A stretch of DNA of 64,000 nt from an uncultured Lachnospiraceae bacterium. Its GTDB lineage: Bacteria; Bacillota; Clostridia; Lachnospirales; Lachnospiraceae. Shown here piece by piece: positions 1 through 64,000 of the stretch (positions within the stretch are counted from its first letter, which is position 1; the number at the start of each line of letters is the position of its first letter). Under the pieces are notes generated by a model, which saw only the letters and a program-made list of their open reading frames with translations, did no database searches and was not told the DNA's origin. A program made the position numbers and the translations under genes. The DNA lies in NCBI GenBank assembly GCA_947566645.1, contig CANOKL010000012.1, positions 21,951 through 85,950 of the forward strand. The letters are read 5' to 3'.

Positions 1-2725
1 CACCTACGAATCTTGTAACAGCCGGAGCTGCGATCATGGCCATACCGCCGACGCCGAAGGTCTCTGTGATCGCGCTGTCACCCATATCCGGACATGCGTC
101 CTCAGCGTCATAGCCTGTGAAGTAGAGTCCCTGAGGCGTATTGACCGGGCCTGTGAACCACTCATCGCCCATACCTGCGATGCGGATACCGAACTCATAG
201 CCGTTGCGGCACATAGCGGTAACAATGGTTCCGTCTGTGTCTTTTCTTGCATCATCCATGACAGCCTTGCCTGTAGCCATCATGATGTTTAAGAAGAACT
301 GGTCTGTATCAGCCAGGAACTTGATGACGTCATAGCGGTCCTTCTCGTCCATATCCATTGCAGTGATGATCGGAGCAACCTCTTTTAAGAATGCAAGGGA
401 TGCTGCGATATTTCTCTGATGGAACTCATCGCCCATGGCAACTGCTTTTGCGATTAATGGATTGATTGCAAGGCCATTCTCCATGGAGCGAAGTGCTTTT
501 CCAAGTGTGGGGCCTAATACGTCTCTCATCCAGCGTAAGCGGTTTACCACTTCTTCGTCATATGCACCGAAACGGAGAACCTTTCCGATACCCTCATTCA
601 TGGTACAGTATGCCTTGTTGCCGCCGGTCTCATTCTCTACTACGAATACTGCCATATTCGGAGAGGTGATACCGCCCATTGGTCCTACTGCATTGCAGTG
701 GTGGCATGGGATGAACTTAATCTCCCCGCCTTCCAGCATCTTTCTTGCTTCTTCCTCTGTAGAAGCCCACTCTTCAAACATAACCGCGCCTACACATGAT
801 CCCTGCATCGGGTCAGGCATGTTCTCGTAAGCTACCGGAGGACCAGCGTGAAGGATTACCTTGCCGCCGTTTTCTGCGAACTCCGGAATGACTTCCTTTG
901 CACGTACATTGTCCTTAAGTACCGGCTGGCTGGCTACAACCTTCTCGATGACTCCGCGGTTCTTCTCATCAATGCCCTCATAATTTCTCAGGAAGTTGAG
1001 GATCTTGATCAGCTCCACATTTCCTCCTGCAGGCGGCTGCCAGTCATACTGTACGACTTCGCATCCGAACTGCTCTACTACTTCTGCAAAGCTCTTAAGG
1101 CCGATGTTGATGATGTTCGGCTTCTCGGAAAGTAATGCGCGGAGTTTGTCAGACGGTGCATGCTTCTCTACCTCTGCAACCTCTTTTGCGCGGATCTCTT
1201 TTACCGGCTCCTGGAAATCTCTTCCGATTGCGCGGATTGCGGTGCGGCATGCAAGCTTGTTGTTCTCGCATACGATCACGCCTGCTTCTTTTAATTTATT
1301 GACAGCCTCGTCATATCCCTGGTAATCGCTTCTTGTACCGCATACAGTTGCAACGAAGAATACTTTTCTTCCCTGTGCCTCTGCTTTTTCTTTCAGGGCA
1401 ACAATAGACGGAAGGAGTGCTCCTGCCATATCGGCGTGTGAGCCGTAGCCAAGCATAATGTCAAGGAGAACTGCTCCTGTGGTCGGATCATCCACTGCCT
1501 CCTGCATACACTCAATACGCTTTGCAGGATCAATCATCGGATGGGGCTTGCCCTGTGTATAAGCATCATCCCCAAGGTCTACGACGATGTTGCCGTCTAA
1601 CTGGAGCATATAGCCTTCAATGTCCTCTGGCGGTACTTTGCAGTTCATGGCGTCCTTAATGAGCATCGCTGCCTCATTTGCCAGTGTTCCGCCTGAGTAG
1701 TAAGCTTTGATGGTCTTGCCGTCCTCTGCCTTGTAGAACTCGGACTCGTCAAGATCAATGGATGCTTCCGGAACTTCTGTGCCTCTTACAAGGCTGACTG
1801 CCTTGCGTGCAGCTTCGTCCAGTGTATAGCAGTGATAGAAGTTTTCCTCATGGTATTCCGGCTTCTCGCCAACGAATAAGGTGACAACCGGCTTGCTGAA
1901 GCTGGAAAGTCTTGCGGAGATCATGTCGCGCACTTCCTTTGCCGGCGGCTTGGAAACGATCACAAGCACCTTAACTGTATCGTCGTCTTCCATGGCGTCA
2001 ATCATATCCATCATGGTGATTCCGCCGATCTTTGCATTCAGGTCACGTCCGCCGATACCGATGGCATTGGTAACGCCCTCGCCTAATCTGTCAATGATGG
2101 TAGTAAGCTCCTGGATTCCTGTTCCGGATGCGCCGATAATACCGATGGAGCCTTTTGTAACCTTGTTGGTAAATGCAATCGGAACTCCCTGGATAATGCC
2201 TGTACCGCAGTCAGGACCCATCACTGCCAGTCCTTTTGCGTGAGCCTTCTCCTTTAATGCCTTCTCGTCCTCTACAGTTACGTTGTCAGAGAACATGAAT
2301 ACATTCAGTCCCTCGTCAAGGGCACGGTCAGCCTCAAGGGCTGCGTACGCTCCTGGGATGGAGATAACTGCAAGGTTTGCTTCCGGAGCTTTCTTAAGCG
2401 CCTTATCCCATGATTTGACACTCTCAGCGCCCTTCTTTCCTTCTGCAGCCGTGGACTGTTTCTTTAAGAACTCTTCTACTTTCCCAAGAACAACGTCAAG
2501 TACGCCGTCCTCTTCAATATCTGCTACAACTACCATATCATTTGCAGTAGCTGCCATCAGCTCCTCTGTATCAAGTCCGCTTGACTTAAAGATATCCTTG
2601 TTAGCCGGTGTTGCCATCATAACCTGAATCTTATTGACTCCTTCTACAGAAGAAATCTCATTGGTAAGAAGCATAAGTACTACTGAGTCCTGATAACTTC
2701 CTTTTTTAACAACTGTTTTTAACAT
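1..2725 (-). CDS. FdrA-like (succinyl-CoA-synthetase-alpha-like) protein fused to a YlbE/DUF1116-like domain; partial, 3' end beyond window edge
   Basis: Absent from the ORF track because no stop lies in the window. My minus-strand translation from ATG 2725 (RBS-like AGAAAGGGAA upstream) gives MLKTVVKKGSYQDSVVLMLL...GPDCGTGIIQGVPIAF...IGIIGASGTGIQELT (FdrA/SucD-like). It continues without a stop into ...IPCHHCNAVGPMGGITSPNM...GDSAITETFGVGGMAM (YlbE-like). No other minus ORF >=60 aa is listed in 256-2745, consistent with one open frame of >=908 codons. Confidence 0.7.
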   Translation of the reverse strand, partial: MLKTVVKKGSYQDSVVLMLLTNEISSVEGVNKIQVMMATPANKDIFKSSGLDTEELMAATANDMVVVADIEEDGVLDVVLGKVEEFLKKQSTAAEGKKGAESVKSWDKALKKAPEANLAVISIPGAYAALEADRALDEGLNVFMFSDNVTVEDEKALKEKAHAKGLAVMGPDCGTGIIQGVPIAFTNKVTKGSIGIIGASGTGIQELTTIIDRLGEGVTNAIGIGGRDLNAKIGGITMMDMIDAMEDDDTVKVLVIVSKPPAKEVRDMISARLSSFSKPVVTLFVGEKPEYHEENFYHCYTLDEAARKAVSLVRGTEVPEASIDLDESEFYKAEDGKTIKAYYSGGTLANEAAMLIKDAMNCKVPPEDIEGYMLQLDGNIVVDLGDDAYTQGKPHPMIDPAKRIECMQEAVDDPTTGAVLLDIMLGYGSHADMAGALLPSIVALKEKAEAQGRKVFFVATVCGTRSDYQGYDEAVNKLKEAGVIVCENNKLACRTAIRAIGRDFQEPVKEIRAKEVAEVEKHAPSDKLRALLSEKPNIINIGLKSFAEVVEQFGCEVVQYDWQPPAGGNVELIKILNFLRNYEGIDEKNRGVIEKVVASQPVLKDNVRAKEVIPEFAENGGKVILHAGPPVAYENMPDPMQGSCVGAVMFEEWASTEEEARKMLEGGEIKFIPCHHCNAVGPMGGITSPNMAVFVVENETGGNKAYCTMNEGIGKVLRFGAYDEEVVNRLRWMRDVLGPTLGKALRSMENGLAINPLIAKAVAMGDEFHQRNIAASLAFLKEVAPIITAMDMDEKDRYDVIKFLADTDQFFLNIMMATGKAVMDDARKDTDGTIVTAMCRNGYEFGIRIAGMGDEWFTGPVNTPQGLYFTGYDAEDACPDMGDSAITETFGVGGMAMIAAPAVTRFVG

Positions 2726-2745
2726 GTTTTTTCCCTTTCTGTTTA

Positions 2746-3813
2746 TTAATCTGCGAATCTGTTTTTGTGGTCATATCTGTCAAAGTGAACCTTGTCGCCC
2801 TTCAGATATTCTACCAGCTCGTCAACAACCTCAATTCCGCCTGATTCATAAGCCTTGTCTCTTCTCATGACAGCTCTCTCGCCCGGATAGTATACCTTGC
2901 CGTATCCCGGAGCCGCCTTCATCTCACCGAGCTCGTCACAGGTCTTGGACATATTTGCCTTGAACTGCTCTGCACCGCAGAATCTCTCCGGATCCATAAC
3001 GATAATCATCTGTCCCAGCTCACGGCCCTTGGAGCAGTCATGATACATGGAGCTTACATGCTTTCCAAACGGAACGCCGAGAAGCACGCCTGAGAATACG
3101 TCTACCATCATCATAAGGCCATATCCTTTCGCGCCTGCAATCGGTGTGAGGGCATTTACCTTGTGTGGGTCTGTAACAGGCTCTCCGTTTACATCCACTG
3201 CCCAGTCAGAAGGAATCTCCACTCCCTGGGAGCGCTTGTCAAGAATCTTGCCCCATGCCTGAACGGTTGTCGCCATATCAAATACTACCCTGCGGTCATC
3301 TGCTGTCGGAGCCGCAAAGGAGATCGGGTTTGTCCCATAGTACGGCTCTGTTCCGCCATATGGCACTGCCATCGGGTCAGACTGGCAGAAAGTAATGGCT
3401 GCAAGGCCTTCCTTTGCACACATCTCGGTATAATAACCAATGGAGCCTGTGTGGGAAATGTTCGCCATACCTACGATTGCCACGCCGTTTTCTTTTGCCA
3501 TCTCAATTGCTTTCTCTGTAGCCTTTGTAGCTACCCAGTAACCAATGCCGTTGTCTCCGTCCATGATGCCGGAGCAGGGGCCTGTCTGGTTCCATGTGAT
3601 GTTCGGCTCATGTGTGATGCCGCCCTTGGCAATTCTCTCGCTGTAGTATTCCACACGTACTGCACCGTGTGAAGCATATCCTCTCTCATGTGACCATGTC
3701 AGAATCTCTGCCGTCTGCTCGGCATGATCCTCTCTTAAACCTGCCTGCACCAGTTTATTTTTCATCAAGCCTTTTAATTCATCTCTTGAAAGTTTCATCT
3801 GTGTCCCCACCAT
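2746..3813 (-). CDS. allD: ureidoglycolate dehydrogenase (Ldh_2 malate/L-lactate dehydrogenase family)
   Basis: ORF track 355 aa. MKLSRDELKGLMKNKLVQAGL...SHGAVRVEYYSERIAKGG...FDMATTVQAWGKILD...GYGLMMMVDVFSGVLLG closely parallels E. coli AllD as I recall it. The likely true start is the second Met (MKLS, 3798), preceded by GGTGGGGA. Confidence 0.8.
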   Translation of the reverse strand: MVGTQMKLSRDELKGLMKNKLVQAGLREDHAEQTAEILTWSHERGYASHGAVRVEYYSERIAKGGITHEPNITWNQTGPCSGIMDGDNGIGYWVATKATEKAIEMAKENGVAIVGMANISHTGSIGYYTEMCAKEGLAAITFCQSDPMAVPYGGTEPYYGTNPISFAAPTADDRRVVFDMATTVQAWGKILDKRSQGVEIPSDWAVDVNGEPVTDPHKVNALTPIAGAKGYGLMMMVDVFSGVLLGVPFGKHVSSMYHDCSKGRELGQMIIVMDPERFCGAEQFKANMSKTCDELGEMKAAPGYGKVYYPGERAVMRRDKAYESGGIEVVDELVEYLKGDKVHFDRYDHKNRFAD

Positions 3814-3903
3814 CCTTTTTTTATTTCCGCCACGCCCAGGCGGATGTTATACGGGCTTTGCAGCAAAGTGCAAAATCCCGGCCAGACTGTTATATAATGA
3901 TTT

Positions 3904-4698
3904 CTATAATGCAACATCTCTGTTACAGTCTTTGGAGTAGATATAAGTCGTAACTTCTTCACGTCCCTGGTCACCTACTGCATAGCATGCCTGTGGGCAG
4001 TACGCATCCATGAATACATAGTCGCCCTTCTTAACCGGCACCCACTCATCATCCAGTCTGTACATTGCTTTTCCGGATAAGAATAACATTCCGTGCTCCT
4101 GTACATGTGTCTCGATGTATCCGTGGGAAGCCCCGATGTGGAATTTCAGGATGTGCATGTTCATGTCAAATCCGAAATCATCTGTTGGAAGGAAGTTCTG
4201 GATATAGCAGTTCTCCATTCCCTCATAGGAAATCCACTCTAACTCATTTGCATTGCCAACGATTGTGTATGCGCTGTATCCTTCTACTTTCTCATATCTG
4301 CGTCTGTAGAGATAAAGCTTTGCGTCTGCGTCTCCCTTGTTCTCAAAGGAAACCGGCTTATCCTCTGGAGAGTAGATGTATCCGCCCTGTGTAAGAGCCT
4401 CTTCCTTATCTGCATTCTTTACGGTAACCTCGCCCTCGACTACGTAAAGGAATGTCTCAATGCCGTCTCCGCCGATGCCGTCTTTCTTTCCTCCCGCATG
4501 TGCGGTTACAAGATAGTCTGCAAAGGAAGCTCCCATGGCCGGTGATCCGAGAATGGTCACGTCGCAGTTCACATATCCTGGAATTGCATTCTTTACAAGT
4601 CCGTCCGGCTCAAGAAGCACCCAGTTTTCTTTCTTGATCACGGAACGTGTCTGCAGCAGTTCGTCGCGGTATCCAACCTGATTGTTTAAATAGCTCAT
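3904..4698 (-). CDS. allE: (S)-ureidoglycine aminohydrolase (bicupin)
   Basis: ORF track 264 aa. MSYLNNQVGYRDELL...FGFDMNMHILKF..GASHGYIETHVQEHG...YIYSKDCNRDV matches E. coli YlbA/AllE almost motif for motif. Confidence 0.85.
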   Translation of the reverse strand: MSYLNNQVGYRDELLQTRSVIKKENWVLLEPDGLVKNAIPGYVNCDVTILGSPAMGASFADYLVTAHAGGKKDGIGGDGIETFLYVVEGEVTVKNADKEEALTQGGYIYSPEDKPVSFENKGDADAKLYLYRRRYEKVEGYSAYTIVGNANELEWISYEGMENCYIQNFLPTDDFGFDMNMHILKFHIGASHGYIETHVQEHGMLFLSGKAMYRLDDEWVPVKKGDYVFMDAYCPQACYAVGDQGREEVTTYIYSKDCNRDVAL

Positions 4699-4775
4699 TG
4701 TGAAGTCCTCTCTTTCTTATAATTGTTAAAAAATGGATTATTAGGTTATTGTGGTCAACCAGTTTTTATACTCTT

Positions 4776-4804
4776 ATTATGACAACTCTTCTTAAAATTT
4801 TCAA
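4776..4804 (-). promoter_or_regulatory. candidate sigma-A promoter for the allE-allD-fdrA operon
   Basis: The minus strand reads TTGAAA-17 nt-CATAAT, about 75 nt upstream of the allE ATG. Confidence 0.3.
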
Positions 4805-4874
4805 TTGACATTTTAGACAAATTACAAATGATTTTTTTGGTGATTTTGCGAGGAGCACGGCATCATGAATGCTC

Positions 4875-4902
4875 TTGAAATCCCCTGTTTTTGTGATATA
4901 CT
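4875..4902 (+). promoter_or_regulatory. candidate sigma-A promoter (extended -10) for the hydrolase gene
   Basis: TTGAAA (4875-4880), 16-nt spacer, TGaTATACT (4894-4902), about 130 nt upstream of ATG 5035. Confidence 0.3.
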
Positions 4903-5034
4903 ATTATTTGACGGGAAAATTCCACTTATACCCCCGTCTGTTAAATATTAGACAATAAATTTTAAAAAAGCGCTATGCTTTCAACCACATTTTAACGCGC
5001 ATATTCGACATTATAATAAAAAGGAGGAGACTTT

Positions 5035-5898
5035 ATGTTAAAGAAAAAAGAAATACTCATCCCCGCCGATACATACGAAAAGCATGCGGTTATCTACCAT
5101 GACACGGATGCTGTGCCAAAGGCCTGTATTTTATATTTCCACGGCGGCGGATTATTATACGGAACAAAGACAGATTTGCCGGATTTTCATGTAAAGACGC
5201 TGACAGAGGCCGGATATCAGATCATTGCCTTTGATTATCCCCTGGCTCCGGCAGCGAAGCTGGATCTGATCTTAGAGGATGTGTGTGCTTCAGTTAATCA
5301 TTATGTAAAGTACGCTTCTATGTATACAGAAAAAAAGCTCCCATATTTCCTGTGGGGGCGCTCTGCAGGGGCATATCTGTGCCTGCTTGCAGCGGCAGGC
5401 GGCAAATTAACGGAAAAGCCCGTGGGCATCCTTTCTTATTATGGATACGGTTTTCTGTGCGACGGGTGGTTCATGACGCCCAGCAAATATTATAATACCC
5501 TCCCTCCTGTCAGTGAGTCCGCCCTGGGAGCCATCCCCTCCGGAATCCACGCAGAAGGAGCCCTGGACAGGCATTACAGCGTTTATGTATATGCAAGGCA
5601 GAAGGGAAACTGGATTGACCTGATCTACGCAGGGAGACAGAAGTTCTTTTACCTGGACTATACCCTCCGGGTGTGCGACAAGATGCCCTGCCCCATCTTC
5701 TGCGCACACAGCACCGGGGATACGGATGTTCCTTACTCCGAATTCCTGGAACTGTGCAATAAATACCGGGCGCAGAGATTCGTTGTGTCCCACAATATGC
5801 ATGATTTCGACCGGGACGCGGAAAGTCCCACGACAGCAAGGCTTTTAGAGGCTACCATTAAATTTCTGGATCTGAAATTGGGGACGGGGCATTTTTAA
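5035..5898 (+). CDS. alpha/beta hydrolase (esterase/lipase, hormone-sensitive-lipase-like fold)
   Basis: ORF track 287 aa. Oxyanion-hole motif YFHGGGLLYG, nucleophile elbow GRSAGAY, RBS AAAGGAGGAG before the ATG. The last residues LGTGHF and the stop come from the palindromic repeat. Confidence 0.7.
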   Translation: MLKKKEILIPADTYEKHAVIYHDTDAVPKACILYFHGGGLLYGTKTDLPDFHVKTLTEAGYQIIAFDYPLAPAAKLDLILEDVCASVNHYVKYASMYTEKKLPYFLWGRSAGAYLCLLAAAGGKLTEKPVGILSYYGYGFLCDGWFMTPSKYYNTLPPVSESALGAIPSGIHAEGALDRHYSVYVYARQKGNWIDLIYAGRQKFFYLDYTLRVCDKMPCPIFCAHSTGDTDVPYSEFLELCNKYRAQRFVVSHNMHDFDRDAESPTTARLLEATIKFLDLKLGTGHF

Positions 5899-5915
5899 AA
5901 ATGCCCCGTCCCCAA
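5878..5915. repeat. 38-bp perfect palindromic element, copy 1
   Basis: TTGGGGACGGGGCATTTTTAAAAATGCCCCGTCCCCAA. It lies between the convergent hydrolase gene and the 55-aa ORF. Confidence 0.9.
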
Positions 5916-5919
5916 CCTT

Positions 5920-6087
5920 CTAATTCTCTTTTGTTCCTAAAAATGCAACAACGCCATAACCTACTGCCGCTGCAAAAAAAGCTGCACCGGTTAAAAAACG
6001 CGAGACATCCAACTCCCCTGTCAGCATGATCCCGATCAGCGTAAAAACAATCGCTACAATACATATTATAACTCGCACTTTTTTCAT
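5920..6087 (-). CDS. small two-TM membrane protein (55 aa), below ORF-track cutoff
   Basis: Hand translation: MKKVRVIICIVAIVFTLIGIMLTGELDVSRFLTGAAFFAAAVGYGVVAFLGTKEN*. Strong RBS TTTAGGAGGTGAGTTT directly before the ATG; the stop is 5 nt from repeat copy 1. Confidence 0.5.
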   Translation of the reverse strand: MKKVRVIICIVAIVFTLIGIMLTGELDVSRFLTGAAFFAAAVGYGVVAFLGTKEN

Positions 6088-6171
6088 AAACTCACCTCCT
6101 AAAGTCTCTCATCAAGCATATAATTTTACCAAAGTTTCCATTTTTCATTTAAAGTTTTCCTTATTCTCTAA

Positions 6172-6369
6172 TCAATGTTCTATTTTGTCTCCTATACTTT
6201 TTACAATCAAACAATCGCACCCCTCACAATACCACGCTCCCTTCGTTGTATTCATTAAAAATTTTACTTTACCAAAGGTAAATTTTCTCCCGTCAACGCC
6301 CTTCCACATTGGAGCACACTTATAACACTTTATTGAACCCTCCAACATCTTTTTTCGCAATAAGGACAC
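6172..6369 (-). CDS. small CxxC zinc-ribbon-like ORF, possibly interrupted at an A6 tract
   Basis: ORF track 65 aa with KCYKC...CEGCDC. An upstream 14-codon ORF (ATG 6374, MKCPYCEKRCWRVQ*) with SD GGGAGGTGG would fuse to it by a single-A change at 6350-6355. Confidence 0.3.
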   Translation of the reverse strand: MSLLRKKMLEGSIKCYKCAPMWKGVDGRKFTFGKVKFLMNTTKGAWYCEGCDCLIVKSIGDKIEH

Positions 6370-6444
6370 TTCATTCTACATTTCCACCTCCCGTGCACTC
6401 ATTACAGCCGAAACTATATCTCCCATTAAATTCATTTTTTTGTA

Positions 6445-8073
6445 TTACCCAATCAAAACTCTTTTGCCCTCAAAAGCGAATCCATAATGATGGATCCTGT
6501 CTGCCGGAATCCCCCGGGTCTTCAGGTTCCTGTCATAATCCTTCTCCCGGATCTGCGCAAGCGCCGCCTGGACCGTGTCTTCAAGCGTTTTTTCTTCATC
6601 GGAATCATGAACCTTGAACTCCATCACGATCGCAGGCAATCCGGAATCTGCCGCCCGGACTGGCTCCATCACCACATCATAACGTCCCATGCCGCTTTCG
6701 CGGTTGGATGTTACGATATAGTCATCACGCCTGTCTACAATCAGGCCAAGCACAAAACCATGAAAGAAGCGTTCTGGTTCTGTATGTCCGGAGGGCTTCT
6801 TTCCAGTATCAAATGAACTGAAGGTTGCAAGTGCAACTTGATTCATATAATAATTCATGGCTTTCAGGTCCCCGGCCAGGAGTGACTTTACAAAGTCATG
6901 GTATCTTGCGTTTCCGTCCCGAAACCACAGTTTAATCATATTTTCAAACATGAGCAGAACTTCAAAATTGGTAATCTTCAGCTCATGTTCCATCTTCTTT
7001 GTTCTTGGATGGATGCGGTATGACTCCACCTTCATATATCCGCTGGCAAGCAGCAGGCTCCAGATGGCGTCTTCATTTCCTTCCAGCTGTTTAAAAACAA
7101 TCTGTTCGTCCAGTTCTGCCCGTATGCTCCCGCCGTCCAGCAAATCTTCCATCTGCTGTTTGACCGCCGTGCTCCCGGTGCGGATCAGGGCATTTACCAA
7201 TGCATTGGAACTGCTGTCCGCCCAATAGGGCGCATACTTCCTTTTATCCAGAAAATTCGTGATGGACCATGGATTATAGATATCCCTGTATTCTCCAAAG
7301 GTAAATCCATCATACCATGCTTTCACTTCCTCTTTCTGTTCAGGCATCCCCGCTTCCTCAAGAGAAGCAAAGACCTCTTCCTCCGTAAATCCAAAGCAGG
7401 AAGCATATGCATCGGACGTTGTCGTAACCACCTCAATATTATTCAGATCCGAGAAAATGGATTCCTTGCTCACTCTTGTAATTCCCGTCATAACCGCCCG
7501 TTCCAGATATGGATTTGTCTTGAATGTTGCATTAAAGAGGCTTCTGATAAATGTAGCCATCTCCTCCCAGTAGCCGCCCACATAAGCCTCCTGCAGCGGC
7601 GTGTCGTATTCGTCTAATAAAACGATGACCTTTTTCCCGTAATACCGGTTTAAGTATCCCATTAAAGCCCGAACGGCGATTTCTGCCTCTTCATTCTTCA
7701 TGCCCGGTTTCACTGCGGCGTACTGCTCCTTTTCCTTCTCGTTAAGCAAATTCCCCTCCAACACAAACTCATTCTGATTATACAATTCGGTCAGATTCTG
7801 CTTGATGCGGGTAATTGCGGCCTCGCAGGTATTGGATTTGATGTCTGCAAACGTAAGAAAAAGGACAGGATAGATTCCCTGCAGCTGCCGGTATCTCTCG
7901 TATTCCCAGATGGCCAGTCCATCGAACAGATCCCCCCGGCCTTTATACTTCATGGAAAAGAAGCATTCCAGCATATTCATATTAAGGGTTTTCCCAAAAC
8001 GGCGCGGACGTGTAATCAGAGTCACTTTGTCCTCCGACTCCCACCATTCTTTGATAAACTCTGTCTTATCCAC
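6445..8073 (-). CDS. AAA-ATPase-like N-terminal domain + PD-(D/E)XK_9 nuclease-fold C-terminal domain protein (paralog 1)
   Basis: ORF track 542 aa. RPRRFGKTLNMNML (Walker-A-like), VIVLLDEYD (Walker-B-like), C-terminal GRYDVVMEP...AIVMEFKV (PD-(D/E)XK-like). The ORF-track start is a GTG; family-conserved residues continue upstream to a TAA at 8131-8133. Confidence 0.7.
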   Translation of the reverse strand: MDKTEFIKEWWESEDKVTLITRPRRFGKTLNMNMLECFFSMKYKGRGDLFDGLAIWEYERYRQLQGIYPVLFLTFADIKSNTCEAAITRIKQNLTELYNQNEFVLEGNLLNEKEKEQYAAVKPGMKNEEAEIAVRALMGYLNRYYGKKVIVLLDEYDTPLQEAYVGGYWEEMATFIRSLFNATFKTNPYLERAVMTGITRVSKESIFSDLNNIEVVTTTSDAYASCFGFTEEEVFASLEEAGMPEQKEEVKAWYDGFTFGEYRDIYNPWSITNFLDKRKYAPYWADSSSNALVNALIRTGSTAVKQQMEDLLDGGSIRAELDEQIVFKQLEGNEDAIWSLLLASGYMKVESYRIHPRTKKMEHELKITNFEVLLMFENMIKLWFRDGNARYHDFVKSLLAGDLKAMNYYMNQVALATFSSFDTGKKPSGHTEPERFFHGFVLGLIVDRRDDYIVTSNRESGMGRYDVVMEPVRAADSGLPAIVMEFKVHDSDEEKTLEDTVQAALAQIREKDYDRNLKTRGIPADRIHHYGFAFEGKRVLIG

Positions 8074-8163
8074 ATAAAAACATTTTCTCTCGCGTATTGA
8101 ATCAAAGCCATCATTTCCGATACTAACGGTTTACACTCCTATACACCACCCTTACATCTGCTT

Positions 8164-8201
8164 GTGGGGTGGGTTTAAAATAAATTTTACCCCGTCCCCA
8201 A
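8164..8201. repeat. degenerate copy of the palindromic element, copy 2
   Basis: GTGGGGTGGGTTTAAAATAAATTTTACCCCGTCCCCAA. The right arm is intact and the left arm decayed. It supplies LGTG and the stop of the next CDS. Confidence 0.6.
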
Positions 8202-9764
8202 CTCCTCAATCCTGCAGCTATGCTCTTTCGTTTTTTCATCATAATTAATTCCAACGAGAAGTAAGTTGCCAGTATACTCTTCTAAAACATTCGGGTAACA
8301 TTTTTCCTTTATCTGGTCAATCGCACTTTCTGCTGTCCGGTTCCACTTTAATTCAATTAAGAGGGCCGGTTTGTCCGCAAACTGTTTCCGCGGAATATAG
8401 ACGATATCGGAACGTCCTTTGCCAGACGGGAGTTCTTTGATCACCGTATAATAATTCCGCGCCACATAAAATGCCAGTGAGATTGTATAGCTGAGGGCAT
8501 TCTCATCATTATACGGTAAGTAAGAGCTCTCATAATGGGCGTTCTGCACTGCCCTGGCGACAAATTCTTCATTGCCATTCCAGACTGCTTCTAACGCGGC
8601 TTTGGAATTCTTAAGTGCTTCTGTTACTTCTCCCCAGTCCGAATTGGTGATCGAATTCACATATTCGTTCAGGATCTCATGGTTCGGGATAAATACTTCT
8701 TCTCTGTCACTGCGGTAACCCAGATAGCCCAGGTGTACCAGAAGCGTCAGCACGTCATCTTTGGAATGAAAGGTAACCATATCATTTGTAAAACTGCGGA
8801 CATTAACCGGCACGCCGTTTTTGCCGTTTATCATGTCAATAATGGCATCTTTCAGTCCTTCAAAGTTCAAGTCAATATAAGCGCGAAGCGCTTCGAAGGT
8901 CTCCGTCTGATTCCAGTAATACTGGAATTTGCCAAAACGCATGGCGCTGACTACTGAACGGGGATTATAAATCGAGCCAGCATCTTCGAGGAAATATCCG
9001 TCATACCATCGCTTTGTCTCTTCAAAATCCATATGGTAGCGTTCGCATAATTCCCTGACCTCTTTCTCTGTAAATCCGACATATTCTGCCAGTTCTCCCT
9101 GGAAGGTCATGGAGAATTCATCGAACATATTAAGCGCACTGTGCGTCCCATATTTTTTGATGGGAAGGATTCCGGTCATATAACACAAAGCGATATAACT
9201 TTTGTCCTTCAGCAAATCCCGCAAGAAATCAAGGTACATCTTCTGCGCCCCGGTTTCTGATTTATACTCCCTGAAAATACAGTCCCATTCATCAATAATA
9301 AGAAGAAACGGAATACGGGTCTGATGAAATATATCCTGCATTGTATATATCAGATCAGTCTCATCAAAATATCTTAAGTCTGGATATTCCTCCGTCAGCT
9401 CCCATAGCAATGACTTTCTTAATAACTGAAGCATCTCCTGCACACTATTGCTTTGGCTTAAAAACTCCTGCATATTCAAAAACAGCACATTATACTGGTT
9501 CAAATATTTCCCAAAGCTTTCATCCTTTGAGATTTCATATCCCTCAAACAATTCCCTGGAATCACACCCGCGGCTATAATATGCCGCAAGCATATCCGCA
9601 GCTACAGATTTTCCAAATCTTCTGGGCCTGCTCATGCTGATATATTTCTGCAGTGAATTCGTGACACGGTTGCAATAACGGATCAGTCCCGTTTTATCAA
9701 CATAGATTTCCGAATTGGTACACTGGAAAAACTTCTCGTTTCCCGGATTCAGGTAGACTCCCAT
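8187..9764 (-). CDS. AAA-ATPase-like + PD-(D/E)XK_9 protein (paralog 2)
   Basis: The ORF track gives 8187-9899, but the first 45 codons run through the repeat (WGRGIFKNTPSP). The likely start is MGVYLNPGNEKFF at 9764, behind AGAAAGGAGGCTTTAC. Motifs: IYVDKTGLI, SRPRRFGKS, LLIIDEWD, GRSDIVYIP...LLIELKW. Confidence 0.75.
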   Translation of the reverse strand: MGVYLNPGNEKFFQCTNSEIYVDKTGLIRYCNRVTNSLQKYISMSRPRRFGKSVAADMLAAYYSRGCDSRELFEGYEISKDESFGKYLNQYNVLFLNMQEFLSQSNSVQEMLQLLRKSLLWELTEEYPDLRYFDETDLIYTMQDIFHQTRIPFLLIIDEWDCIFREYKSETGAQKMYLDFLRDLLKDKSYIALCYMTGILPIKKYGTHSALNMFDEFSMTFQGELAEYVGFTEKEVRELCERYHMDFEETKRWYDGYFLEDAGSIYNPRSVVSAMRFGKFQYYWNQTETFEALRAYIDLNFEGLKDAIIDMINGKNGVPVNVRSFTNDMVTFHSKDDVLTLLVHLGYLGYRSDREEVFIPNHEILNEYVNSITNSDWGEVTEALKNSKAALEAVWNGNEEFVARAVQNAHYESSYLPYNDENALSYTISLAFYVARNYYTVIKELPSGKGRSDIVYIPRKQFADKPALLIELKWNRTAESAIDQIKEKCYPNVLEEYTGNLLLVGINYDEKTKEHSCRIEELGTG

Positions 9765-9856
9765 GTAAAGCCTCCTTTCTTTTACAGTAGCCATACGAAG
9801 CCGCGGATCTTTTCTTATAAGTATACACGAAGCGAAAGAGATGCACAACAGCAAAG

Positions 9857-9894
9857 TTGGGGACGGGGTATTTTTAAAAATACCCCGTCCCCAA
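9857..9894. repeat. 38-bp perfect palindromic element, copy 3
   Basis: TTGGGGACGGGGTATTTTTAAAAATACCCCGTCCCCAA, 5 nt downstream of the permease stop codon. Confidence 0.9.
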
Positions 9895-9898
9895 TTCA

Positions 9899-11260
9899 TT
9901 ATTTTTCAAAGATGGTTCCTTTACAGAATGATCTTGATGTCGGCATGACTTTCATCAGCAGGTAATAAGCCACTCCTGTAGGAATCAGGCTCACATACCA
10001 GGATAGCTGCATTACCAGCAGTGAGCACAGGGATCCGAAGATAATCGCAATGACTGCTGCCCAGTTAATTCCCTTGAAGCATCCCTGTTTGTCATACATG
10101 TCATTGATATCCAGTTTCTTCTTACGAAGAATGAAGTAATCTACTGCCATGACTGCAAAGATTGGTCCGAGGAATGCGGAGTAGAACTGTGTGAAGAGAT
10201 TCAGTCCTGCTGCGGATTCGTCTGTAACCAGTTTCCATGGCATTACGCATGCGGAGAGCACGCCTACAAGGATCGTAGCATGTGTCCATTTCATCTTGAA
10301 GGACTCCATCAGCACGTATGCCGGCGGAACGATATTGTTCAGTACGTTTGTTGTAACCTGTGCAAATGCGATGAAGAGCAGGGTTACGATTGTGAGGACC
10401 TTGCTTCCCATTGTGGTGGAGAATACTACTACCGGGTCGCTGTTTCCTGTTGCTGCTGTTACAAGAAGTCCGATCAGACCCATGAACAGGGTTACAGGAA
10501 GGATTGCTACGGTATAGATACTTGCTGCCTTCACAGGTTTAATGTCATCTGTCGCGTTACGTGAATAGTCGGACGCATTGATGATCATCGTGGAATAAAT
10601 TCCAAGGAAGGACGTGGTTGCTGCCCAGAACGGCATGCCCCATGTTCCCTTGATGCCGGAGAATACGTCCCCGATCTCTGAGGAGAACTGTGTATTTACT
10701 ACATACAGCATGTAGATCAGGATTGCTATAATAAATACGCAGGAAATGTTCTCAAGCCATTTGATTCCCTCGAAGCCCTTGATTGCAAGCAGTACCTGCA
10801 GAAGGGTAAACAGTGCATATACAACCGGAAGGTTACTGATTCCGAAAAGGATATTCAGGCAGCTGTTGATGGCGCCTGCACCTACCCAGCTCTGGAAGCC
10901 AAACCATACAATCGCCGGAAGCCCGCGCAGAACGCCGGGGATCTTAACGCCGGTCGTACCAAAGCTGCTCCTGAGCTGAACGGTGAAGGGGATGCCGTAT
11001 GTATGTCCGCACTCGCCGATAATCGCAAGGGCAATAGCGATAACCAGACACCCGATTACCATTGCCAGGATTGCCTGTGTTACTGTCAGGGCTCCGATCA
11101 GTCCGGCACCCATGGAAAATGTACCGATGGATACACATCCTCCCATAAAGCTTGCCGCATAAGACAGGGTTCCCATAATACGTTTCTTAGTCGGCTGCAG
11201 ATCCGGATCCACATTCTTGACCAGTTCCGGATTTAAGTTTTTATTATCAACTATACTCAT
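9899..11260 (-). CDS. NCS1-family (allantoin/hydantoin/cytosine-type) permease, paralog 1
   Basis: ORF track 453 aa, about 12 hydrophobic segments. NCS1-like FGTTGVKIPGVLRGLPAIVWFGFQSW and NASDYSRN motifs; context next to an allantoinase-like gene. Confidence 0.8.
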   Translation of the reverse strand: MSIVDNKNLNPELVKNVDPDLQPTKKRIMGTLSYAASFMGGCVSIGTFSMGAGLIGALTVTQAILAMVIGCLVIAIALAIIGECGHTYGIPFTVQLRSSFGTTGVKIPGVLRGLPAIVWFGFQSWVGAGAINSCLNILFGISNLPVVYALFTLLQVLLAIKGFEGIKWLENISCVFIIAILIYMLYVVNTQFSSEIGDVFSGIKGTWGMPFWAATTSFLGIYSTMIINASDYSRNATDDIKPVKAASIYTVAILPVTLFMGLIGLLVTAATGNSDPVVVFSTTMGSKVLTIVTLLFIAFAQVTTNVLNNIVPPAYVLMESFKMKWTHATILVGVLSACVMPWKLVTDESAAGLNLFTQFYSAFLGPIFAVMAVDYFILRKKKLDINDMYDKQGCFKGINWAAVIAIIFGSLCSLLVMQLSWYVSLIPTGVAYYLLMKVMPTSRSFCKGTIFEK

Positions 11261-11292
11261 TCTTTCACTCTCTCCTTATTTCTCTTGTATGT

Positions 11293-11369
11293 CCCGGGCG
11301 CGGGGCCAGCACAGCCCTGCGTAATTAACGGTGAATTCTGCAGCGCAGTACCAGAGATTCCCCGCCCGG
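11293..11369 (-). other. GC-rich long imperfect hairpin between the allantoinase-like gene and the permease gene
   Basis: CCGGGCGCGGGG (11294-11305) pairs with CCCCGCCCGG (11360-11369) with one bulge. An inner CTGCG...CGCAG stem sits inside it. No U-tract. Confidence 0.25.
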
Positions 11370-11375
11370 AGCAAA

Positions 11376-12749
11376 TTATTTCAGCTTCTTCACCAGTTCG
11401 CCGGTTCCCTTTTCGCCAACAATCTTGCCGTCTTCTGCGATGACATTGCCGCGTACCAGCGTCATAACCGGAATTCCTTTTCCCTTCAAGCCCACAAAGG
11501 CTGAGATTTTATTGACATACAGAAGGGAATCCTCTGTAATCTCCCATTCCTTCTCTGGGTCAACAATGAGAAGATCCGCGTCAAAGCCTGGCTTAATGTC
11601 GCCTTTCTTTCCATAGATTCCGAATGCCTTCGCAGGCAGTACGGACATAGCATTCGCTAATACGGTCGGGCATACGCCGCGTTTTACAACACCTTCGCTG
11701 AATGCTGCCTGGAAACCGCTCTGGATGCCGGAGCATCCGCCCCATACGTCAAAGACTGTCTCAATCTTGTTGCCGAGAATCTCATTGTACTTCTCGTCAT
11801 AGGAGCACGGGGAATGGTCAGATGCGATTCCGCTGAATACGCCTGCCTTTACATACTCCCACATCTCCTCAACCGCCTCTTTGGGCTGAAGAATCGGCGC
11901 ACACTTGTAAAGTGGTCCTTTTTCTATGACATCTTCATTGCTGAAGGTCAGGTAGTGTGTACAGGTCTCTGCTGTAATATCATACCCCTCATCCTGTGCT
12001 GCCTTGATCTTCTTCGCAACTGCCGGGTGGGATACATGGCAGATGTGAGCCTTACAGCCTGTGGCCTTTGCAATCTCAATAATCGCATCGGTTGCAACAA
12101 TCTCTGCAATCACCGGGCGGGATTCAAGGAATGCCTTCCAGTCATTGCGTCCGGCCTCCTTCATCCTCTTCTCCTGGTTCTTGATGATCGCATAGTCCTC
12201 ACAGTGGAAGCCTGCACGGCCGCCGAACTGCTTAATGATGTCCATGGCTTCTAAAGCCTGGCCGTAATTCAAAGACTCATAGTCCGGGGATACCGGCCCG
12301 ATGAAGGACTTGAAGGATACGCATCCCTTCTCATCCAGATCTTTTAAGTCATTAAAATTATAGCTTGTAAGTCCGCCCCAGAAGCAGAAATCAACATACG
12401 CATTGGGGGAAACCTTATTTTGTTTAAAATCAAATGCTTCCGCATTGGTCATACACGGATCATTCTGAAGAGGCATGTCGATCACGGTCGTATATCCGCC
12501 AAGAGCAGCCGCTGCTGTTCCGTGTTCATAATCCTCACGCCATTCAAAGCCCGGATCATTGAGGTGTGCATGGGTATCAATTGCTCCTGGGAATACATAC
12601 TTCCCTGCCGCATCGATCACCTTTGCTGCCTCCGGCTCATCGCCTGCTGTGAGGACTGCCGCAATCTTACCGTCCTTTATTGCAACATTTCCTTCTATGA
12701 CAGAATCAGCAGTAACGATCTTACCGTTTTTCACCAATACATCATACAT
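11376..12749 (-). CDS. allantoinase-like cyclic amidohydrolase, paralog 1
   Basis: The ORF track gives 465 aa. The better start is MYDVLVKNGK (12749) behind AAGGAGG, matching the paralog's N-terminus. Motifs: GAIDTHAHL (HxH metal site), FKSF (carboxylated-Lys position), HICHVS, SDHSPC. Confidence 0.8.
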   Translation of the reverse strand: MYDVLVKNGKIVTADSVIEGNVAIKDGKIAAVLTAGDEPEAAKVIDAAGKYVFPGAIDTHAHLNDPGFEWREDYEHGTAAAALGGYTTVIDMPLQNDPCMTNAEAFDFKQNKVSPNAYVDFCFWGGLTSYNFNDLKDLDEKGCVSFKSFIGPVSPDYESLNYGQALEAMDIIKQFGGRAGFHCEDYAIIKNQEKRMKEAGRNDWKAFLESRPVIAEIVATDAIIEIAKATGCKAHICHVSHPAVAKKIKAAQDEGYDITAETCTHYLTFSNEDVIEKGPLYKCAPILQPKEAVEEMWEYVKAGVFSGIASDHSPCSYDEKYNEILGNKIETVFDVWGGCSGIQSGFQAAFSEGVVKRGVCPTVLANAMSVLPAKAFGIYGKKGDIKPGFDADLLIVDPEKEWEITEDSLLYVNKISAFVGLKGKGIPVMTLVRGNVIAEDGKIVGEKGTGELVKKLK

Positions 12750-12753
12750 AATT

Positions 12754-13437
12754 TTAGCCTCCTTGTTTTTCATTTCTCTTTTCTATTTCATCCAGAAGAC
12801 GTTTCGTCTCCTGGCAGTATTCAGGAATCTGCTCCACTGAGTGAACCTCACATTCAATCTCCCGTCTCTTATCCGGGACGTTTCCCTTCTGGACCTCCTT
12901 ATCGTACAGTCTGTAGACGCTCTCTGGTCCGTAAATGGACGAAGCCCTGCCCGATCTCAGATAATCCTGTATGGCACATACCGCGTTTAGATTCTGGTAT
13001 CTGTCATAAACTGCACTCTTCTTATAAAGGCTTTCAAGCATCCTTCTTGTACGCTGCTGCGGTTCCTCCAGAAGCTTCACCAGCTCATATGCATGGCAGT
13101 ACTCCTCATATTCCCTCAGAAGCTTCTGGTAAGCCTTCGTCCCCCGCATTTTTAATACAAGGAAGAAAATGACAAGAGCAGCTGTAAATACCGATGCGCC
13201 AATGCCGATCTTCGTATACCCCATAAAAAAAGCAAAGATATCAAACAGCACCCAGGTAACTGAAAGCGAGATCATGCCCAGGGAAGCCCTGTTCCTGTAC
13301 TGCGGCGGCTCCCTGGGAATATAGGTATAGTCCGCATATGCTTCTGCAGTCTTTTTCTGCCTGCAAAGCGACTCCTCCAGCAATACAATATCCCCAAGCT
13401 CCGCCATATACTCTTCCACTGACTTTTTTTCGTCCAT
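12754..13437 (-). CDS. hypothetical protein with two central TM helices
   Basis: ORF track 227 aa. The start overlaps the upstream permease stop (TAATG). Hydrophobic core MISLSVTWVLFDIFAFFMGY...GASVFTAALVIFFLVL between charged coiled-like flanks. I recognise no family. Confidence 0.5.
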   Translation of the reverse strand: MDEKKSVEEYMAELGDIVLLEESLCRQKKTAEAYADYTYIPREPPQYRNRASLGMISLSVTWVLFDIFAFFMGYTKIGIGASVFTAALVIFFLVLKMRGTKAYQKLLREYEEYCHAYELVKLLEEPQQRTRRMLESLYKKSAVYDRYQNLNAVCAIQDYLRSGRASSIYGPESVYRLYDKEVQKGNVPDKRREIECEVHSVEQIPEYCQETKRLLDEIEKRNEKQGG

Positions 13438-14801
13438 TATTTATCTAATGTCGTACCCTTTCTGAAGTTCGCGCATGACGGCATAATCTTCATACCAAAA
13501 TAGAAAATAATAGCCGTCGGAATCGTAGCTGTAAAGAAGGAAATGTCAACATTAAACAGACCGATCACAGCGCCTACTGCAATGGCAATAATTGCCGCCC
13601 AGTTCACGCCCTTATGCTGTCCTTCTTCATTGTACAGATCTTTCAGTAAAGAATCGGAGATCTTTCTTCTGTGGAGAATAAAGTAATCCGTAATCAGTAC
13701 TGCAAAGATTGGTCCGAAGAATGCGGTGTAAATCTTTGTAAACAGAGCAAGGCCTGCTGCAGAGCTGTCATTTGTCAGAACCCATGGACAGGTACATACC
13801 GCAAGGATACCAACAATAATAACTGCTGTCCGGTGCTTCATCTTAAATACATCCATAAATGCATATGCCGGCGGGATTACGTTAGACGCAAGGTTTGTTG
13901 ATAACTGGGCCATAATAATGAAGCACAGAGTTACAACGAGAACAAGCTTGCTGTCAACCATCTCATAAAATGCATTGATCGGGTTTGCAACACCTGTTGC
14001 AGAGCATGCCATAGCGCCGATCATACCAAGAAGTACGGTTGCAGGAACCATAGCGAGGAAATAGGAAATTCCACGTACAGGGCTTGAATAGCCGTCTTTT
14101 ACTTCTCGTGAGTAGTCGCCGGCATTCAGCATAACCGTTGTACTGTTGCCGAAGAATGCAATGATCGCTGCCACGAACGGCATCCCCCATGTTCCTTCGA
14201 TACCAAGAAGGTTCGCGGAAATTGCATCCCACTGTGTTGTCAGGCAGAGGTATAACAGGTAAAGCATAGCAACCGTAATAACCACGCCGCCAATATTTCC
14301 AACCCATTTTGCTCCCTGGAATCCCTTTGTGGAAAGGAAGATCTGAACCAGCTGGAACAAAACAAAGAAGATGACATATCCATACTGAATATCCAGTCCG
14401 AATGCACGGAAGATATTATTAATAGCCGTACCTCCAAGCCATGTCTGATAGCCATACCATACAATCGCCGGAAGACCTCTTATGAATACAGGAACAATAC
14501 TTCCCTTTGTACCAAAGGACATCTTAAGCTGTACTGCATAAGGCGCGCCTGTTACATAGGAAAACTGGTCATTACATGCAATACCAACAACCAGAATGGT
14601 GGAACCGATTAATACCGCAAGGAATAACTGCAGCAGGTTAAGTCCGTTTTCAAGCTGGGCTGAACCCATGGATAAGGTACCGATGGAAATACATCCGCCG
14701 AGCCATAACATGGTATTGGAGCCCCAACTCATGATCCGGTCTTCCTTTTTAATCGGGGCAATTGAGCTGGCCTGTTTCTTTTCGTTATTTACATCACTCA
14801 T
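13437..14801 (-). CDS. NCS1-family permease, paralog 2
   Basis: ORF track 454 aa, colinear with 9899-11260 (FGTKGSIVPVFIRGLPAIVWYGYQTW; NAGDYSRE). Confidence 0.8.
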   Translation of the reverse strand: MSDVNNEKKQASSIAPIKKEDRIMSWGSNTMLWLGGCISIGTLSMGSAQLENGLNLLQLFLAVLIGSTILVVGIACNDQFSYVTGAPYAVQLKMSFGTKGSIVPVFIRGLPAIVWYGYQTWLGGTAINNIFRAFGLDIQYGYVIFFVLFQLVQIFLSTKGFQGAKWVGNIGGVVITVAMLYLLYLCLTTQWDAISANLLGIEGTWGMPFVAAIIAFFGNSTTVMLNAGDYSREVKDGYSSPVRGISYFLAMVPATVLLGMIGAMACSATGVANPINAFYEMVDSKLVLVVTLCFIIMAQLSTNLASNVIPPAYAFMDVFKMKHRTAVIIVGILAVCTCPWVLTNDSSAAGLALFTKIYTAFFGPIFAVLITDYFILHRRKISDSLLKDLYNEEGQHKGVNWAAIIAIAVGAVIGLFNVDISFFTATIPTAIIFYFGMKIMPSCANFRKGTTLDK

Positions 14802-14844
14802 AATCTCTCTCCTTTTTTATAGTAACTGCTCAGTACTCTCACAG

Positions 14845-16248
14845 TTATTTTACCGGCGTGATATACTCGCCATATCCTACTGCTTCATCTTTGTACATGC
14901 CATCAGCTGCAACTACTTTACCTCTGATGATGGTACATGTCGGAGCTCCCTTTCCTTCCTGTCCGTCGAAACAGGATACATGACCCTTGGTAAGAAGCTT
15001 CGTCTGGTCTACTTTCCATGCCTTCTCAGGATCTACGATCACGATATCGCCGTCAAATCCAAGCTCAAATGCACCTTTGCGTCCGTACAGGCCGAAGATC
15101 TTCGCCGGATTGTAATCCATAACCTTTGCGATTAAAGTCGGGCTTAATCCCTTCTTATTCACAACCATATCGAACATCATCGGAAGGAAGAACTGGATTG
15201 CGTTCAGTCCGCCCCATGCATGCCAGATATCCTTTGTTGCATTATCCTTCTCCTCATCTGCTGCCGGAGAATGGTCGCTTCCTACGCAGGACAGGGTTCC
15301 GTCAAGAACATAGTCCCAGAGCTTTTCCATATCTTCCTTTGTACGCATCGGCGGCGTACATTTTGCCGGAGCGCCCTTTTCGAATACGAAGTCCTCTGTA
15401 AATCCAAGGTAGTGAGGACAAGTCTCAGCCGTGATCGGAAGCCCTTCATGGATGGCGTCCTTTACAACCTGTGCTACCATCGGATGACTTACATGGCAGA
15501 TGTGTACACGCCCACCTGTAGCTCTCGCCATGTCAATCACATTCTTTGTAGCAACATACTCTGTCCATACATCATGGGAATCCAGGAAATCACGGATCTT
15601 CTGCTCGTTTGTCTGGCCTTCCTTTGCCTTTGCTTCCTTCTCTCTCTCCAGCACCTGGCCGTACTCTTCGCAGTGGAAACCGCACAAAGCACCATATGGC
15701 TTTAAGATCTCAAGCGCCTTACGGACATTTCCCATGTTCACTGTGGGGAACAGGTCGCCGTTAGGGCAGGTAAATCCTTTGAAAGCGGCAACGCCGCAGT
15801 TATGCAGGTCTACCAGGTCATTCATGTTGTTCTTTACGGAACCCGGCTTGTCGTCATAGTCACCTACAAGCCCGCCCCAGAGCGCGTAGTCAACAACAGA
15901 GTGTTTGCTGATCCTGCCCATCTTAAGATCAAAGATTTCTTTGTTCATAAGAGACGGATCATTGTTGAGCGGCATATCGATCAGTGTCGTACAGCCTGCC
16001 ACAGCTGCTGCCCGTGACCCTGTCTCAAAGTCCTCTCTGTACTCAAAGCCAGGCTCATTCAGATGCGCATGACAGTCGATAATTCCCGGGAACACGTAAT
16101 TGCCCTTTGCATCAATTGTCTCCTTCGCTTCCGCCTCGGTTCCGGGCGCAAAAAATGCAGCATACTTTCCATCCGTGATGGCAATGTCTGCTTCATAGAT
16201 ACGGTCCGGAGTTACTAGTTTTCCATTTCGAATCACTAAATCGTACAT
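14845..16248 (-). CDS. allantoinase-like cyclic amidohydrolase, paralog 2
   Basis: ORF track 467 aa. MYDLVIRNGK..., GIIDCHAHL, AFKGF, HICHVS, SDHSPA. By eye roughly half the residues are identical to paralog 1 in the N-terminal 100 aa. Confidence 0.8.
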   Translation of the reverse strand: MYDLVIRNGKLVTPDRIYEADIAITDGKYAAFFAPGTEAEAKETIDAKGNYVFPGIIDCHAHLNEPGFEYREDFETGSRAAAVAGCTTLIDMPLNNDPSLMNKEIFDLKMGRISKHSVVDYALWGGLVGDYDDKPGSVKNNMNDLVDLHNCGVAAFKGFTCPNGDLFPTVNMGNVRKALEILKPYGALCGFHCEEYGQVLEREKEAKAKEGQTNEQKIRDFLDSHDVWTEYVATKNVIDMARATGGRVHICHVSHPMVAQVVKDAIHEGLPITAETCPHYLGFTEDFVFEKGAPAKCTPPMRTKEDMEKLWDYVLDGTLSCVGSDHSPAADEEKDNATKDIWHAWGGLNAIQFFLPMMFDMVVNKKGLSPTLIAKVMDYNPAKIFGLYGRKGAFELGFDGDIVIVDPEKAWKVDQTKLLTKGHVSCFDGQEGKGAPTCTIIRGKVVAADGMYKDEAVGYGEYITPVK

Positions 16249-16311
16249 GTACTGTACCTCCTTAAAAATTTAAAAAACAACTGGTCAACCCTTTTTTAAC
16301 ATCCTATATGT

Positions 16312-16340
16312 ATTTTAATGCAAAATCATGCAAAGCACAA
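16312..16340 (-). promoter_or_regulatory. weak candidate promoter for the allantoinase/permease operon
   Basis: The minus strand reads TTGTGC-17 nt-TAAAAT within a 327-nt AT-rich divergent intergenic region. Confidence 0.2.
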
Positions 16341-16605
16341 TATCATTAATTATCAAATATGAAACTCTTTTTTTGTGAAATATAGACAAAAACAAACGCT
16401 GTTTCATAAATTTTGAAGAATATCTATTCAAATCATCTCATATTACGACATGTTCCGATTAAAATATGTACAAAAAAAATTAAAATTTTAGCAACCACTT
16501 TTTAATATTTCCCAATTGTTTTTTTATTCCACTTCTGATAACATATCTATCATAAATATTGCCAAATAAATAACAATGAATACAGTAGAAAGGGGATCTG
16601 CTTCC

Positions 16606-17463
16606 ATGAAATTTTCTATTATCACAATGTCGGATTATGCCGCAGGAATCTTAAAAAAATCAAAAAACGGAGTCGTACATTCCGTTTACCGGAAAACCAT
16701 CAATCTCAGCCTCGGAAAGGAACTCATAGCACTTCAGGCCGTAGATTCGCCTCTGTCTCCCATCAGCCTGATTACAGAGCTTTCTGCGCATGATATGGAG
16801 CTCCTCTCCATAAAAGCAGGAACCCCTGTACACCTGTCAGGAAGCCAGATAGAAATCTGCTCTCCAGAGAAATCCTGTGTCATCTCCTGTGCCGGCGCAG
16901 ACAGACACAATCTTCTGCTTCGCCCTGTAGATGCACCCAAGACCGGGGAATTCCGCCTGTATCTGGCCGGAAGCATAAATGCGGTTCTCTCAGGCACAGA
17001 AACAGGCGGCTTTGATTCCATATTTTATGGGGAACCAGAAAGAGAACTGTCCCTGATCCTCCTTACAGCAAAAAAAATTATCAGGGAATGTGAAGAGCTG
17101 TACCGTCAGCAAAAATATCAGGAAGCCGGAAGCCGCCTGACCTCACTGATCGGCCTGGGAGGCGGGCTCACGCCGGGAGGCGATGATTTTCTGTGCGGGG
17201 TCCTGGCAGGGCTCACTCTGACAGGCCAGGAGAATCATGAATTTTGCCGGGCCTTAAGAGAAGGAATTTACAGCCGTCTTGCCGACACTGTGGATATCAG
17301 TGCCGCTTTTCTTTCCTGCGCCCTCAAAGGGCAGTACAGCCTGGCCGTCAATACACTGAGGCACCAGCCTTCCCCTGGAGAAATTCTTTCTATGTTCTCA
17401 AAAATCGGACATTCCTCCGGAATTGATACCCTGTGCGGAGTCCTCTATGCATTAAAGCTATAG
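16606..17463 (+). CDS. DUF2877 / YlbF-like protein
   Basis: ORF track 16576-17463. The likelier start is MKFSIITM (16606), 9 nt after GAAAGGGGA. Motifs GLGGGLTPGGDDFLCGVLAG and IGHSSGIDTLCG are typical of the family as I recall it. Confidence 0.6.
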   Translation: MKFSIITMSDYAAGILKKSKNGVVHSVYRKTINLSLGKELIALQAVDSPLSPISLITELSAHDMELLSIKAGTPVHLSGSQIEICSPEKSCVISCAGADRHNLLLRPVDAPKTGEFRLYLAGSINAVLSGTETGGFDSIFYGEPERELSLILLTAKKIIRECEELYRQQKYQEAGSRLTSLIGLGGGLTPGGDDFLCGVLAGLTLTGQENHEFCRALREGIYSRLADTVDISAAFLSCALKGQYSLAVNTLRHQPSPGEILSMFSKIGHSSGIDTLCGVLYALKL

Positions 17464-17505
17464 TGTGAATAGTAACTGAATCACATTCTTACGGAATGCG
17501 CGGTC

Positions 17506-17534
17506 TTGAATCTTGTTTCAATATGTGTTAAATT
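17506..17534 (+). promoter_or_regulatory. candidate promoter (extended -10) for the IbrA/IbrB-like pair
   Basis: TTGAAT (17506-17511), 17-nt spacer ending in TGT, then TAAATT (17529-17534), about 65 nt before the start at 17598. Confidence 0.3.
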
Positions 17535-17597
17535 ATTTTACAGGCACTGGAAATTTTTACCATATTTATTCACAAAAGATCGTGGGGTGTTTAAAAC

Positions 17598-18929
17598 TTG
17601 GAACGTGAATACTTAAGTGAAAATGTTTATGAGGCATTTTTAAAGCGGATGAAACTTATTTTTGAGGAATTTGACAATATCTATATCTCCTTTTCAGGCG
17701 GAAAAGACAGCGGGCTGCTTCTTAATATGGTACTGGATTACCAGCGGAAGCATTTCCCATGGAAAAGGCTTGGTGTCTTCCACCAGGACTTTGAAGCCCA
17801 GTACACTGTGACCACCGAATATGTAGAACGGACTTTTGAAAGCATTAAGCATGAAGTGGAACCTTACTGGGTCTGCCTCCCCATGGCTACAAGGACTGCG
17901 CTGAGCAGCTACGAAATGTACTGGTATCCCTGGGATGACAAGAAAAAAAGCGCCTGGGTACGCAAGATGCCTGATAAGGAATACGTCATCAATCTGGAGA
18001 ATAATCCCATGTTTACCTATCACTATAAAATGCATCAGGAGGATCTGGCCAAGCAGTTCGGCCGATGGTACCGCATGTCCCATGGGAGGAAGAAAACGGT
18101 CTGTCTTCTCGGCATCCGCGCCGATGAGTCCCTGCAGCGGTACAGCGGCGTCTTAAATAAGAAATACGGCTACAAGGATGAATGCTGGATTACAAAACAG
18201 TTCAAGGACGTGTGGTGCGCCTCACCTTTGTATGACTGGTCCACAGAGGATATCTGGCATGCAAATTATTTATTCCAGTATGACTATAATCATCTGTACG
18301 ATCTCTATTATAAGGCCGGACTTACGGTGTCACAAATGCGTGTAGCTTCTCCATTCAATGATTACTCTAAAGATTCCCTGAACCTGTACCGGGTTATTGA
18401 CCCCGAAATCTGGGTAAAGCTTGTGGGGAGGGTCCGCGGAGCAAATTTCGGTGCCCTCTACGGCAGGACAAAGGCCATGGGCTACCGGAATGTTACACTT
18501 CCTGCGGGCCATACATGGAAATCCTACACAATGTTCCTTCTTGACACTCTTCCGGCGAGACTGCGCAACAATTATGCCAAAAAGTTCAACTCTTCCATTG
18601 AGTTCTGGCATAAAACCGGAGGCGGCCTTGATGAGGAGACGATTGAAGAGCTGGAAGAGCATGGATACAAGATTAAAAGAAACGGTGTTTCAAACTATAC
18701 TTTAAACAAAAAGTCCAGGATTATATTTCTGGAAAGTATTCCCGACAATACAGATGACATCAAATCCTCCAGGGACGTCCCCAGCTGGAAGCGTATGTGC
18801 TACTGCATTCTGAAAAACGACCATATCTGCCGCTTCATGGGTTTTGGCATGAACCGGGAGCAGCAAAAGAGAATCAATGAAATAAAAGAAAAATACAAAG
18901 GTATTGAGGAGATGAATTATGATGCGTAA
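17598..18929 (+). CDS. PP-loop PAPS-reductase-like protein with DUF3440-like C-terminal domain (IbrA-like)
   Basis: ORF track 443 aa (TTG start; an in-frame ATG lies 17 codons in). PP-loop ISFSGGKDSGLLL; C-terminal ...PSWKRMCYCILKNDHICRFMGFG. Confidence 0.7.
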   Translation: MEREYLSENVYEAFLKRMKLIFEEFDNIYISFSGGKDSGLLLNMVLDYQRKHFPWKRLGVFHQDFEAQYTVTTEYVERTFESIKHEVEPYWVCLPMATRTALSSYEMYWYPWDDKKKSAWVRKMPDKEYVINLENNPMFTYHYKMHQEDLAKQFGRWYRMSHGRKKTVCLLGIRADESLQRYSGVLNKKYGYKDECWITKQFKDVWCASPLYDWSTEDIWHANYLFQYDYNHLYDLYYKAGLTVSQMRVASPFNDYSKDSLNLYRVIDPEIWVKLVGRVRGANFGALYGRTKAMGYRNVTLPAGHTWKSYTMFLLDTLPARLRNNYAKKFNSSIEFWHKTGGGLDEETIEELEEHGYKIKRNGVSNYTLNKKSRIIFLESIPDNTDDIKSSRDVPSWKRMCYCILKNDHICRFMGFGMNREQQKRINEIKEKYKGIEEMNYDA

Positions 18930-19485
18930 GAGTCCTGTCTACAGTGTAACCGCTGTGCCAATTGAAAAGATTAAGCCAAACACCTATAATCCCAACACCG
19001 TTGCCCCTCCCGAAATGCGGCTTCTCTATGACAGCATTAAGGCAGACGGATATACCATGCCCGTTGTATGCTATTATGATAAGGAGGATGACAGCTATAT
19101 TATTGTAGACGGATTCCACCGCTACCGCATCATGCTGGAATATCCGGATATATACGAACGGGAGCACGGGCTTCTCCCTGTCTCTGTCATCAACAAGCCC
19201 CTGGATCACAGAATGGCAAGCACCATCCGTCATAACCGCGCCAGGGGAAGTCATGATGTGGATCTGATGAGCAATATTGTACGGGAGCTGCATGAATTAG
19301 GACGCTCAGATGCATGGATCTCAAAGCATCTGGGAATGGATAAGGATGAGATTCTAAGACTGAAACAGATTACAGGCTTAGCCGCTTTATTTAAAGACAT
19401 CAACTTTGGCATGGCCTGGCGGCCTGCCGATACGGATAAGTCGGATAAAGCTGACGATAAGGGGACGGGGCATTTTTCGCCATAG
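18919..19485 (+). CDS. ParB/sulfiredoxin-fold protein (IbrB-like)
   Basis: ORF track 188 aa. It overlaps the upstream CDS by 11 nt. Motifs: IEKIKPNTYNPN, IVDGFHRYRI, IRHNRARGSH. The C-terminal GTGHFSP comes from repeat copy 4. Confidence 0.7.
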   Translation: MMRKSPVYSVTAVPIEKIKPNTYNPNTVAPPEMRLLYDSIKADGYTMPVVCYYDKEDDSYIIVDGFHRYRIMLEYPDIYEREHGLLPVSVINKPLDHRMASTIRHNRARGSHDVDLMSNIVRELHELGRSDAWISKHLGMDKDEILRLKQITGLAALFKDINFGMAWRPADTDKSDKADDKGTGHFSP

Positions 19486-19540
19486 CGCACCTCAAAGGCT
19501 CCAGTGGAGCGTTTGAGGTGAAAAATACCCCGTCCCCAAT
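19459..19540. repeat. composite copy of the palindromic element split by a 43-bp nested hairpin, copy 4
   Basis: GGGGACGGGGCATTTTT + CGCCATAGCGCACCTCAAAGGCTCCAGTGGAGCGTTTGAGGTG + AAAAATACCCCGTCCCC. The insert carries a CACCTCAAA/TTTGAGGTG stem with an inner GCTCC/GGAGC stem. Confidence 0.8.
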
Positions 19541-19544
19541 TGCA

Positions 19545-20513
19545 CTATTTGTCAAGGAGATGGCATGCTGCCATATGTCCTGGAGCAACCTCACGGAGCT
19601 TCGGCATCTCCGAAAAGCACCGGTCTGTGGCATACTGGCATCTCTCGGCAAATCTGCAGCAGTTCTTCGGATTAATGGGACTTGGAATCTCACCCTTAAT
19701 CGGAATACGCTCATTGGCCTTTGCCTTCTTCGGATCCGCCTCCGGAATGGCTGAAAGCAGCGCCTTTGTGTACGGATGAACCGGATTTGCATAGAGTTCC
19801 TCCGTCTCCGCAGTTTCCACCAGTGTTCCAAGGTACATTACCACAACCCTGTCTGAGATATATTTTACAACGCTTAAGTCATGCGCAATGAACAGATAGG
19901 TAAGCCCCATGGTCTCCTGCAGATTCTTCAGCATATTGATAACCTGCGCCTGGATGGATACGTCCAGTGCGGAGATCGGCTCATCGCAGATAATGAATTC
20001 CGGGTCAACCGAAAGGGCACGGGCAATGCCGATCCTCTGTCTCTGTCCGCCGGAGAATTCGTGGGGGAACCTTGACATATGGTCCTTGTTAAGGCCTACG
20101 GTCTCCAGGAGAGCCTCCACCTTCTTGTCCACTTCCTCCCGGGACATTCCATGCTGCTTAAGACCCTCGCCTACAATCTCCTTTACTGTCATACGGGGAT
20201 TCAGGGATGCATAAGGATTCTGGAAGATCATCTGCACCTTTTTACAGAATGCCTTCTGCTCCTCCTTCGAAAGCTTTGTAATATCCTTCCCGTCATAGAT
20301 TACCTGGCCTTTTGTAGGCTCATACAGACGAATCATACATCTTCCGGTTGTAGACTTTCCACACCCGGATTCCCCAACCAGACTGACTGTCTCGCCTTTA
20401 TAGATATCGAAGCTCACCCCGTCTACTGCTTTGAGCTCCGCCGTGCGGCTGACGTGGAAATACTTACATAATTCCTTTACCTGTACGAGAGGCTGTTTTG
20501 TCTCATTTGCCAT
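19545..20513 (-). CDS. Opp/Dpp-type ABC transporter ATP-binding protein (OppF-like)
   Basis: ORF track 322 aa. [24 protein letters not shown]. Confidence 0.85.
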   Translation of the reverse strand: MANETKQPLVQVKELCKYFHVSRTAELKAVDGVSFDIYKGETVSLVGESGCGKSTTGRCMIRLYEPTKGQVIYDGKDITKLSKEEQKAFCKKVQMIFQNPYASLNPRMTVKEIVGEGLKQHGMSREEVDKKVEALLETVGLNKDHMSRFPHEFSGGQRQRIGIARALSVDPEFIICDEPISALDVSIQAQVINMLKNLQETMGLTYLFIAHDLSVVKYISDRVVVMYLGTLVETAETEELYANPVHPYTKALLSAIPEADPKKAKANERIPIKGEIPSPINPKNCCRFAERCQYATDRCFSEMPKLREVAPGHMAACHLLDK

Positions 20514-21550
20514 TATCTTACCTCTCCTTTCTTCTCCGGTTTTTTCTTCATATCATTATCCGGCGCCATCTCATGCTGCAGCCAGCAGCAGGTTGCATGC
20601 TCATCCGTAAGCTGGTATACTTCCGGAGGCATCTCATTGCAGACGTCCATACAGTAGTCGCATCTTGCTGCAAACGGACATCCGACCGGAGGGGAGAACA
20701 GATCCGGAGGAGTTCCCTCAATAGGCTGAAGCTTCTCACCCTTAGCTGTGTCAAGCTTTGCGATCGAATTCATCAGTCCCTTCGTGTATGGATGCGCCGT
20801 ATCATAGAACAGCTCATCTGCCGTACCTCTCTCTACAACCTTCCCGCCATACATTACAATAACGCGGTCACAGAGTCTTGCGATGACGCCCAGGTCGTGA
20901 GTAATCATGATGATAGATGTTCCAAGCTTCTCCCGAAGATCCAGCAGAAGATCCAGAATCTGCGCTTCGATTGTTACATCCAGTGAAGTTGTGGGCTCAT
21001 CACAGATGATCAGGCTCGGGCGGCTTACGAGAGCAATGGCGATCATAATACGCTGCTTCATACCACCGGATAATTCATGGGGATACTGTCTGTAACGCTT
21101 CTCTACATCAGAGATTCCTACCAGCTTCATAATCTCAAGGGCGCGGTCCTTTACTTCCTTTTTCGTCACACCCGTACGTCCCAGGAATACCTCCTCAATC
21201 TGCGCTCCGACTCTCATGGTCGGATTCAGAGAGGTCATGGGATCCTGAAATACAAAGCCAATCTCCCCGCCTCTGATCTTGCGGATCTCCTTATTGGACA
21301 TCTTTAAGATATCCTGGCCCTTAAAGAGGATCTCTCCGCCTCCGAAGAATCCTGGCGGTTCCGGGTTCAGCCTCAGGATGCACTGGGCGGTTACGCTCTT
21401 TCCACAGCCGGATTCCCCCACAATACCCAGGATCTCTCCCTTGCGGACCTCAAAGCTTACATCCCGCACTGCCTTAACCTCTCCGCCGTAGGTATGGAAG
21501 GAATATACTACATTTTTTAATTCAAGAATGTTTTCTTTTTCTGCCATCAT
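20513..21550 (-). CDS. Opp/Dpp-type ABC transporter ATP-binding protein (OppD-like)
   Basis: ORF track 345 aa. [24 protein letters not shown]. Confidence 0.85.
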
Positions 21551-21559
21551 TCGCTCCTC

Positions 21560-22492
21560 CTATTCCGTTCCCCGAAGCTTCGGGTCAACTGCATCCCGCA
21601 TACCGTCACCCAGAAGATTCAGCGCAAGCATCGTAGTACAGATAAAGAATGCAGGAATAATAATCTCATGGGGATGAATCCTGAGATACTGGATTCCCTC
21701 TTTTGCAAGAACTCCCCAGCTGCAGTTCGGCGGTGCAATACCAAGGCCTATGTAGCTTAAGAACGCCTCCTGGAAGATCGCTCCCGGAATTGCCATACAG
21801 AGATTCGTAACAAGCATTCCAAGAATATTCGGAATTATGTGACGAATAATGATAATAAAGTCCGGGATGCCAAGCACCTTCGCTGCCATGACAAAATCCT
21901 GCTCCTTCAGCCGGTATACCTCACCCCGGACAAAGCGGCAGGTTCCGATCCATCCTACCACGCAGAGAGCGATAATCAGCGGCGCCACGCCTTTACCCAG
22001 AACCAGCATAACGAGAATGGTAATAATCAGGCTCGGAATACCATATAAAATATCTACCACACGCATCATAATCATATCCAGTTTCCCGCCGTAATATCCA
22101 CACAGGCCTCCAATCACAGCGCCCACGCACATATTAATGAATGCGGAAAACAGACCAATTGCAAGAGACGTCCTCGCCCCCATCCAGATACGTACCCACT
22201 GGTCACGTCCTGTAGCATCACATCCAAGCCAGTGGGCTGCCGACGGACTGGCATGCATCGCAGCAGTATCCATGTCAGAAAATCCATATTTACTGAACAT
22301 AGGAGCAAAAACAGCAAGCAGTGCATAGAGGACAATAATACATAATCCGACAAATGCCGCACGGTTTTTCCGAAGTCTTCTCCACGCATCCTGCCAGAAG
22401 GAGAGTGACGGCCTGCTGATGGATTCCATCTTCGTTATGTTCTTTCCTTTTATTACAAACATATCCTTATTAAGTTCTGCCATCCTGCCCAC
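21560..22492 (-). CDS. Opp/Dpp-type ABC permease (OppC-like)
   Basis: ORF track 310 aa, multi-TM. The position and order are typical of SBP-B-C-D-F operons. Confidence 0.8.
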   Translation of the reverse strand: MGRMAELNKDMFVIKGKNITKMESISRPSLSFWQDAWRRLRKNRAAFVGLCIIVLYALLAVFAPMFSKYGFSDMDTAAMHASPSAAHWLGCDATGRDQWVRIWMGARTSLAIGLFSAFINMCVGAVIGGLCGYYGGKLDMIMMRVVDILYGIPSLIITILVMLVLGKGVAPLIIALCVVGWIGTCRFVRGEVYRLKEQDFVMAAKVLGIPDFIIIIRHIIPNILGMLVTNLCMAIPGAIFQEAFLSYIGLGIAPPNCSWGVLAKEGIQYLRIHPHEIIIPAFFICTTMLALNLLGDGMRDAVDPKLRGTE

Positions 22493-23413
22493 CTACCTTT
22501 TTCCAATACGTACACGCGGATCAGCCACGCCGTACAGAATATCAACTATTAAGTTACAAAGCACGAGGAAGCAGCCATAGAACACCGTCATTCCAAGGAT
22601 CATGGCATAGTCATTGTTATTGACACTTTCCACGTAATATTTACCCATTCCGGGGATTGCAAAGATCGCCTCAATTACGAATGTACCAGTCAGTACGGAC
22701 GCCACCGTAGGGCCAAGAACCGTCATAACCGGCATAATTGCGTTGCGGATCTGATGCTTGCACGTAATGCGCAGCTCTGACAATCCTTTTGAACGGGCCG
22801 TCTTGATATAATCCTGGGATGTTACCTCCAGCATACTGGAACGCATAATACGCGAGACAGAAGCAAGCGTATAGAACGCCAGGGCGCAGGCAGGCAGAAT
22901 TGTATATTCAAAGCCAAGATATTTTGCCACCGGAAGCAGGCCCCACTTAATTCCAAAGAAATACTGGAGAAGGGCTCCCATAATAAAATCCGGAATACTG
23001 GTGCCGACAATTGCGATGAGCACGCAGGCAAAGTCTAATTTTTTCCCTCTGTTCCTTGCGGCTATAATACCGAGCACCAGACCTATGGAAACCGCAAGGC
23101 ACAGTGCACGGATACCGAGATCCGCAGAAAATGGAAATGTCTGTCCTATAATATAGTTTACAGTTTTGTTCGTATATTTCATGGAATATCCAAAGTTACC
23201 ATGAAGCAGATTCCCCATATATGTAAAATACTGCTCTAAAATAGGTTTATCGAATCCATAATAAGAATTCATATTTTCCGCCACTTCTTTTGTAAGCTTT
23301 GCACTGGTAAAGGGTTCACCCGGCATCAGTCGAACCAGGAAAAACACGATCGTCACCAGGGCAAATACTGTCAGTATCGCAGCGACCACTCGTTTTGTGA
23401 CATACTTAAGCAT
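22493..23413 (-). CDS. Opp/Dpp-type ABC permease (OppB-like)
   Basis: ORF track 306 aa. MLKYVTKRV... N-terminus and BPD-type permease pattern. Confidence 0.8.
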   Translation of the reverse strand: MLKYVTKRVVAAILTVFALVTIVFFLVRLMPGEPFTSAKLTKEVAENMNSYYGFDKPILEQYFTYMGNLLHGNFGYSMKYTNKTVNYIIGQTFPFSADLGIRALCLAVSIGLVLGIIAARNRGKKLDFACVLIAIVGTSIPDFIMGALLQYFFGIKWGLLPVAKYLGFEYTILPACALAFYTLASVSRIMRSSMLEVTSQDYIKTARSKGLSELRITCKHQIRNAIMPVMTVLGPTVASVLTGTFVIEAIFAIPGMGKYYVESVNNNDYAMILGMTVFYGCFLVLCNLIVDILYGVADPRVRIGKR

Positions 23414-23503
23414 CCTTTATCCTCCTATGCAGATAGAATCATCTATTATAATCATTCCGGCAGGCCCTCCTCTCCGGGCTGCCTCCAGTCTATAGCAGAT
23501 ACG

Positions 23504-23548
23504 AAAAAAAGATTCAGAAAAGGACGAACATTCCTTCTTTCCTGAATC
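23504..23548 (-). terminator. intra-operon intrinsic terminator/attenuator after the binding-protein gene
   Basis: The minus strand reads GATTCAGGAAAGAAGGA-ATGTTCG-TCCTTTTCTGAATC followed by TTTTTTT. A second perfect 9-bp hairpin lies at 23640-23664, right after the stop. Confidence 0.5.
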
Positions 23549-23682
23549 CCCTTTTCACCATGATGCCCGGCAGGCCTTAAGATCCTGTCTAAAAGCCCGC
23601 CTGACACATTCCTAATACTCAAAATATCATGCTGCCGGCCAGACGTCACCGTTTATGACGTCTGAACTGGCACTGGCTGATA

Positions 23683-25335
23683 TTATTGTGCAACATCTGC
23701 ATATACCCAGTCGATGTTAAGGCTGCAGTAATAGAAGTTAATTCCTGTTGTATCTTCGTCAAGCATATAGAAGATATTTCTTGCCTGAAGCGGTACGAAA
23801 GCGCCCTCGTCAAGAATCAGCTGCTCTGCTTCTTTCAGCATATCCATACGCTTGTCTGTATCAGTTTCTTTCTGTGTAGCTACAAGGAGTTCGTCCAGAT
23901 CCTTGTTCACAAACTGGCTGTAGTTATAAGAGCTGTCGCCCTTGAAAAGCTCTACATAGCTGTATGGGTCGTCATAGTCTGCGCCCCATCCGCCGTAACC
24001 AACTTCAAAGTCGTGCTCCGGGAATACATTGCCATAAATCTCTGAATAGGTTACCTGACGGATCTTTACCTTGATTCCCAGTGATTTCTGCCAGAGCTCC
24101 TGAATAACCTCAGCAATCTTCTTGCTGGACTCTGCATCTGTTGTAGTAAGCTCAATCTCAATATCTCCAGGAGATGCGATGTTCAGCTCCTTCATAGCAG
24201 CATCCAGATGAGATTTTGCCTGCTCCTGGTCGCCCTCGATCGGGTAGGACTTCATCTCATAAGTCTCACCATATGTCTTGCCCTTTGCCTGCAGTCCCGG
24301 GAATACCAGTCCGTTAAACGGCTCGTAGATTCCAGTATTTGCAAGGTCATTGTATTCCTTACGGCTAATTGCATAATTCAGAGCCAGACGGAAGTCCTTA
24401 TTCTGAAGAACCTTGTTCTCACTCTGTGAGTTAATGTAGCAGAAGTCAACGTTACCGTTCATGAACTTCTCAGCCTTGTCCTGATAATCCGGTACATATG
24501 CTGACGGAACCATAACGTAATCCAGGTCTCCGGCCTCATACATGGAAAGCTGTGTATCCGGCTTCTCAACATAAGAAAGCTCACATCTGTCAAGCTTAAT
24601 GGAATCAACATCCCAGTAGTTCTCATTCTTCTCGAAGATATACTCATTGTTCTCAGACTTTGTCATCTTGAACGGTCCTGAGTAAACATTCTTGTCTGCT
24701 GTTGCGGCAAAATCTGTGCCATACTTCTCTACAATATCCTGACGAAGCGGCGCGTACTGTCCTGATGAACCAATCAGACTTAAGAAATAAGAGGTCGGAT
24801 TCTCAAGCGTAACCTCTAAGGTCTTGTCATCAACTGCCTTTACACCAAGCTCTGACGGATCCTTCTCGCCGGTCTCAACCGCATAACCATTCTTCAGATA
24901 ATCTCCGATAAATGCATACGGGCTCGCTGTCTCCGGATCTACCAGTCTCTTCCAGCTGAACTCATAGTCAGCAGCCTTAATCGGCTCACCGTCGCTCCAC
25001 TTTGAATCACGTAAATGGAAGGTATATGTAAGGCCATCGTCGGAAATCTCCCATTTTTCAGCAATACCTGGTTTTACCTCACCTGCAGTATTACGGGTAA
25101 GGCCCTCTGTAATTGCATGCTGAATCTCATTATCACCTATGCTCTGTCCCTTGGTCGGGTCCAGAGTCGTCGGTTCGGTATTCGTCGCATAGCGGAATAC
25201 CTTCTCCCCAGAAGCAGCGCCGGAATCTCCCCCGCCCTCTCCTGAGTCTCCTCCTGTACTCGGCGTACTGCATCCTGTTACCATAGCAGCAGTCATAGCC
25301 AGAGTTAATAAAGCAGCTAATATTCTCTTCTTCAT
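23683..25335 (-). CDS. family-5 peptide/nickel-type ABC substrate-binding lipoprotein (OppA-like)
   Basis: ORF track 550 aa. Signal peptide with lipobox MVTGCS followed by a G/S-rich linker. Confidence 0.85.
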   Translation of the reverse strand: MKKRILAALLTLAMTAAMVTGCSTPSTGGDSGEGGGDSGAASGEKVFRYATNTEPTTLDPTKGQSIGDNEIQHAITEGLTRNTAGEVKPGIAEKWEISDDGLTYTFHLRDSKWSDGEPIKAADYEFSWKRLVDPETASPYAFIGDYLKNGYAVETGEKDPSELGVKAVDDKTLEVTLENPTSYFLSLIGSSGQYAPLRQDIVEKYGTDFAATADKNVYSGPFKMTKSENNEYIFEKNENYWDVDSIKLDRCELSYVEKPDTQLSMYEAGDLDYVMVPSAYVPDYQDKAEKFMNGNVDFCYINSQSENKVLQNKDFRLALNYAISRKEYNDLANTGIYEPFNGLVFPGLQAKGKTYGETYEMKSYPIEGDQEQAKSHLDAAMKELNIASPGDIEIELTTTDAESSKKIAEVIQELWQKSLGIKVKIRQVTYSEIYGNVFPEHDFEVGYGGWGADYDDPYSYVELFKGDSSYNYSQFVNKDLDELLVATQKETDTDKRMDMLKEAEQLILDEGAFVPLQARNIFYMLDEDTTGINFYYCSLNIDWVYADVAQ

Positions 25336-25463
25336 AAAATGAATTCCCTCCTTTTCTAAGTTCTATTAGCTTATATGTAGCACTAAACAGGAAATATAGA
25401 TTCCCTGGTTCTACCTTTAACGATTAAGTAAATCTTAACAAAAACTTAAAAAAATACAAATCC

Positions 25464-25492
25464 ATTTTAGCACTTTTCGAACAATTGGTCAA
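25464..25492 (-). promoter_or_regulatory. candidate sigma-A promoter of the ABC operon
   Basis: The minus strand reads TTGACC-17 nt-TAAAAT, about 125 nt upstream of ATG 25335. Confidence 0.45.
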
Positions 25493-25502
25493 GAAAATTA
25501 AT

Positions 25503-25540
25503 TGGGGACGGGGTATTTTTAAAAATACCCCGTCCCCAAT
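25503..25540. repeat. 38-bp perfect palindromic element, copy 5
   Basis: TTGGGGACGGGGTATTTTTAAAAATACCCCGTCCCCAA, flanked by AA/TT. It supplies LGTGYF and the stop of cbiC. Confidence 0.9.
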
Positions 25541-26157
25541 TGATACAGCAGCGCATTGCAGATGCATGCCGCGATGTTGCTTCCCCCTTTACGCCCTCTT
25601 GCCACAATATATGGCGTATCCGTAAGCGTCAGGATTAATTCTTTTGACTGCACGACATTGACGAATCCCACCGGAACTGCAATCACTGCCTCTGGCTTCA
25701 GCTTTCCTTCTGTAATCAGCTCATATAATCTGACCAGCGCGGTCGGTGCATTTCCGATGGCAAAGATCAGTTTCTCGTCCAGTGCTGCTGCCTTCTCCAT
25801 ACTGACTGCCGCCCGGGTCGTGCCGCGTCTCTTTGCTTCTGCGGCAACATCTTCATCACTCATGAAGCAGTGTACTTCTCCGCCGTACTCCTTTAGTCTC
25901 TTCTTATTTATCCCTGCTTTTCCCATCTGCGTGTCTGTCACAACAGACGCACCGTTTCGGATGGATTCTAATATTTTGTCTACTGCGTTTTCAGAAAATA
26001 CCAGGTTCTTTGCGTATTCGAAATCTGCGCTGGTATGGATGCAGCGCTTTACAATCTGTTCTGTTCCTGGCAGGAAAGTGTGCTCCCCCAGTTCTTCTGT
26101 TATGATCTCAAAGCTTCTCTTTTCTATCTCCTCTGGCAGTACTTTTTCCAGTTCCAT
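25519..26157 (-). CDS. cbiC: cobalt-precorrin-8 methylmutase
   Basis: ORF track 212 aa. SFEIITEELG, FAIGNAPTALVRL; context in the cob array. Confidence 0.85.
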   Translation of the reverse strand: MELEKVLPEEIEKRSFEIITEELGEHTFLPGTEQIVKRCIHTSADFEYAKNLVFSENAVDKILESIRNGASVVTDTQMGKAGINKKRLKEYGGEVHCFMSDEDVAAEAKRRGTTRAAVSMEKAAALDEKLIFAIGNAPTALVRLYELITEGKLKPEAVIAVPVGFVNVVQSKELILTLTDTPYIVARGRKGGSNIAACICNALLYQLGTGYF

Positions 26158-26174
26158 TGTCTGCGTCTCCTCTC

Positions 26175-26570
26175 TCAGAGTTTATTTTTTATAGTTACGG
26201 CAATCCCGCATACTACGCGGTCAACCTGCTCTGCACCGGATGCAAGCCTGGTACAGATCCGGCCGGCGGTCTCCCGGTATCTGCGCTCAAAGGGGTCCGG
26301 GGGCACCAGTCCGTATCCGATCTCATCGCTGATTACTACGATTTCCGGGTTAATACTTCCCAACTCTTCCAGGAGCTCCAGATATTTCCTGCCATAGTCT
26401 TCTTCCTCTTTCATAATCCGGCGGATGTATGCTTCCAGGTGAAAGATTCCCCCACAGGTTCTGACTTCGTCATAAGGGCAGTCTCTTCCGTCTGCCCAGA
26501 GAATTTCCGGATATAGCTTCTTTGCGTACTCCAGTTTCCCCTGAAAGGAGCCTCCTATTATCATTTTCAT
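26175..26570 (-). CDS. truncated CobU-like paralog with degenerate P-loop
   Basis: ORF track 131 aa. GGSFQGKLEYA replaces GGxxSGKS. The C-terminus VVISDEIGYGLVPPDPFERRYRETAGRICTRLA is canonical CobU-like. Confidence 0.55.
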   Translation of the reverse strand: MKMIIGGSFQGKLEYAKKLYPEILWADGRDCPYDEVRTCGGIFHLEAYIRRIMKEEEDYGRKYLELLEELGSINPEIVVISDEIGYGLVPPDPFERRYRETAGRICTRLASGAEQVDRVVCGIAVTIKNKL

Positions 26571-27109
26571 CTATCCTTTTTCACCTCCACTGCAATCCCA
26601 TATACGACTTCCGTCACACGGTCTGCTCTTTTTGCCAGACAGCAGTTGATCTCGCCCATGACCTGCTTATAGTGAATCATCTCCGTACTGCAGGAGAATC
26701 CTTCGGAACACACTTCATTTGTTACAATGACCACATTTCTGGCAATCCTGCATACTGCTTCAGTCCCTGTTAAAATCTCTTCGGCTGTGCGCTCTTTTGC
26801 CCCTTCTTCCATGTACAGCTCATTTGCCGCCAGATTCGAGATACATTCAATCAGTACTGAAACAGAATCATATTCCTTCAGCGTATCCACAAGATCTGAA
26901 AGGCCGGTATAGCACTCAATGGTCTCAAAACCCTTGCCGCGGCGCATTCTCTGATGCCGCCTGATCTTCCTCTTTGTCTCTTCGCCATAGGGGAACATGG
27001 TGGCAATATATATGAGCTGTTCCCCTTCTTCCTTCTGGTAACGGCACAGCATATTCTCGGCATATTCTGATTTGCCGCTGCCGCTTCCTCCTGTTATAAG
27101 ATGAATCAT
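26567..27109 (-). CDS. cobU: adenosylcobinamide kinase / adenosylcobinamide-phosphate guanylyltransferase
   Basis: ORF track 180 aa. MIHLITGGSGSGKSEYAE P-loop; it overlaps the downstream paralog by 4 nt. Confidence 0.8.
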   Translation of the reverse strand: MIHLITGGSGSGKSEYAENMLCRYQKEEGEQLIYIATMFPYGEETKRKIRRHQRMRRGKGFETIECYTGLSDLVDTLKEYDSVSVLIECISNLAANELYMEEGAKERTAEEILTGTEAVCRIARNVVIVTNEVCSEGFSCSTEMIHYKQVMGEINCCLAKRADRVTEVVYGIAVEVKKDR

Positions 27110-27136
27110 TTCTTATTTCCTGCAATCGTCCAGACA

Positions 27137-27176
27137 GTTACTATTCACGGACGAACTGTCCGCTCATAGTAACGAT
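27137..27176. repeat. 40-nt nested hairpin motif, copy A
   Basis: GTTACTATTCACGGACGAACTGTCCGCTCATAGTAACGAT. Outer stem GTTACTAT/ATAGTAAC, inner stem CGGAC/GTCCG. 37/40 identical to 52175-52214. Confidence 0.8.
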
Positions 27177-27190
27177 TCGATTCCTTTCTA

Positions 27191-28699
27191 TCAGTGTGCA
27201 CTTTCTTCCAGTATCCGCCGGATTGCCTGCATATCAACATTTTCCCGGATGATATCTGCCAGCTGGTTGTACTGCTCTTCTTTATACTCTGACATATTGA
27301 CTGCCTTCACATGGTCCGCCGGACAGCCCTTTTGCAGAAGCAGGGCGCGCACAACTGCTTCTGCTGCCTCTGCCCGGTCAAAAATCCCGTGCACATAGCA
27401 GCCATACACATGTTCACTGCACAGCCCGTCCTCCTTCGGCTCCCCGTGCGTTACCTCGTCTGTCAGCACCAGCATCCCTTCTTCCGAAGAATCCGAGATG
27501 CCCATATGGATCTCATAGCCTTCAATCTCCACCTGGCTCAGTTCATGAAGAAGTCCTTTTACGTTCTGAAAATGTCCCTTCACCCGTGTCCGTGTCTTTT
27601 CTGGAATAAATGTAGTCTTCATGGGAAGCAGGCCCATTCCCTTAATACTTCCCTGCTGCTCCATGCCCTCCGGATCCTCGATGACCTCTCCAAGCATCTG
27701 ATAGCCCCCGCAGATTCCAAACAGAAGCCTTCCTCTTGCGCTGTGCTGCTGAATCCTTGCCTCCAGCCCGCTCTGTCTGAGCCACAAAAGATCTGCAATC
27801 GTATTCTTCGTCCCGGGCAGCATCACTGCATCCGGATCACCGAATTCACTCACACTGCCTACATACCTGAGGGAGACGTCCTCCATCCCCTCTAAAGGGG
27901 CGAAATCCGTAAAGTTTGAGATCCTGGGCAGACGGATCACGGCAATATCAATTCTTCCTCCCCCCTCCTTCTTTCCGAACCGCTCTGTCAGGCTGTCCTC
28001 ATCATCAATATCCAGATAAAAGTAGGGAACCACCCCGCAGACAGGAATCCCGGTCTTCTCCTCCAGCATCCTGAGTCCTGGTTCCAGGATTTTCTTATCT
28101 CCCCTGAATTTATTGATAATGATTCCTTTGATACGCGCGCGCTCCTTTTCCTCCAGAAGTTCCACTGTTCCCACAATCTGTGCAAATACGCCGCCTCTGT
28201 CAATATCCCCTACAAGAATGACCGGTGCATCCACCATCTCTGCCAGGCCCATGTTCACAATGTCATTCTCCTTTAAGTTAATCTCTGCCGGGCTGCCCGC
28301 CCCTTCGATTACAATGACGTCATATCGTTCTTCTAATTTCCGGTAGGCCTCCTGAATCACCGGAATGTACTGCTGCTTCTTCTCATAATATTCTGACGCT
28401 GACATGACGCCTGCCACTTCCCCATTTACAATCACCTGGGATCCGGTGTCATTGGTGGGCTTTAGCAGAATCGGATTCATCTCCACCGCAGGATCAACGC
28501 CTGCTGCCTCTGCCTGCATCACCTGGGCCCGCCCCATCTCAAGCCCTTCCTTTGTAATAAAAGAATTCAGCGCCATATTCTGTGATTTAAATGGCGCCGC
28601 CAGATACCCGTCCTGGGCCAGTACACGGCACAATCCTCCAGCCAGAATACTCTTCCCTGCATTCGACATGGTTCCCTGAATCATAATGGATTTTGCCAT
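27191..28699 (-). CDS. cbiP: cobyric acid synthase
   Basis: ORF track 504 aa. The likely start is MAKSIMIQGTMSNAGKS (28699) after GGAGGGGG. GATase motif FGICGGYQMLG. Confidence 0.9.
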   Translation of the reverse strand: MAKSIMIQGTMSNAGKSILAGGLCRVLAQDGYLAAPFKSQNMALNSFITKEGLEMGRAQVMQAEAAGVDPAVEMNPILLKPTNDTGSQVIVNGEVAGVMSASEYYEKKQQYIPVIQEAYRKLEERYDVIVIEGAGSPAEINLKENDIVNMGLAEMVDAPVILVGDIDRGGVFAQIVGTVELLEEKERARIKGIIINKFRGDKKILEPGLRMLEEKTGIPVCGVVPYFYLDIDDEDSLTERFGKKEGGGRIDIAVIRLPRISNFTDFAPLEGMEDVSLRYVGSVSEFGDPDAVMLPGTKNTIADLLWLRQSGLEARIQQHSARGRLLFGICGGYQMLGEVIEDPEGMEQQGSIKGMGLLPMKTTFIPEKTRTRVKGHFQNVKGLLHELSQVEIEGYEIHMGISDSSEEGMLVLTDEVTHGEPKEDGLCSEHVYGCYVHGIFDRAEAAEAVVRALLLQKGCPADHVKAVNMSEYKEEQYNQLADIIRENVDMQAIRRILEESAH

Positions 28700-29748
28700 C
28701 TGCACCCCCTCCTTTCAAAAATATTGTTTAATTCCTCCAGAAGCCTGGTATTTTCCTCTTCCTTCCTGACTGCAAACCGGTAATATCCACGATTCAGTCC
28801 GTCATAATTGCTGCAGTCCCGGATCAGGATCCCCCGCCTCTTCAGTTCCTCATAGAGGTCAGCCTCACTTCTGACAAAGATATAATTTGCCATGGGAGGA
28901 TAATACCTGATCCCCAGTCTGTCAAGCTCCTTCAGGATCCGTGCTCTCTCCCTCCTGATATATTCCCTTGTCCGGACAGGGTGCTCTCTGTCTCTAAGCG
29001 CAGCCTCGCCGGCCTCCTGGGCCACGACCGAGACGCTCCAGGGCTGCCGCATCCGCTCCATCTGGTCAAGAAGGTCCTGGTCGCTGCACATCCCGTATCC
29101 CAGCCTCAGGCCCGGCATGGCGTACATCTTCGTAAATGCCCGCAGGATAAACAGTTCCGGGTACTCCCTGACCTGCTCCTGCAGCGTATGCTCTTCCCAG
29201 GAATCCAGAAACTCACAGAAACATTCATCCATTACCATGCGGATGTTTTTGTCCCTGCATCGCTCTAAGATCTGAAGCAGCAGCTTATGCTCAATTACAT
29301 TCCCTACCGGATTACTGGGTGAGCATAAGAAAATCATGTCAGTCTCTTCCTTAAGACAGTCCAGATACTCCTCCCCAGGCTGAAAATCTGCAGACTCACG
29401 GAGGGGAAACAGGGTGATCTCACAATCCACTGCCTGCAGCGCCTGCCTGTATTCCAGAAAGGACGGTGCCAGGAGCACTGCCTTTTTCGGCCGTTCTGCC
29501 AGAACCAGGGAAAAGATCAGCTCCGCCCCTCCATTTCCAAATATAAAGTATTCCTCCTCCATCCCCAGTCTCCCTGCAAGTGCTTTCTTAAGTCTTCTGC
29601 ACCTTGCATCCGGGTACTGGGTCATACGGTCAAGAGCATCATGGGCTGCCTGCACCACCGCGCTGCCAGGACCAAGTGGGTTAATATTTGCCGAAAAATC
29701 AATCATTCCTTCATATGTATAGACGTCGCCGCCATGCTGGTATTCCAT
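28681..29748 (-). CDS. cobD: threonine-phosphate decarboxylase (class I/II aminotransferase fold)
   Basis: ORF track 355 aa. HGGDVYTY, DFSANINPLGP, FTKMYAMPGLRLGY. Confidence 0.85.
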   Translation of the reverse strand: MEYQHGGDVYTYEGMIDFSANINPLGPGSAVVQAAHDALDRMTQYPDARCRRLKKALAGRLGMEEEYFIFGNGGAELIFSLVLAERPKKAVLLAPSFLEYRQALQAVDCEITLFPLRESADFQPGEEYLDCLKEETDMIFLCSPSNPVGNVIEHKLLLQILERCRDKNIRMVMDECFCEFLDSWEEHTLQEQVREYPELFILRAFTKMYAMPGLRLGYGMCSDQDLLDQMERMRQPWSVSVVAQEAGEAALRDREHPVRTREYIRRERARILKELDRLGIRYYPPMANYIFVRSEADLYEELKRRGILIRDCSNYDGLNRGYYRFAVRKEEENTRLLEELNNIFERRGCRWQNPL

Positions 29749-29765
29749 TCAATCTGCCGCCTCCT

Positions 29766-30728
29766 CTACATGCAGAACGCCATCCACCGGAGCCCTGCGC
29801 CCAGTATCAAAGTCAGCAGGGCTGTCCCATACATCAGGCGGCAGGCAAGAGGGATATCCTCCGGACAGACCGGGCGGACCGGATCCCCTATAAATGGCTT
29901 CTCATATAATTTTCCAAAGTAATATGCATCTCCTGCAAGCTGTACCTCCAGTGCACCGGCACATACAGCCTCAGTCTGGGCTGAGTTCGGGCTTGCGTGG
30001 TGATACCGGTCCCGCCGGTAGATCTTCCATGCCAGCTTCGCATTCATGCCGCATAGAAATGCTGCCGCCGTCATAAGCAGAGCCGAGAGCCTGGCCGGAA
30101 GGAAATTAAACACATCGTCCATCTTAGCCGCCGCCCTGCCAAAATACAGATATCTGTCGTTCTTATATCCGAGCATGGAATCCATCGTATTCACTGCCTT
30201 GTAAAGAAATGCAAGAGGGGCGCCGCCAATCAGCATATAGAGCATGGGCGCAGTCACCCCGTCCGAAGTATTCTCGGCAACCGTCTCCACTGCTGCCCTG
30301 ACCACCCCGTCTTCCGTAAGGTTCATGGTATCCCTTCCCACAATCATGGATACCGCCTGCCTGCCCCCTGCCAGGTCCCCCTCCTTAAGTTTCTCATACA
30401 CCTTCATGCTCTCCTTCTTAAGGGAAGCTGCCGCCAGAAGCTGGTAACACCAGAATACCTCCAGGGCAGATGCCAGAACCGGATGCACTGCCCCGGCCAG
30501 AAGAAGCAGTCCTTTTGATGCCCCGAAGGATATGCTGCTTACCAGAATCCACAGAAGGCCTCCGGCAAATAAAAGCTCTTTTTCCGACTCCCCTGCCACT
30601 TTACGCAGGATCCTCTCAAGCCCGGAAATCAGAAGTCCGATGATCCGGACCGGATGGTACAGCCACACCGGGTCTCCCAATATCAGGTCCAGTAAAAATG
30701 CCAGTATGACAATTACAATAATTCTCAT
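29766..30728 (-). CDS. cbiB: adenosylcobinamide-phosphate synthase
   Basis: The ORF track gives 334 aa. The likely start is MRIIVIVILAF (30728), overlapping the cobC stop as ATGA. LILGDPVWLYHPVRIIG motif. Confidence 0.85.
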   Translation of the reverse strand: MRIIVIVILAFLLDLILGDPVWLYHPVRIIGLLISGLERILRKVAGESEKELLFAGGLLWILVSSISFGASKGLLLLAGAVHPVLASALEVFWCYQLLAAASLKKESMKVYEKLKEGDLAGGRQAVSMIVGRDTMNLTEDGVVRAAVETVAENTSDGVTAPMLYMLIGGAPLAFLYKAVNTMDSMLGYKNDRYLYFGRAAAKMDDVFNFLPARLSALLMTAAAFLCGMNAKLAWKIYRRDRYHHASPNSAQTEAVCAGALEVQLAGDAYYFGKLYEKPFIGDPVRPVCPEDIPLACRLMYGTALLTLILGAGLRWMAFCM

Positions 30729-31303
30729 AATTTTTCTATCTCCGTCAATCTCCTTATGCCGCTTCTCCACTCCTTCTCACAAAGGCACGCCCGGTATGCT
30801 TCCCCGTTCTTTACCTGCCAGTGATAGAAGCCCTCCTCATGCCCTGCCAGACGGTCAAGGATGGCCATGATGGTTCCCCCGTGTACAACAAATGCCGCAG
30901 CTTCCATGGATTCCTCCATAAACTTCTCTGCCATGCGGCAGAACCCCTTCACACATCTGTCACAGAACTCATCCATTCCCTCCCCTCCCGGGAAAGGGAC
31001 CCTTCCGCCGGACCGGAGCCATTCCTGGTAAGCAGGATGATCCTTAAGCTGTCCGTAACTCTGGTTCTCGAACAGGCCAAAATCACATTCCCTGAGTTCC
31101 TTACAGACATAACTCCTCGTACCGGGATAGATGATTCCTGCCGTCTCCACACAACGTTTCAGGGGACTTACAGCCACTGCCTCTGCCTCAGGATAGTCAT
31201 GGCTTATGGCCTGTCCCGGAAGAAGCGGTTCATCCGTTGTTCCGATATAGCGATGCTCTAAATTCCCCTGTGTCATAAAATGCCGGATCAGTATAATTTT
31301 CAT
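30725..31303 (-). CDS. cobC: alpha-ribazole phosphatase (histidine phosphatase family)
   Basis: ORF track 192 aa. MKIILIRHFMTQGN (RH catalytic motif); context. Confidence 0.75.
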   Translation of the reverse strand: MKIILIRHFMTQGNLEHRYIGTTDEPLLPGQAISHDYPEAEAVAVSPLKRCVETAGIIYPGTRSYVCKELRECDFGLFENQSYGQLKDHPAYQEWLRSGGRVPFPGGEGMDEFCDRCVKGFCRMAEKFMEESMEAAAFVVHGGTIMAILDRLAGHEEGFYHWQVKNGEAYRACLCEKEWRSGIRRLTEIEKL

Positions 31304-32061
31304 AAAAGCATTCCTCCCATCACCACAAAGCCAAGGATGGCAAGCTCACAAAGCTGAAGAAAATACCCTGCCAGGTCGCCTGTCACGCCCCCGAACCTGT
31401 GCACTGCCATCACACGATAGTAGATGAATACAAGCGCCGCCCCCACAAGCGCAGGCACTCCGGACTCCGGTGACAAAAGCAATATGGCTCCGGCCGGAAC
31501 CAGGATAAAGAACAGAAACAGGATCATGGCATGAAGCTTCTCTGTTCCTTCCTTAAACGTCCTGGCCAGCCCCTTCTTTGATGCTGACGGGAACGTAAGA
31601 ATCGCCAGTCCGCTCATTCCCCGGGACAGAACATATCCACAGGCAATTGTGGGAAGCATCTGGAGCGTCACCTCGCTCCAGAGCCCCAGACAGGCGGTAA
31701 AGTAACAGCCTGCACCGATAATTGCAAATGCTCCGGCATGGGAATCCTTCAGGATCTCAAGCCTGCGTTCCCTGTCCCCATAGGAACTGACTGCATCAAT
31801 GGTATCCAGAAGCCCGTCCATATGGATCCCTCCGTTAATGACAATAGGAAGCAGTGTCATTACGGTAGAGAAGAACAGCGCTCCACAATCATGTTCCAGC
31901 AAAAAGGTTCCAACTCCCCATACACAAATACCCGTAATGATTCCGACTACCGGAAAGAAACACATGACATGCCTCGTATTTTCCTTCGTCCACTCAATCC
32001 GCGGCATGGGAATCTTGGAATACATGGACAATGCGATAATCAGGGACTGCAGTACTACCAT
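31300..32061 (-). CDS. cobS: adenosylcobinamide-GDP ribazoletransferase (cobalamin synthase)
   Basis: ORF track 253 aa, polytopic membrane protein. GLLDTIDA and GGVTGDLAG motifs. Confidence 0.85.
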   Translation of the reverse strand: MVVLQSLIIALSMYSKIPMPRIEWTKENTRHVMCFFPVVGIITGICVWGVGTFLLEHDCGALFFSTVMTLLPIVINGGIHMDGLLDTIDAVSSYGDRERRLEILKDSHAGAFAIIGAGCYFTACLGLWSEVTLQMLPTIACGYVLSRGMSGLAILTFPSASKKGLARTFKEGTEKLHAMILFLFFILVPAGAILLLSPESGVPALVGAALVFIYYRVMAVHRFGGVTGDLAGYFLQLCELAILGFVVMGGMLL

Positions 32062-32090
32062 TGTTTTCTCCTCCAGATTTTATATCATCG

Positions 32091-33149
32091 TTAATGCAGT
32101 ATTTCGTATTTCTCTATGGCTGCCTCCTCAAAGGTTGCCATCTCCCGGTACACCTTAAGCGCCATATCAAGAAGCGGCATCAGCGCCACTGCCCCGCTTC
32201 CTTCCCCCAGGAACATTCCGCAGGTAAGGAAGGGGGAAAAGCCCAGCGCCTTTAAGATCACCTGCCCTCCCGGCTCGTTGGAAACATGGGAGGGAAGCAT
32301 GTAATCTCTTGCCTGCTCTGCGATTCTCACCGCACACAGAGCAGCCACAGAGGAAATCAGTCCGTCGATCACAACCGGGATCCGGTAGATCGCTCCTCCC
32401 AGAAACACTCCGGCCAGCCCGGCCAGATCAAGCCCTCCGACCTTGGCGAGAACATCCACCGCATTCCCTGGATCTGGTCTGTGCTTCCTGATAGCTGCCT
32501 TTATCACTGCAATCTTATTCTGCAGTCCCTTCGAATCCAGTCCGGCGCCCTTGCCCGTCAGATCTTCCACCCGTTCACCAAGCAGTACACAGGCAACTGC
32601 ACTGCTTGTTGTGGTATTTCCGATTCCCATCTCACCTGTGGCAAGGATCTCGTATCCCTGCTCCTTTAATTCAGATACCATACGGATACCGGTATGGATC
32701 GCCTTCCATACCTGGTCCCCCGTCATGGCCGGCTCCTTTGCAAAATTCCTGGTTCCCCATGCCACCTTCCGGTCTGCCCTCGTAACAGACGGAACATCAA
32801 CCGCCATTCCAATGTCCACCGGATACAGATCCACCCCTGCCACCTCACTCATGAGGCACACACTCGTCATCCCCTTTGTGAAGTTGTCTGCAACGATAGC
32901 CGTTACCTCCTGTCCGGTCTGTGTAACGCCCTCTTCCACTACCCCGTTATCCGCACACATGATAATCAGTCCCTTTTTATCCAGATGGTAATCTGCTGTT
33001 CCTTTTATCCCTGCAATCCGGATGACTGCATCTTCCAGGCTGCCGAGACTGAATAAAGGCTTCCCCATAGACAGCCAGTGCCTTCCTGCCTGTTCCATAC
33101 TTTCTACATCTGCTGGTTCTATTCTCTTACATATCTCTTCTCTGTACAC
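32091..33149 (-). CDS. cobT: nicotinate-nucleotide--dimethylbenzimidazole phosphoribosyltransferase
   Basis: ORF track 352 aa. ATGEMGIGNTTTSSA motif. Confidence 0.9.
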   Translation of the reverse strand: MYREEICKRIEPADVESMEQAGRHWLSMGKPLFSLGSLEDAVIRIAGIKGTADYHLDKKGLIIMCADNGVVEEGVTQTGQEVTAIVADNFTKGMTSVCLMSEVAGVDLYPVDIGMAVDVPSVTRADRKVAWGTRNFAKEPAMTGDQVWKAIHTGIRMVSELKEQGYEILATGEMGIGNTTTSSAVACVLLGERVEDLTGKGAGLDSKGLQNKIAVIKAAIRKHRPDPGNAVDVLAKVGGLDLAGLAGVFLGGAIYRIPVVIDGLISSVAALCAVRIAEQARDYMLPSHVSNEPGGQVILKALGFSPFLTCGMFLGEGSGAVALMPLLDMALKVYREMATFEEAAIEKYEILH

Positions 33150-33224
33150 TTTTATTCCCTCTTCAGTAACTGCTTCGTATAGCCTTGCATGAATCTCTTC
33201 ACAGTTACTCCTCTCTTCTAAAAC

Positions 33225-34649
33225 TCACCTGTTCTGAAATCTTCTCATCTGCCTGACAAACCTTTCTGCAAAACGGATATTGGAATAATAATGTATGTGC
33301 GGAAATCCTGCAAATACATGTCCGTCCATGTGGATACAGCTCCATGACGTATCCCGGCCCGGCTTCCTGGCGATACAGCCATCCCCGTTGCTGCTGCTGT
33401 CCCAGTAGTGAAATTCATGCCCCCTTAATCTCTCTCCTCTGGAAAGATACACGCCGTCCGAAGCACCTTCGATCTCAATATATCCAAACCGCACCAGACG
33501 GTTCCTGCGGACTGCCTCTCCTTCTATAAAGCCTGTCATCTCATAGAATTTCCCGTCTTCTCCCTCCATGGACTCATGCAGATACATGAAGCCGCCGCAT
33601 TCGGCATGACAGGGAAGTCCCTTATCCAGCAGTTTTCTGATCTCCTGCCTCAGTGTCTGATTCTCAGACAGCGGCCTGGCATAGAGCTCAGGATACCCCC
33701 CTCCCAGTAAAAGCCCGCTGATTCCTTCCGGCAGGCTGCTGTCTGTAAGGGGACTGAAAAAAACAAGCTCACAGCCCAACTCCTCTAAAAGTTTCAGGTT
33801 ATCCTTATAATAAAATCCAAAGGCAAGGTCACGGGCAACAGCCAGTCTGACCCTCTCCCCTTCCGGAAGCGTCTGAGACTTCTTCGCAGCCTCCGCTCCC
33901 GCACTGAGAGGAGGGGCCGTCCCTGCGATCTTAAGGATCTGTTCCAGATCAAGGGTCTCCTCCAGTACCCTGCCTGCTTCCCTCAGCGTTTCCTTAAGAT
34001 CCCGGATCTCCTCTGGCGTAACAAGCCCAAGATGCCTGCTTCCCACCTCAAATACCGGCTTCTCCGGTACATAGCCTACAACCGGAACCGGATATCCCAT
34101 ATCCAGAAGTCCCTGCTCGATCATCTCCTTCATCCTCGGATAGACGGCCCCTGAGACCCGGTTCAGTATAATCCCGGCAATATTATGGTCACTGCGGAAT
34201 GTAAGAAATCCTTTTAGCAGCGCCAGGACAGACAGCGCCGCACCCTTGCAGTTCACGGCAAGAAGCACGGGTGTATTCAGCACCTTCGCCACCTCATAAG
34301 AGCCTGCCCTCTCACTGTCAAGGGACATTCCATCGTAATACCCCATCACACCTTCCATAATCGTCAGATCTGCCCCTGCCGCATGCTCCATAAAGAGACT
34401 CTCCATAACCTGGGGACTGCAGAAGAACAGATCCAGATTCTGGGAATCCACTCCCAGCACCTTCCGGTGAAACATGGGATCAATATAATCCGGGCCGCAC
34501 TTTGCAGCCGCAATCCGGTATCCCCTGCTTTTCAGCGCCTGCATCAGGCCGCAGGTAATGGTCGTCTTCCCACAGCCGCTCATGGGGGCTGCAATCATCA
34601 CTCTTTTCCCAGACGGACCAGATGTAACACACCCTCTTGAATCGTTCAT
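33225..34649 (-). CDS. cbiA: cobyrinate a,c-diamide synthase
   Basis: ORF track 474 aa. SGCGKTTITCGL, KCGPDYIDP, AECGGFMYL. Confidence 0.9.
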   Translation of the reverse strand: MNDSRGCVTSGPSGKRVMIAAPMSGCGKTTITCGLMQALKSRGYRIAAAKCGPDYIDPMFHRKVLGVDSQNLDLFFCSPQVMESLFMEHAAGADLTIMEGVMGYYDGMSLDSERAGSYEVAKVLNTPVLLAVNCKGAALSVLALLKGFLTFRSDHNIAGIILNRVSGAVYPRMKEMIEQGLLDMGYPVPVVGYVPEKPVFEVGSRHLGLVTPEEIRDLKETLREAGRVLEETLDLEQILKIAGTAPPLSAGAEAAKKSQTLPEGERVRLAVARDLAFGFYYKDNLKLLEELGCELVFFSPLTDSSLPEGISGLLLGGGYPELYARPLSENQTLRQEIRKLLDKGLPCHAECGGFMYLHESMEGEDGKFYEMTGFIEGEAVRRNRLVRFGYIEIEGASDGVYLSRGERLRGHEFHYWDSSSNGDGCIARKPGRDTSWSCIHMDGHVFAGFPHIHYYSNIRFAERFVRQMRRFQNR

Positions 34650-34664
34650 TCTATCCCCCTCTTC

Positions 34665-35882
34665 TCACCTTGATGATATAATATAGACTGGATTCTGCCC
34701 TGTCATCATATGGTAATCTGCCAGCTTACGGGATCTTGCAAAGCCGGCCTGTATGATCTCCGCATCTCTGATCAGTCCCTTTTCTTCTGCATCAAGAACT
34801 TCCCTCAGTGTTTCCAGTGTAATGGCATTCAGAACCACCCTCGCGTCCGGGTTCTTCTCTCTGACACACCGCAGGATCCCTTCCAGATTCCCGGAGCTGC
34901 CTCCGATAAACACATGGGTGGGCGGTTCTAACCCGTGAAGGATTTCCGGCGCCGTTCCTTCTATCACCTCCAGCTGGTCAACACAGAACTTTTTCTGATT
35001 CTGCCGGATCAGGGATACCCCTTCTGCATTTCGCTCTATGGCATACACTCGGGTTCTCTCATGCATGGAAGCCACCGTAACAGCCACAGAGCCTGTCCCG
35101 GCCCCCACATCATAGAAGACAGAATCTCCTGAAATCCCCAGCTTTGCTATGCTGACAGCCCGGACTTCCTCTTTGGTCATGGGCACCTTTCCCCGGATAA
35201 ATGCCTCATCCCTGATCTGTCCGTCACACAGGGCAATTGGCGAAGAATTCTCTATATATAACACTGCAAGGCCTCTCAGATCCTCTGGCTGTATGTCCGC
35301 CCCGCTCCGGTATACAATGCTCTCTTCCTCATAGGAAAGAAATCTGCCAATCCAGATCTTCAGGCTGTCAAGGCCATATTCCTTAAGCTTCCTGCAAAAT
35401 TCTTCCTCCTGCCCATTTCCTCCGAAAAGAAGAAAGCATTTCCTGTGCCTTGCAAGTATATGGATATAAGGCTGGCTGCGCCCATGGATGCTGACAAGCC
35501 TGGCGTCCTCCCAGGGAACCTGAAGCCTGGCCGCAAGATATGCCACAGACGAGATTCCCGGAATCCCTCTCACGTCACATACGCTATTCAGACACTGGTA
35601 TAATTCCCTTGCTCCGCTGTAGAACCCAATATCTCCGGAATACAGCACGGCAATATTCCGATACTCCGGGTGGGACGTTACAATATCCCGGATCTCCTCT
35701 GGCATATAAGCACTGTAGACTGCCTTTCCCTCCAGACTCATACAGCCAAGCATCCGTTTTGCCCCGATCACACAGTCACTCTCCCGGACGATCTCTTTTG
35801 CCTCCCTGGTAAGTGTCCCTGGCGTTCCCATCCCGATTCCCAAAAGCCTTACCTGTCTTCTTTTTTCCTCATTCATTTCCAT
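34665..35882 (-). CDS. cbiET: cobalt-precorrin-7 C5-methyltransferase / cobalt-precorrin-6B C15-methyltransferase (decarboxylating), fused CbiE-CbiT
   Basis: ORF track 405 aa. The N-terminal half is tetrapyrrole methylase (LLGIGMGTPG). The C-terminal half has the SAM motif VFYDVGAGTGSVAV. Confidence 0.85.
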   Translation of the reverse strand: MEMNEEKRRQVRLLGIGMGTPGTLTREAKEIVRESDCVIGAKRMLGCMSLEGKAVYSAYMPEEIRDIVTSHPEYRNIAVLYSGDIGFYSGARELYQCLNSVCDVRGIPGISSVAYLAARLQVPWEDARLVSIHGRSQPYIHILARHRKCFLLFGGNGQEEEFCRKLKEYGLDSLKIWIGRFLSYEEESIVYRSGADIQPEDLRGLAVLYIENSSPIALCDGQIRDEAFIRGKVPMTKEEVRAVSIAKLGISGDSVFYDVGAGTGSVAVTVASMHERTRVYAIERNAEGVSLIRQNQKKFCVDQLEVIEGTAPEILHGLEPPTHVFIGGSSGNLEGILRCVREKNPDARVVLNAITLETLREVLDAEEKGLIRDAEIIQAGFARSRKLADYHMMTGQNPVYIISSR

Positions 35883-36615
35883 ATCCCCTGGGCGTTACCA
35901 TCCTGCCATTTACATTCTTCGTCTGACTGTTCCCGATAAATACTGTGGTAAACATATCTGTCTCTGCATCCTTTAGCTGCTCTAAGGTATAGAGGGAATA
36001 AGACTCCCCCTCCCTGCCGATGTTGCGGACCGTTCCGCAGACTGTTTCCGGCCTTTTCTCCTTAAGCAGAATCTCACAGGCCCTTCTTAAGTAATCGCTT
36101 CTCTTCCGGCTGGACGGATTATACAGGCAGATGCAGAAATCCGCCATGGCTGCGGCCTCAAGTCTCTTTTCAATCTTCTCCCAGGGTGTCAGAAGGTCGC
36201 TTAAGCTCACCACTGCGAAATCATGGATCAGCGGCGCGCCTAATACTGCTGCACCGCTTAATGCGGCAGTAATCCCCGGAACCACCACAACCTCTGTCCC
36301 CGGGTATTCCTCTGCCACCTCCAGAAGGAGGCCTGCCATTCCATAGACTCCGGCATCCCCGCTGCAGACCATTGCCACCTTTTTCCCTTTTTCTGCTTCT
36401 TCAAATGCCATCCGGCAGCGCAGAACCTCCTGTTTCATGGGAGTCGTGATATATTCCTTGTCCTGGAATTCCTTTCCCTTAAATTCCTTCTTTACCAGAT
36501 CCACGTACACAGTATATCCGATAATGACCTTGCAAAAGGACAATACCTCCTTTGCTTCCCCTGTGACCTGGCCGATCCTCCCGGGACCGATTCCTACTGC
36601 ATATACCCTATTCAT
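35869..36615 (-). CDS. cbiH: cobalt-factor III / precorrin-3B C17-methyltransferase
   Basis: The ORF track extends to 36717. The likely start is MNRVYAVGIGPGR (36615), overlapping the cbiF end by 8 nt. Confidence 0.85.
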   Translation of the reverse strand: MNRVYAVGIGPGRIGQVTGEAKEVLSFCKVIIGYTVYVDLVKKEFKGKEFQDKEYITTPMKQEVLRCRMAFEEAEKGKKVAMVCSGDAGVYGMAGLLLEVAEEYPGTEVVVVPGITAALSGAAVLGAPLIHDFAVVSLSDLLTPWEKIEKRLEAAAMADFCICLYNPSSRKRSDYLRRACEILLKEKRPETVCGTVRNIGREGESYSLYTLEQLKDAETDMFTTVFIGNSQTKNVNGRMVTPRGYGNE

Positions 36616-37381
36616 ATGTCTCCTCCACATGCTTCCCTGCCCTGAATTCTGTTGTAAATTCCGGATTATAAAGCTCTGACCGCTGGTAATCCCCCTCCAG
36701 GAAATGACCCACTGCAATAAGAGCCGTCTTCGTAATTCCCTCTTTTTCTGTCGTATCTGCTAATGTCTCTACCGTGCACCTGCATACCTTTTCATCCGGC
36801 CAGGTTGCCTTATACACAATTGCCGCCGGGGTATCCGGCGCATACCCGCCTGCCAGAAGCTCCCGGGTAAGCTCCTCTAAGAGTCCGGTACTTAAAAAGA
36901 TTACCATGGTAGCCTGATGGGCTGCAAAGCTGCGGATGCTCTCCCTCTCTGGTACAGGCGTTCTTCCTGCCATTCTGGTAATGACGACTGACTGGGAGAC
37001 GTCCGGAAGCGTATACTCTGCCTTAAGAGCAGCCGCTGCCCCGCAAAAGGAGCTCACTCCCGGGCAGATCTCATAAGGAATCCCCCTTTTTGCCAGCTCA
37101 TCCATCTGCTCCCTGACTGCCCCGTAGATACTCGGATCTCCGGTATGCAGACGCACCACCTGTTTTCCCTCCCTGTGAGCGGCTTCCATCACCTCTATGA
37201 CCTCCTCGAGTGTCATATAAGCGCTGTTATGAACCTCACAGCTCTCTTTCCTGCCATCCAGAATCCCGGGATTCACCAGTGATCCTGCATAGACAATCAC
37301 ATCTGCCTCTTCCAGAAGCCTCTGTCCCCGCACAGTAATCAGGTCCACTGCGCCTGATCCTGCTCCTACAAAATTAACCAT
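36608..37381 (-). CDS. cbiF: cobalt-precorrin-4 C11-methyltransferase
   Basis: ORF track 257 aa. MVNFVGAGSGAVDLITVRG. Confidence 0.9.
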   Translation of the reverse strand: MVNFVGAGSGAVDLITVRGQRLLEEADVIVYAGSLVNPGILDGRKESCEVHNSAYMTLEEVIEVMEAAHREGKQVVRLHTGDPSIYGAVREQMDELAKRGIPYEICPGVSSFCGAAAALKAEYTLPDVSQSVVITRMAGRTPVPERESIRSFAAHQATMVIFLSTGLLEELTRELLAGGYAPDTPAAIVYKATWPDEKVCRCTVETLADTTEKEGITKTALIAVGHFLEGDYQRSELYNPEFTTEFRAGKHVEETYE

Positions 37382-38534
37382 AGATTTCTCTCCTTATCTC
37401 CTCTGCATACTCCGTAGCCCCCAGAATGCCATATTCCGGCGAAAACATAACGGCTCCCGTCCTTAAGCCGTCTCCGGCGCGCCGGGCCAGGTGTTCTGCG
37501 ATCTTTTCCATCACCGTATCCATAACCTGCCGCTTAAGCCCCTGCTGCTTAAGTAATTCCAGTGCCTCCGCAGTCGTTACACTGTTCATAATCCCGCATA
37601 CAGTCTCTTTTCCGGCTCCGGCCATGGCCGCATGGGCTGCCAGTACCTCAAACCGGCAGTCCGCCTGCCTCGAATGGGTATTCATGACTCCGGCTGCCAG
37701 CTTAACCAGTTTCCCCACATGACCAGTCAGAAGAATCCCCTTCATCTTTAGCCGTACCGCAATGTCAATGGTCTCTCCGATATAATTGCTGCACTTTACA
37801 CTGGCTCCGCCGTCATATCCTAAAGTCTCACTTAAAAAATCACTGCCATAATTTCCGGGGACAACATAACAGAACTCGTGTCCCTGTTCTTTCAGCATCT
37901 TCATCTCCGCATAAATCGTATCAATCAGCGCCTGCTCACTCATAGGCTCCACGATTCCGGTGGTTCCAAGCACCGAGAGGCCTCCCTCTATCCCAAGTCT
38001 TGGATTGAAGGTTCTAACCGCAAGCGCTGCCCCTTCTGGAATAAATACCGTGATCCGGATTCCTCCCTCATATCCATACAAGGCACAGACATCCTCCGCC
38101 GCCTCACGGATCATTCTCCTTGGAACCTGGTTGATGGCGGGCTCCCCCACCTCCTGCTCAAGTCCCTTTCTCGTAACAATACCAATTCCTTCCCCGCCTT
38201 TAAGCTCTATGCCCTTCTCTTTTTTCTTTTCTGCCTTTACATACACATAGATCCCATTGGTCACATCCGGGTCATCTCCACTATCCTTGCGGATTGCACA
38301 GACCACCTCCTCCGGGGTTCTTCTGATCTTTTCTATATCAAGGTAAAGCGTAATTCCTTTCGGGGTCTTAAGCTGTACCTGGGAAACGCTCTTTTTGCCA
38401 AGAAGCATCCATACAGCCGCCTTTGCCGCACCTGCCGCACAGCTCCCTGTCGTATATCCTGTCCGCAGCTTTTTCTGATTCTTCCATACATATCTGCTAT
38501 TCTCATTTTCCATCATGTATCCTGTACCACTCAC
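37374..38534 (-). CDS. cbiD: cobalt-precorrin-5B C1-methyltransferase
   Basis: ORF track 386 aa. LRTGYTTGSCAAGAAKAA. The start may be one of the internal Mets at residues 7-8. Confidence 0.9.
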   Translation of the reverse strand: MSGTGYMMENENSRYVWKNQKKLRTGYTTGSCAAGAAKAAVWMLLGKKSVSQVQLKTPKGITLYLDIEKIRRTPEEVVCAIRKDSGDDPDVTNGIYVYVKAEKKKEKGIELKGGEGIGIVTRKGLEQEVGEPAINQVPRRMIREAAEDVCALYGYEGGIRITVFIPEGAALAVRTFNPRLGIEGGLSVLGTTGIVEPMSEQALIDTIYAEMKMLKEQGHEFCYVVPGNYGSDFLSETLGYDGGASVKCSNYIGETIDIAVRLKMKGILLTGHVGKLVKLAAGVMNTHSRQADCRFEVLAAHAAMAGAGKETVCGIMNSVTTAEALELLKQQGLKRQVMDTVMEKIAEHLARRAGDGLRTGAVMFSPEYGILGATEYAEEIRREIYG

Positions 38535-38570
38535 CTTCCCCGCCGTTATTCCTGACCCTGCAGCCGCATT

Positions 38571-39686
38571 TTACCGCTGCGGGACATGTACACAGGCAAT
38601 CTCTTCCCTGCTCCTTACTTCCTCCAGCAGTTCCTTAAGCCTCCGGTTGCAGCCTCCCCATGGAATGTCCGTATAGATCACCCTCCTGCATCTGAGAAAT
38701 GCCTCTTTTGCTTCTTCATATACCGGATCACTGATATCCTGGAACGGCTCCTCGGCAATCACCCGGCTGGCAAGCCGTCCTGCCAGATGATAATCCACGT
38801 CATTCCGGTACAGGATGCCTGCAAGGAAGGGGATACCCTCCTTTTGCAGACGCCGGTACACCGGGATTCCCCTGCCTCCGGCAGAAATAACCGCTGTCCG
38901 GGGCTCTCCCTCCTGCCTTGGAAGCTCGATGCTTCCAAAGACCGGGTCAAAGCTTCCTTTTTCGAGACCATACAGCTCCCGGATGAATTCCTCCTTAAGA
39001 ATCTCCTCCGGTGTGCCGCAGTCATACACACACCCCTCCTTCACCGGGATTACCAGATCTGACACCTTTCCTGCAAGGTCAATCTCATGCAGGGACATAA
39101 TGACCGTGATATTCTGTTCCTTCGCCATCTGGCGCAGGATCTCCAGAAGCTCCAGCTTATATTTAATATCAAGAAAGGATGTGGGCTCATCCAGCACCAG
39201 GATCTCCGGCTCCTGGCAGATTGCCCGGGCCAGAAGGATTCTCTGCTTCTGGCCGTCGCTTAAGGAGGTAAACAGACGGCACCCAAGCTCTCTGGCCTGT
39301 ACAAGCTCCATGGCCTGATCTACCTTCTCCTCATCCTCCCGGCTCAGGATTCCAAGCCTTCCGGTATAGGGATATCTGCCGGTGGCCACAATATCATGGC
39401 CTGTCATTAACTCCGGCCTTACCCGGTCTGTCAGCACCACTGCCATCTTCTTTGCCAGCTCCTGGTAAGTGGTATCTGACAGATCCTTTTCCCCCACAGC
39501 CACTCTTCCCTCTATAATACGAAGCTGCCTGGTAATACTTCTCAGAATCGTAGATTTTCCGGCGCCGTTTGGTCCCACCAGGGTGAGAATCTCTCCCTTT
39601 TTCAGGCTGATATTCACATGTTCAAGTATTGCCCTGCCGTGATATCCTACTCCCAGATCCTCTGTCTTAAAATAATAATCTGCCAT
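38571..39686 (-). CDS. FecE/BtuD-type ABC importer ATP-binding protein with about 125-aa C-terminal extension
   Basis: The ORF track gives 378 aa. The likely start is MADYYF (39686), next to the permease stop. GPNGAGKST, LSDGQKQR, ILVLDEP. Residues after about 250 have no ABC counterpart. Confidence 0.8.
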   Translation of the reverse strand: MADYYFKTEDLGVGYHGRAILEHVNISLKKGEILTLVGPNGAGKSTILRSITRQLRIIEGRVAVGEKDLSDTTYQELAKKMAVVLTDRVRPELMTGHDIVATGRYPYTGRLGILSREDEEKVDQAMELVQARELGCRLFTSLSDGQKQRILLARAICQEPEILVLDEPTSFLDIKYKLELLEILRQMAKEQNITVIMSLHEIDLAGKVSDLVIPVKEGCVYDCGTPEEILKEEFIRELYGLEKGSFDPVFGSIELPRQEGEPRTAVISAGGRGIPVYRRLQKEGIPFLAGILYRNDVDYHLAGRLASRVIAEEPFQDISDPVYEEAKEAFLRCRRVIYTDIPWGGCNRRLKELLEEVRSREEIACVHVPQR

Positions 39687-39687
39687 C

Positions 39688-40731
39688 TTACCTCTTCTCC
39701 TTTTCACGGTGAACCAGCATCCAGATCACCACTGGTGCTCCAAGAACCGAAGTCACGGTACTGATATTTAATTCCAGCGGTGCAAATGCCATTCTGGCGA
39801 TCAGGTCACTGAACATACAGAACACTGCACCTCCAAGAAAGGAAGCCGGAATTACAATCAGAGGCCTGGAGGTCCGAAGCGCCAGCTTCGTAAGCTGCGG
39901 AACCGCGATTCCCACAAAAGAAATTGGACCTGCAAATGCTGTTACACAGGCGGAAAATACGCTGGAAAGCAGAATCAGAAAAACCCGGAACACCCTGATA
40001 TTCACCCCCATGCTTCTGGCATACGCCTCTCCCATCTGATACGCCCCAATGGGTTTGGACATCAGAAAGGTACAGAGAAACGTAACTGAGATCATCACCG
40101 CACTAACCCTTACATTGCCCCAGCTCATCCCGGAAAAGCTGCCAAGAGACCATCCCCGCAGATTCACAATATCCGAATCCTCAGCAAAGGTAATGACAAA
40201 GTCCGTCACTGCCGAACAGATGTAGGAGATCATGATCCCGGCAACCAGAAGCGCTGACATATTCTGAAGCCTCTTCGATACCAGGAGCACAAAGCCAACC
40301 GAGATCAGGGAGCCTGCAAACGCAGCCCCTACCAGTGCATAGGAGGACATGCTCCCCATGCTGCCCAGACAGAAGACCATCAGAAGAGCCACCACCATCT
40401 TGGCTCCTGATGAGATCCCAAGGATAAAAGGGCCTGCAATGGGATTATTAAAAAAGATCTGAAGCAGAAAGCCTGAAAGAGACAGGGCTCCTCCCAGAAT
40501 TGCCGCCATCAGCATCCGGGGCAGCCGGATCTGCCAGATAATATGATATTCTGTTTCTCCTGTCTGTCCGGCAAGCAGAATCCTCAGAATCTCTGCCGCG
40601 CTGATCCTGACAGTTCCCGTATTGATATTAACCATTGTCATGATAAGAAGAGCCAGGATCAGACCCAGGAAAACTGCCCCATACCGGCTCCGCCTCTTAA
40701 AATTCTCATAGTGAAAGCTGCTTTCTCTCAT
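39688..40731 (-). CDS. FecCD/BtuC-type ABC importer permease
   Basis: ORF track 347 aa, about 9-10 TM. RLPRMLMAAILGGALSLSG motif. Confidence 0.85.
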   Translation of the reverse strand: MRESSFHYENFKRRSRYGAVFLGLILALLIMTMVNINTGTVRISAAEILRILLAGQTGETEYHIIWQIRLPRMLMAAILGGALSLSGFLLQIFFNNPIAGPFILGISSGAKMVVALLMVFCLGSMGSMSSYALVGAAFAGSLISVGFVLLVSKRLQNMSALLVAGIMISYICSAVTDFVITFAEDSDIVNLRGWSLGSFSGMSWGNVRVSAVMISVTFLCTFLMSKPIGAYQMGEAYARSMGVNIRVFRVFLILLSSVFSACVTAFAGPISFVGIAVPQLTKLALRTSRPLIVIPASFLGGAVFCMFSDLIARMAFAPLELNISTVTSVLGAPVVIWMLVHREKEKR

Positions 40732-41921
40732 TTCTCCACCCTGTATAAAAATGCCATATCCTCTTCCTTACCATCCGTCAGCATAAGATGAATATCCGAG
40801 ATCATCCTGGAAGCAAGATCCGCTGCCTGGTAAAAGTCCTTATCCGTGCAGAAGACATTGCCCTCCTTCACTGCCTTCATATTCTTAAGGATCTCATCCT
40901 TTGCAGTCAGTTCCCCGATAGAAGTAAGCTTCTTGTCAATGGAAGCATTGTATATGATATAGTCTGCATCCGCACAAGTCGTATAGAATTCTTCCATGGT
41001 AATCACCATAGTACTCTTTTTTCCGTCTCCGAGCTGGCTGAAAGGATACCTGCCCCCTGCAATCTCAATCATCTTCGCAATATAGTCTGTTCCGGTCCTG
41101 ACCACTGCCTGTCCGTTAGAATTAATGTAAAAATACGCTACCGTCTGTTCCGTGTTCCGGAGTCCTTCAAGCTCGTCCATCACCTTCGTCTGCTCCTGGA
41201 AAAAAGCTTCCGCTTCCTCCTCCTTATCAAGCAGGACGCCATAGACCAGAATCCACTCCACCCTGCCAAGGGGATGCTCCTCATTACTGGAGCAGTCGAT
41301 CAGTACCGGCACTCCCATCATCTCAAGCTGCTCCATCACCTTCGGTGAATGAAGGATCATCTGGGATTCCACCGCCAGAGAACAGCCCTCATCCACAAGC
41401 ATCTCATAATCCGGCTCGCTGTATTTTCCTGCAAACTGGATCTTGCCTGCCTCCATGGCTTCCCTGGCTGCCTCCACATACCAGTCTTCTGCTTTCAGGC
41501 TGCTGAATCCTACCTGGTCCAGTCCGCCAAGAGCATTGAACATGGACATGGTGGCAGTCCCTGCAACATAGACCCGGTCCAGGGGTCTCTTAAGAACCAC
41601 CATTCCTTCCGGCAGACTGTCCGGAACCTCTTTTCCCTGCGGAACGACCAGATAGGATGCACTTCCCTTAACGTCAATGACCCGGAATCCTTCCTTATAA
41701 TAATAGATACGGAAACCGTCTGCGTATTCAGGTTCAAACCGGGACGCAGGCGTCAGTTCCCCCAGCTCTTCCCCGTCAAATCCAAAGCTTCCCTCTTCTT
41801 CCGGTTCCAGCCCTTCTCCCTGCTGCCCGCTGCAGCCCGTGGCTGCAAAAACCAGAGTCAGCATCCATATTGCCAGGACAACAGGAAAAAAAATATTCCT
41901 CCAGCCTTTTTGCTTCATCAT
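40728..41921 (-). CDS. BtuF/FhuD-type (cluster A) substrate-binding lipoprotein
   Basis: The ORF track extends to 41993. The likely start is MMKQKGWRNIFF (41921). Lipobox FAATGCSG; PBP fold pattern VVLKRPLDRVYVAGT. Confidence 0.8.
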   Translation of the reverse strand: MMKQKGWRNIFFPVVLAIWMLTLVFAATGCSGQQGEGLEPEEEGSFGFDGEELGELTPASRFEPEYADGFRIYYYKEGFRVIDVKGSASYLVVPQGKEVPDSLPEGMVVLKRPLDRVYVAGTATMSMFNALGGLDQVGFSSLKAEDWYVEAAREAMEAGKIQFAGKYSEPDYEMLVDEGCSLAVESQMILHSPKVMEQLEMMGVPVLIDCSSNEEHPLGRVEWILVYGVLLDKEEEAEAFFQEQTKVMDELEGLRNTEQTVAYFYINSNGQAVVRTGTDYIAKMIEIAGGRYPFSQLGDGKKSTMVITMEEFYTTCADADYIIYNASIDKKLTSIGELTAKDEILKNMKAVKEGNVFCTDKDFYQAADLASRMISDIHLMLTDGKEEDMAFLYRVEK

Positions 41922-41993
41922 GTTATCATCCCTTTTCATCTGTGATTGTAGCTGCCTGGTACAATCATTACGCAAGGCTGTACCAGTCCCCAT

Positions 41994-42536
41994 TTATGGC
42001 TTACTGTCTGACGGCACCGGAGATGTAACACGGACCTTATGGTCATACCATGTCCCCTTTTTCCCGATGAGCGCCAGGTCAAATTCCTCTCCGATTGCCG
42101 GAACCGGTATATCGAATCCATAAACTACTTCGGTTAAGCCGTCACTGTATGTAACCGTATCTTCAGTCGGAAGGAGCAGTCCGTCCTCTGCCTTCCCGGC
42201 ATCCTCTGCAGAGCCGCAGTAAAGCTTTACAATATTCTTAGAAGCCAGGGAGACATGGATCGTCATGTTTCCTTTCTCTACTGTCAGCGTCCCTTTCCCG
42301 TCACATGCCTCGCTTACATGGAACATACTGCTGTCCGTCTTGAATTCTGCCGTATAGACTCCGTCAGCCAGTTCAATCACTACGTCTAAATTCTCATCAT
42401 CCAAAGCTTCCGGCTCCTCTTCTGGCACTGCCAGAGCCCCGGAAGGCTCCTGATCCTGTGTACTGCCCTTTTCTGCACATCCTGCCAGGACTGCAGCCAT
42501 CAGCACAATGAAAAAAATCGCACATCCTTTTCGCAT
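41994..42536 (-). CDS. small lipoprotein of unknown function (distant paralog of 46879-47469)
   Basis: ORF track 180 aa. Lipobox VLAGCAEK, acidic linker, then DGVYTAEFKTDS...GTLTVEKGNMTIHV. Confidence 0.55.
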   Translation of the reverse strand: MRKGCAIFFIVLMAAVLAGCAEKGSTQDQEPSGALAVPEEEPEALDDENLDVVIELADGVYTAEFKTDSSMFHVSEACDGKGTLTVEKGNMTIHVSLASKNIVKLYCGSAEDAGKAEDGLLLPTEDTVTYSDGLTEVVYGFDIPVPAIGEEFDLALIGKKGTWYDHKVRVTSPVPSDSKP

Positions 42537-42579
42537 TTTCCGTCACTTCCCTTTTTGCACTCTTGAATCACTTTCTTAC

Positions 42580-42604
42580 GGTCTGTGCAGCAGATGCACA
42601 GACC
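42580..42604 (-). other. perfect 10-bp hairpin after the CbiK-like gene (no U-tract)
   Basis: GGTCTGTGCA-GCAGA-TGCACAGACC, located 18 nt downstream of the stop at 42623. Confidence 0.3.
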
Positions 42605-42622
42605 TGCTGAATAGTTACCCTG

Positions 42623-43825
42623 TTAGTCCATGACTGCCTTTATGTGTTCCACATAGAGCTTCTGAATGTCAGCAATAGAGCCGAGACCAGAGATCTGCGC
42701 ATCCACACTGTCAAATTTCCCGGAAGCCCTGAATACACTGATCCAGGAGTCCTCATCCTCTCCTGCCATATCATTATTCGCATGGTCGCCTGCCACTACC
42801 ATCAGAGGTCGTAAGATCACCTTCTTATAACCAGCCTGTGCCACTGCTTCCATGACCGCTTCGCAGGAGGTTTCCTCTGGTTCTCCCTCTACGGTGCCGA
42901 TGAATACATTGTCATATCCCAGTTCACCCATCTGGGTCTGCATCTGGCTGTAGGATACCTTTGCAGTATGGGAGGTGCCATGTCCCAGGAATACAAATGC
43001 AGTCTGGTCCTCCTTTGCCGCGTCCAGGCTGCCAAAGCCTGCTTCTTTTACTGCTTCTGCGGTAAGTGCCTTTGCAACTGCCTCTTTATCGGCATTGATC
43101 ACCGCTGCATCCGTACCCACGTCGCCCAGGAGAGGCTCCGCCACCTTCACTGTCCCGAACTGATCCGCATATGCCGAAACTGTCTCCATCATCTCATCAT
43201 ATTCCGCACCGTGCATCAGATGCGTTGGCTGCACAACCAGATTCTTTACTTTATTTGCCACCGCACGTTCCAGCGCCTGCTGCATGTTATCAATGGCCTC
43301 GCCGTCCCGCGCCTGCACATGATTAATAATAATCTGCGACGTGAACGCCCTTCTAACAGACCAGTCCGGATATGCCGCCTGTATGGCGTCCTCAATTCCC
43401 TTAATGTCATCCACACGGCTGCTGTTAAAGGAAGTACCGAAGCTGACTGCCAGAATCTCATTTTCCCCGATCTCATCCTGATTGCGGGGATCATCCTTTG
43501 AAGCATCCCCGGTATCCCTGCCAAAATAATCCGGATCTGCATTCTTGCCTGAAACCTGTTCCTTCTCTTCCTCTGTCAGGGCATCCCATGCTTCCTTTGC
43601 CTTCGCACACTGCTCATCCGTCTGGTCTGTCCTCTCCTGCACATAGATTGCGTCAATTAACGCGGCTGCCTCTCCCACTGCATCCAGCTCCTTTCCCGTG
43701 TTCGTATCCGTTTCCTTCTCTGTGGGTGTTGTATCTTTCTCTGCATCTCCTCCCGAACAGCCTGTCAGTACCATCGAACACGCCATAACCCCTGTCAATA
43801 ATGCTGCTGTCAATCTTGCCTTCAT
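42623..43825 (-). CDS. cbiK: CbiK-type sirohydrochlorin cobaltochelatase homolog with lipoprotein signal and about 110-aa acidic N-terminal linker
   Basis: ORF track 400 aa. MKARLTAALLTGVMACSMVLTGCSGG lipobox. The chelatase core starts at ILAVSFGTS. The catalytic-His regions are kept: VQPTHLMHGAEY, FLGHGTSH, MVVAGDHANNDMAG. Confidence 0.75.
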   Translation of the reverse strand: MKARLTAALLTGVMACSMVLTGCSGGDAEKDTTPTEKETDTNTGKELDAVGEAAALIDAIYVQERTDQTDEQCAKAKEAWDALTEEEKEQVSGKNADPDYFGRDTGDASKDDPRNQDEIGENEILAVSFGTSFNSSRVDDIKGIEDAIQAAYPDWSVRRAFTSQIIINHVQARDGEAIDNMQQALERAVANKVKNLVVQPTHLMHGAEYDEMMETVSAYADQFGTVKVAEPLLGDVGTDAAVINADKEAVAKALTAEAVKEAGFGSLDAAKEDQTAFVFLGHGTSHTAKVSYSQMQTQMGELGYDNVFIGTVEGEPEETSCEAVMEAVAQAGYKKVILRPLMVVAGDHANNDMAGEDEDSWISVFRASGKFDSVDAQISGLGSIADIQKLYVEHIKAVMD

Positions 43826-45360
43826 CTTTTCTTCCCCTTTTCTTCTCTGTGATATTTAGTTATACAGTACTGTACCAGCTCTTCCAGTGTGGCATTACGG
43901 GCAGTCACAGTCTGCATCCCGGCTCTTTCTGCCGTCTGTGCAGTCTTCCTGCCGATGCATACTGCCCTCACCTTTTCATAAGGGTATGCACCCAGAAGCC
44001 TGCAGAATCCCTCCACTGTGGAACTGCTGGTGAAGATCACCTTCGTGACGCCGCCGTCTTCCATGAAGGAGCGAAGACGCTCTCCCATCTCTTCCTCAAA
44101 CTGCGTATTATAGACCGCCAGGTCTGTGTAAGTCAGGGACTGGTTCTTAGCGATCTCCTGTAAGATCTCCGGGGCTCCGATGGAGGATCTTGCAAGCAGA
44201 ATTCCCGCCCCGTCCTCCAGGGTCTCACAAAGCAGCCGTCCAAGGGAGGCACCGTCATACTGCTCTGGCATATAATCTGCCCGGATCCCTTTTTCCTTAA
44301 GAGCATCCGCCGTCCCCTGTCCGATCACGGCGAATCTCATATGTGACACATCCCTGGCATCCATTCCTTCCTCCAGAAGAATCTCGAAAAACCGCTCCAC
44401 TCCATAAGGAGACGTGAATGCCAGCACCTGATATTCCTTAAGTCTCTCAAGCTCTGCCCGGATCCTCTCAAGGTTCTCCTTCTCAGTAACCGGGACCGTC
44501 CGGATCACCGGGACTGACAGAACCTCTGCCCCTAATTCCTTTAAGTAATTCTGCAGCTTCATACCTCGTCCGGCAGGACGTGTTACCACAATCCTTTCCC
44601 CTGATAAGGGAAGATCCTTGTACCAGGAGAATTGATCCGCAAGAGCGCAGACCTCTCCCACAACGATAATGGCAGGGGTTCCGATTCTTTGCTTCCTTGC
44701 TTCTTCCGCCAGAGTCTTCACAGTTGCCGCAATCCGTCTCTGCTCTGCCGTTGTTCCCTTTTCCAGAATAGCCGCAGGCATATCCTCCCTCATTCCTGCA
44801 CCCAGAAGACCCTCCATGATCCCCTCCAGTGCAGCCACACCCATAAGAAATACCAGTGTCCCCTTCGTCCGGACAAGGGCTTCATAATCAATCTCTTCAC
44901 TTTTTCCGGCTTTGTGATGCCCTGTGATAATATGTACACCAGACACATAGTCCCTGTGCGTAACCGGAATCCCCTGATAAGCCGGAACTGCAAAGGCAGA
45001 AGAGATCCCCGGCACCACCTCAAACGGAATTCCTTCCTTATTAAGAGCCTCTAATTCCTCTCCTCCTCTTCCGAACAAAAAGGGATCCCCACCCTTCAGG
45101 CGGATTACCTTTTTGCCAAGCTTTGCCTCCCTGACCAGTATCTGATTGATCTCCCACTGGGGCACCGGGTGATTTCCAGATGTTTTTCCCACATCAATCA
45201 TCTCACGGTCTGGCGGAATCATGGCAAGTATCTCCCTGCCCACAAGCCTGTCATATACAATACAGTCCCCGGTTTCTAACAGCCGGCACGCTTTTACGGT
45301 TAATAGCTCTGCCGGACCAGGACCTGCGCCTACTAGCCATACTTTTCCTGCCTGCTTCAT
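43822..45360 (-). CDS. cobA-hemD: uroporphyrinogen-III C-methyltransferase fused to uroporphyrinogen-III synthase
   Basis: ORF track 512 aa. N-terminal VWLVGAGPGPAELLTVKA (SUMT); a C-terminal HemD-like half of about 250 aa. Confidence 0.85.
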   Translation of the reverse strand: MKQAGKVWLVGAGPGPAELLTVKACRLLETGDCIVYDRLVGREILAMIPPDREMIDVGKTSGNHPVPQWEINQILVREAKLGKKVIRLKGGDPFLFGRGGEELEALNKEGIPFEVVPGISSAFAVPAYQGIPVTHRDYVSGVHIITGHHKAGKSEEIDYEALVRTKGTLVFLMGVAALEGIMEGLLGAGMREDMPAAILEKGTTAEQRRIAATVKTLAEEARKQRIGTPAIIVVGEVCALADQFSWYKDLPLSGERIVVTRPAGRGMKLQNYLKELGAEVLSVPVIRTVPVTEKENLERIRAELERLKEYQVLAFTSPYGVERFFEILLEEGMDARDVSHMRFAVIGQGTADALKEKGIRADYMPEQYDGASLGRLLCETLEDGAGILLARSSIGAPEILQEIAKNQSLTYTDLAVYNTQFEEEMGERLRSFMEDGGVTKVIFTSSSTVEGFCRLLGAYPYEKVRAVCIGRKTAQTAERAGMQTVTARNATLEELVQYCITKYHREEKGKKR

Positions 45361-46241
45361 ATCCCATCCTCCTTAAGCCTTTTTGCAAGCTCTATTCCAA
45401 GTGCCGCAGCACTGCTCCGGCTGCCTGTCATCTGCATTCTCCGGGAGGTTCCGGTCGCTTCATCATAATACAGCCCCCGTACCTCCATCCGCTCTTCATC
45501 CACGATCTCTGCATATACGCCGATCGGCACAGAGCAGCCTCCATTCAGATAGGTCATGAATGCCCTCTCGCACAGAGCGCAGTCTCCTGCCTCCCTGTCA
45601 AAAAACCCCTGCAGGAAACCATAGTCCCTGTCTGACCGCCCCTGGATGCCCAGAATTCCCTGCCCGGCAGCTGGTATCATCTCATCTGTCTGGAAATATC
45701 TGCTGATACGCCCCTCAAGTCCAAGCCTCTTTAAGCCTGCAGCCGCCAGAACCAGTGCACCGCATTCCCCCCGGTCCAGTTTTTCCAGTCTGGTCAGGAC
45801 ATTTCCTCTCATATTTTTTATCTCCACTCCCGGATAAATGTCCTGGAGCTGAAGAATCCTCCTGTTGCTAGAGCAGCCGATGGGAGCGCGTCCGTCATAT
45901 TCTGTAACTCCCTCTGGCAGTACCAGGACGTCTCTTGCATCCTCCCTGCCGGAAAATCCAATGAGAGGAAGCCCTGCCGGCACATCCATGGGCATATCCT
46001 TTAAGGAATGCACAGAGAGATCTGTTACACCGTTCTTTAGCGCAAGGTCCAACTCCTTAACAAACAATCCCTTCTCCCCGATCTCATCTAACTTCTTTGA
46101 CAAAATCTGATCTCCGGTGGTTACCACCTTCACCAGCTCTGCTTCATATCCTTCACAATTAAGGTTAATATATCTTGCCACGATTTCCGCCTGGATCACT
46201 GCCAGCCGGCTCTTTCTTGTTCCAATTCTGATCTTCTTCAT
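45357..46241 (-). CDS. hemC: hydroxymethylbilane synthase (porphobilinogen deaminase)
   Basis: ORF track 294 aa. IRIGTRKSRLAVIQAE, HSLKDMP. Confidence 0.9.
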   Translation of the reverse strand: MKKIRIGTRKSRLAVIQAEIVARYINLNCEGYEAELVKVVTTGDQILSKKLDEIGEKGLFVKELDLALKNGVTDLSVHSLKDMPMDVPAGLPLIGFSGREDARDVLVLPEGVTEYDGRAPIGCSSNRRILQLQDIYPGVEIKNMRGNVLTRLEKLDRGECGALVLAAAGLKRLGLEGRISRYFQTDEMIPAAGQGILGIQGRSDRDYGFLQGFFDREAGDCALCERAFMTYLNGGCSVPIGVYAEIVDEERMEVRGLYYDEATGTSRRMQMTGSRSSAAALGIELAKRLKEDGI

Positions 46242-46294
46242 AGTTCTTAACTGTTCACTACCTTCACAGTTACATGCCTCCTTCTATTCTTCCA

Positions 46295-46882
46295 TTATCC
46301 ATAAAGGGAGTCTCTGACCACTCCCCGAAGTTTCGCCGCCACTCCCACAGCTGCCACGCAGAGGGCAAAATCTGGTCCTACTGTCAGCAGAAAGCAGTTC
46401 ACCAGCAGGATCTTCCATGTGACCTCCTGAAAAATCAGGAAATGACAGACAACAAAAAAGTACAGCATCCCGATTCCATAATAGACCAGCAGACCAACAA
46501 TGGAGATAAACAAAAGTTTCCAGAACCTGATTCGTCCTGCCTCTTCACACATCCACGCCATAATATACGCTGCAAGGGCAAACCCCAGAAGATATCCAAA
46601 GGATGGCCGAAGCAGATAGGAAGGCCCTCCCCCTGAGGCAAAGATGGGCACCCCGGTTAATCCAATCAGCAGATATACACCCACACTGGCCCCTGCAAGA
46701 CGCTTATTCAGAAGCAGGCCTGCGAGCAGTACAAAAAACCACTGCAGAGTAAAATGCATCGGAATTGGTTCTGTAGGCAATGTAATCTTAATAAATGCTC
46801 CGACAGCGACCAGCGCCGCAAACAAACCGCCTGCTGTCAGCTCCCGTATACTCAAAAATTGTTTTTCACTTTTTACGTTCAT
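46295..46882 (-). CDS. BioY-family membrane protein (ECF S-component-like)
   Basis: ORF track 195 aa. GVPIFASGGGPSYLLRPSFGYLLGF matches the BioY hallmark GG.GY...PT.GYL.GF. Confidence 0.7.
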   Translation of the reverse strand: MNVKSEKQFLSIRELTAGGLFAALVAVGAFIKITLPTEPIPMHFTLQWFFVLLAGLLLNKRLAGASVGVYLLIGLTGVPIFASGGGPSYLLRPSFGYLLGFALAAYIMAWMCEEAGRIRFWKLLFISIVGLLVYYGIGMLYFFVVCHFLIFQEVTWKILLVNCFLLTVGPDFALCVAAVGVAAKLRGVVRDSLYG

Positions 46883-47469
46883 CTTTTTGCTCCCAAATAA
46901 TCCTTCCTTTTTTTCTTGTTCACAAAGTAGTTTAATATGCCGCCAGCGATAATAATAAAGGCTGCCATAACGAGAACACGCTTTGCCCCCTCCTGAGGCA
47001 GACTGCTCTCACTGCCGATGGAGTCTGAATAAAACAACAGTGTGTACGGAATCTCATGGGGCGTTCCCATTGCCACTGTATCTGCAATCACCGGCATCTC
47101 CTCATCAAATACAAGTATGGGAATACGGAAAGTGGAGTTGCCCCCCTGTGTATTCTCATTATCATAAGTCTCACCATCTACGATCATATAGTCATAATTC
47201 GGGCTGCTCCAGGTAATCTGGGCGAAACATTCTCCCTTCTCCACTGTCAGCCGGGTCGGGGACTCTACACTTGCCTTTCCGCTTCCTCCTGATAAAACAA
47301 CCTCTATCGCATAATTTCCGTCTGCCAGAGTCTGTCCCTCCAGACGGCTCTCTGCCGCCACGCTTGTGCAGGTCCCCATGCCTGCTGCCGCAAGTCCGAG
47401 ACAGAATCCTGTCAGCGCCGCAAGACACCGTAATATTTTCTTCCTGCTCCCGCCAGCCAGATCTTTCAT
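46879..47469 (-). CDS. secreted, C-terminally membrane-anchored protein of unknown function
   Basis: ORF track 196 aa. N-terminal signal, DGNYAIEVVLSGGSGKASVESPTRLTVEKGECFAQITWSSPNYDYMIVDG, C-terminal TM segment plus KKKRK. Confidence 0.55.
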   Translation of the reverse strand: MKDLAGGSRKKILRCLAALTGFCLGLAAAGMGTCTSVAAESRLEGQTLADGNYAIEVVLSGGSGKASVESPTRLTVEKGECFAQITWSSPNYDYMIVDGETYDNENTQGGNSTFRIPILVFDEEMPVIADTVAMGTPHEIPYTLLFYSDSIGSESSLPQEGAKRVLVMAAFIIIAGGILNYFVNKKKRKDYLGAKR

Positions 47470-47481
47470 ACTATATCCCTC

Positions 47482-48213
47482 CTACAAATTTTTTTTCTTA
47501 TATAAAAAGCAAAATGCAAGGACCATCAGTATGGCAAGATATGCTGCCAGAATTCCGATTCCCGCATAAGAAAAAGGCTCCCTGTTTGCGATACTGCGGA
47601 TCATACTGCTTGCCTGTGAAAGAGGCAGCAGCTGGATCACCTCTCTCAGCCCGTGAGGTATGGAATCCGATGAAAAAAATGTGTTGCACAGATAGGCCAT
47701 CGGCATAATCACATAGTTGGAAAAACGCGGCACATCCGTATGCGTTCTGGCGTAAAAGGATACCACCACCCCAAGGGTGGAGAACACTGCTCCGTTCAGA
47801 AACATAATGAGAAACGACCAGCCGTTAAAGCAAAGCCTGACTCCGATGGGAAGCACCAGCAGGATAATCACACAGCCTGCATAGATTCCTCTTAAGCTCC
47901 CTCCGATAATCTGCCCTGCAATAAACTGCCACAGTGGAGTGGGGGAGATCATCACCTGGTCAAACGCCTTTTCATACAGACGCTGCACATTCAGATTCTG
48001 TGCAATGGCATTAAAGCTTCCATTCATTGTTGTCAGCGCCACCACGCCCGGGATCAGAAACTGCAGGTACGGCTGTCCATGTGAAATTGTCTGAATCCCC
48101 ATGCCAAATACGAGAATATACATAAGCGGGGCAATCATTGCCGCCAGTGTAATCTTATAAAAATCTCTCCGGAATTCCACCCATTTTTCCCATAATACTG
48201 TTACGATTCCCAT
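47482..48213 (-). CDS. ABC-2 type exporter permease
   Basis: ORF track 243 aa, 6 TM, ABC-2 pattern. Paired with the upstream ATPase. Confidence 0.75.
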   Translation of the reverse strand: MGIVTVLWEKWVEFRRDFYKITLAAMIAPLMYILVFGMGIQTISHGQPYLQFLIPGVVALTTMNGSFNAIAQNLNVQRLYEKAFDQVMISPTPLWQFIAGQIIGGSLRGIYAGCVIILLVLPIGVRLCFNGWSFLIMFLNGAVFSTLGVVVSFYARTHTDVPRFSNYVIMPMAYLCNTFFSSDSIPHGLREVIQLLPLSQASSMIRSIANREPFSYAGIGILAAYLAILMVLAFCFLYKKKNL

Positions 48214-48239
48214 AGTCTGCCTTTCTTCCTCTATTATTT

Positions 48240-48437
48240 CTCTAACGACTTCCCAGATACTTTCCTGCTTTTCTCTAGCATCTTTCCAGATACTTTTCTG
48301 CTTTTCTCTAGCATCTTTCCAGATACTTTCCTGCTTTTCTCTAGCATCTTTCCAGATACTTTCCTATTTTTCTCTAACGTCTTTCCAGATACTTTCCTGC
48401 TTTTCTCTAGCGTCTTTCCAGATACTTCCCTACTTTT
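48240..48437. repeat. 33-bp tandem repeat, 6 copies
   Basis: Unit CTCTAGCATCTTTCCAGATACTTTCCTGCTTTT. Copies at 48240, 48273, 48306, 48339, 48372, 48405. The last copy is the 3' end (VGKYLERR*) of the ABC ATPase gene. Confidence 0.9.
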
Positions 48438-49249
48438 TCAAGGAACACATCTTCCAGCGTAGTATTTCTCAGAGACGCCATATCTTTGCCCCCGGACAGA
48501 TAATTGACTGCCTCCTCCTGTGTCTGAAAGAAGAAGCTTCTGGTCTGCTCCTCTGATACCTGATCCACCGCATATCGTCCCAGCCGGTCAATCATTGCCC
48601 TGGGTGAATCTACCTCCTGAAGCCTCCCGCGGTCCATCAGTCCTACCTGGTCGCAGAGAATCTCCGCTTCCTCCATATAGTGTGTCGTAAGCAGGATGGT
48701 CAGATGATTCCGGTTTAATCTTTTCAGAAGATTCCACATCTGACGTCTGGCCAGGGCGTCCATCCCTGCTGTCGGCTCATCCAGAAGAAGAATCTCTGGT
48801 CCGGTAAGCAGTGCGCGGCATACCATGAGCTTCCTCTTCATGCCGCCTGAGAGCTTGCGTACTGTACGCTTTCTGTAATCCATAAGATCACAGAACTCCA
48901 GAAGCTCCTGCGTCTTTTCCCTTCTCTCCTTCTTTGGCACGAAATACAGTCTTCCCTGGTATTCCATGACCTCCTCTATGGTCATATCCTGCCTCATGGA
49001 GTACTCCTGCGTCACAACACTGATCTTGCGTTTCAGCGCCGTATTTTTTCTCGTCAGCCTTTCGCCGTCTATGAGAATCTCGCCTTCTGTAGGAAGAAAC
49101 AGGGTGGACAGCATTCCGATGGTCGTAGACTTCCCTGCGCCGTTCGGCCCGAGAAGCCCAAAAAAGCCTCCAGTTTCAATGGTCAGATCCAGTTCCTTTA
49201 CAGCCGTAAATTCATCATATTTCTTCGTAAGCTTTTTTAGTTCAATCAT
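48407..49249 (-). CDS. ABC-2 type exporter ATP-binding protein
   Basis: ORF track 280 aa. GPNGAGKST, LSGGMKRK, ILLLDEP. Confidence 0.85.
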   Translation of the reverse strand: MIELKKLTKKYDEFTAVKELDLTIETGGFFGLLGPNGAGKSTTIGMLSTLFLPTEGEILIDGERLTRKNTALKRKISVVTQEYSMRQDMTIEEVMEYQGRLYFVPKKERREKTQELLEFCDLMDYRKRTVRKLSGGMKRKLMVCRALLTGPEILLLDEPTAGMDALARRQMWNLLKRLNRNHLTILLTTHYMEEAEILCDQVGLMDRGRLQEVDSPRAMIDRLGRYAVDQVSEEQTRSFFFQTQEEAVNYLSGGKDMASLRNTTLEDVFLEKVGKYLERR

Positions 49250-49934
49250 GTCCGTTCTCTTTTACCACAATAATTGTATAATAGCTTGCATCTTCCGGCA
49301 TTTCCTCTATCTGCCCGTATATTCTCTCCTCAGGGAGGCCGCAGTTTTCCACCATGATCCCTCTCATGCCCTTTTCCTTAAGCGTCTGTTTCACGACAGA
49401 AAGCTTAGACGCCGCTTTCATCAGCACCTTGCTGCCCGGATAGGTCAGCGCCTCTTCAATATCATAAGTGGACGGAATAATATGAAGCTGTTCTGACCGG
49501 TCAGCCAGACTGTCCCCAAGCTTTGCCGACACTGCACAGAACGATGGAATACCGTTAATAATCTGTGCATCATATCCCCTTGCCTTTACAATGCGGTGAA
49601 TATAAATATAAGTGGAATAAATGGTCGGATCACCAAGCGTCAGATACGCCACATCCTTTCCTTCCTCCAGCCGTTCTATAATCCGTCTGGCCGCCTCCTC
49701 ATAATTCTGTTCCAGTACCTTAAGATCCTTTGTCATGGGAGTGGAAAGATTCAGACATTCCTTTTCATCCAGTCCTTTTACAATTCCACCCGCAATCCGG
49801 TAGCTCACTGCATGTTCCCTGCCCTCTGCAGGTACGGCTATAACCGGACATTTTTCGATTGTCTCTACTGCAAGATAAGTCATAAGCCGGAAATCCCCCG
49901 GTCCGACTCCCACCCCGTATAAAGTTCCCTTCAT
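49242..49934 (-). CDS. cbiL: cobalt-factor II / precorrin-2 C20-methyltransferase
   Basis: ORF track 230 aa. MKGTLYGVGVGPGD. Confidence 0.85.
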   Translation of the reverse strand: MKGTLYGVGVGPGDFRLMTYLAVETIEKCPVIAVPAEGREHAVSYRIAGGIVKGLDEKECLNLSTPMTKDLKVLEQNYEEAARRIIERLEEGKDVAYLTLGDPTIYSTYIYIHRIVKARGYDAQIINGIPSFCAVSAKLGDSLADRSEQLHIIPSTYDIEEALTYPGSKVLMKAASKLSVVKQTLKEKGMRGIMVENCGLPEERIYGQIEEMPEDASYYTIIVVKENGHD

Positions 49935-49972
49935 GTTTGTAATTTCCTTTCTGAATTAAAGTCGAATATACT

Positions 49973-50004
49973 AAAAATACCTGTTTCCTTCCGAAAACAG
50001 GTAT
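49973..50004 (-). terminator. intrinsic terminator (second of two) in the riboswitch expression platform
   Basis: The minus strand reads ACCTGTTT-TCGGAAGG-AAACAGGT followed by ATTTTT. Confidence 0.6.
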
Positions 50005-50007
50005 CAT

Positions 50008-50036
50008 AAAAAACCGTGAAGCCTGACAGCTTCATG
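50008..50036 (-). terminator. intrinsic terminator (first of two) in the riboswitch expression platform
   Basis: The minus strand reads TGAAGC-TGTCAG-GCTTCA followed by CGGTTTTTT. Confidence 0.6.
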
Positions 50037-50079
50037 CTCTTTGCATGAACCCGCTTTCGTCGGAAGCTTGTTCATAAAT

Positions 50080-50262
50080 ATTTCCAGCAGGTTTCCTGGC
50101 TTGCAGATCATCACCTGACCATACCTTCTCGCAGTTCTTCCTGCAATGGCGTTACATGGTCTCACTCCCTGCTCACAGTGACCGGATCGCTCAGGTTTTA
50201 CACCTGATTCCCTTTTAACCTGTCGGATTCGCCCTGATGAGGACTCCACTGACAGGCACTGA
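50080..50262 (-). promoter_or_regulatory. cobalamin riboswitch aptamer
   Basis: The minus strand reads GGTTAAAAGGGAATCAGGTGTAAAACCTGAGCGATCCGGTCACTGTGA ... GCCATTGCAGGAAG ... AAGCCAGGAAACCTGCTGG (B12-box). It parallels the E. coli btuB leader core UAAUAGGGAAUCCAGUGCGAAUCUGGAGC / AAGCCCGAAGACCUGCCGG. Confidence 0.85.
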
Positions 50263-50269
50263 AAATATT

Positions 50270-52141
50270 CTATGATGTAAGCGTCAAAAGATATTTCCGC
50301 TCATATTTCTCTTTTAAATCCTTACAGACCTCTTCCACAGAGCGCCCTGTTTCCTTCGGGCGCCGGATAACGACCAGCGTTGTCCCTGTCTCCGTGCAGG
50401 CCTGTATCTTTTCCTCCATTCCTCCGGCGTCTCCGGACTCCTTTGTCACAAAGAAATCCGCATCCGCATAATGAATCGCCGCAATGTTCATTTCCTTTGA
50501 AAACGGAGCCTGCATGGCGATCAGGTTTCTCCCGGAAAAACCGCATTCTGCACTGGACATTATGGAATCCGGTACAGAGAGTACTCTCGCACAGCAGCGT
50601 GTCCTATAATCCGGTATCTCGCAGAATCTCCTAAGTTCCTTGCTCCCGGTTGTAATGAGGATCCTTCCCTTTACAGTTTTCAGATATTCTACTGCCTCCT
50701 TTACAGAAGACACATACACAGCCCGGCCTGTCTCCTCCTCCGGCGTCTTTGTCTCTTCCCGCAGACACCGGATATATTCTGTTTCTGTTTCTTCACACGC
50801 CTGCCTGATCTGTCTGGTTACCTCTGTAGCAAAGGGATGGGTCGCGTCAATCACAAGGCTAATAGAATGTTCCTGAATGAAAGAGCTCATCTCTTCCCTG
50901 TCCATCCGCCCGCAGATTACCTTTGTCTTCTCATCCTCTGCAATCCCCTCTTTTCCGTATTCTGTGGCAACACTTACGGTTACCTCTGCCCTGAGAGTCC
51001 TAAGGAAAGCAAGCAATTCAAGGCTTTCTGTCGTGCCGCCAAATAAAAGTATACCCGGCAGCTTCTCCTCCACAAGGGCGAGGGTGATCCCTCCGGCAAT
51101 TCTCTTCGGCTGCAGAAGCTTTCCCTCTGGAGCACAGTATCTTGCAGCACGCTCACATACATTATCCACCCCAGCCGTCTTAAGGACAAAATCAGATCCT
51201 GTCATCTCACCCGGAACCTTCTGAAGCTCCCTGGCAGAATATGTATAAAATGGAAGATGATGTTCTCTGGCAAACGCCAGGATGCCAGGCTCCTCCTTCT
51301 TAAGATCAATGCTTGCAAGGCACGATACATTTCCAAGCCCAAGTCCGTGTTCCTTAAGAAGTCTTTCCAGAGAAACCTCAATCTGATGCTTTGACGTCCC
51401 CCGCCTGCATCCGATTCCCACCACAATTCTGCGAAACCTCCTTGACCTTAAGAAGAGTATGTTCTCTTTCCGTTCACAGGCTGGCGCCTCCCTGGCCCTG
51501 TCCACAACCGCAATCCCATATGCATAATCAGACAGCTCCTTGATACTGGTACACCGGATCAGTCCCTCCGGAACAGGTTCTGCTAAAGGTACTTCACTGT
51601 AAAACCCAATTGGCCTGTCCTCCAGCACTGCTGCAGATATCTTTGTCACAAGGCTCCGGTCCGTGATCTCAAGATCATTCCTCCGCGCAAACATGTCAGC
51701 CGCAAATCTGCCCTGTACATCCGTGGCCGTTGTAATTACTGCTTTGGCATGCATTGCCCTTTCGATCTCCTTAGCAGCCTCCACTGCACCCCCCATGTGT
51801 CCGGAAAGCAGAGGGATCACATGCTCTCCCTTCTCATCCATCACAAGCACCGCTGAATCCGTATACTTGTCTTTCACCCAGGGTGCAATACATCTGACTG
51901 CAATTCCCGACGCGCCGATGAATAAGAACATCTTCTTTCCCCACCGCTGCCCGACCCACGTCTTCAGATCCACGTCCGGCGCCTTCAGATCCTCTGTGTC
52001 CTGAAGCCTTGCCGTCGTATATCCCTCACAGAGATAACCGCAGCCTGAAAGCTGCTCCTGAACACATCTGTTCAGCTTGTTCCCTGTCATTGTAAAACTA
52101 AAGATTACTATTTCCTTTTGGTTATTCATAATTTTAAACAT
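50270..52141 (-). CDS. cbiGJ: cobalt-precorrin-5A hydrolase fused to cobalt-precorrin-6A reductase (CbiG-CbiJ)
   Basis: ORF track 623 aa. CbiG C-domain IVVGIGCRRGTS...CLASIDLKKEEPG. From about residue 365, a CbiJ/CobK-like region GILLFGGTTESLELLAFL...SVATEYG. Confidence 0.8.
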   Translation of the reverse strand: MFKIMNNQKEIVIFSFTMTGNKLNRCVQEQLSGCGYLCEGYTTARLQDTEDLKAPDVDLKTWVGQRWGKKMFLFIGASGIAVRCIAPWVKDKYTDSAVLVMDEKGEHVIPLLSGHMGGAVEAAKEIERAMHAKAVITTATDVQGRFAADMFARRNDLEITDRSLVTKISAAVLEDRPIGFYSEVPLAEPVPEGLIRCTSIKELSDYAYGIAVVDRAREAPACERKENILFLRSRRFRRIVVGIGCRRGTSKHQIEVSLERLLKEHGLGLGNVSCLASIDLKKEEPGILAFAREHHLPFYTYSARELQKVPGEMTGSDFVLKTAGVDNVCERAARYCAPEGKLLQPKRIAGGITLALVEEKLPGILLFGGTTESLELLAFLRTLRAEVTVSVATEYGKEGIAEDEKTKVICGRMDREEMSSFIQEHSISLVIDATHPFATEVTRQIRQACEETETEYIRCLREETKTPEEETGRAVYVSSVKEAVEYLKTVKGRILITTGSKELRRFCEIPDYRTRCCARVLSVPDSIMSSAECGFSGRNLIAMQAPFSKEMNIAAIHYADADFFVTKESGDAGGMEEKIQACTETGTTLVVIRRPKETGRSVEEVCKDLKEKYERKYLLTLTS

Positions 52142-52174
52142 ACACGCTTTTCACTGCATTGTCAACACTTTATC

Positions 52175-52214
52175 GTTACGATTCACGGACTAACCGTCCG
52201 CTCATAGTAACGAT
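52175..52214. repeat. 40-nt nested hairpin motif, copy B
   Basis: GTTACGATTCACGGACTAACCGTCCGCTCATAGTAACGAT. Here the outer stem is ATCGTTAC (52172-52179) / GTAACGAT (52207-52214). Confidence 0.8.
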
Positions 52215-52216
52215 CT

Positions 52217-53128
52217 TTATCTACTAACAACGAACACGGTTGACAGAATCAGCACAAAGCCTGCCAGATCAATCAGCATAAACGGAGTCTTAAGCCACAC
52301 TGCCGAAAATACGGTAGCAGTCACGGCTTCAATGCAGGCATACAGGCTTGCCCTTGCAGGACCGGAAAATCTGACCGAATATGCATATAGCAGATATGCC
52401 GCCGCCGAACCGCCGATAATAATAAAAAACAGTGAAACCAGCACCATCGCGTCCCAACGGACTTCATACGTCCAGGGCCTGGACAGCAGAGTCAGCACAA
52501 TACCCCCGAAGAGAAGAGACCACCCCACAATCACGGTAGACGAATATCTCTGGTACAGTGATTCTGGAACAACTGTATTCAGGAACATACAGAAAGCACA
52601 TCCAAGCCCCCATCCAAGCGCCTCCGGGGTCATAACCAGCGACTTCACATTTCCATGAGTGGATATGAGGAAAATGCCGCTTACTGCCAGGATGATGGCC
52701 ACAAGCTGTGTCCTGTCCGGCCTTTTCCTGTCCCGGATGCAGACATATACCATGACAAGAACCGGACACAGATACTGCAGCACGGTAGCCGTACCCGCAT
52801 TGGAACGCTGTACGGCTCCGAAAAAAGCCACCTGGAATGTCATAGTTCCACATATACCGGCAATCATGGTCTGCAGGAGATCCCGGCGGTTTCTGCACAA
52901 TTTCAGCATTTCATCCCGGTTTGTACAGAACATCATCAAAACCATCAGAATCCCGGAAGTAGTCAGACGGATCGGTATCAGCCAGGAAACCTTAATATCC
53001 CTTGTCTCAAATAAAAACTGGCCGAACACGCCGGAAACTCCCCATAATACTCCTGCAGACAGGCCCAGAAAAGCTCCTGACAGTGCCTTTTTACCACTCA
53101 TCCTTTTCAAACACCGTCTGCTCATCAA
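52217..53128 (-). CDS. EamA/DMT-superfamily transporter
   Basis: ORF track 303 aa, 10 TM, two-EamA-repeat pattern. The start may be the Met at 53101. Confidence 0.7.
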   Translation of the reverse strand: MMSRRCLKRMSGKKALSGAFLGLSAGVLWGVSGVFGQFLFETRDIKVSWLIPIRLTTSGILMVLMMFCTNRDEMLKLCRNRRDLLQTMIAGICGTMTFQVAFFGAVQRSNAGTATVLQYLCPVLVMVYVCIRDRKRPDRTQLVAIILAVSGIFLISTHGNVKSLVMTPEALGWGLGCAFCMFLNTVVPESLYQRYSSTVIVGWSLLFGGIVLTLLSRPWTYEVRWDAMVLVSLFFIIIGGSAAAYLLYAYSVRFSGPARASLYACIEAVTATVFSAVWLKTPFMLIDLAGFVLILSTVFVVSR

Positions 53129-54410
53129 CCGGCGTCTCCAGAGCCTTCAGTGCTCTTGTAACCAGCTTTTCACGAATCTTGCGTGATTCATCCTCTCCCT
53201 GGGTCGGATCGCCAAGCGGATACGGTATTCCCACCGCAGGAACAATCCGGTTCGCGCCAATCGTGCGGGAAATCGGAACTACTGTACAGATATGTACAAC
53301 TGGAATCCCATACTTCTCGATTCCTTTTACCATCGTTGCACCGCAACGAGTACAGGTTCCTCATGTAGAGGTCAGAATCACTGCGTCTACCCCTTCCTCA
53401 ATAAACTTCTTTCCGATCTCATCGCCGAATCTGGCTGCTGAATTGGTTGCCGTCCCGGTTCCGGTTGTGCTGGCAAAGTATGGCAGAAGGCTTCCGATCT
53501 CGCCATTTTTCTCCTTCTCTCTTAAGACATCCAATGGGATGACCAGATTGGGATTCTCCAGTACGAATTGTCTGTCGTATCCACCATGAATGGTCATATA
53601 ATCTTCCCTGGACATGGCATCCATGCCCTCAATAGTATACTCTCCGAATTTTGTAGCATTGGATGACTCAATATGATCCGGATTGCCAAGAGGCACAATT
53701 CCGCCAGAGGTAACCACTGCGATTCTGGCTGCTTTCATATCCTCCACTGCCTTTGCCGGAGATACCCGGTCAAACTTCGGCATAGGAAGATCTGTCTCAA
53801 ATTCCTCGCCCTTCATCTTTTTTACCAGCATGCAGATTCCACGCTCCGAACCACGCTCCTTGGCGAAATAGTTCACACGGATTCCACGCTCCAGATACCC
53901 TTCAATGGAAGGTCCGAGAATCTCTTCTCCTGCAACCATCTTCTTAATCAGACCCACCAGCTTCGGAACTGCCTTCCTCATGGTTGCCGCAGAATTTCCG
54001 GTTTTCACCAGGATGACATCCTGCTTAAACATATCAGCTCCTGGATTCTCCTCATACATACCTGAGAGAACCGGTATGCCAAGTCTCTCCTCCACTGCTT
54101 TGCAGATGGTTCCGCACGCAACGCCATAGCGCCCTGCATTGAACGCCGGACCTGCCACGAATACATCCGGCTGGTATTTTTTCACCATCTCTATAATTGT
54201 ATCTGTAGCCTCATCCAGGTTTTCACCAAAATAATTGTCACCGCAGATTACCGTAGCTGCAATCTCAAAATCTTCTCCCAGTCCTGCCTTTAACGCAAGT
54301 CCGGGACCGATTACTTCCTCTCTGACCTCCGGCTTATAGTCTGCCATATCCTCTCCGCCGATTCCTCCGAAGAACTGATTGATATAATGTACAATCTTAT
54401 AGGCTGCCAT
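53091..54410 (-). CDS. glycine/sarcosine/betaine reductase component B selenoprotein subunit (GrdB/GrdF/GrdH family), UGA-Sec at 53361-53363
   Basis: Two ORF-track pieces (349 aa and 80 aa) share one frame, separated only by TGA. Read-through gives ...DAVILTST-U-GTCTRCGATMVKGIEKYGIPVVHICT, the UxxCxxC selenoprotein B motif. N-terminus MAAYKIVHYINQFFGGIGGE. Confidence 0.85.
53333..53349 (-). promoter_or_regulatory. SECIS-like hairpin
   Basis: The minus strand reads UCGUUGC-GGU-GCAACGA, starting 11 nt after the UGA. The GGU apical loop is consistent with bacterial SECIS. Confidence 0.55.
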
Positions 54411-54428
54411 AACTCTTCTACCTCCCTC

Positions 54429-55715
54429 CTAATATCCTCTTGCCGCCAGCTTATTAAATCCATTGGCAATTGTAGATGCAATAATAATCTGAAGCTCTGC
54501 CTCAAAGGAACCGTCCTCATTTACACAGCCTGCCCAGCCGCCGATCTGGCTCTCAATATAATCCATCATTCCGATTACCTTATCCATGGCAGGGAATTTC
54601 AGTGTTGCATTTCCCTGACCGCAGGACGCCAGCGCCGTGGCCTCCTCGCAGGTATCTGCAAGGGATGCAGATTTTCCGTCCTTGCCTGGAAATTCATCCG
54701 TGATCAGGCATACCTTTGTACCAGCCCTCTCCACCTTGCGGCAGTTCATCATCAGATCCGTATCCGGGTTTCCGTAGCCTTCCTCTGTAATCAGCACGCC
54801 GTCCAGTTCCAGCCACTGGCAGAACTTGGCAACCATGTCGGAATGTCTTTCTTTATCCGCAAGAAATACATTTTCATTGGTCAGGATCACTCCCATAAAA
54901 TTAATGTCCTTTCCGTGATGCCGGTAGCAGTCTTCTATAACCGGATTATGCAGATGATGATAGGACGTCACCTTATCGCATGGAGCCACACAGTTGCCAG
55001 AAACAATTGCACCATCCATAATTTCTGTAGGATACATGAATGTAGGCACAATCTGCTTGGCGTCCACGCCATAGTAATAAGTATCATGCAGAAGTCCCTG
55101 GGACTGCAGCATATGGATATATCCTACCTTCGGAAGATCCGGGTACTGGGCTGCCTGCTCAAAGACTGATTTTGTCTCAAATACCTCCAGTGTATCTGGC
55201 TCAAGCTTTCTGGCAAGTTCCCCAAGATAAGCAGCGGTCTTAAGACCTGCCAGTCTTCCCGCCCTCTCATATACATGAGTCTCAAGTCCTTCCTGGGGCT
55301 CAATCACAACGCACAGATTCACTGTCTTAGAAAATGGACAGTAGTCTGCTGCCGGGCCGCTCATATCAATCACGCCCTCCTGGAATCCGACAATCCTTCC
55401 CACAGTCACGACACAGCAGCCGTCCAGTGCATGGGTTCTTCCGCTCCCCACCTGGGGAGATACCTTTCCGATCACACCTGGAAAGATCTCTCCGCCGCTC
55501 ACCTTTACACGGGGTTCAATCACATCCTTTACCGGCGTGATTCTTGTTGCCTCTCCAGGTCTTGCAATGTCAAGATGGCATTCCTTAAGCTTGTCATCCT
55601 CCAGCACCATGGCCTCCACTTCAGCCTTATTCACATAGAGCACCTGGTTCTCTATGTGAGATTCCTCCGCGAACTGAATATCTTTGATCACAAATTTCCC
55701 CAGTTCCAGTCTCAT
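54429..55715 (-). CDS. glycine/sarcosine/betaine reductase component B alpha/beta (GrdE/GrdG/GrdI family)
   Basis: The ORF track gives 435 aa. The likely start is MRLELGKFVIKDIQF (55715) after AGAAGGAGG. It contains ...IMDGAIVSGNCVAPCD. Confidence 0.8.
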   Translation of the reverse strand: MRLELGKFVIKDIQFAEESHIENQVLYVNKAEVEAMVLEDDKLKECHLDIARPGEATRITPVKDVIEPRVKVSGGEIFPGVIGKVSPQVGSGRTHALDGCCVVTVGRIVGFQEGVIDMSGPAADYCPFSKTVNLCVVIEPQEGLETHVYERAGRLAGLKTAAYLGELARKLEPDTLEVFETKSVFEQAAQYPDLPKVGYIHMLQSQGLLHDTYYYGVDAKQIVPTFMYPTEIMDGAIVSGNCVAPCDKVTSYHHLHNPVIEDCYRHHGKDINFMGVILTNENVFLADKERHSDMVAKFCQWLELDGVLITEEGYGNPDTDLMMNCRKVERAGTKVCLITDEFPGKDGKSASLADTCEEATALASCGQGNATLKFPAMDKVIGMMDYIESQIGGWAGCVNEDGSFEAELQIIIASTIANGFNKLAARGY

Positions 55716-55792
55716 ACAATTTCCTCCTTCTGTCAACGCAATGAATACTCTATCTTATACTCACGGCCGGTGAAATCTGGCGCGCAGTATAA

Positions 55793-56461
55793 TTACTTAC
55801 CTCTCGGGAACATATCTGCCCTAATTGTCTGATGCGGTGCAATATGGATAAAATCCCCGCCATCCCAAAAGCCAGTAAGAAGACGCTCAAGATAAGACAG
55901 ATCTCCCTCAATCGGAAGCTGATGCAGATGCAGTTCCTCTGCCATCACAGCAGTCTCTTTCAGAAAGCTCTCATAGTCATATGCCTTCGTGTCTATGATT
56001 CCCAGATGCTTATATTTCCCAAGAATCTCTTCATATATAATATCTGCCATCTCTTTTCCATATTTCTCTACAGTAAACAGATATTCCTTATAGATGTTAG
56101 ACTCACCGCCAAGCCATCCACGAGTCAGGAAATAGGTCTCCCCCTGCTTCATGATTTCTCTTTTTCTCTGGTAAGAACCCAGCATCATACTGATACAGTC
56201 ATCTGCCTTAGGCAGAATCATCTCAAAATCGCCTGCCGTAATCCCGGCAAGGGCATTTCCGCAGGCGCCGAATCCCATCACAACACAATCTGCATCCCGG
56301 ACTGTGTCAAGCCTTGACGTAATCTCTTCCTTCAGACGTTCCGTCACATTATGAAGCCCGGATTCAATCCAGTCTGTACGGCCAAACATATTTCCTCTCC
56401 TGGCCAGAATCTGTTCTATCTCTGCCTGCATTGTCCTGCAGGCCAAAAGTACATACCTCAT
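55793..56461 (-). CDS. DUF1638-like protein
   Basis: ORF track 222 aa. MRYVLLACRTMQAEI..., VVMGFGACGNA, DDCISMMLGS. The family call is from memory of the pattern. Confidence 0.5.
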   Translation of the reverse strand: MRYVLLACRTMQAEIEQILARRGNMFGRTDWIESGLHNVTERLKEEITSRLDTVRDADCVVMGFGACGNALAGITAGDFEMILPKADDCISMMLGSYQRKREIMKQGETYFLTRGWLGGESNIYKEYLFTVEKYGKEMADIIYEEILGKYKHLGIIDTKAYDYESFLKETAVMAEELHLHQLPIEGDLSYLERLLTGFWDGGDFIHIAPHQTIRADMFPRGK

Positions 56462-56482
56462 CTTAGCTCTTAGCCTCTTGTT

Positions 56483-58489
56483 CTATTTCGATAAACGAAG
56501 CTTTGCAGAAGCAGTTGCTTCTACCTTATAGCCAACGTAGATCGGACCGAACTCTGTCTGTACAATGTTCTCCTTCACTTCCACTGACACCTTCATATCC
56601 TCTGGATCAGCCCCTCTTAGCACTGCCTCCTCCATCGCAAGCCTGGCGGCAACCTCGTCGGCTTTTTCCTTCGCTTCTTCCAGATCCCCAAATTCATACC
56701 TGAGTCCGCTGCCAAATGTCACATATTCTCCGGTATTCTGCTGAAATACAACCTCCATCAGTACACTTGCAGATACATTTCCTACAATCGCTCCCAGGGC
56801 ATTTGCTACCGGCGAGTGCTCAGAGGTTACGACCTTCGTCCCAAGAAGCCTGCCCACATCCTCAAGGAACAGCTTTGTCGGCGCCCCCACGCCCACCAGG
56901 GCTGCAGGGGTTCCAAACTGAAGTCCGAAAAACCTTCTGTCTTCCCCTGTCTTTGCACGCTCATAGGCGTCCAGGATCAGAATATTCTCTGTCTCCCCAA
57001 CTCCCAGCTCCCGGATTCTCGGATACCCGTCCTCCATCAGGATCCGGACAATGTTCGTATACAGCTTCCGCTTAAATTCATCGTATACTGCATCTGCTAA
57101 TTCCTCCGGTTTCATCAAAAGGGCTCTCGCCATGATTCTGGCTCCCAGGATGGAGGCCCTGCTCTCATACCGGCAGAAGTCTCCCCGTACATGCATGATG
57201 TCTGTAGGGGTCAGTCCGCACCGGATCAATACACCTTCCCTCACCAGCCGCTCTACATGGTTCACAAGAACCACCTCATTCCAGGTCTTCTTGATCTCCT
57301 CCAGGCTGTGGGGCTCTGCCATAAACTCCGCAATCCTTTTTTCCTTCTCTGTATAGAAAGTGCTCTGGCTGATATCCTTGACTCTCAGATAAATATTTTT
57401 CTGCTGGTTCACCATGCGGGTTCTGCTCTCATCCTCTCTTTCCAGATACCGGATCAGTCTGGGATGTGCCGACGCCGCCATACACAGAGGCATAACCCTC
57501 TCTTCCTCCAGCATGACTGTATCCTGTTCACTGACCGCAACCCCGCTGTCTCCTCCAAGGCCGAAAGTATCTACAAACAATCCCTTTACAAATGTATCCC
57601 AGCCTCCGATCCGGACTCCTGTCTCTGCGCGCTTTGGCTTTCCTTCCCTGACAAACGCAATATCCGTTGTCGTTCCTCCGATATCCACAATCAGACAGTT
57701 CTTCTCTTCTGCAAGCTCCATGGCGCCCATCACACTGGCGACCGGACCGCAAAGAAGCGTCTCTACCGGATGCAGTGCAGTAAATTCACCTGTCATCAGG
57801 CTGCCGTCGCTTCGCACAATCACAAAGGGCGCCTCGATCTTCCTGGCGTCCAGCGCCCGTTTAACCGCATCTAAAAACTCCTGTATCACAGAGATCAGCC
57901 TGGCGTTCAAGAGCGCACTGGCACCCCGTTTTACAATATTCCTCTCTGAAAACAAAGAATATCCGCACACAACCGGAATATCAAATTCCTTCTGGATCAT
58001 CTCTCTTGCTTTTTTTTCCATCTGTGCGCCAGACTTCTGGGCAAAAAGCTCTACCACGCCTACTGCATCACAATCATCAAACCAGTCATGCATGCTCTTT
58101 TCGAACAGATTCCAGTCCGGCTCCTTTACCACCTCACCATTAGGCTTCGTCTTACTATCAATAAAAATCAGGCTGTCATCAAGTGTCAGTCCGTATTCTC
58201 TTCCAACCCGGGATACATTGTCCGGCTTTACCCCAAAGAATACAAGCTTCGCTCTGCCCCCCTTATTCTCCACACAGGCGTTGGTTGCCAGGGTGGTAGA
58301 CAGGGCAATCACCTCTGCCTGACGAATCAGATCTGAGGGAAGAAGGTCCAGGACATTCCCAATCCCTTCTGCCAGATCCTCCTTGGTTGTCGCTGTTTTT
58401 GCCGAAGCTAAGATCTGCTTCTGATCAAACTGGTAAATTACTGCATCGGTGCAGGTCCCGCCTGTATCAATGCCTATTCCGATCTTCAT
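56483..58489 (-). CDS. hydantoinase/oxoprolinase (HyuA-like, ASKHA ATPase fold) family protein
   Basis: ORF track 668 aa. IGIDTGGTCTDAV and LIVDIGGTTTDIA phosphate-binding motifs; no Cys-rich ferredoxin-like segment seen. Confidence 0.7.
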   Translation of the reverse strand: MKIGIGIDTGGTCTDAVIYQFDQKQILASAKTATTKEDLAEGIGNVLDLLPSDLIRQAEVIALSTTLATNACVENKGGRAKLVFFGVKPDNVSRVGREYGLTLDDSLIFIDSKTKPNGEVVKEPDWNLFEKSMHDWFDDCDAVGVVELFAQKSGAQMEKKAREMIQKEFDIPVVCGYSLFSERNIVKRGASALLNARLISVIQEFLDAVKRALDARKIEAPFVIVRSDGSLMTGEFTALHPVETLLCGPVASVMGAMELAEEKNCLIVDIGGTTTDIAFVREGKPKRAETGVRIGGWDTFVKGLFVDTFGLGGDSGVAVSEQDTVMLEEERVMPLCMAASAHPRLIRYLEREDESRTRMVNQQKNIYLRVKDISQSTFYTEKEKRIAEFMAEPHSLEEIKKTWNEVVLVNHVERLVREGVLIRCGLTPTDIMHVRGDFCRYESRASILGARIMARALLMKPEELADAVYDEFKRKLYTNIVRILMEDGYPRIRELGVGETENILILDAYERAKTGEDRRFFGLQFGTPAALVGVGAPTKLFLEDVGRLLGTKVVTSEHSPVANALGAIVGNVSASVLMEVVFQQNTGEYVTFGSGLRYEFGDLEEAKEKADEVAARLAMEEAVLRGADPEDMKVSVEVKENIVQTEFGPIYVGYKVEATASAKLRLSK

Positions 58490-58585
58490 ATCTGTCCCCC
58501 TATACCGTCAGCTTTTTTCTATCTTTTTATCCAGCAGCGATTCAGTCAGTACAAAAACTGCCGCATCGTTACTGTCTTCTATATA

Positions 58586-60127
58586 TTATCCTTCTGCTTC
58601 TGCATTTTCTTCCTTCTGCATCTCAATACCGCAGGGCCTCTTTTCAATCTTCTCTTTCTGCAGTGATTTTACAATTGCCACCATAGACACAATCATAACC
58701 AGCAGGAATGGAAAGGCTCCGGCAATGGAGATGCTCTGCATCATATTCAGGCCGTTTGCACTTACAAGCATAAGTACCAGCGCAAATAAAACCTCTATCA
58801 CTCCCCAGATCAGCTTGTTCTTCTTAGATGGATTCAAATCTCCTTCACTTGTGAAGATTCCAAGCACGAAGGTTGCTGAATTCGCCGAGGTTATGAAGAA
58901 GGTTGCCACCAGGATAATGGTAATTCCCGACAAAACCATACCCAGAGGGTATTCTGAGAATACAACAAAGCATGCCGTATCCTTATTTGCAGCTGCCAGC
59001 TCCGCAACCTTAGTCCCGAGATTCAGTCCCATTCCTCCAAAGATGGAGAACCACATGAATGAAAGGATTGCCGGAACAATCAAAACGCCTGCTACGAATT
59101 CCCGGATCGTCCGTCCTCTTGAAATACGTGCGATAAAGGAACCACAGAACGGCGCCCATGCAACCCACCACGCCCAGTAGAAAATGGTCCAGCTTCCGTA
59201 CCATTCATTATTTTCAAACGCACCGATTGCAAAGCTGTCTGGTATCAGGTTCTTCAGATAAAGTCCAATTCCTTCTGAAAAAATATTCAGCTCGAATACA
59301 GTTGGCCCGATAATAAAGCAGAGAACCATCAGAACTACTGCCAGCACCATATTAATATTCGAGACAACACTGATTCCCTTCTCAATCCCGGCAACCGCCG
59401 TTGATACGAATAAGAATGAGATAACAATGATAATAATGGCCTGAACAACTTTTGTATTAGGAATGCCGAACAGATGGCTTAGTCCGGCATTGATCTGCAT
59501 CGTGCCAAGACCAAGTGAGGTACAGACGCCCGCAATCGTCGCAAATACTGCCAGTACGTCAATAAGCGTTCCGAGCCAGCCATTAATTTTCTCCTCTCCG
59601 AACAGAGGAACAAACAGTCTGCTAATTAAGCCCGGCTGATTTTTGCGGAACTGCATATACGCCAGTCCAAGACCAATGACGCAGAAGCACGCCCAAGGAT
59701 GCAGACACCAGTGCAGGAGTGATTTTCCCATTGCAAACTGTGCTGCCTCCGGCGTACCCGGTTCTGCCCCCAGCGGATTCATATAATGGCTCAGGGGCTC
59801 TGCCACACCCCAGAATACCAGCCCGATCCCCATTCCAGAAGAAAACAGCATAGCGAACCATGACAAGGTTGAATATTCCGGCTCGGAATCATCTGGTCCA
59901 AGCTTGATGCTTCCGTATTTACTGAATCCAAGCCAGACACTGAAAAACAGGAAGGCTCCCACGCCGATCATATAGAGCCATCCAAAATCTCCTGTCACAA
60001 CCGCCATAACCGTATCTGCCATAACATTGAAGTTATCCGGCAGCACAACTGCCCATACTGTCAGCACAATCGAAATGATCAGAGAGATCACATACACCCA
60101 GTTTATTTTACTTTTTTTATTTTCCAT
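58586..60127 (-). CDS. BCCT-family (betaine/carnitine/choline) transporter
   Basis: ORF track 513 aa. WTIFYWAWWVAWAPFCGSFIARISRGRTIREF signature. Confidence 0.9.
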   Translation of the reverse strand: MENKKSKINWVYVISLIISIVLTVWAVVLPDNFNVMADTVMAVVTGDFGWLYMIGVGAFLFFSVWLGFSKYGSIKLGPDDSEPEYSTLSWFAMLFSSGMGIGLVFWGVAEPLSHYMNPLGAEPGTPEAAQFAMGKSLLHWCLHPWACFCVIGLGLAYMQFRKNQPGLISRLFVPLFGEEKINGWLGTLIDVLAVFATIAGVCTSLGLGTMQINAGLSHLFGIPNTKVVQAIIIIVISFLFVSTAVAGIEKGISVVSNINMVLAVVLMVLCFIIGPTVFELNIFSEGIGLYLKNLIPDSFAIGAFENNEWYGSWTIFYWAWWVAWAPFCGSFIARISRGRTIREFVAGVLIVPAILSFMWFSIFGGMGLNLGTKVAELAAANKDTACFVVFSEYPLGMVLSGITIILVATFFITSANSATFVLGIFTSEGDLNPSKKNKLIWGVIEVLFALVLMLVSANGLNMMQSISIAGAFPFLLVMIVSMVAIVKSLQKEKIEKRPCGIEMQKEENAEAEG

Positions 60128-60267
60128 AAAGCCTCCTTTCCAGGTTATTTAAAACCTGCTTCCGGCAATCTGATATGCTTATATTAGGAGACAGGCCAAC
60201 GCAACCGGAATAATTCCCTGCTGCATTGACCTGTCATGTAACAGGACAGCTTGTCTGAACTGTTACA

Positions 60268-61728
60268 TTATTTCATCGTTTCCTTTTCTGCCGCATCAAT
60301 TCTGTCCAGAATAGCTACAATCTGTGCATCTAATTCCTCTGGAAGTGAATTCAGCTTTCCATTTTCAATGATGTCTTTTACCCTTTCATTTGCACGCTGA
60401 CCCATGGTCTTTCCTCCGAGAGCCAGCCAGCGGTCATACTCGTTTCTGTCTTCCAGATCAGACTCCCAGTGATCCGCATTCTTTCTCAGGGTACTGTCCT
60501 GTCCAAGGAAATGTCCTTTTGGTCCGACTTCCTTCATATCATCCATCGCAAGATAGTCCGGGGACATATTAATGCTGTCAAACAACCTTCTCACACGGCC
60601 GATTACATCATTCATCATAACAACGAGTTCATTAGAATGTGCCAGTCCGAACTGAGTATATCCAACGTCATGAATGACATTCGCGCCCGAGAAGCCGGCA
60701 AGGGTAATATACTGTGTTCCCTCCAGTACAGCCTGCTCATCCGCAAGCTTGGAACTTGTACATCCTGCGGTTCCCCATGTAGGAAGCCTGTACAGTTCGC
60801 GTCCGATCTCAGACATTGCAAGAGATTCCATCATGGTCTCCGGTGATGCATAAGTCGGCTGAAGGCTCTTCAGATCCATATTCGTAATGATAGCCCCATA
60901 TAAGAACGGTGCTCCCGGCTTTGTTACCTCAGCAATAATCAGGCCTGCAAGACACTCTGCATTTGCCTGGATAATAGAGCCTGCACAGGTAATCGGACCT
61001 GTAGCCCCATTCATCGGAATCGGCGCATACAATACAGGAAGCCCGGTCTCTGCCATATACATGACTTTCTCAACAGATTCCTTCGTACATACGAATGGAG
61101 AGGTAGGCTCACAGTACAGGATAAATAATGGTTTCTGCACCAGCTTATCCAGGCTTCCCCTGACTACAGATGCCATCTCAACCACATTTTTCGTTGATTC
61201 AAGATCTGCGGTAATAACAACCTGGGGCTTGGAGCTGTAGCGGATCATTGCCGCATACTCATGCTCATAAGAAGTCTTCGGATGGTCATAAACCTGACAC
61301 TGTGACATCATGTAATCAATATAAGGCATTGCATCTGCAACCTTTACACAGTTCTTGTTGTCTTCCTCATTACAGAGCCTGTTCTCGCCGGTAAACGGGT
61401 CAATGATATTCGGCTCTGCAGATCCAACTCCATAATATGCATTTCTTCCGCTGACATCCATGGAAAAATTTCCGTCTCTGTCATAGAGAAGAATTCTTGA
61501 GGGTGCTGCGTTGATCGCCCATTCCACAATCGTCGGAGGGAAGTAAACTCTCTTCTTCTCCACACGGCATCCGGCTTCCTTAAGCTTCTCCCTGGCTTCC
61601 TTATGCTGCACCTCTAATCCTACGTCATTCAGAATATCCAGTGTACAGCTATGTATCTGTTCCATCTCTTCTCTTGTCAGAAAAGAAACGCCCTGCCCTC
61701 TAAAACTTGGTCTCATATTTACATTCAT
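60268..61728 (-). CDS. MttB-superfamily methyltransferase without an in-frame amber codon (quaternary-amine:corrinoid type)
   Basis: ORF track 486 aa, uninterrupted. The length and context (corrinoid protein directly upstream, BCCT downstream) fit the non-Pyl MttB homologs. Confidence 0.7.
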   Translation of the reverse strand: MNVNMRPSFRGQGVSFLTREEMEQIHSCTLDILNDVGLEVQHKEAREKLKEAGCRVEKKRVYFPPTIVEWAINAAPSRILLYDRDGNFSMDVSGRNAYYGVGSAEPNIIDPFTGENRLCNEEDNKNCVKVADAMPYIDYMMSQCQVYDHPKTSYEHEYAAMIRYSSKPQVVITADLESTKNVVEMASVVRGSLDKLVQKPLFILYCEPTSPFVCTKESVEKVMYMAETGLPVLYAPIPMNGATGPITCAGSIIQANAECLAGLIIAEVTKPGAPFLYGAIITNMDLKSLQPTYASPETMMESLAMSEIGRELYRLPTWGTAGCTSSKLADEQAVLEGTQYITLAGFSGANVIHDVGYTQFGLAHSNELVVMMNDVIGRVRRLFDSINMSPDYLAMDDMKEVGPKGHFLGQDSTLRKNADHWESDLEDRNEYDRWLALGGKTMGQRANERVKDIIENGKLNSLPEELDAQIVAILDRIDAAEKETMK

Positions 61729-61764
61729 ATTTGTTCTCCTTCACTAATCCCTTATATCGCTACT

Positions 61765-62412
61765 CTATTTATTCTTTTCCTGCATCAGTTTCTTCGCAAG
61801 CTCTACTGCCAGCGGTGCATTTGCACTGTATCCGTCAGCACCGATCTGGTCAGCAAATACCTGGTTCACCGGTGCGCCGCCGATCATGATCTTCACCTTG
61901 TCACGAAGGCCTGCCTCTTCGATTGCCTCAATGGTATCCTGCATTGCATACATGGTCGTGGTAAGCATTGCAGACATGCCGAGAATATCTACGTCTTCAT
62001 TTTCCTGGATTGCCTCAACAATGTCTTCAGGCTCTACATCCATTCCAAGGTCAATTACCTCAAACCCGGCACTTTCAAGAAGGAGAACAACCAGATTCTT
62101 TCCGATATCGTGCATATCACCTGCAACTGTTGCAAAAATAGCCTTCCCCGCTGCATCTGCCGCACCGCTTACAAGCAGAGGCTTCACAATCTCCACACCT
62201 TTCTTCATTGCCTTAGAAGCAACCAGAAGCTCCGGTACATAGATCTGTCCCAGACGGAATTTTTCGCCAAGAACATTAATTGGTTCTACAAGTCCTCCGT
62301 TCAATACATCAAGCGGGGCATTTCCCTCATCAAGAGCCGCCTGAGTTAATCCGACTACCTCGTTCACATTTCCAGCTTCTACGCAAGCCGCTAATTCAGT
62401 TAATTTTGACAT
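61765..62412 (-). CDS. cobalamin-binding corrinoid protein (MtbC/MtgC-like)
   Basis: The ORF track extends to 62439. The likely start is MSKLTELAA (62412) after GAGAGGA. B12-binding GDMHDIGKNLV (DxHxxG), SAMLTTTM, IMIGGAP. Confidence 0.85.
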   Translation of the reverse strand: MSKLTELAACVEAGNVNEVVGLTQAALDEGNAPLDVLNGGLVEPINVLGEKFRLGQIYVPELLVASKAMKKGVEIVKPLLVSGAADAAGKAIFATVAGDMHDIGKNLVVLLLESAGFEVIDLGMDVEPEDIVEAIQENEDVDILGMSAMLTTTMYAMQDTIEAIEEAGLRDKVKIMIGGAPVNQVFADQIGADGYSANAPLAVELAKKLMQEKNK

Positions 62413-62571
62413 ACGTAATCCTCTCTTTCTTTTTTTCATTGTTGGAGATTTTCATCCGTGAAATTGCACAAAAATGTTAATCCCATATGTTATAGTGTTG
62501 TTTATATCATACACACTTATAAACAAAATAGCAATTTGTCAGACGGTCTTAATAAGGAAACAAATTCCCTT

Positions 62572-62610
62572 CTATGTTTCCATTCAGGAAACATAGTTCC
62601 CCTTTTTTGT
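62572..62610 (+). terminator. orphan terminator-like hairpin (plus orientation), or a leader hairpin of the minus-strand operon
   Basis: CTATGTTTCC-ATTCA-GGAAACATAG, then TTCCCCTTTTTTGT. No plus-strand gene lies upstream. Confidence 0.3.
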
Positions 62611-62823
62611 GCATTTTTTATACGTTTTCAATTTTTTTGACAAAAATTCAATTATTTATTGATTTATATTGTTTTATTCGATACAAATATTGAGGGTTTC
62701 TATATGTTTTGTACACGATTCTGCTTCCGACTTAATGAATTTATGATTGCCTTTTTAACGTTTTTTTAGACAGTCTGCCGAAAAGCAAAGAGAAAGAGAA
62801 CATTACTGAACGCGAAATGAACA

Positions 62824-62867
62824 CAGAAAAAGAACAAGGCCATGGACAGGATCCATGGCCTTGTTCT
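62824..62867 (-). terminator. intrinsic terminator after the MtaA-like gene
   Basis: Perfect 16-bp stem AGAACAAGGCCATGGA/TCCATGGCCTTGTTCT, 5-nt loop, followed on the minus strand by TTTTTCTGTGTT. Confidence 0.75.
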
Positions 62868-62918
62868 TTCGCGATTACAAATTTAGTTTTGGGAACCTCA
62901 TATTTTTATTCCATCCGG

Positions 62919-63971
62919 TCAGTCAAGAAAGCCTTCCAGCGTAATTTCTGTCTTAACACCATTCTTTTCATTGAAATCACGGCATGCTTTATAATATGCC
63001 TGGATATTTTCATTGGTCACGCTGGGCGCCAGATCACATCCAGAGGAAAGTACAAAATGAGGATACGGCCTCATGTCCTCCAAAAGCTTATAAGTAGCAT
63101 TGTAAATCTCCTCCTCTGTTCCGGTAAAGAAACATGAGGATGGATCAATGTTGCCAAATACAAGCACATCTGCCGGAATCTGCGGAAGAATCTTGTTCAT
63201 GTCAACGCCGTTTCCAAAATGGAAACCTTTGCATCCCGTGTCATACATGGTGCGTGCAGATGCTTCTACTTTTCCACAGTCATGAAGGATCAGGTAGAAA
63301 TATTCATCCTGCACAGCCTCTACCAGCTTTTTCACATATACGTTGGAAAATTCATCCAGCATCTCCGGAGAGAGGATACCTGCTGTCGGCTCTGCCACAA
63401 AGATTCCGTTTGCGCCTTTTTCCTTGTAGAGCTTCGCACGCCTGATCAGGAAATCTGTGGAAACCTCCAGAAGCTCCTTCATCTCTTCCGGCTCTGAGAT
63501 GGTACACATCAATGCGTTTGACACTTCCATCAGATTCGCAGCCAGAGAGAATGGTCCGAGCATACCACCGAATACCGGGCGGTCCTTTACAAGCTCCTGG
63601 GCTTCAATGATCGCATCCGCAAACATCTGCTGTCTTCCGGCATTGACATCTGGTACCGGCATCTCAGACAGCTTGTCCAGTGACTTCAAAACATGCTTCT
63701 TCACCCCAGGAGCCTGCTTGTCGCTGAATGTAATCTTTGCCCCAAACGCCTCACTGTCTACCGTAAGGTCCATCCCAGTGATTGCCGCAATCGTCTCTGG
63801 ATATTCTGTGATTACTTCTTTCATGGCAACCGCCATATTTTTACTGTCCGTTACTGACTCAATAACCCCCATGTTGATGTTCTTCAGCACCGGAAAGAAC
63901 AATACCGGCAGGTTTCTGACATCCTTTGAATCAATAATATCCTTTGACCATCTGTCCATATTGATTTTCAT
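62919..63971 (-). CDS. uroporphyrinogen-decarboxylase-fold methylcorrinoid methyltransferase (MtaA/CmuA family)
   Basis: ORF track 350 aa. GGAGG RBS upstream at 63985-63989. The family call rests on length, context and general sequence pattern. Confidence 0.65.
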   Translation of the reverse strand: MKINMDRWSKDIIDSKDVRNLPVLFFPVLKNINMGVIESVTDSKNMAVAMKEVITEYPETIAAITGMDLTVDSEAFGAKITFSDKQAPGVKKHVLKSLDKLSEMPVPDVNAGRQQMFADAIIEAQELVKDRPVFGGMLGPFSLAANLMEVSNALMCTISEPEEMKELLEVSTDFLIRRAKLYKEKGANGIFVAEPTAGILSPEMLDEFSNVYVKKLVEAVQDEYFYLILHDCGKVEASARTMYDTGCKGFHFGNGVDMNKILPQIPADVLVFGNIDPSSCFFTGTEEEIYNATYKLLEDMRPYPHFVLSSGCDLAPSVTNENIQAYYKACRDFNEKNGVKTEITLEGFLD

Positions 63972-64000
63972 CTTGTAAAACCTCCTATCCTCTTACTCTT

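Follow-up and report, generated by a model that had tools for sequence, protein, structure and literature searches.

A pair of overlapping plus-strand genes in a 64,000-nucleotide stretch of Lachnospiraceae DNA (the whole stretch analysed, referred to here as the window) raises the question of what a PP-loop enzyme and a ParB-like protein may do together, and whether they form the isolated, island-like accessory or conflict system that the first-pass annotation of this DNA had proposed. We find that the locus is a typical member of the IbrA/IbrB family and adds no new kind of system. Its organization, conservation and relatives nevertheless bear on what the family may do.

Organization of the locus

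The pair, its predicted control elements and the repeat that follows it are located as listed below.

17506-17534, plus strand: predicted ibrAB promoter, with -35 TTGAAT at 17506-17511, a 17-nt spacer and an extended -10 TG-n-TAAATT at 17526-17534
17548-17562, plus strand: candidate operator, TGGAAA-TTT-TTACCA, inverted TGGWAA half-sites directly 3' of the -10
17582-17589, plus strand: ribosome binding site (RBS) of ibrA, GTGGGGTG, 8 nt 5' of the TTG, read from the sequence
17598-18929, plus strand: ibrA, 443 aa, TTG start, PP-loop N-domain and DUF3440
18906-18911, plus strand: RBS of ibrB, GAGGAG, within the ibrA 3' end, also read from the sequence
18919-19485, plus strand: ibrB, 188 aa, ATG start, ParB/Srx N-domain and helix-turn-helix
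19461-19537, no strand assigned: REP-like palindrome with GGGGACGGGGYATTTTT arms and a nested second hairpin, between the convergent ibrB and oppF

The open reading frame coordinates given earlier for two overlapping plus-strand genes were confirmed, as was the 11-nt overlap (18919-18929), which recurs in the gene calls of other ibrA-ibrB loci. In all related loci except those interrupted by a contig end, ibrB is found directly 3' of ibrA. The TTG start of ibrA agrees with homologues that span residues 1-443 and with the RBS upstream of it; the closest clade likewise starts ibrA with TTG, preceded by AGGAGGTG, and the RBS equivalents in relatives are AGGAGGTG or AGGTG. The position of the ibrB RBS inside the 3' end of ibrA indicates that the two genes are translationally coupled, as far as can be read from the sequence. 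AllH-like, amidohydrolase, permease, Opp and cobalamin genes flank the pair. The first-pass annotation rightly placed the plus-strand genes between minus-strand operons, but their number is three rather than two, since an AllH-like gene (16576-17463, plus strand) precedes ibrA. A scan of positions 16000-21000 against Rfam (E<=1) gave no riboswitch or leader. The sole Rfam matches in that interval are chance miRNA-like matches on a long hairpin.

The terminal palindrome noticed in the first pass is real, with a folding energy of -57.8 kcal/mol (z = -6.7), and probably terminates transcription in both directions, but it is not a feature of the pair: it is a repeated element, with four copies in the window against 0.06 chance matches expected, and among related loci it is confined to those of this species. 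The last seven IbrB codons (GTGHFSP) come from the inserted element, and IbrB relatives terminate at about 174 aa.

Domain structure of IbrA

IbrA, which contains the motifs SGGKDSG and PSWKRMCYCILKNDHICRFMGFG, consists of an N-domain (aa 1-240, with SGGKDS at 33-38) and a DUF3440 C-domain (aa 241-443). Pfam agrees with the PP-loop and DUF3440-like domain originally recognized in gene 1: PF01507 PAPS_reduct matches aa 28-238 (E 2.7e-9) and PF11922 DUF3440 matches aa 241-424 (E 4.7e-87; 290.9 bits against a cut-off of 25, covering model positions 1-181 of 182). IbrA also matches phrog_2302 (E 1e-98). Across 35 diverse family members the PP-loop, S33-G-G-K-D-S38, is nearly invariant; the family retains the motifs GIRxDES..R and P.YDW..D.W, and its invariant residues are S38, D64, E66, W109, S178, D213, D218, N231, Y234, R278, G281 and D408. 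Longer family members yielded no informative domain fusion, and the ABC_tran and PGA_cap fusions found among them look like chimeric gene calls.

In the AlphaFold model of IbrA (pLDDT 82) the N-domain resembles CysH, FAD synthase, CysD and TilS. A profile search of the PDB ranks the PAPS domain of FAD synthase and CysD best, followed by CysH; Foldseek returns the same set together with TilS, TtuA and NcsA, and the closest solved structures to the N-terminal 240 residues are 6vpu, 8rom and 1zun. At the PP-loop, the nearest solved relatives are adenylyltransferases, FAD synthase and CysD. Given its canonical PP-loop, IbrA is most likely an ATP-binding enzyme that adenylates a substrate oxygen and releases pyrophosphate. 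CxxC is absent from IbrA and the 35 members share no conserved set of Fe-S or catalytic cysteines, which makes thiolation unlikely. C93 is the sole widely conserved cysteine (32 of 35), and those of the C-terminus are poorly kept (C401 in 20 and C411 in 24 of the 35). The DUF3440 domain is basic (pI 9.3), and searches of the PDB by sequence, profile and fold gave no match outside the N-domain.

Domain structure of IbrB

The ParB/sulfiredoxin motifs DGFHRYRI and IRHNRARGSH, pointed out in the first pass, are present in gene 2 and are invariant among its relatives. They belong to a layout of DGFHR (64-68), RHNRARG (104-110), a helix-turn-helix at about 113-160 and an acidic variable tail. The match to PF02195 ParB_N, suggested as a check on this gene, agrees in fold class but at 22.7 bits falls slightly under the gathering score of 26.3; phrog_2159 is matched at E 5e-78. 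A profile search places Noc among the matches, and Foldseek aligns IbrB over 140-169 columns with Noc, ParB and KorB structures truncated at the C-terminus, a comparison used for fold class only because the AlphaFold model, built from a shallow alignment, has a pLDDT of 59. We conclude that IbrB has the predicted structure of a truncated ParB, in which an NTP-binding DGxHR ParB/Srx domain is followed by a ParB-like helix-turn-helix and the dimerisation domain is lacking. The source name of its relatives is 'IbrB-like domain-containing protein', and in phrog_498 an IbrB-type N-domain is fused to DNA methyltransferases.

Promoter and candidate operator

Of 78 upstream regions from other species, 50 contain the signature TTGAhn-N11-15-TGYRnTAvAWT, which is found in none of 10,608 control windows. 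By this cross-species conservation the best-supported predicted promoter is 17506-17534 and not the weak consensus match at 17537-17566, so that the pair does have its own promoter, as first claimed, at another position. TGGWAA half-site pairs 8-13 nt apart are found in 53 of the 78 upstream regions, compared with 1.5% of control windows, and concentrate 21-50 nt 5' of the start codon in spacing classes of 11, 10 and 9 nt, and 17548-17562 is the sole such site within the window. Promoter and candidate operator accompany ibrAB through unrelated neighbourhoods, and IbrB is the sole DNA-binding protein of the unit. We infer that the protein bound at the candidate operator is IbrB, although the site could instead be the operator of a global regulator; the inverted form is presumably somewhat like the CodY box. 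TGGWAA repeats are absent upstream of the SNF2-IbrA-IbrB operon of the 57% clade and of the phage module, which suggests a clade-specific operator.

Conservation in Lachnospiraceae

Close relatives of the pair are present in at least 578 species-representative genomes from many Lachnospiraceae genera. Protein identity among them is 80-89% and synonymous sites are saturated (dS in 79 of 79 comparisons, with dN 0.06-0.12). Flanking genes were compared as a guide to vertical or horizontal descent: in one set of relatives IbrA is 85-89% identical, the amidohydrolase 96-98%, the permease 77-98% and AllH about 50%. These uneven identities indicate that the region is mosaic, and the saturated dS was relied on in place of the flanks. 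The GC content of the pair is that of its flanks. The 150 immediate neighbours in 78 species match 149 different Pfam families, the commonest in 5 of the 150; defence-model matches among them are scattered only, and no third conserved gene was found in the Lachnospiraceae ibrAB loci. The window contains no SNF2 gene, and at none of the 80 genome loci does one lie within 8 kb of the pair. The Lachnospiraceae clade appears on three of 2.9 million viral contigs, each time close to the contig end.

We therefore regard ibrAB here as an ancient, strongly conserved chromosomal operon and not a recently acquired defence island. The reading of the pair as an isolated, island-like accessory or conflict system finds no support here in view of the matching GC content, the number of species, the saturated dS and the near absence from viral contigs, and also because the pair has no conserved neighbour or defence partner and its E. 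coli paralogue is core.

The wider family

The locus is assigned by its sequence to the IbrA/IbrB (YbdN/YbdM, COG3969) family, which is widespread and already annotated. The IbrA/IbrB architecture named in the first-pass annotation is thus upheld: phage homologues are annotated IbrA/IbrB, 'co-activator of prophage gene expression', COG3969 is the top viral structural match, and the RefSeq name of E. coli YbdM is 'IbrB-like domain-containing protein'. The family comprises 345 clusters at 50% identity (E<=1e-30). In E. coli the paralogue ybdNM is a core feature, found in 5401 of 5426 complete genomes. Members also occur on phages (226 records) and plasmids (727 records), commonly on those of Klebsiella and Escherichia, and reach very high abundance in Firmicutes of the human and mouse gut. 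A short homologous SNF2 helicase adjoins IbrA-IbrB in 25 of the 27 more distant loci that have IbrB, which points to double-stranded DNA as the target. The same arrangement is found in four phage groups and, outside any prophage, on the chromosome of a very abundant bacterium. On phages, both lytic and temperate, IbrA/IbrB lie near replication genes. Solo IbrA without IbrB occurs in Bacteroides-type prophage contigs, indicating that IbrB is not always needed in cis.

In E. coli strain ECOR-9, IbrAB reportedly activates expression of the prophage eib genes. To our knowledge this is the sole genetic phenotype of IbrAB, and it fits a purely regulatory role equally well. Full-text literature searches found no functional study and no substrate or product of IbrA/IbrB, in agreement with the earlier statement that none has been shown for such pairs. 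In E. coli, ybdNM is under a divergent, dedicated LysR repressor, CitR, and its derepression coincides with broad expression changes that include cys genes (up) and flagellar genes (PMC9068703).

Possible function of the pair

The best explanation, which we offer tentatively, is that the pair forms a DNA-directed, ATP-dependent adenylylating or modifying complex in which IbrB is the DNA-binding, NTP-gated partner and autoregulator. IbrB would bind the TGGWAA repeats over the transcription start and so autoregulate ibrAB, would probably bind other DNA too in an NTP-gated manner, and would recruit or control IbrA. IbrA would adenylate DNA, at a nucleobase carbonyl or at a backbone or terminal phosphate, or else a DNA-bound protein, and the adenylated position would be activated for substitution or would stay AMP-modified. 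This chemistry would be neither sulfur insertion of the DndC type nor sulfonucleotide reduction of the CysH type. DNA is suggested as the target by analogy with the gene neighbourhood in other clades, and the carriage of the family on phages and plasmids and the basic DUF3440 domain point the same way. The Lachnospiraceae clade would have a minimal, constitutive chromosomal pair, missing the SNF2 translocase of most other lineages, and would serve a conserved housekeeping or epigenetic role, not that of a mobile defence module.

Several observations sit poorly with such a DNA complex, namely that its own clade is without SNF2, that solo IbrA occurs, and that the IbrB model, good for fold class only, has such a low pLDDT. 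RNA or small molecules are the substrates of most PP-loop enzymes. Strong conservation in neither a mobile nor a defence setting is likewise typical of enzymes that modify tRNA or rRNA.

Among the alternatives, it is unlikely that the pair is purely regulatory, with IbrB a KorB- or DndB-like switch, IbrA making or consuming a nucleotide-derived ligand or AMPylating a chromatin or transcription protein, and nucleic acid left unmodified; either activity would then alter the expression of silenced genes. Such a role is favoured by the annotation of homologues as co-activators of prophage gene expression, by the likeness of IbrB to KorB and Noc, by the conserved candidate operator at the transcription start and by the fact that some bacterial SNF2 proteins (RapA) work on RNA polymerase. 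The LysR repression of ybdNM, with changed cys and flagellar expression on derepression, points the same way (PMC9068703). A ligand sensor, however, would not need an enzyme of 443 aa whose active site is invariant and whose extra domain is large, conserved and basic, and both solo IbrA and phage carriage beside replication genes, which fits action on DNA, argue against it. We also think it markedly unlikely that the pair is a stand-alone conflict system against phages or plasmids, whether by modification with discrimination or through a ParB/Srx effector that nicks or depletes NTP, or that it is a counter-defence by which a phage marks its own DNA. Phages, prophages and plasmids do often carry family members, ParB/Srx domains occur in the defence systems DndB, SspE, GmrSD and DpdB (PMC11662687, PMC12839542), and PADLOC shows weak similarities to DndC and BrxP. 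The locus, however, has no effector or nuclease partner, defence-island neighbours, family-level PADLOC match (for either IbrA or IbrB) or compositional anomaly; its conservation looks ancient and vertical, it is nearly absent from viral contigs, and a modification-only module confers no immunity alone.

Modification of tRNA or rRNA, in which IbrA would adenylate an RNA base carbonyl in the manner of TilS, TtcA or MnmA with IbrB as an accessory NTPase or kinase-like subunit, appears very unlikely. Most characterised PP-loop enzymes with extra C-terminal domains do act on tRNA, Foldseek gives TilS, TtuA and NcsA, and the clade combines extreme, ancient conservation with no mobile context, its E. 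coli paralogue being core. Against this, the TilS superposition has an rmsd of 17-19 A outside the N-domain, IbrB has a DNA-binding helix-turn-helix of the ParB type, the SNF2 double-stranded-DNA translocases are linked in those 25 of 27 distant loci, phages and conjugative plasmids commonly carry the family, and thiolation is unlikely from the cysteines. A role in sulfur or nucleotide metabolism, as a CysH- or CysD-like sulfonucleotide enzyme with a sulfiredoxin- or serine-kinase-like ParB/Srx partner, is the most improbable. Virome studies routinely count the family as a sulfur 'auxiliary metabolic gene', and this label is in line with the PAPS_reduct match, the PHROGs category of auxiliary metabolic genes, phage papers that class such genes with sulfur metabolism (PMC12323421), the rise of the cys regulon on ybdNM derepression (PMC9068703), and Srx, SerK and SbnI, ParB/Srx-fold proteins that act on proteins or small molecules. 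It is contradicted by the missing CysH motif. The first pass had allowed that gene 1 might group with bona fide CysH in a sulfate-assimilation context, but the C-terminal ECG[LI]H motif with its catalytic cysteine is absent, no other cysteine set is conserved, the CysD model scores 15.8 bits against a cut-off of 195, and there are no sulfate-assimilation genes nearby. The helix-turn-helix of IbrB and the SNF2 linkage of relatives also argue against metabolism.

A wider version of the preferred DNA-directed reading, which we consider rather unlikely, is that IbrA/IbrB, with or without SNF2, constitute an unrecognised, non-sulfur, adenylation-driven DNA modification or end/backbone AMPylation system, with DUF3440 as a new substrate-binding fold, domesticated in Lachnospiraceae and E. 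coli. If this is true, the gut Lachnospiraceae pair and E. coli YbdNM would be a constitutive, autoregulated epigenetic or genome-maintenance function. The matter concerns a large family that is core in E. coli, abundant in gut Firmicutes and carried by phages and plasmids. Testable handles on it are the defined promoter and candidate operator, the three architectures (dyad, triad and solo), the finding that Fe-S and thiol chemistry are excluded, and DUF3440 as a domain without a solved structure.

Comparison with known systems

E. coli YbdN/YbdM share with the pair both gene 1 domains, the gene 2 architecture, the gene order and the overlapping frames, although the overlap is 28 nt in K-12 ybdNM and 11 nt here. 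IbrA is about 31% identical to YbdN, in which the DUF3440 match is shorter and Cys93 is missing. Regulation differs too, by the divergent LysR protein CitR in E. coli (PMC9068703) and by a TGGWAA-repeat candidate operator with no adjacent regulator in this clade. In the SNF2 triads (phrog_62 / phrog_2302 / phrog_2159) IbrA is 40-67% and IbrB 54-77% identical to the pair; gene order and tight packing are as here, where the helicase is missing.

CysH, CysD and eukaryotic FAD synthase share the fold of the N-terminal 240 residues of IbrA, which unlike them has an extra 200-aa DUF3440 and a ParB partner and is encoded near neither sulfur nor flavin genes. BREX type 4 BrxP is a PAPS reductase with a Cys-rich ferredoxin-like region, encoded beside PglZ/BrxC and other BREX genes (PMC12839542); its model matches IbrA over residues 24-87 only (25.4 bits), with no BREX genes nearby. 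TASmania lists Listeria lmo1309/1310 as a type II toxin-antitoxin, by guilt by association only (PMC7020466); we found no evidence for such a reading of the pair, and its core status, size and enzyme folds speak against it. Like ParB, Noc and KorB, IbrB has an N-terminal NTP-binding domain and a helix-turn-helix, but it has DGFHR instead of GERRxR, no C-terminal dimerisation domain and no ParA. As a partition ParB it was rejected: TIGR00180 gives 19.8 bits against 58.45, an acidic tail follows the helix-turn-helix and ParA is not a neighbour.

The DpdA/DpdB system resembles the pair in that a ParB-like NTPase assists a DNA-modifying enzyme, DpdB being an ATPase that powers the insertion of a base into DNA by DpdA (PMC12839542). 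It differs in that the catalytic partner here is a PP-loop protein, with no TGT-family enzyme (the genes called at L007 and L008, two loci of the same species, include none) and no DpdC. DndC/DndB likewise combine a PP-loop enzyme of the PAPS-reductase fold with a ParB-fold DGxHR protein. DndC, which is without a DUF3440 domain, carries a [4Fe-4S] cluster on three cysteines and a cysteine dyad (PMC10853773, PMC11662687). The analogy to DndC drawn in the first pass consequently stands for the fold but not for these defining Fe-S cysteines, since both the three cysteines and the dyad are absent from IbrA. With TIGR03183 the score is 20.1 bits (cut-off 290.4), the PADLOC DndC model gives 27 bits across 100 residues only, and neither the window flanks nor the immediate neighbours in 78 species include dndA/iscS, dndD or dndE. 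DndB, a protein of the ParB fold, represses its own modification operon in an ATP-dependent manner (PMC10853773; bioRxiv 10.1101/2025.10.10.680097), and by analogy this self-repression (PMC10853773) may serve as a model for the action of IbrB at its candidate operator.

The ibrAB locus

The two overlapping plus-strand genes proposed in the first-pass annotation are present, together with every motif quoted for gene 1 (ibrA) and gene 2 (ibrB). Their reading frames share 11 nt and are translationally coupled.

Features at the locus
16576-17463, + strand: AllH-like gene (PF11392), upstream of ibrA
17506-17534, + strand: ibrAB promoter, TTGAAT-N17-TGnTAAATT, placed by conservation across species
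17548-17562, + strand: candidate operator TGGAAATTTTTACCA, a TGGWAA/TTWCCA repeat, the sole such site in 64 kb
17598..18929, + strand: ibrA, ORF of 443 aa, TTG start
18919..19485, + strand: ibrB, ORF of 188 aa
5880-5913, 9859-9892, 19461-19537 and 25504-25537, strand not given: REP-like palindrome TTGGGGACGGGGYATTTTTAAAAATRCCCCGTCCCCAA

The TTG start of ibrA is backed by a ribosome binding site and by homologues spanning residues 1-443, and is also used by the nearest clade. The pair had been described as wedged between minus-strand operons; the AllH-like gene upstream of it is on the plus strand too. It does have its own promoter, but conservation places this at 17506-17534 and not at a weak consensus match (17537-17566). 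The palindrome at its end proved to be a species-specific repeated element. Perfect and present in four copies in 64 kb (8 arm matches in the window versus 0.06 expected), it lies at or near ORF ends or boundaries and was found in loci of the window's species only, not in fetched loci of other species. The copy at the ibrB end has a nested second hairpin and encodes the last 7 IbrB codons, which explains why IbrB has 188 aa rather than about 174 aa.

Upstream regions share the promoter signature despite differing neighbour genes, and it is complete in 50 of 78 regions versus none of 10,608 control windows. Downstream from it, TGGWAA/TTWCCA hexamers follow in twos or threes at spacings of 9-11 nt and cluster 21-50 nt before the start codon (53 of 78 regions versus 1.5% of controls). 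No riboswitch was found at the locus. Since IbrB is the only DNA-binding protein moving with the unit, the simplest inference, by analogy with DndB and KorB, would be that IbrB autoregulates the operon. Upstream of the SNF2-IbrA-IbrB operon of a 57% identical clade, a different palindrome, TTGCAAAAATCCAGAATTTTTTTGCAA (L099 5590-5625), replaces the hexamers, and from this the regulatory site appears to be clade-specific.

IbrA and IbrB domains

Both Pfam families suggested for gene 1 were matched, DUF3440 (PF11922, E 4.7e-87) and PAPS_reduct (PF01507, E 2.7e-9). The predicted structure is good (pLDDT 82.1). Structures that superpose on its residues 1-240 are those of CysH, CysD, APS reductase and the FAD synthase PAPS domain, with a looser fit to TilS, TtuA and NcsA. 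By profile the best solved relatives are two adenylyltransferases, FAD synthase and CysD. The PP-loop is intact, canonical and almost invariant in the family, in which S38, D64, E66, W109, S178, D213, D218, N231, Y234, R278, G281 and D408 are invariant. For the DUF3440 region (aa 241-443), which is basic (pI 9.3) and helical, fold and profile searches found no matching solved structure. IbrA has no ECGLH motif, and the 35 family members compared have no conserved cysteine set: C93 is kept in 32, C401 in 20 and C411 in 24, and C93 is absent from E. coli YbdN. This rules out CysH-type reduction and also the chemistry, based on Fe-S and a cysteine dyad, by which DndC is defined (PMC10853773, PMC11662687); IbrA scores 20 bits against the DndC model (cut-off 290).

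Gene 2 scores 22.7 bits against ParB_N, slightly under the Pfam cut-off of 26.3, but other profiles and folds agree with the assignment: the phage ParB-like family phrog_2159 (E 5e-78), a profile match to Noc and a fold-level match to Noc/ParB/KorB. Two stretches are invariant, D64-G-F-H-R68 and R104-H-N-R-A-R-G110, the former in the DGxHR form common to DndB and sulfiredoxin. A ParB-like helix-turn-helix is followed by a variable acidic tail; unlike ParB, IbrB has no dimerisation domain, and it falls below the curated ParB model. A further match of the N-domain is to a family of phage DNA methyltransferases. ParB-fold proteins have ATP, CTP or GTP as ligands and frequently occur as fusions to DNA-modifying enzymes (bioRxiv 10.1101/2025.10.10.680097). 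One metagenomic homologue (P0121, 323 aa) has 150 extra N-terminal residues before its IbrB-like part; its ParB_N and GmrSD_N (DUF262) matches overlap, and a duplication or a gene-calling error may be the explanation.

Distribution in Lachnospiraceae

The window IbrA is 99% identical to a protein encoded on a Lachnospiraceae bacterium isolate C64_1 contig (MGBC000228). At least 578 species-representative genomes carry a relative with 79-89% identity, and the genera among the matches listed include Dorea, Blautia, Roseburia, Marvinbryantia, Fusicatenibacter and Acetatifactor. In all related loci not cut by a contig end ibrB lies directly 3' of ibrA (IbrB identity 76-90%). Synonymous sites of ibrA are saturated in 79 of 79 comparisons, with dN of 0.06-0.12, a pattern indicating that Lachnospiraceae have had the pair for a long time and that purifying selection on it is very strong. 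Its GC content does not differ from that of its flanks. In 80 loci, every ORF up to 8 kb from the pair was clustered, and no third gene family was found in more than 10 loci. Among the 150 immediate neighbours 149 Pfam families are represented, the most frequent occurring 5 times, and matches to defence models are only scattered. Only three of 2.9 million viral contigs carry the window's clade, each close to a contig end. The first-pass reading of an island-like accessory system therefore fails for this lineage; its observation of the pair is confirmed and its interpretation borne out in part only.

The upstream pyrimidine/purine-catabolism-like cluster (9899-17463) is mosaic among close relatives (L001, L014-L016). 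The amidohydrolase is 96-98% and the permease 77-98% identical, the AllH-like protein only about 50%, and in relatives a sugar ABC transporter is inserted, separating allH from ibrA. Parts of the cluster seem to have been exchanged or replaced recently.

Family architectures

The family comprises 345 clusters (50% clustering, E<=1e-30), with homologues on 226 phage records, many named IbrA/IbrB, and on 727 plasmid records. Three architectures are found: an SNF2 helicase-IbrA-IbrB triad, an IbrA-IbrB dyad and solo IbrA. Of 27 loci with 40-67% identity that have IbrB, 25 are triads; the triad helicases are mutually homologous (31-70% identity), and triads are present in Streptococcus, Lactobacillus and Fusobacterium phages and, outside prophages, on the chromosome of a very abundant bacterium. 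The dyads are those of the window's clade and E. coli; neither the window nor the DNA up to 8 kb from the pair in any of 80 related loci contains an SNF2 gene. Solo IbrA (46% identity with its counterpart in the window) adjoins an integrase at the edge of Bacteroides-type prophage contigs (IMG/VR L118-L133 and L144, for example L120 5902-7275), the integrase being of the tyrosine type with a Bacteroides-type arm-binding domain. This clade has neither IbrB nor helicase, which shows that carriage of IbrA does not require the usual partner.

In Mycobacterium phage Nebkiss the module is elaborated differently. The phage's gp104 (L097 4808-5707) is an IbrB-type ParB protein with an N-terminal Ectoine_synth/cupin domain (E 1.3e-32); the neighbour annotated as a DNA helicase has a borderline PD-(D/E)XK nuclease match (E 1.1e-4) and no SNF2 match.

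Possible function

We tentatively favour a joint reading in which IbrA would adenylate a substrate, releasing PPi, while IbrB would bind DNA in an NTP-dependent manner, regulate the operon and target or gate IbrA; the target would be DNA or a DNA-bound component. A purely regulatory pair is unlikely.

We give rather little weight to a stand-alone conflict system, and RNA modification is similarly doubtful. The core Listeria pair lmo1309/lmo1310 appears in a toxin-antitoxin listing, which is guilt by association only (PMC7020466). Phage papers still treat ibrA as a sulfur-metabolism gene (PMC12323421); IbrA lacks thiol and Fe-S features, and we consider that role very improbable.

Our full-text literature searches found no functional study of the family. 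The adjacent LysR protein CitR/YbdO represses E. coli ybdN-ybdM (PMC9068703). Its deletion raises ybdN 5.5 log2-fold (Table 1 of that study; ybdNM at L093 4748-6570) and, in the same data, the whole sulfate-assimilation regulon (cysDNC, cysJI, cysAWU) 2-2.8 log2-fold. The question of function belongs to the whole family and is easier to tackle in E. coli or phage than in the window's organism. The window locus does not represent a new type of system but joins a known, annotated but uncharacterised family, in which ybdN-ybdM, present in 5401 of 5426 complete E. coli genomes and in some with extra copies, has in K-12 the same gene order and overlapping frames as the window pair.

Follow-up and report, generated by a model that had tools for sequence, protein, structure and literature searches.

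The Isd, Shp-Hts and Listeria Hbp heme relay systems of Firmicutes each consist of a surface chain of NEAT-type domains that delivers a tetrapyrrole cargo to a lipoprotein of the IsdE type and to a FecCD permease. The system described here has a comparable arrangement, but its proteins rely on a lipid or membrane-helix anchor, not on sortase, and have neither a Pfam NEAT match nor the YxxxY motif, and the system is under the control of a B12 riboswitch instead of iron, is headed by a chelatase and lacks a heme-degrading enzyme. The closest known systems are the Iht system of Porphyromonas gingivalis and the cbiK-cbiL-btuCDF locus of Desulfovibrio. In P. gingivalis, a CbiK-family surface lipoprotein is encoded beside a binding protein, a permease and an ATPase (IhtB/FetB with IhtC/D/E; PMC12094164), and FetB, whose structure (9b86) is the best solved match to the CbiK of the present locus, metallates porphyrins with Co and Mn (PMC13065792). 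Iht is a heme, iron or manganese-porphyrin system with a TonB-dependent receptor, whereas a B12 riboswitch, NEAT domains and a link to cobamide genes are absent from it.

Desulfovibrio likewise encodes an exported CbiK, its active site intact, beside cbiL and a FecCD-type ABC importer, in a cbiK-cbiL-btuCDF locus whose cbiK we take to be the periplasmic one; a second, cytoplasmic CbiK was reportedly described in the same organism by Lobo et al. in 2008. Desulfovibrio being Gram-negative, its CbiK(P) is periplasmic, and the system, for which a heme role has been proposed, is without NEAT-like relay proteins, ABC-2 pair, lipid anchor or N-terminal extension. One B12 riboswitch controls the locus and none of the known cobalt transporters is present (PMC545781), and the catalytic histidine of Dv-CbiK(P) is a cobalt-binding site (PMC4063343). 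CbtJKL of Sinorhizobium meliloti and BtuFCD are also binding-protein-dependent FecCD-type importers repressed by an AdoCbl riboswitch (PMC7689651), but have no chelatase or NEAT partners; the present system further differs from BtuFCD in a binding protein without detectable BtuF similarity and in a BtuC NCBIfam score below cutoff.

Layout of the locus and its riboswitch

The window, a 64,000-nt stretch of DNA from a gut Lachnospiraceae bacterium (Dorea-like), contains the following features, the interleaved genes being all on the minus strand.

50270-52141: cbiG-cbiJ fusion
50069..50278, minus: cobalamin riboswitch aptamer (RF00174, 116.8 bits, E 1.3e-28, full-length model match)
50034-50017 and 50005-49976, minus: two terminator-like hairpins with T-runs (consensus scan and sequence read)
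49242..49934, minus: cbiL, cobalt-factor II / precorrin-2 C20-methyltransferase (TIGR01467, 188.9 bits, above the cutoff of 163)
48407..49249, minus: ABC-2-type (DrrA/NodI-like) ATPase (PF00005, 3.9e-34; TIGR01188 drrA, 254.8 bits, below cutoff)
48237..48437: tandem repeat, 33 nt x 6.1 (TRF score 318, 91% matches)
47482..48213, minus: ABC-2 permease (PF01061, 2.4e-21)
46879..47469, minus: g4, predicted extracytoplasmic NEAT-like domain at ~aa 48-147 (AF2 and Foldseek)
46295..46882, minus: BioY-family membrane protein (PF02632, 1.3e-34)
45357..46241, minus: hemC, hydroxymethylbilane synthase (precomputed Pfam PF01379/PF03900 on an identical gene product)
43822..45360, minus: cobA/hemD fusion, uroporphyrinogen-III synthase and C-methyltransferase (precomputed Pfam PF00590 and PF02602)
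42623..43825, minus: exported CbiK-type class II chelatase, lipoprotein (PF06180, 6e-69; lipobox LTGC)
41994..42536, minus: g9, lipoprotein with predicted NEAT/Shp-like domain at ~aa 57-175 (lipobox LAGC; AF2 and Foldseek)
40728..41993, minus: Peripla_BP_2 substrate-binding lipoprotein (PF01497, 4.8e-35)
39688..40731, minus: FecCD/BtuC-type permease (PF01032, 1.6e-75)
38571..39707, minus: importer ATPase with a C-terminal extension of ~120 aa (PF00005, 9.5e-31)

The riboswitch lies between the cbiG-cbiJ fusion and cbiL, which places cbiG/J upstream of it, and heads the operon segment that begins with cbiL. The two hairpins sit between the aptamer and the cbiL start (span 49976..50034) and probably form its expression platform. 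From there, the order 5' to 3' is cbiL, ABC-2 ATPase, ABC-2 permease, g4, BioY-family gene, hemC, cobA/hemD, exported cbiK, g9, binding protein, FecCD permease and ATPase, followed by cbiD. These coordinates and the Rfam match agree with the sequence-only reading, which had described genes interleaved between cbiL and cbiD downstream of a cobalamin riboswitch, on one strand and with tiny gaps. The gaps are indeed of -20 to +86 nt, except that 193 nt (48214-48406) separate the ABC-2 ATPase from the permease, a spacer filled by the 33-nt repeat, whose unit duplicates the final codons of the ATPase gene together with its stop codon. cbiL runs 8 nt into the ABC-2 ATPase gene and cobA/hemD 4 nt into the exported cbiK, and a terminator scan found no strong internal terminators on the minus strand. 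The reported absence of cbiMNQO, a cytoplasmic chelatase, precorrin-2 dehydrogenase (SirC) and hemA/L/B from the 64 kb was borne out by Pfam scans of nearly all larger ORFs; five small ORFs of 99-131 aa (435-830, 996-1325, 1881-2243, 2283-2627 and 6026-6325) fell outside these scans, so that the window may hold a CbiN-sized gene.

The exported chelatase, the NEAT-like proteins and the importer

The signal sequences and the CbiK lipobox were read from the sequence. The chelatase domain of CbiK (aa 124-399) follows a 120-aa N-terminal extension, the conserved extension being put at 80 aa. Its best solved relatives are FetB (9b86, 2.5e-34), S. enterica CbiK (1qgo) and D. vulgaris CbiK(P) (2xvx). 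The four conserved site residues checked (F10, H145, E175 and H207) are invariant in 68/68 exported CbiK sequences and, as judged from sequence, the active site is intact. It is the sole chelatase of the window's otherwise complete operon.

Neither g4 nor g9 has a Pfam match. The AF2 model of g4, a protein with a signal or anchor helix at its N-terminus and a membrane helix at its C-terminus, shows a core pLDDT of ~90, and its top Foldseek matches are all NEAT domains (Hbp2-N2 at 1e-5, IsdX1, IsdC and IsdH-N3). For g9 (core pLDDT >90), Foldseek returned Shp (2q7a, 4e-4) and Hbp2-N2 (9e-4), a weak fold match with a TM of ~0.4-0.6. The predicted models suggest that both are divergent NEAT/Shp-like domains with the fold of Gram-positive heme receptors. 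Homologues of g4 number >7000, with the invariant motifs GGSGKA, WSSxNYDYM and ADTxAMGxPHE, and its relatives are encoded in at least 575 sequence stretches of a species-representative genome collection; there are at least 8000 homologues of g9, most of the 120 best-scoring being fused to a g4-like domain.

The only NCBIfam match of the binding protein, whose start is placed ~25 codons later by gene callers elsewhere, is IsdE (8e-5), and its best PDB profile match is Lmo2184 (5joq, 3.6e-8), which in Listeria is the binding protein, of IsdE type, that belongs to the NEAT (Hbp) locus; profile comparison detected no similarity to BtuF. The best NCBIfam match of the permease is BtuC (NF003001, 206.8 bits, below the cutoff of 334). 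The NCBIfam alignments of the ATPase, to FecE and to NF007082 (archaeal corrinoid ABC ATPase), extend to residue 345, and PF27219 (MJ0874) is precomputed on a 371-aa call.

A heme or iron acquisition system of the Isd/Iht type, merely placed in a B12 operon, would account for heme receptors being the closest structural relatives, for IsdE and Lmo2184 as relatives of the binding protein, for heme binding by FetB/IhtB and Dv-CbiK(P) (PMC12094164, PMC13065792) and for the NCBI name 'iron transporter' on a fused g9-g4 protein. It is nevertheless very improbable in view of B12 riboswitch control in 62/66 related loci and constant placement in cobamide operons. Moreover, the heme-ligand motifs YxxxY and SxxxxY are absent (HxxxY occurs in g4 and WYDH in g9), the conserved g4/g9 residues are polar and may line the pocket, at positions deduced rather than mapped on coordinates, and the loci encode neither a heme-degrading enzyme nor a sortase.

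Distribution, fusions and B12 control in related genomes

Three sub-units of the locus occur apart in other genomes. The first, as delineated by the comparative loci, comprises the exported CbiK, NEAT-like g9 and g4 domains, the IsdE-like binding protein and the FecCD-type importer. Exported CbiK, NEAT-like protein(s), binding protein, FecCD permease and ATPase are syntenic in dozens of loci (>60 with conserved synteny), a NEAT-like gene is adjacent or fused in 51/53 exported-CbiK loci, and a B12 riboswitch lies directly upstream (<900 nt) in 62/66, 10 of the 62, together with the window's own, being confirmed with Rfam. Fusions of CbiK to g9, and of a g4-like domain to the N-terminus of the binding protein, were found in L154, L162 and L165 and give the order of the relay; fused g9+g4 lipoproteins occur too. 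The relay sits mostly inside de novo biosynthetic operons. The dominant layout (riboswitch, relay, then cbiP-cobT-cobU-cobS after the importer), present in 28/34 metagenome loci, is typical of corrinoid salvage operons, and there are standalone relay loci whose examined flanks hold no genes for B12 biosynthesis (L165, with flanks of 4.8-9.3 kb, L158 and L136).

The second unit, cbiL with the ABC-2 pair and the membrane-anchored NEAT-like protein, is separate from the exported CbiK unit and mostly without a riboswitch. cbiL abuts the ABC-2 ATPase in 52/80 related genome loci; the ATPase is 63-87% identical in other species and the permease 62-93% in most, two partial matches being lower. Both NEAT-containing units lie beside cbiL and/or cbiK: the importer is followed directly by cbiL-ABC-2-g4 in L026, L029, L062, L071 and L089, and in Blautia, where no exported CbiK is encoded within 10 kb, cbiL-ABC-2 and g4 occur with a cytoplasmic cbiK. 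In the third unit, a BioY-like subfamily (only 9e-6 against the L. lactis BioY structure) adjoins hemC and cobA/hemD (L178, L179 and L180). Because its gene travels with these two, the BioY-like protein most likely acts outside the relay as an importer that supplies HemC with porphobilinogen, a tetrapyrrole precursor, and is not the component of the surface system that it had been taken for. The single riboswitch-linked module of the sequence-only reading splits in three: the CbiK-NEAT-importer unit has its fusions and its 62/66 riboswitches, and the cbiL-ABC-2-g4 unit usually lacks a riboswitch.

That unrelated transporter and lipoprotein genes were inserted by rearrangement, forming no functional unit, would fit the separation of the sub-units elsewhere and the window's own gene order, which is specific to the Dorea-like lineage (L014-L017). 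This is scarcely credible, however, and for the CbiK-NEAT-importer unit close to excluded, as parts are fused to each other, synteny is conserved in >60 loci, start and stop codons overlap in the window, and conservation is very high, at 66-77% identity for exported CbiK and as a rule 62-93% for the ABC-2 permease, compared with roughly 40-80% for the biosynthetic enzymes of the same loci. The arrangement recurs in many other genomes and is therefore more than chance. Synteny, NEAT-like folds and fusions support the earlier suggestion that the two lipoproteins (CbiK and the small one), together with the membrane-anchored protein and the BtuFCD-like importer, make up a surface system that handles tetrapyrroles and is linked to B12 synthesis. 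It is likely that this is an Isd-like extracytoplasmic relay and import system serving cobamide synthesis under B12 control, in which the lipid-anchored CbiK-type chelatase would be outermost, a tetrapyrrole would pass from CbiK to g9, to the g4-type domain, to the IsdE-like lipoprotein and into the FecCD/ATPase importer, and B12 would switch the relay off.

Possible cargo of the proposed relay

Among specific mechanisms we favour, tentatively, a loop in which cobalt-sirohydrochlorin is made at the cell surface by exported CbiK and re-imported; we infer its ligand, the direction of the ABC-2 pump and chelation outside the cell. The ABC-2 pair, translationally coupled to cbiL, would export metal-free sirohydrochlorin to membrane-anchored g4, exported CbiK would insert scavenged Co2+, and the product would come back in to be methylated by CbiL; the pathway intermediate would double as a cobalt-capturing carrier. 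The exporter-type ABC-2 pair encoded beside a single-helix-anchored beta-sandwich protein recalls CcmAB-CcmE, LptB2FG-LptC and NosDFY-NosL, where ABC-2 or related pumps pass cargo to an anchored extracytoplasmic acceptor. The likeness is an analogy, cargo and direction being putative here. The loop is consistent with the exporter type of the ABC-2 pumps, the NEAT-like folds, the Lmo2184-like binding protein, the BtuC-like permease, the fusions, the upstream riboswitches, the invariant CbiK residues, the position of the units next to cbiL/cbiK, the Desulfovibrio locus and the exported chelatase being the only one in the window's operon, with its start overlapped by cobA/hemD. No cbiMNQO-like cluster was found near 80 related loci or in the window, and FetB and Dv-CbiK(P), both exported homologues of CbiK, are able to bind cobalt or to insert it (PMC13065792, PMC4063343). 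Against surface chelation, a short cytoplasmic CbiK accompanies the exported one in L045 and L080, and a cytoplasmic CbiK fused to CbiL directly follows the importer in L162, so cytoplasmic chelation exists in those species and the lack of a cytoplasmic chelatase is no general property, as had been implied. Blautia lacks a nearby exported CbiK, L162 has the relay without an ABC-2 pair beside cbiL, and 28/34 loci have the salvage-like layout. SirC is also missing from the window, so a gene that the operon lacks may well be present elsewhere in the genome.

Alternatively, exported CbiK could be a high-affinity non-catalytic receptor for gut-lumen cobalamin, cobinamide or cobyric-acid-type corrinoids, passed by the NEAT-like domains to a BtuFCD-equivalent importer while the ABC-2/g4 unit does something else; the set would be to Gram-positives what the surface proteins that capture B12 are to Bacteroides. 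This is possible, if doubtful. The upstream riboswitches, as for known B12 importers, the dominant salvage-like layout, the BtuC-like permease, the ATPase extension shared with the archaeal corrinoid ATPase family, the additional cytoplasmic CbiK of L045, L080 and L162 and the standalone loci all point to scavenging. It leaves unexplained the invariance of all chelatase residues, the homologous NEAT pairs beside cbiL, cbiK and an exporter-type pump, and the importer-then-cbiL order in several lineages and Desulfovibrio (PMC545781), and is at odds with the lack of BtuF similarity and the mostly de novo operon context.

In a third scheme, the metal site of exported CbiK would capture Co2+ itself, the NEAT-like domains would be metallochaperones, and the FecCD-type importer, perhaps also the ABC-2/g4 unit, would replace CbiMNQO and feed cytoplasmic CbiK. 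CbtJKL, a BtuFCD look-alike under an AdoCbl riboswitch, imports Co(II) (PMC7689651), and Desulfovibrio has cbiK-cbiL-btuCDF without known cobalt transporters (PMC545781); the invariant metal-binding residues, the fusion of cytoplasmic CbiK to CbiL directly after the importer in L162 and the lack of cbiMNQO near the clusters would also agree. Such an ion relay is improbable, since characterised relatives of every component (NEAT, IsdE-like, BtuC-like, chelatase cleft) bind tetrapyrroles. We know of no NEAT-type domain carrying a free metal ion and, to our knowledge, an ABC-2 importer is equally unprecedented.

The B12-repressed surface set is uncharacterised yet very widespread, and the proposed Isd-like tetrapyrrole relay may show how abundant gut bacteria obtain cobalt or corrinoids.

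Gene order in the B12 operon and beside it

The sequence-only reading had described a single riboswitch-controlled surface module for corrinoids or other tetrapyrroles within the B12 operon, and the genes it named were all recovered on the minus strand, 3′ of a cobalamin riboswitch. The absences it listed were also confirmed, as Pfam scans of nearly all larger ORFs of the 64 kb, with five small ORFs of 99-131 aa left out (435-830, 996-1325, 1881-2243, 2283-2627 and 6026-6325), detected no cbiMNQO, second chelatase, precorrin-2 dehydrogenase or hemA/L/B.

Features around the riboswitch, in gene order (window coordinates)
50270-52141, minus strand: cbiG-cbiJ fusion, 623 aa, upstream of the riboswitch
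50069-50278, minus strand: cobalamin riboswitch aptamer (RF00174, 116.8 bits)
50034-50017 and 49976-50005, minus strand: two hairpins with T-runs, between aptamer and cbiL
49242-49934, minus strand: cbiL
48407-49249, minus strand: DrrA-like ABC ATPase (PF00005)
47482-48213, minus strand: ABC-2 permease (PF01061)
46879-47469, minus strand: g4, with signal peptide and C-terminal membrane helix
46295-46882, minus strand: BioY-family protein (PF02632, 119.5 bits)
45357-46241, minus strand: hemC
43822-45360, minus strand: cobA/hemD
42623-43825, minus strand: CbiK with lipobox (PF06180, 6e-69)
41994-42536, minus strand: g9, a small lipoprotein
40728-41993, minus strand: Peripla_BP_2 lipoprotein (the binding protein)
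39688-40731, minus strand: FecCD permease
38571-39707, minus strand: ATPase with C-terminal extension

Many adjacent genes overlap by 4-20 nt, and 3′ of the importer ATPase the operon continues with cbiD, cbiF, cbiH, cbiET, cbiA, cobT, cobS, cobC, cbiB, cobD, cbiP, cobU and cbiC, to ~25519. Since the aptamer lies between the cbiG-cbiJ fusion, whose stop codon it overlaps by 9 nt, and cbiL, cbiG and cbiJ stand upstream of the switch and, barring another element, are apparently outside its control. The two T-run hairpins are followed by a ribosome-binding site and the cbiL start. Among the matches listed, the nearest genomes are those of an uncultured Dorea sp. and a Lachnospiraceae isolate, with g4 identities of 95-96%.

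The sole long spacer, 193 nt between the ABC-2 ATPase and permease genes (48214-48406), is occupied by a tandem repeat (48237-48437; 33-nt unit, 6.1 copies, 91% matches) whose unit duplicates the end of the ATPase gene (final seven codons and stop codon) together with a further 9 nt. The repeat recurs in locus L003, from the same species, and is absent from other species, in which the spacers differ (median 15 nt, up to 277 nt, often with hairpins inside); it was therefore rejected as a conserved feature. For a 131-aa ORF (26175-26570, minus strand), the match to CobU covers just the C-terminal half of that protein, and the ORF adjoins the full-length cobU (26567-27109); this short gene was found again 3′ of cobS in many related loci. 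An Opp/Nik-family ABC importer of five genes (19545-25335, minus strand) starts 184 nt downstream of cbiC, and was rejected as the missing cobalt transporter because its binding protein scored best as OppA and weakly as NikA/CntA, and the importer had no link to B12 genes in relatives. Further along, two tandem genes for AAA-ATPase_like plus PD-(D/E)XK (PDDEXK_9) proteins of 542 and 570 aa (6445-9899, minus strand) have genes for pyrimidine/purine-type permeases and amidohydrolases around them.

Just upstream of the B12 operon lies a cobamide-dependent methyltransferase cluster (55793-63971, minus strand), which places a B12 consumer beside the genes of a B12 producer.

Methyltransferase cluster (window coordinates)
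62919-63971, minus strand: URO-D/MtbA-like methyltransferase
61765-62439, minus strand: corrinoid protein
60268-61728, minus strand: MttB-family methyltransferase
58586-60127, minus strand: BCCT transporter
56483-58489, minus strand: hydantoinase/MutL-like protein
55793-56461, minus strand: DUF1638

A gene for selenoprotein B of a glycine/betaine/sarcosine reductase (53091-54410, minus strand) contains an in-frame UGA (53361-53363, motif STUGTCTRCG), after which the frame runs on for 89 codons; a SECIS_4 element (53323-53360, minus strand, 63.1 bits) lies directly 3′ of the UGA, and the gene for the component B subunit of the reductase occupies 54429-55736.

Three units across related genomes

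Comparative genomics splits the module into three units: unit A runs from the exported CbiK to the importer, unit B comprises cbiL, the ABC-2 pair and g4, and unit C is the BioY-like gene. The surface genes are real and B12-linked, as had been claimed, and it is their membership of one module that did not hold, the three being separable across genomes.

For unit A, a metagenome scan anchored on the N-terminal extension, confined to the exported CbiK, matched at least 584 stretches, of which 80 loci were examined; there is redundancy among these metagenome loci, which probably come from no more than a handful of groups at species level. The commonest layout is riboswitch, CbiK, a fused g9-g4 lipoprotein, binding protein, FecCD permease, ATPase and then cbiP-cobT-cobU-cobS, and cbiL lies 3′ of the importer in several lineages. 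Two fusions occur together in three loci (L154, L162 and L165): the exported CbiK carries the g9 domain at its C-terminus, and the binding lipoprotein carries a g4-like domain at its N-terminus. From these fusions the order chelatase, g9, g4, binding protein and permease was derived, a predicted relay that follows, by analogy, the logic of the Isd heme relay. With a profile made from nine Rfam-confirmed aptamers, a riboswitch was found within 900 nt upstream of unit A in 62 of the 66 loci with enough upstream DNA; the exceptions are three Dorea-like loci sharing the window's arrangement (L014, L015 and L017) and L026, in which the gene lies deeper in an operon. Rfam itself confirms the riboswitch at ten unit A loci besides the window's own. 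Scavenging of corrinoids by the relay, a somewhat unlikely reading, would account for the riboswitch, for the cbiP-cobT-cobU-cobS genes that follow the relay in 28 of 34 loci, and for standalone relay loci.

When one genome per species was scanned, genes for relatives of g4 were found on at least 575 sequence stretches. Among the best 80 of these, the ABC-2 pair lies within 3.5 kb of g4 in 70 loci and cbiL abuts the ABC-2 ATPase gene in 52. Between lineages, identity of the ABC-2 proteins is mostly 62-93% and that of the biosynthetic enzymes in the same loci often only 40-60%; in some lineages the anchored g4-type protein carries an extra g9-like domain. The window pair has the composition of DrrAB/NodIJ-type exporters, that is an ABC2_membrane permease and a DrrA-like ATPase, with NCBIfam subfamily scores under the cutoffs and only weak ABCG matches of the permease in the PDB. 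A short CbiK with no signal peptide is present within 15 unit B loci, in several directly beside the unit. No riboswitch was found within 10 kb of unit B in Blautia, Eubacterium ramulus and others. Roughly a dozen of these 80 loci have units A and B side by side, and in five (L026, L029, L062, L071 and L089) the importer ATPase is directly followed by cbiL-ABC-2-g4. Corrinoid scavenging leaves unit B unexplained.

The BioY-like protein of unit C belongs to the BioY family by its PF02632 match, with no NCBIfam match, a distant match to 4dve (9e-6) and neither a biotin context nor a close BioY relative; its subfamily members are 54-98% identical among the matches listed. Its gene lies beside hemC and cobA/hemD in the window and in three other lineages.

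BioY-like genes beside hemC and cobA/hemD
46295-46882, minus strand: window
8001-8579: locus L178
8001-8582: locus L179
8001-8621: locus L180

One of the three other lineages has no further B12 gene within 8 kb and another has the gene beside precorrin-2 dehydrogenase; no riboswitch was found in any of the three, and no hemA/L/B in any of the BioY-like loci. The simplest reading is that this protein is a candidate importer of the HemC substrate porphobilinogen, or of another precursor, in keeping with the concept of tetrapyrrole-precursor salvagers (PMC6461909). As the subfamily goes with hemC and cobA/hemD, it was rejected as a part of the relay, and its earlier placement within the surface system gave way to one probably outside it.

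Proteins of the predicted relay

Neither g4 nor g9 has a Pfam (E<=0.01) or NCBIfam match, and single-sequence searches of solved structures returned nothing useful for g4, g9 or the binding protein, so predicted folds and a profile were needed. Matching proteins, in clusters at 90% identity, number more than 7000 for g4 and at least 8000 for g9, and every homologue for which a source is named comes from the Lachnospiraceae or from related Clostridia. AlphaFold models built from homologue alignments have confident cores. The g4 model has 18 PDB matches at E<=1e-3, every one a NEAT domain with a target-normalised TM of ~0.6, among them Listeria Hbp2-N2 (1e-5), IsdX1, IsdC and IsdH-N3; the g9 model matches Shp and Hbp2-N2 more weakly. 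The models thus suggest the Ig-like, eight-stranded β-sandwich NEAT fold for g4 and, less strongly, for g9, and some homologues carry a precomputed PF05031 match, faint in P0097, the one homologue for which a strength is given.

The canonical heme-ligand motifs of NEAT domains (SxxxxY on the 3-10 helix and YxxxY on strand 8) are not present in g4 or g9. In their place are motifs that are invariant in the alignments and rather polar, namely GGSGKA, WSSxNYDYM and ADTxAMGxPHExxY in g4 (PHExxY containing an HxxxY) and TDSSMFH and WYDH in g9, their positions in the fold being inferred from secondary-structure strings. A relay of Co2+ ions, for which CbtJKL offers a precedent (PMC7689651), would need NEAT-type domains to carry free metal, and is improbable. 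Of the 120 g9 homologues with the best scores, most are ~300-aa lipoproteins in which a g4-like domain comes after the g9 domain, so that the window g4 and g9 correspond to halves of one widespread protein type. Profile-profile comparison of g4 with g9 gave a match limited to the g4-like half of the fused rows, and pairwise BLAST was marginal (E 0.028).

The best solved relative of the binding protein, by profile, is Lmo2184 (3.6e-8), which we take to be the IsdE-type protein of the Listeria NEAT (Hbp) locus. BtuF was not among the profile matches in the PDB, in which the single sequence had no match, and the FecCD permease scored 206.8 against the BtuC model NF003001 (cutoff 334), so that this importer falls short of the curated vitamin B12 importer BtuFCD. 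The Isd-type gene set of surface NEAT protein, IsdE-type lipoprotein, FecCD permease and ATPase is present in one locus. A heme role is nevertheless highly improbable because of the B12 regulation and the cobamide-operon context. The importer ATPase has a C-terminal domain (residues ~255-378; precomputed Pfam PF27219, MJ0874) common to the archaeal corrinoid ABC ATPase family and missing from some orthologues (263 aa in L007); this domain may be regulatory.

When the exported CbiK was aligned to 1qgo, F10, H145, E175 and H207 (S. enterica numbering) were invariant in 68 of 68 distinct exported CbiKs, a conservation left unexplained by corrinoid scavenging. The window protein is accordingly predicted to have the class II chelatase fold of CbiK with its site residues, and scores 176.8 against the NCBIfam equivalog NF047852 (cutoff 400). 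It departs from the cytoplasmic enzyme in its N-terminal extension and in a signal peptide with lipobox LTGC, signal peptides and lipoboxes having been identified by eye from sequence; all orthologues have a signal peptide. Exported homologues of CbiK do act on cobalt: insertion of both Co and Mn into a porphyrin is an activity of FetB (PMC13065792), and the catalytic histidine of Dv-CbiK(P) is a binding site for Co2+ (PMC4063343).

A search with the conserved extension (residues ~45-125, AALIDAIYVQERT...ADPDYFGRDTGDAS; entries P0500 and P0484) gave 316 representative proteins. The helical first half of the extension recurs as a repeat, with as many as 18 copies in one protein of 2214 aa, and the second half is Asp-rich; given this repetition in very large proteins, part of the extension may serve as a generic (surface) spacer.

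The exported CbiK is the sole chelatase found in the window's otherwise complete operon. That it is the only chelatase of these organisms was rejected as a general rule, as L045 and L080 hold both exported and cytoplasmic types and L162 encodes a cytoplasmic CbiK-CbiL fusion. This 491-aa fusion lies directly 3′ of the relay importer and is itself followed by a gene for an 87-aa cysteine-rich protein (together at 15200-16938 of L162). Corrinoid scavenging would account for such coexisting cytoplasmic enzymes, including the fusion.

A candidate surface route for cobalt

All components of unit A have characterised tetrapyrrole-binding relatives, and these, together with B12 repression and the cobamide-operon setting, led us to conclude that the unit probably relays and imports a tetrapyrrole bearing cobalt. 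In one version, put forward tentatively, the cbiL-linked ABC-2 transporter of unit B would pump sirohydrochlorin out, onto the membrane-anchored NEAT-like protein, the exported CbiK would insert scavenged Co2+ into it at the surface, and two NEAT-like domains and the FecCD-type importer would return cobalt-sirohydrochlorin to the cell for CbiL, the intermediate acting as a cobalt-capturing carrier in place of a cobalt-ion transporter. Surface chelation would account for the invariant chelatase site, the association with cbiL and cbiK that both NEAT-containing units show, the pump of exporter type (its direction predicted from the ABC-2 family), the failure to find cbiMNQO in the window and near 80 related loci, the exported CbiK as the window operon's sole chelatase, and the parallel with Desulfovibrio. 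It is preferred, only slightly, over corrinoid scavenging. The broader proposal, that many Lachnospiraceae of the gut, and perhaps Desulfovibrio too, carry out the cobalt insertion of anaerobic B12 synthesis extracellularly, with an intermediate as carrier, is advanced with a little more reserve.

Lobo et al. are said to have described, in 2008, the cbiK of the Desulfovibrio riboswitch locus as a periplasmic paralogue. This riboswitch-cbiK-cbiL-btuCDF locus, whose genes are controlled by one B12 element in organisms that lack the known cobalt transporters (PMC545781), is among the closest systems, as are the Iht system of P. gingivalis (IhtB/FetB with IhtC/D/E; PMC12094164) and the Isd/Shp/Hbp heme relays. 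The window has a signal-peptide CbiK beside binding protein, FecCD permease and ATPase, as in Dv CbiK(P) and Pg Iht, and the riboswitch and cbiL in the same unit, as in Desulfovibrio (riboswitch-cbiL...cbiK...importer). In contrast to the known systems, it combines a chelatase with NEAT-like domains, which themselves have no heme-ligand motifs, anchors its proteins by lipid or helix rather than by sortase, is B12-controlled and has a partner ABC-2 unit. Unlike in Isd, with its sortase anchoring, iron regulation and heme-degrading enzyme, lipoboxes or a membrane helix and a B12 riboswitch are found, and neither sortase nor heme-degrading enzyme genes were seen among the neighbour genes of related loci. 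No published description of this NEAT/CbiK/cbiL-ABC-2 B12 system was found in literature searches, which for CbiK lipoproteins gave only papers on FetB/Iht; the terms cobal-, B12 and chelatase are all absent from a NEAT survey paper, and the database names of the proteins are generic ("hypothetical", "iron transporter", "BioY").

The Lachnospiraceae are major B12 producers of the human gut. The surface B12-capture proteins of Bacteroides are well studied; we know of no described Lachnospiraceae equivalent, and cobalt and corrinoid acquisition by Gram-positive gut bacteria is, to our knowledge, poorly known. The present system is very common, as judged from the numbers of g4 and g9 relatives and of species-genome and metagenome stretches. 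It indicates a B12-linked use of the NEAT fold, its domain fusions yield a concrete relay order, and it ties the long-unexplained periplasmic chelatase of Desulfovibrio and the FetB of P. gingivalis to a common theme. A further candidate, for the transporter of tetrapyrrole-precursor salvagers, is the hemC-linked member of the BioY family. If chelation does prove to be extracellular, it would represent a biosynthetic step of a new kind, and the B12 pathway would need redrawing at that step.
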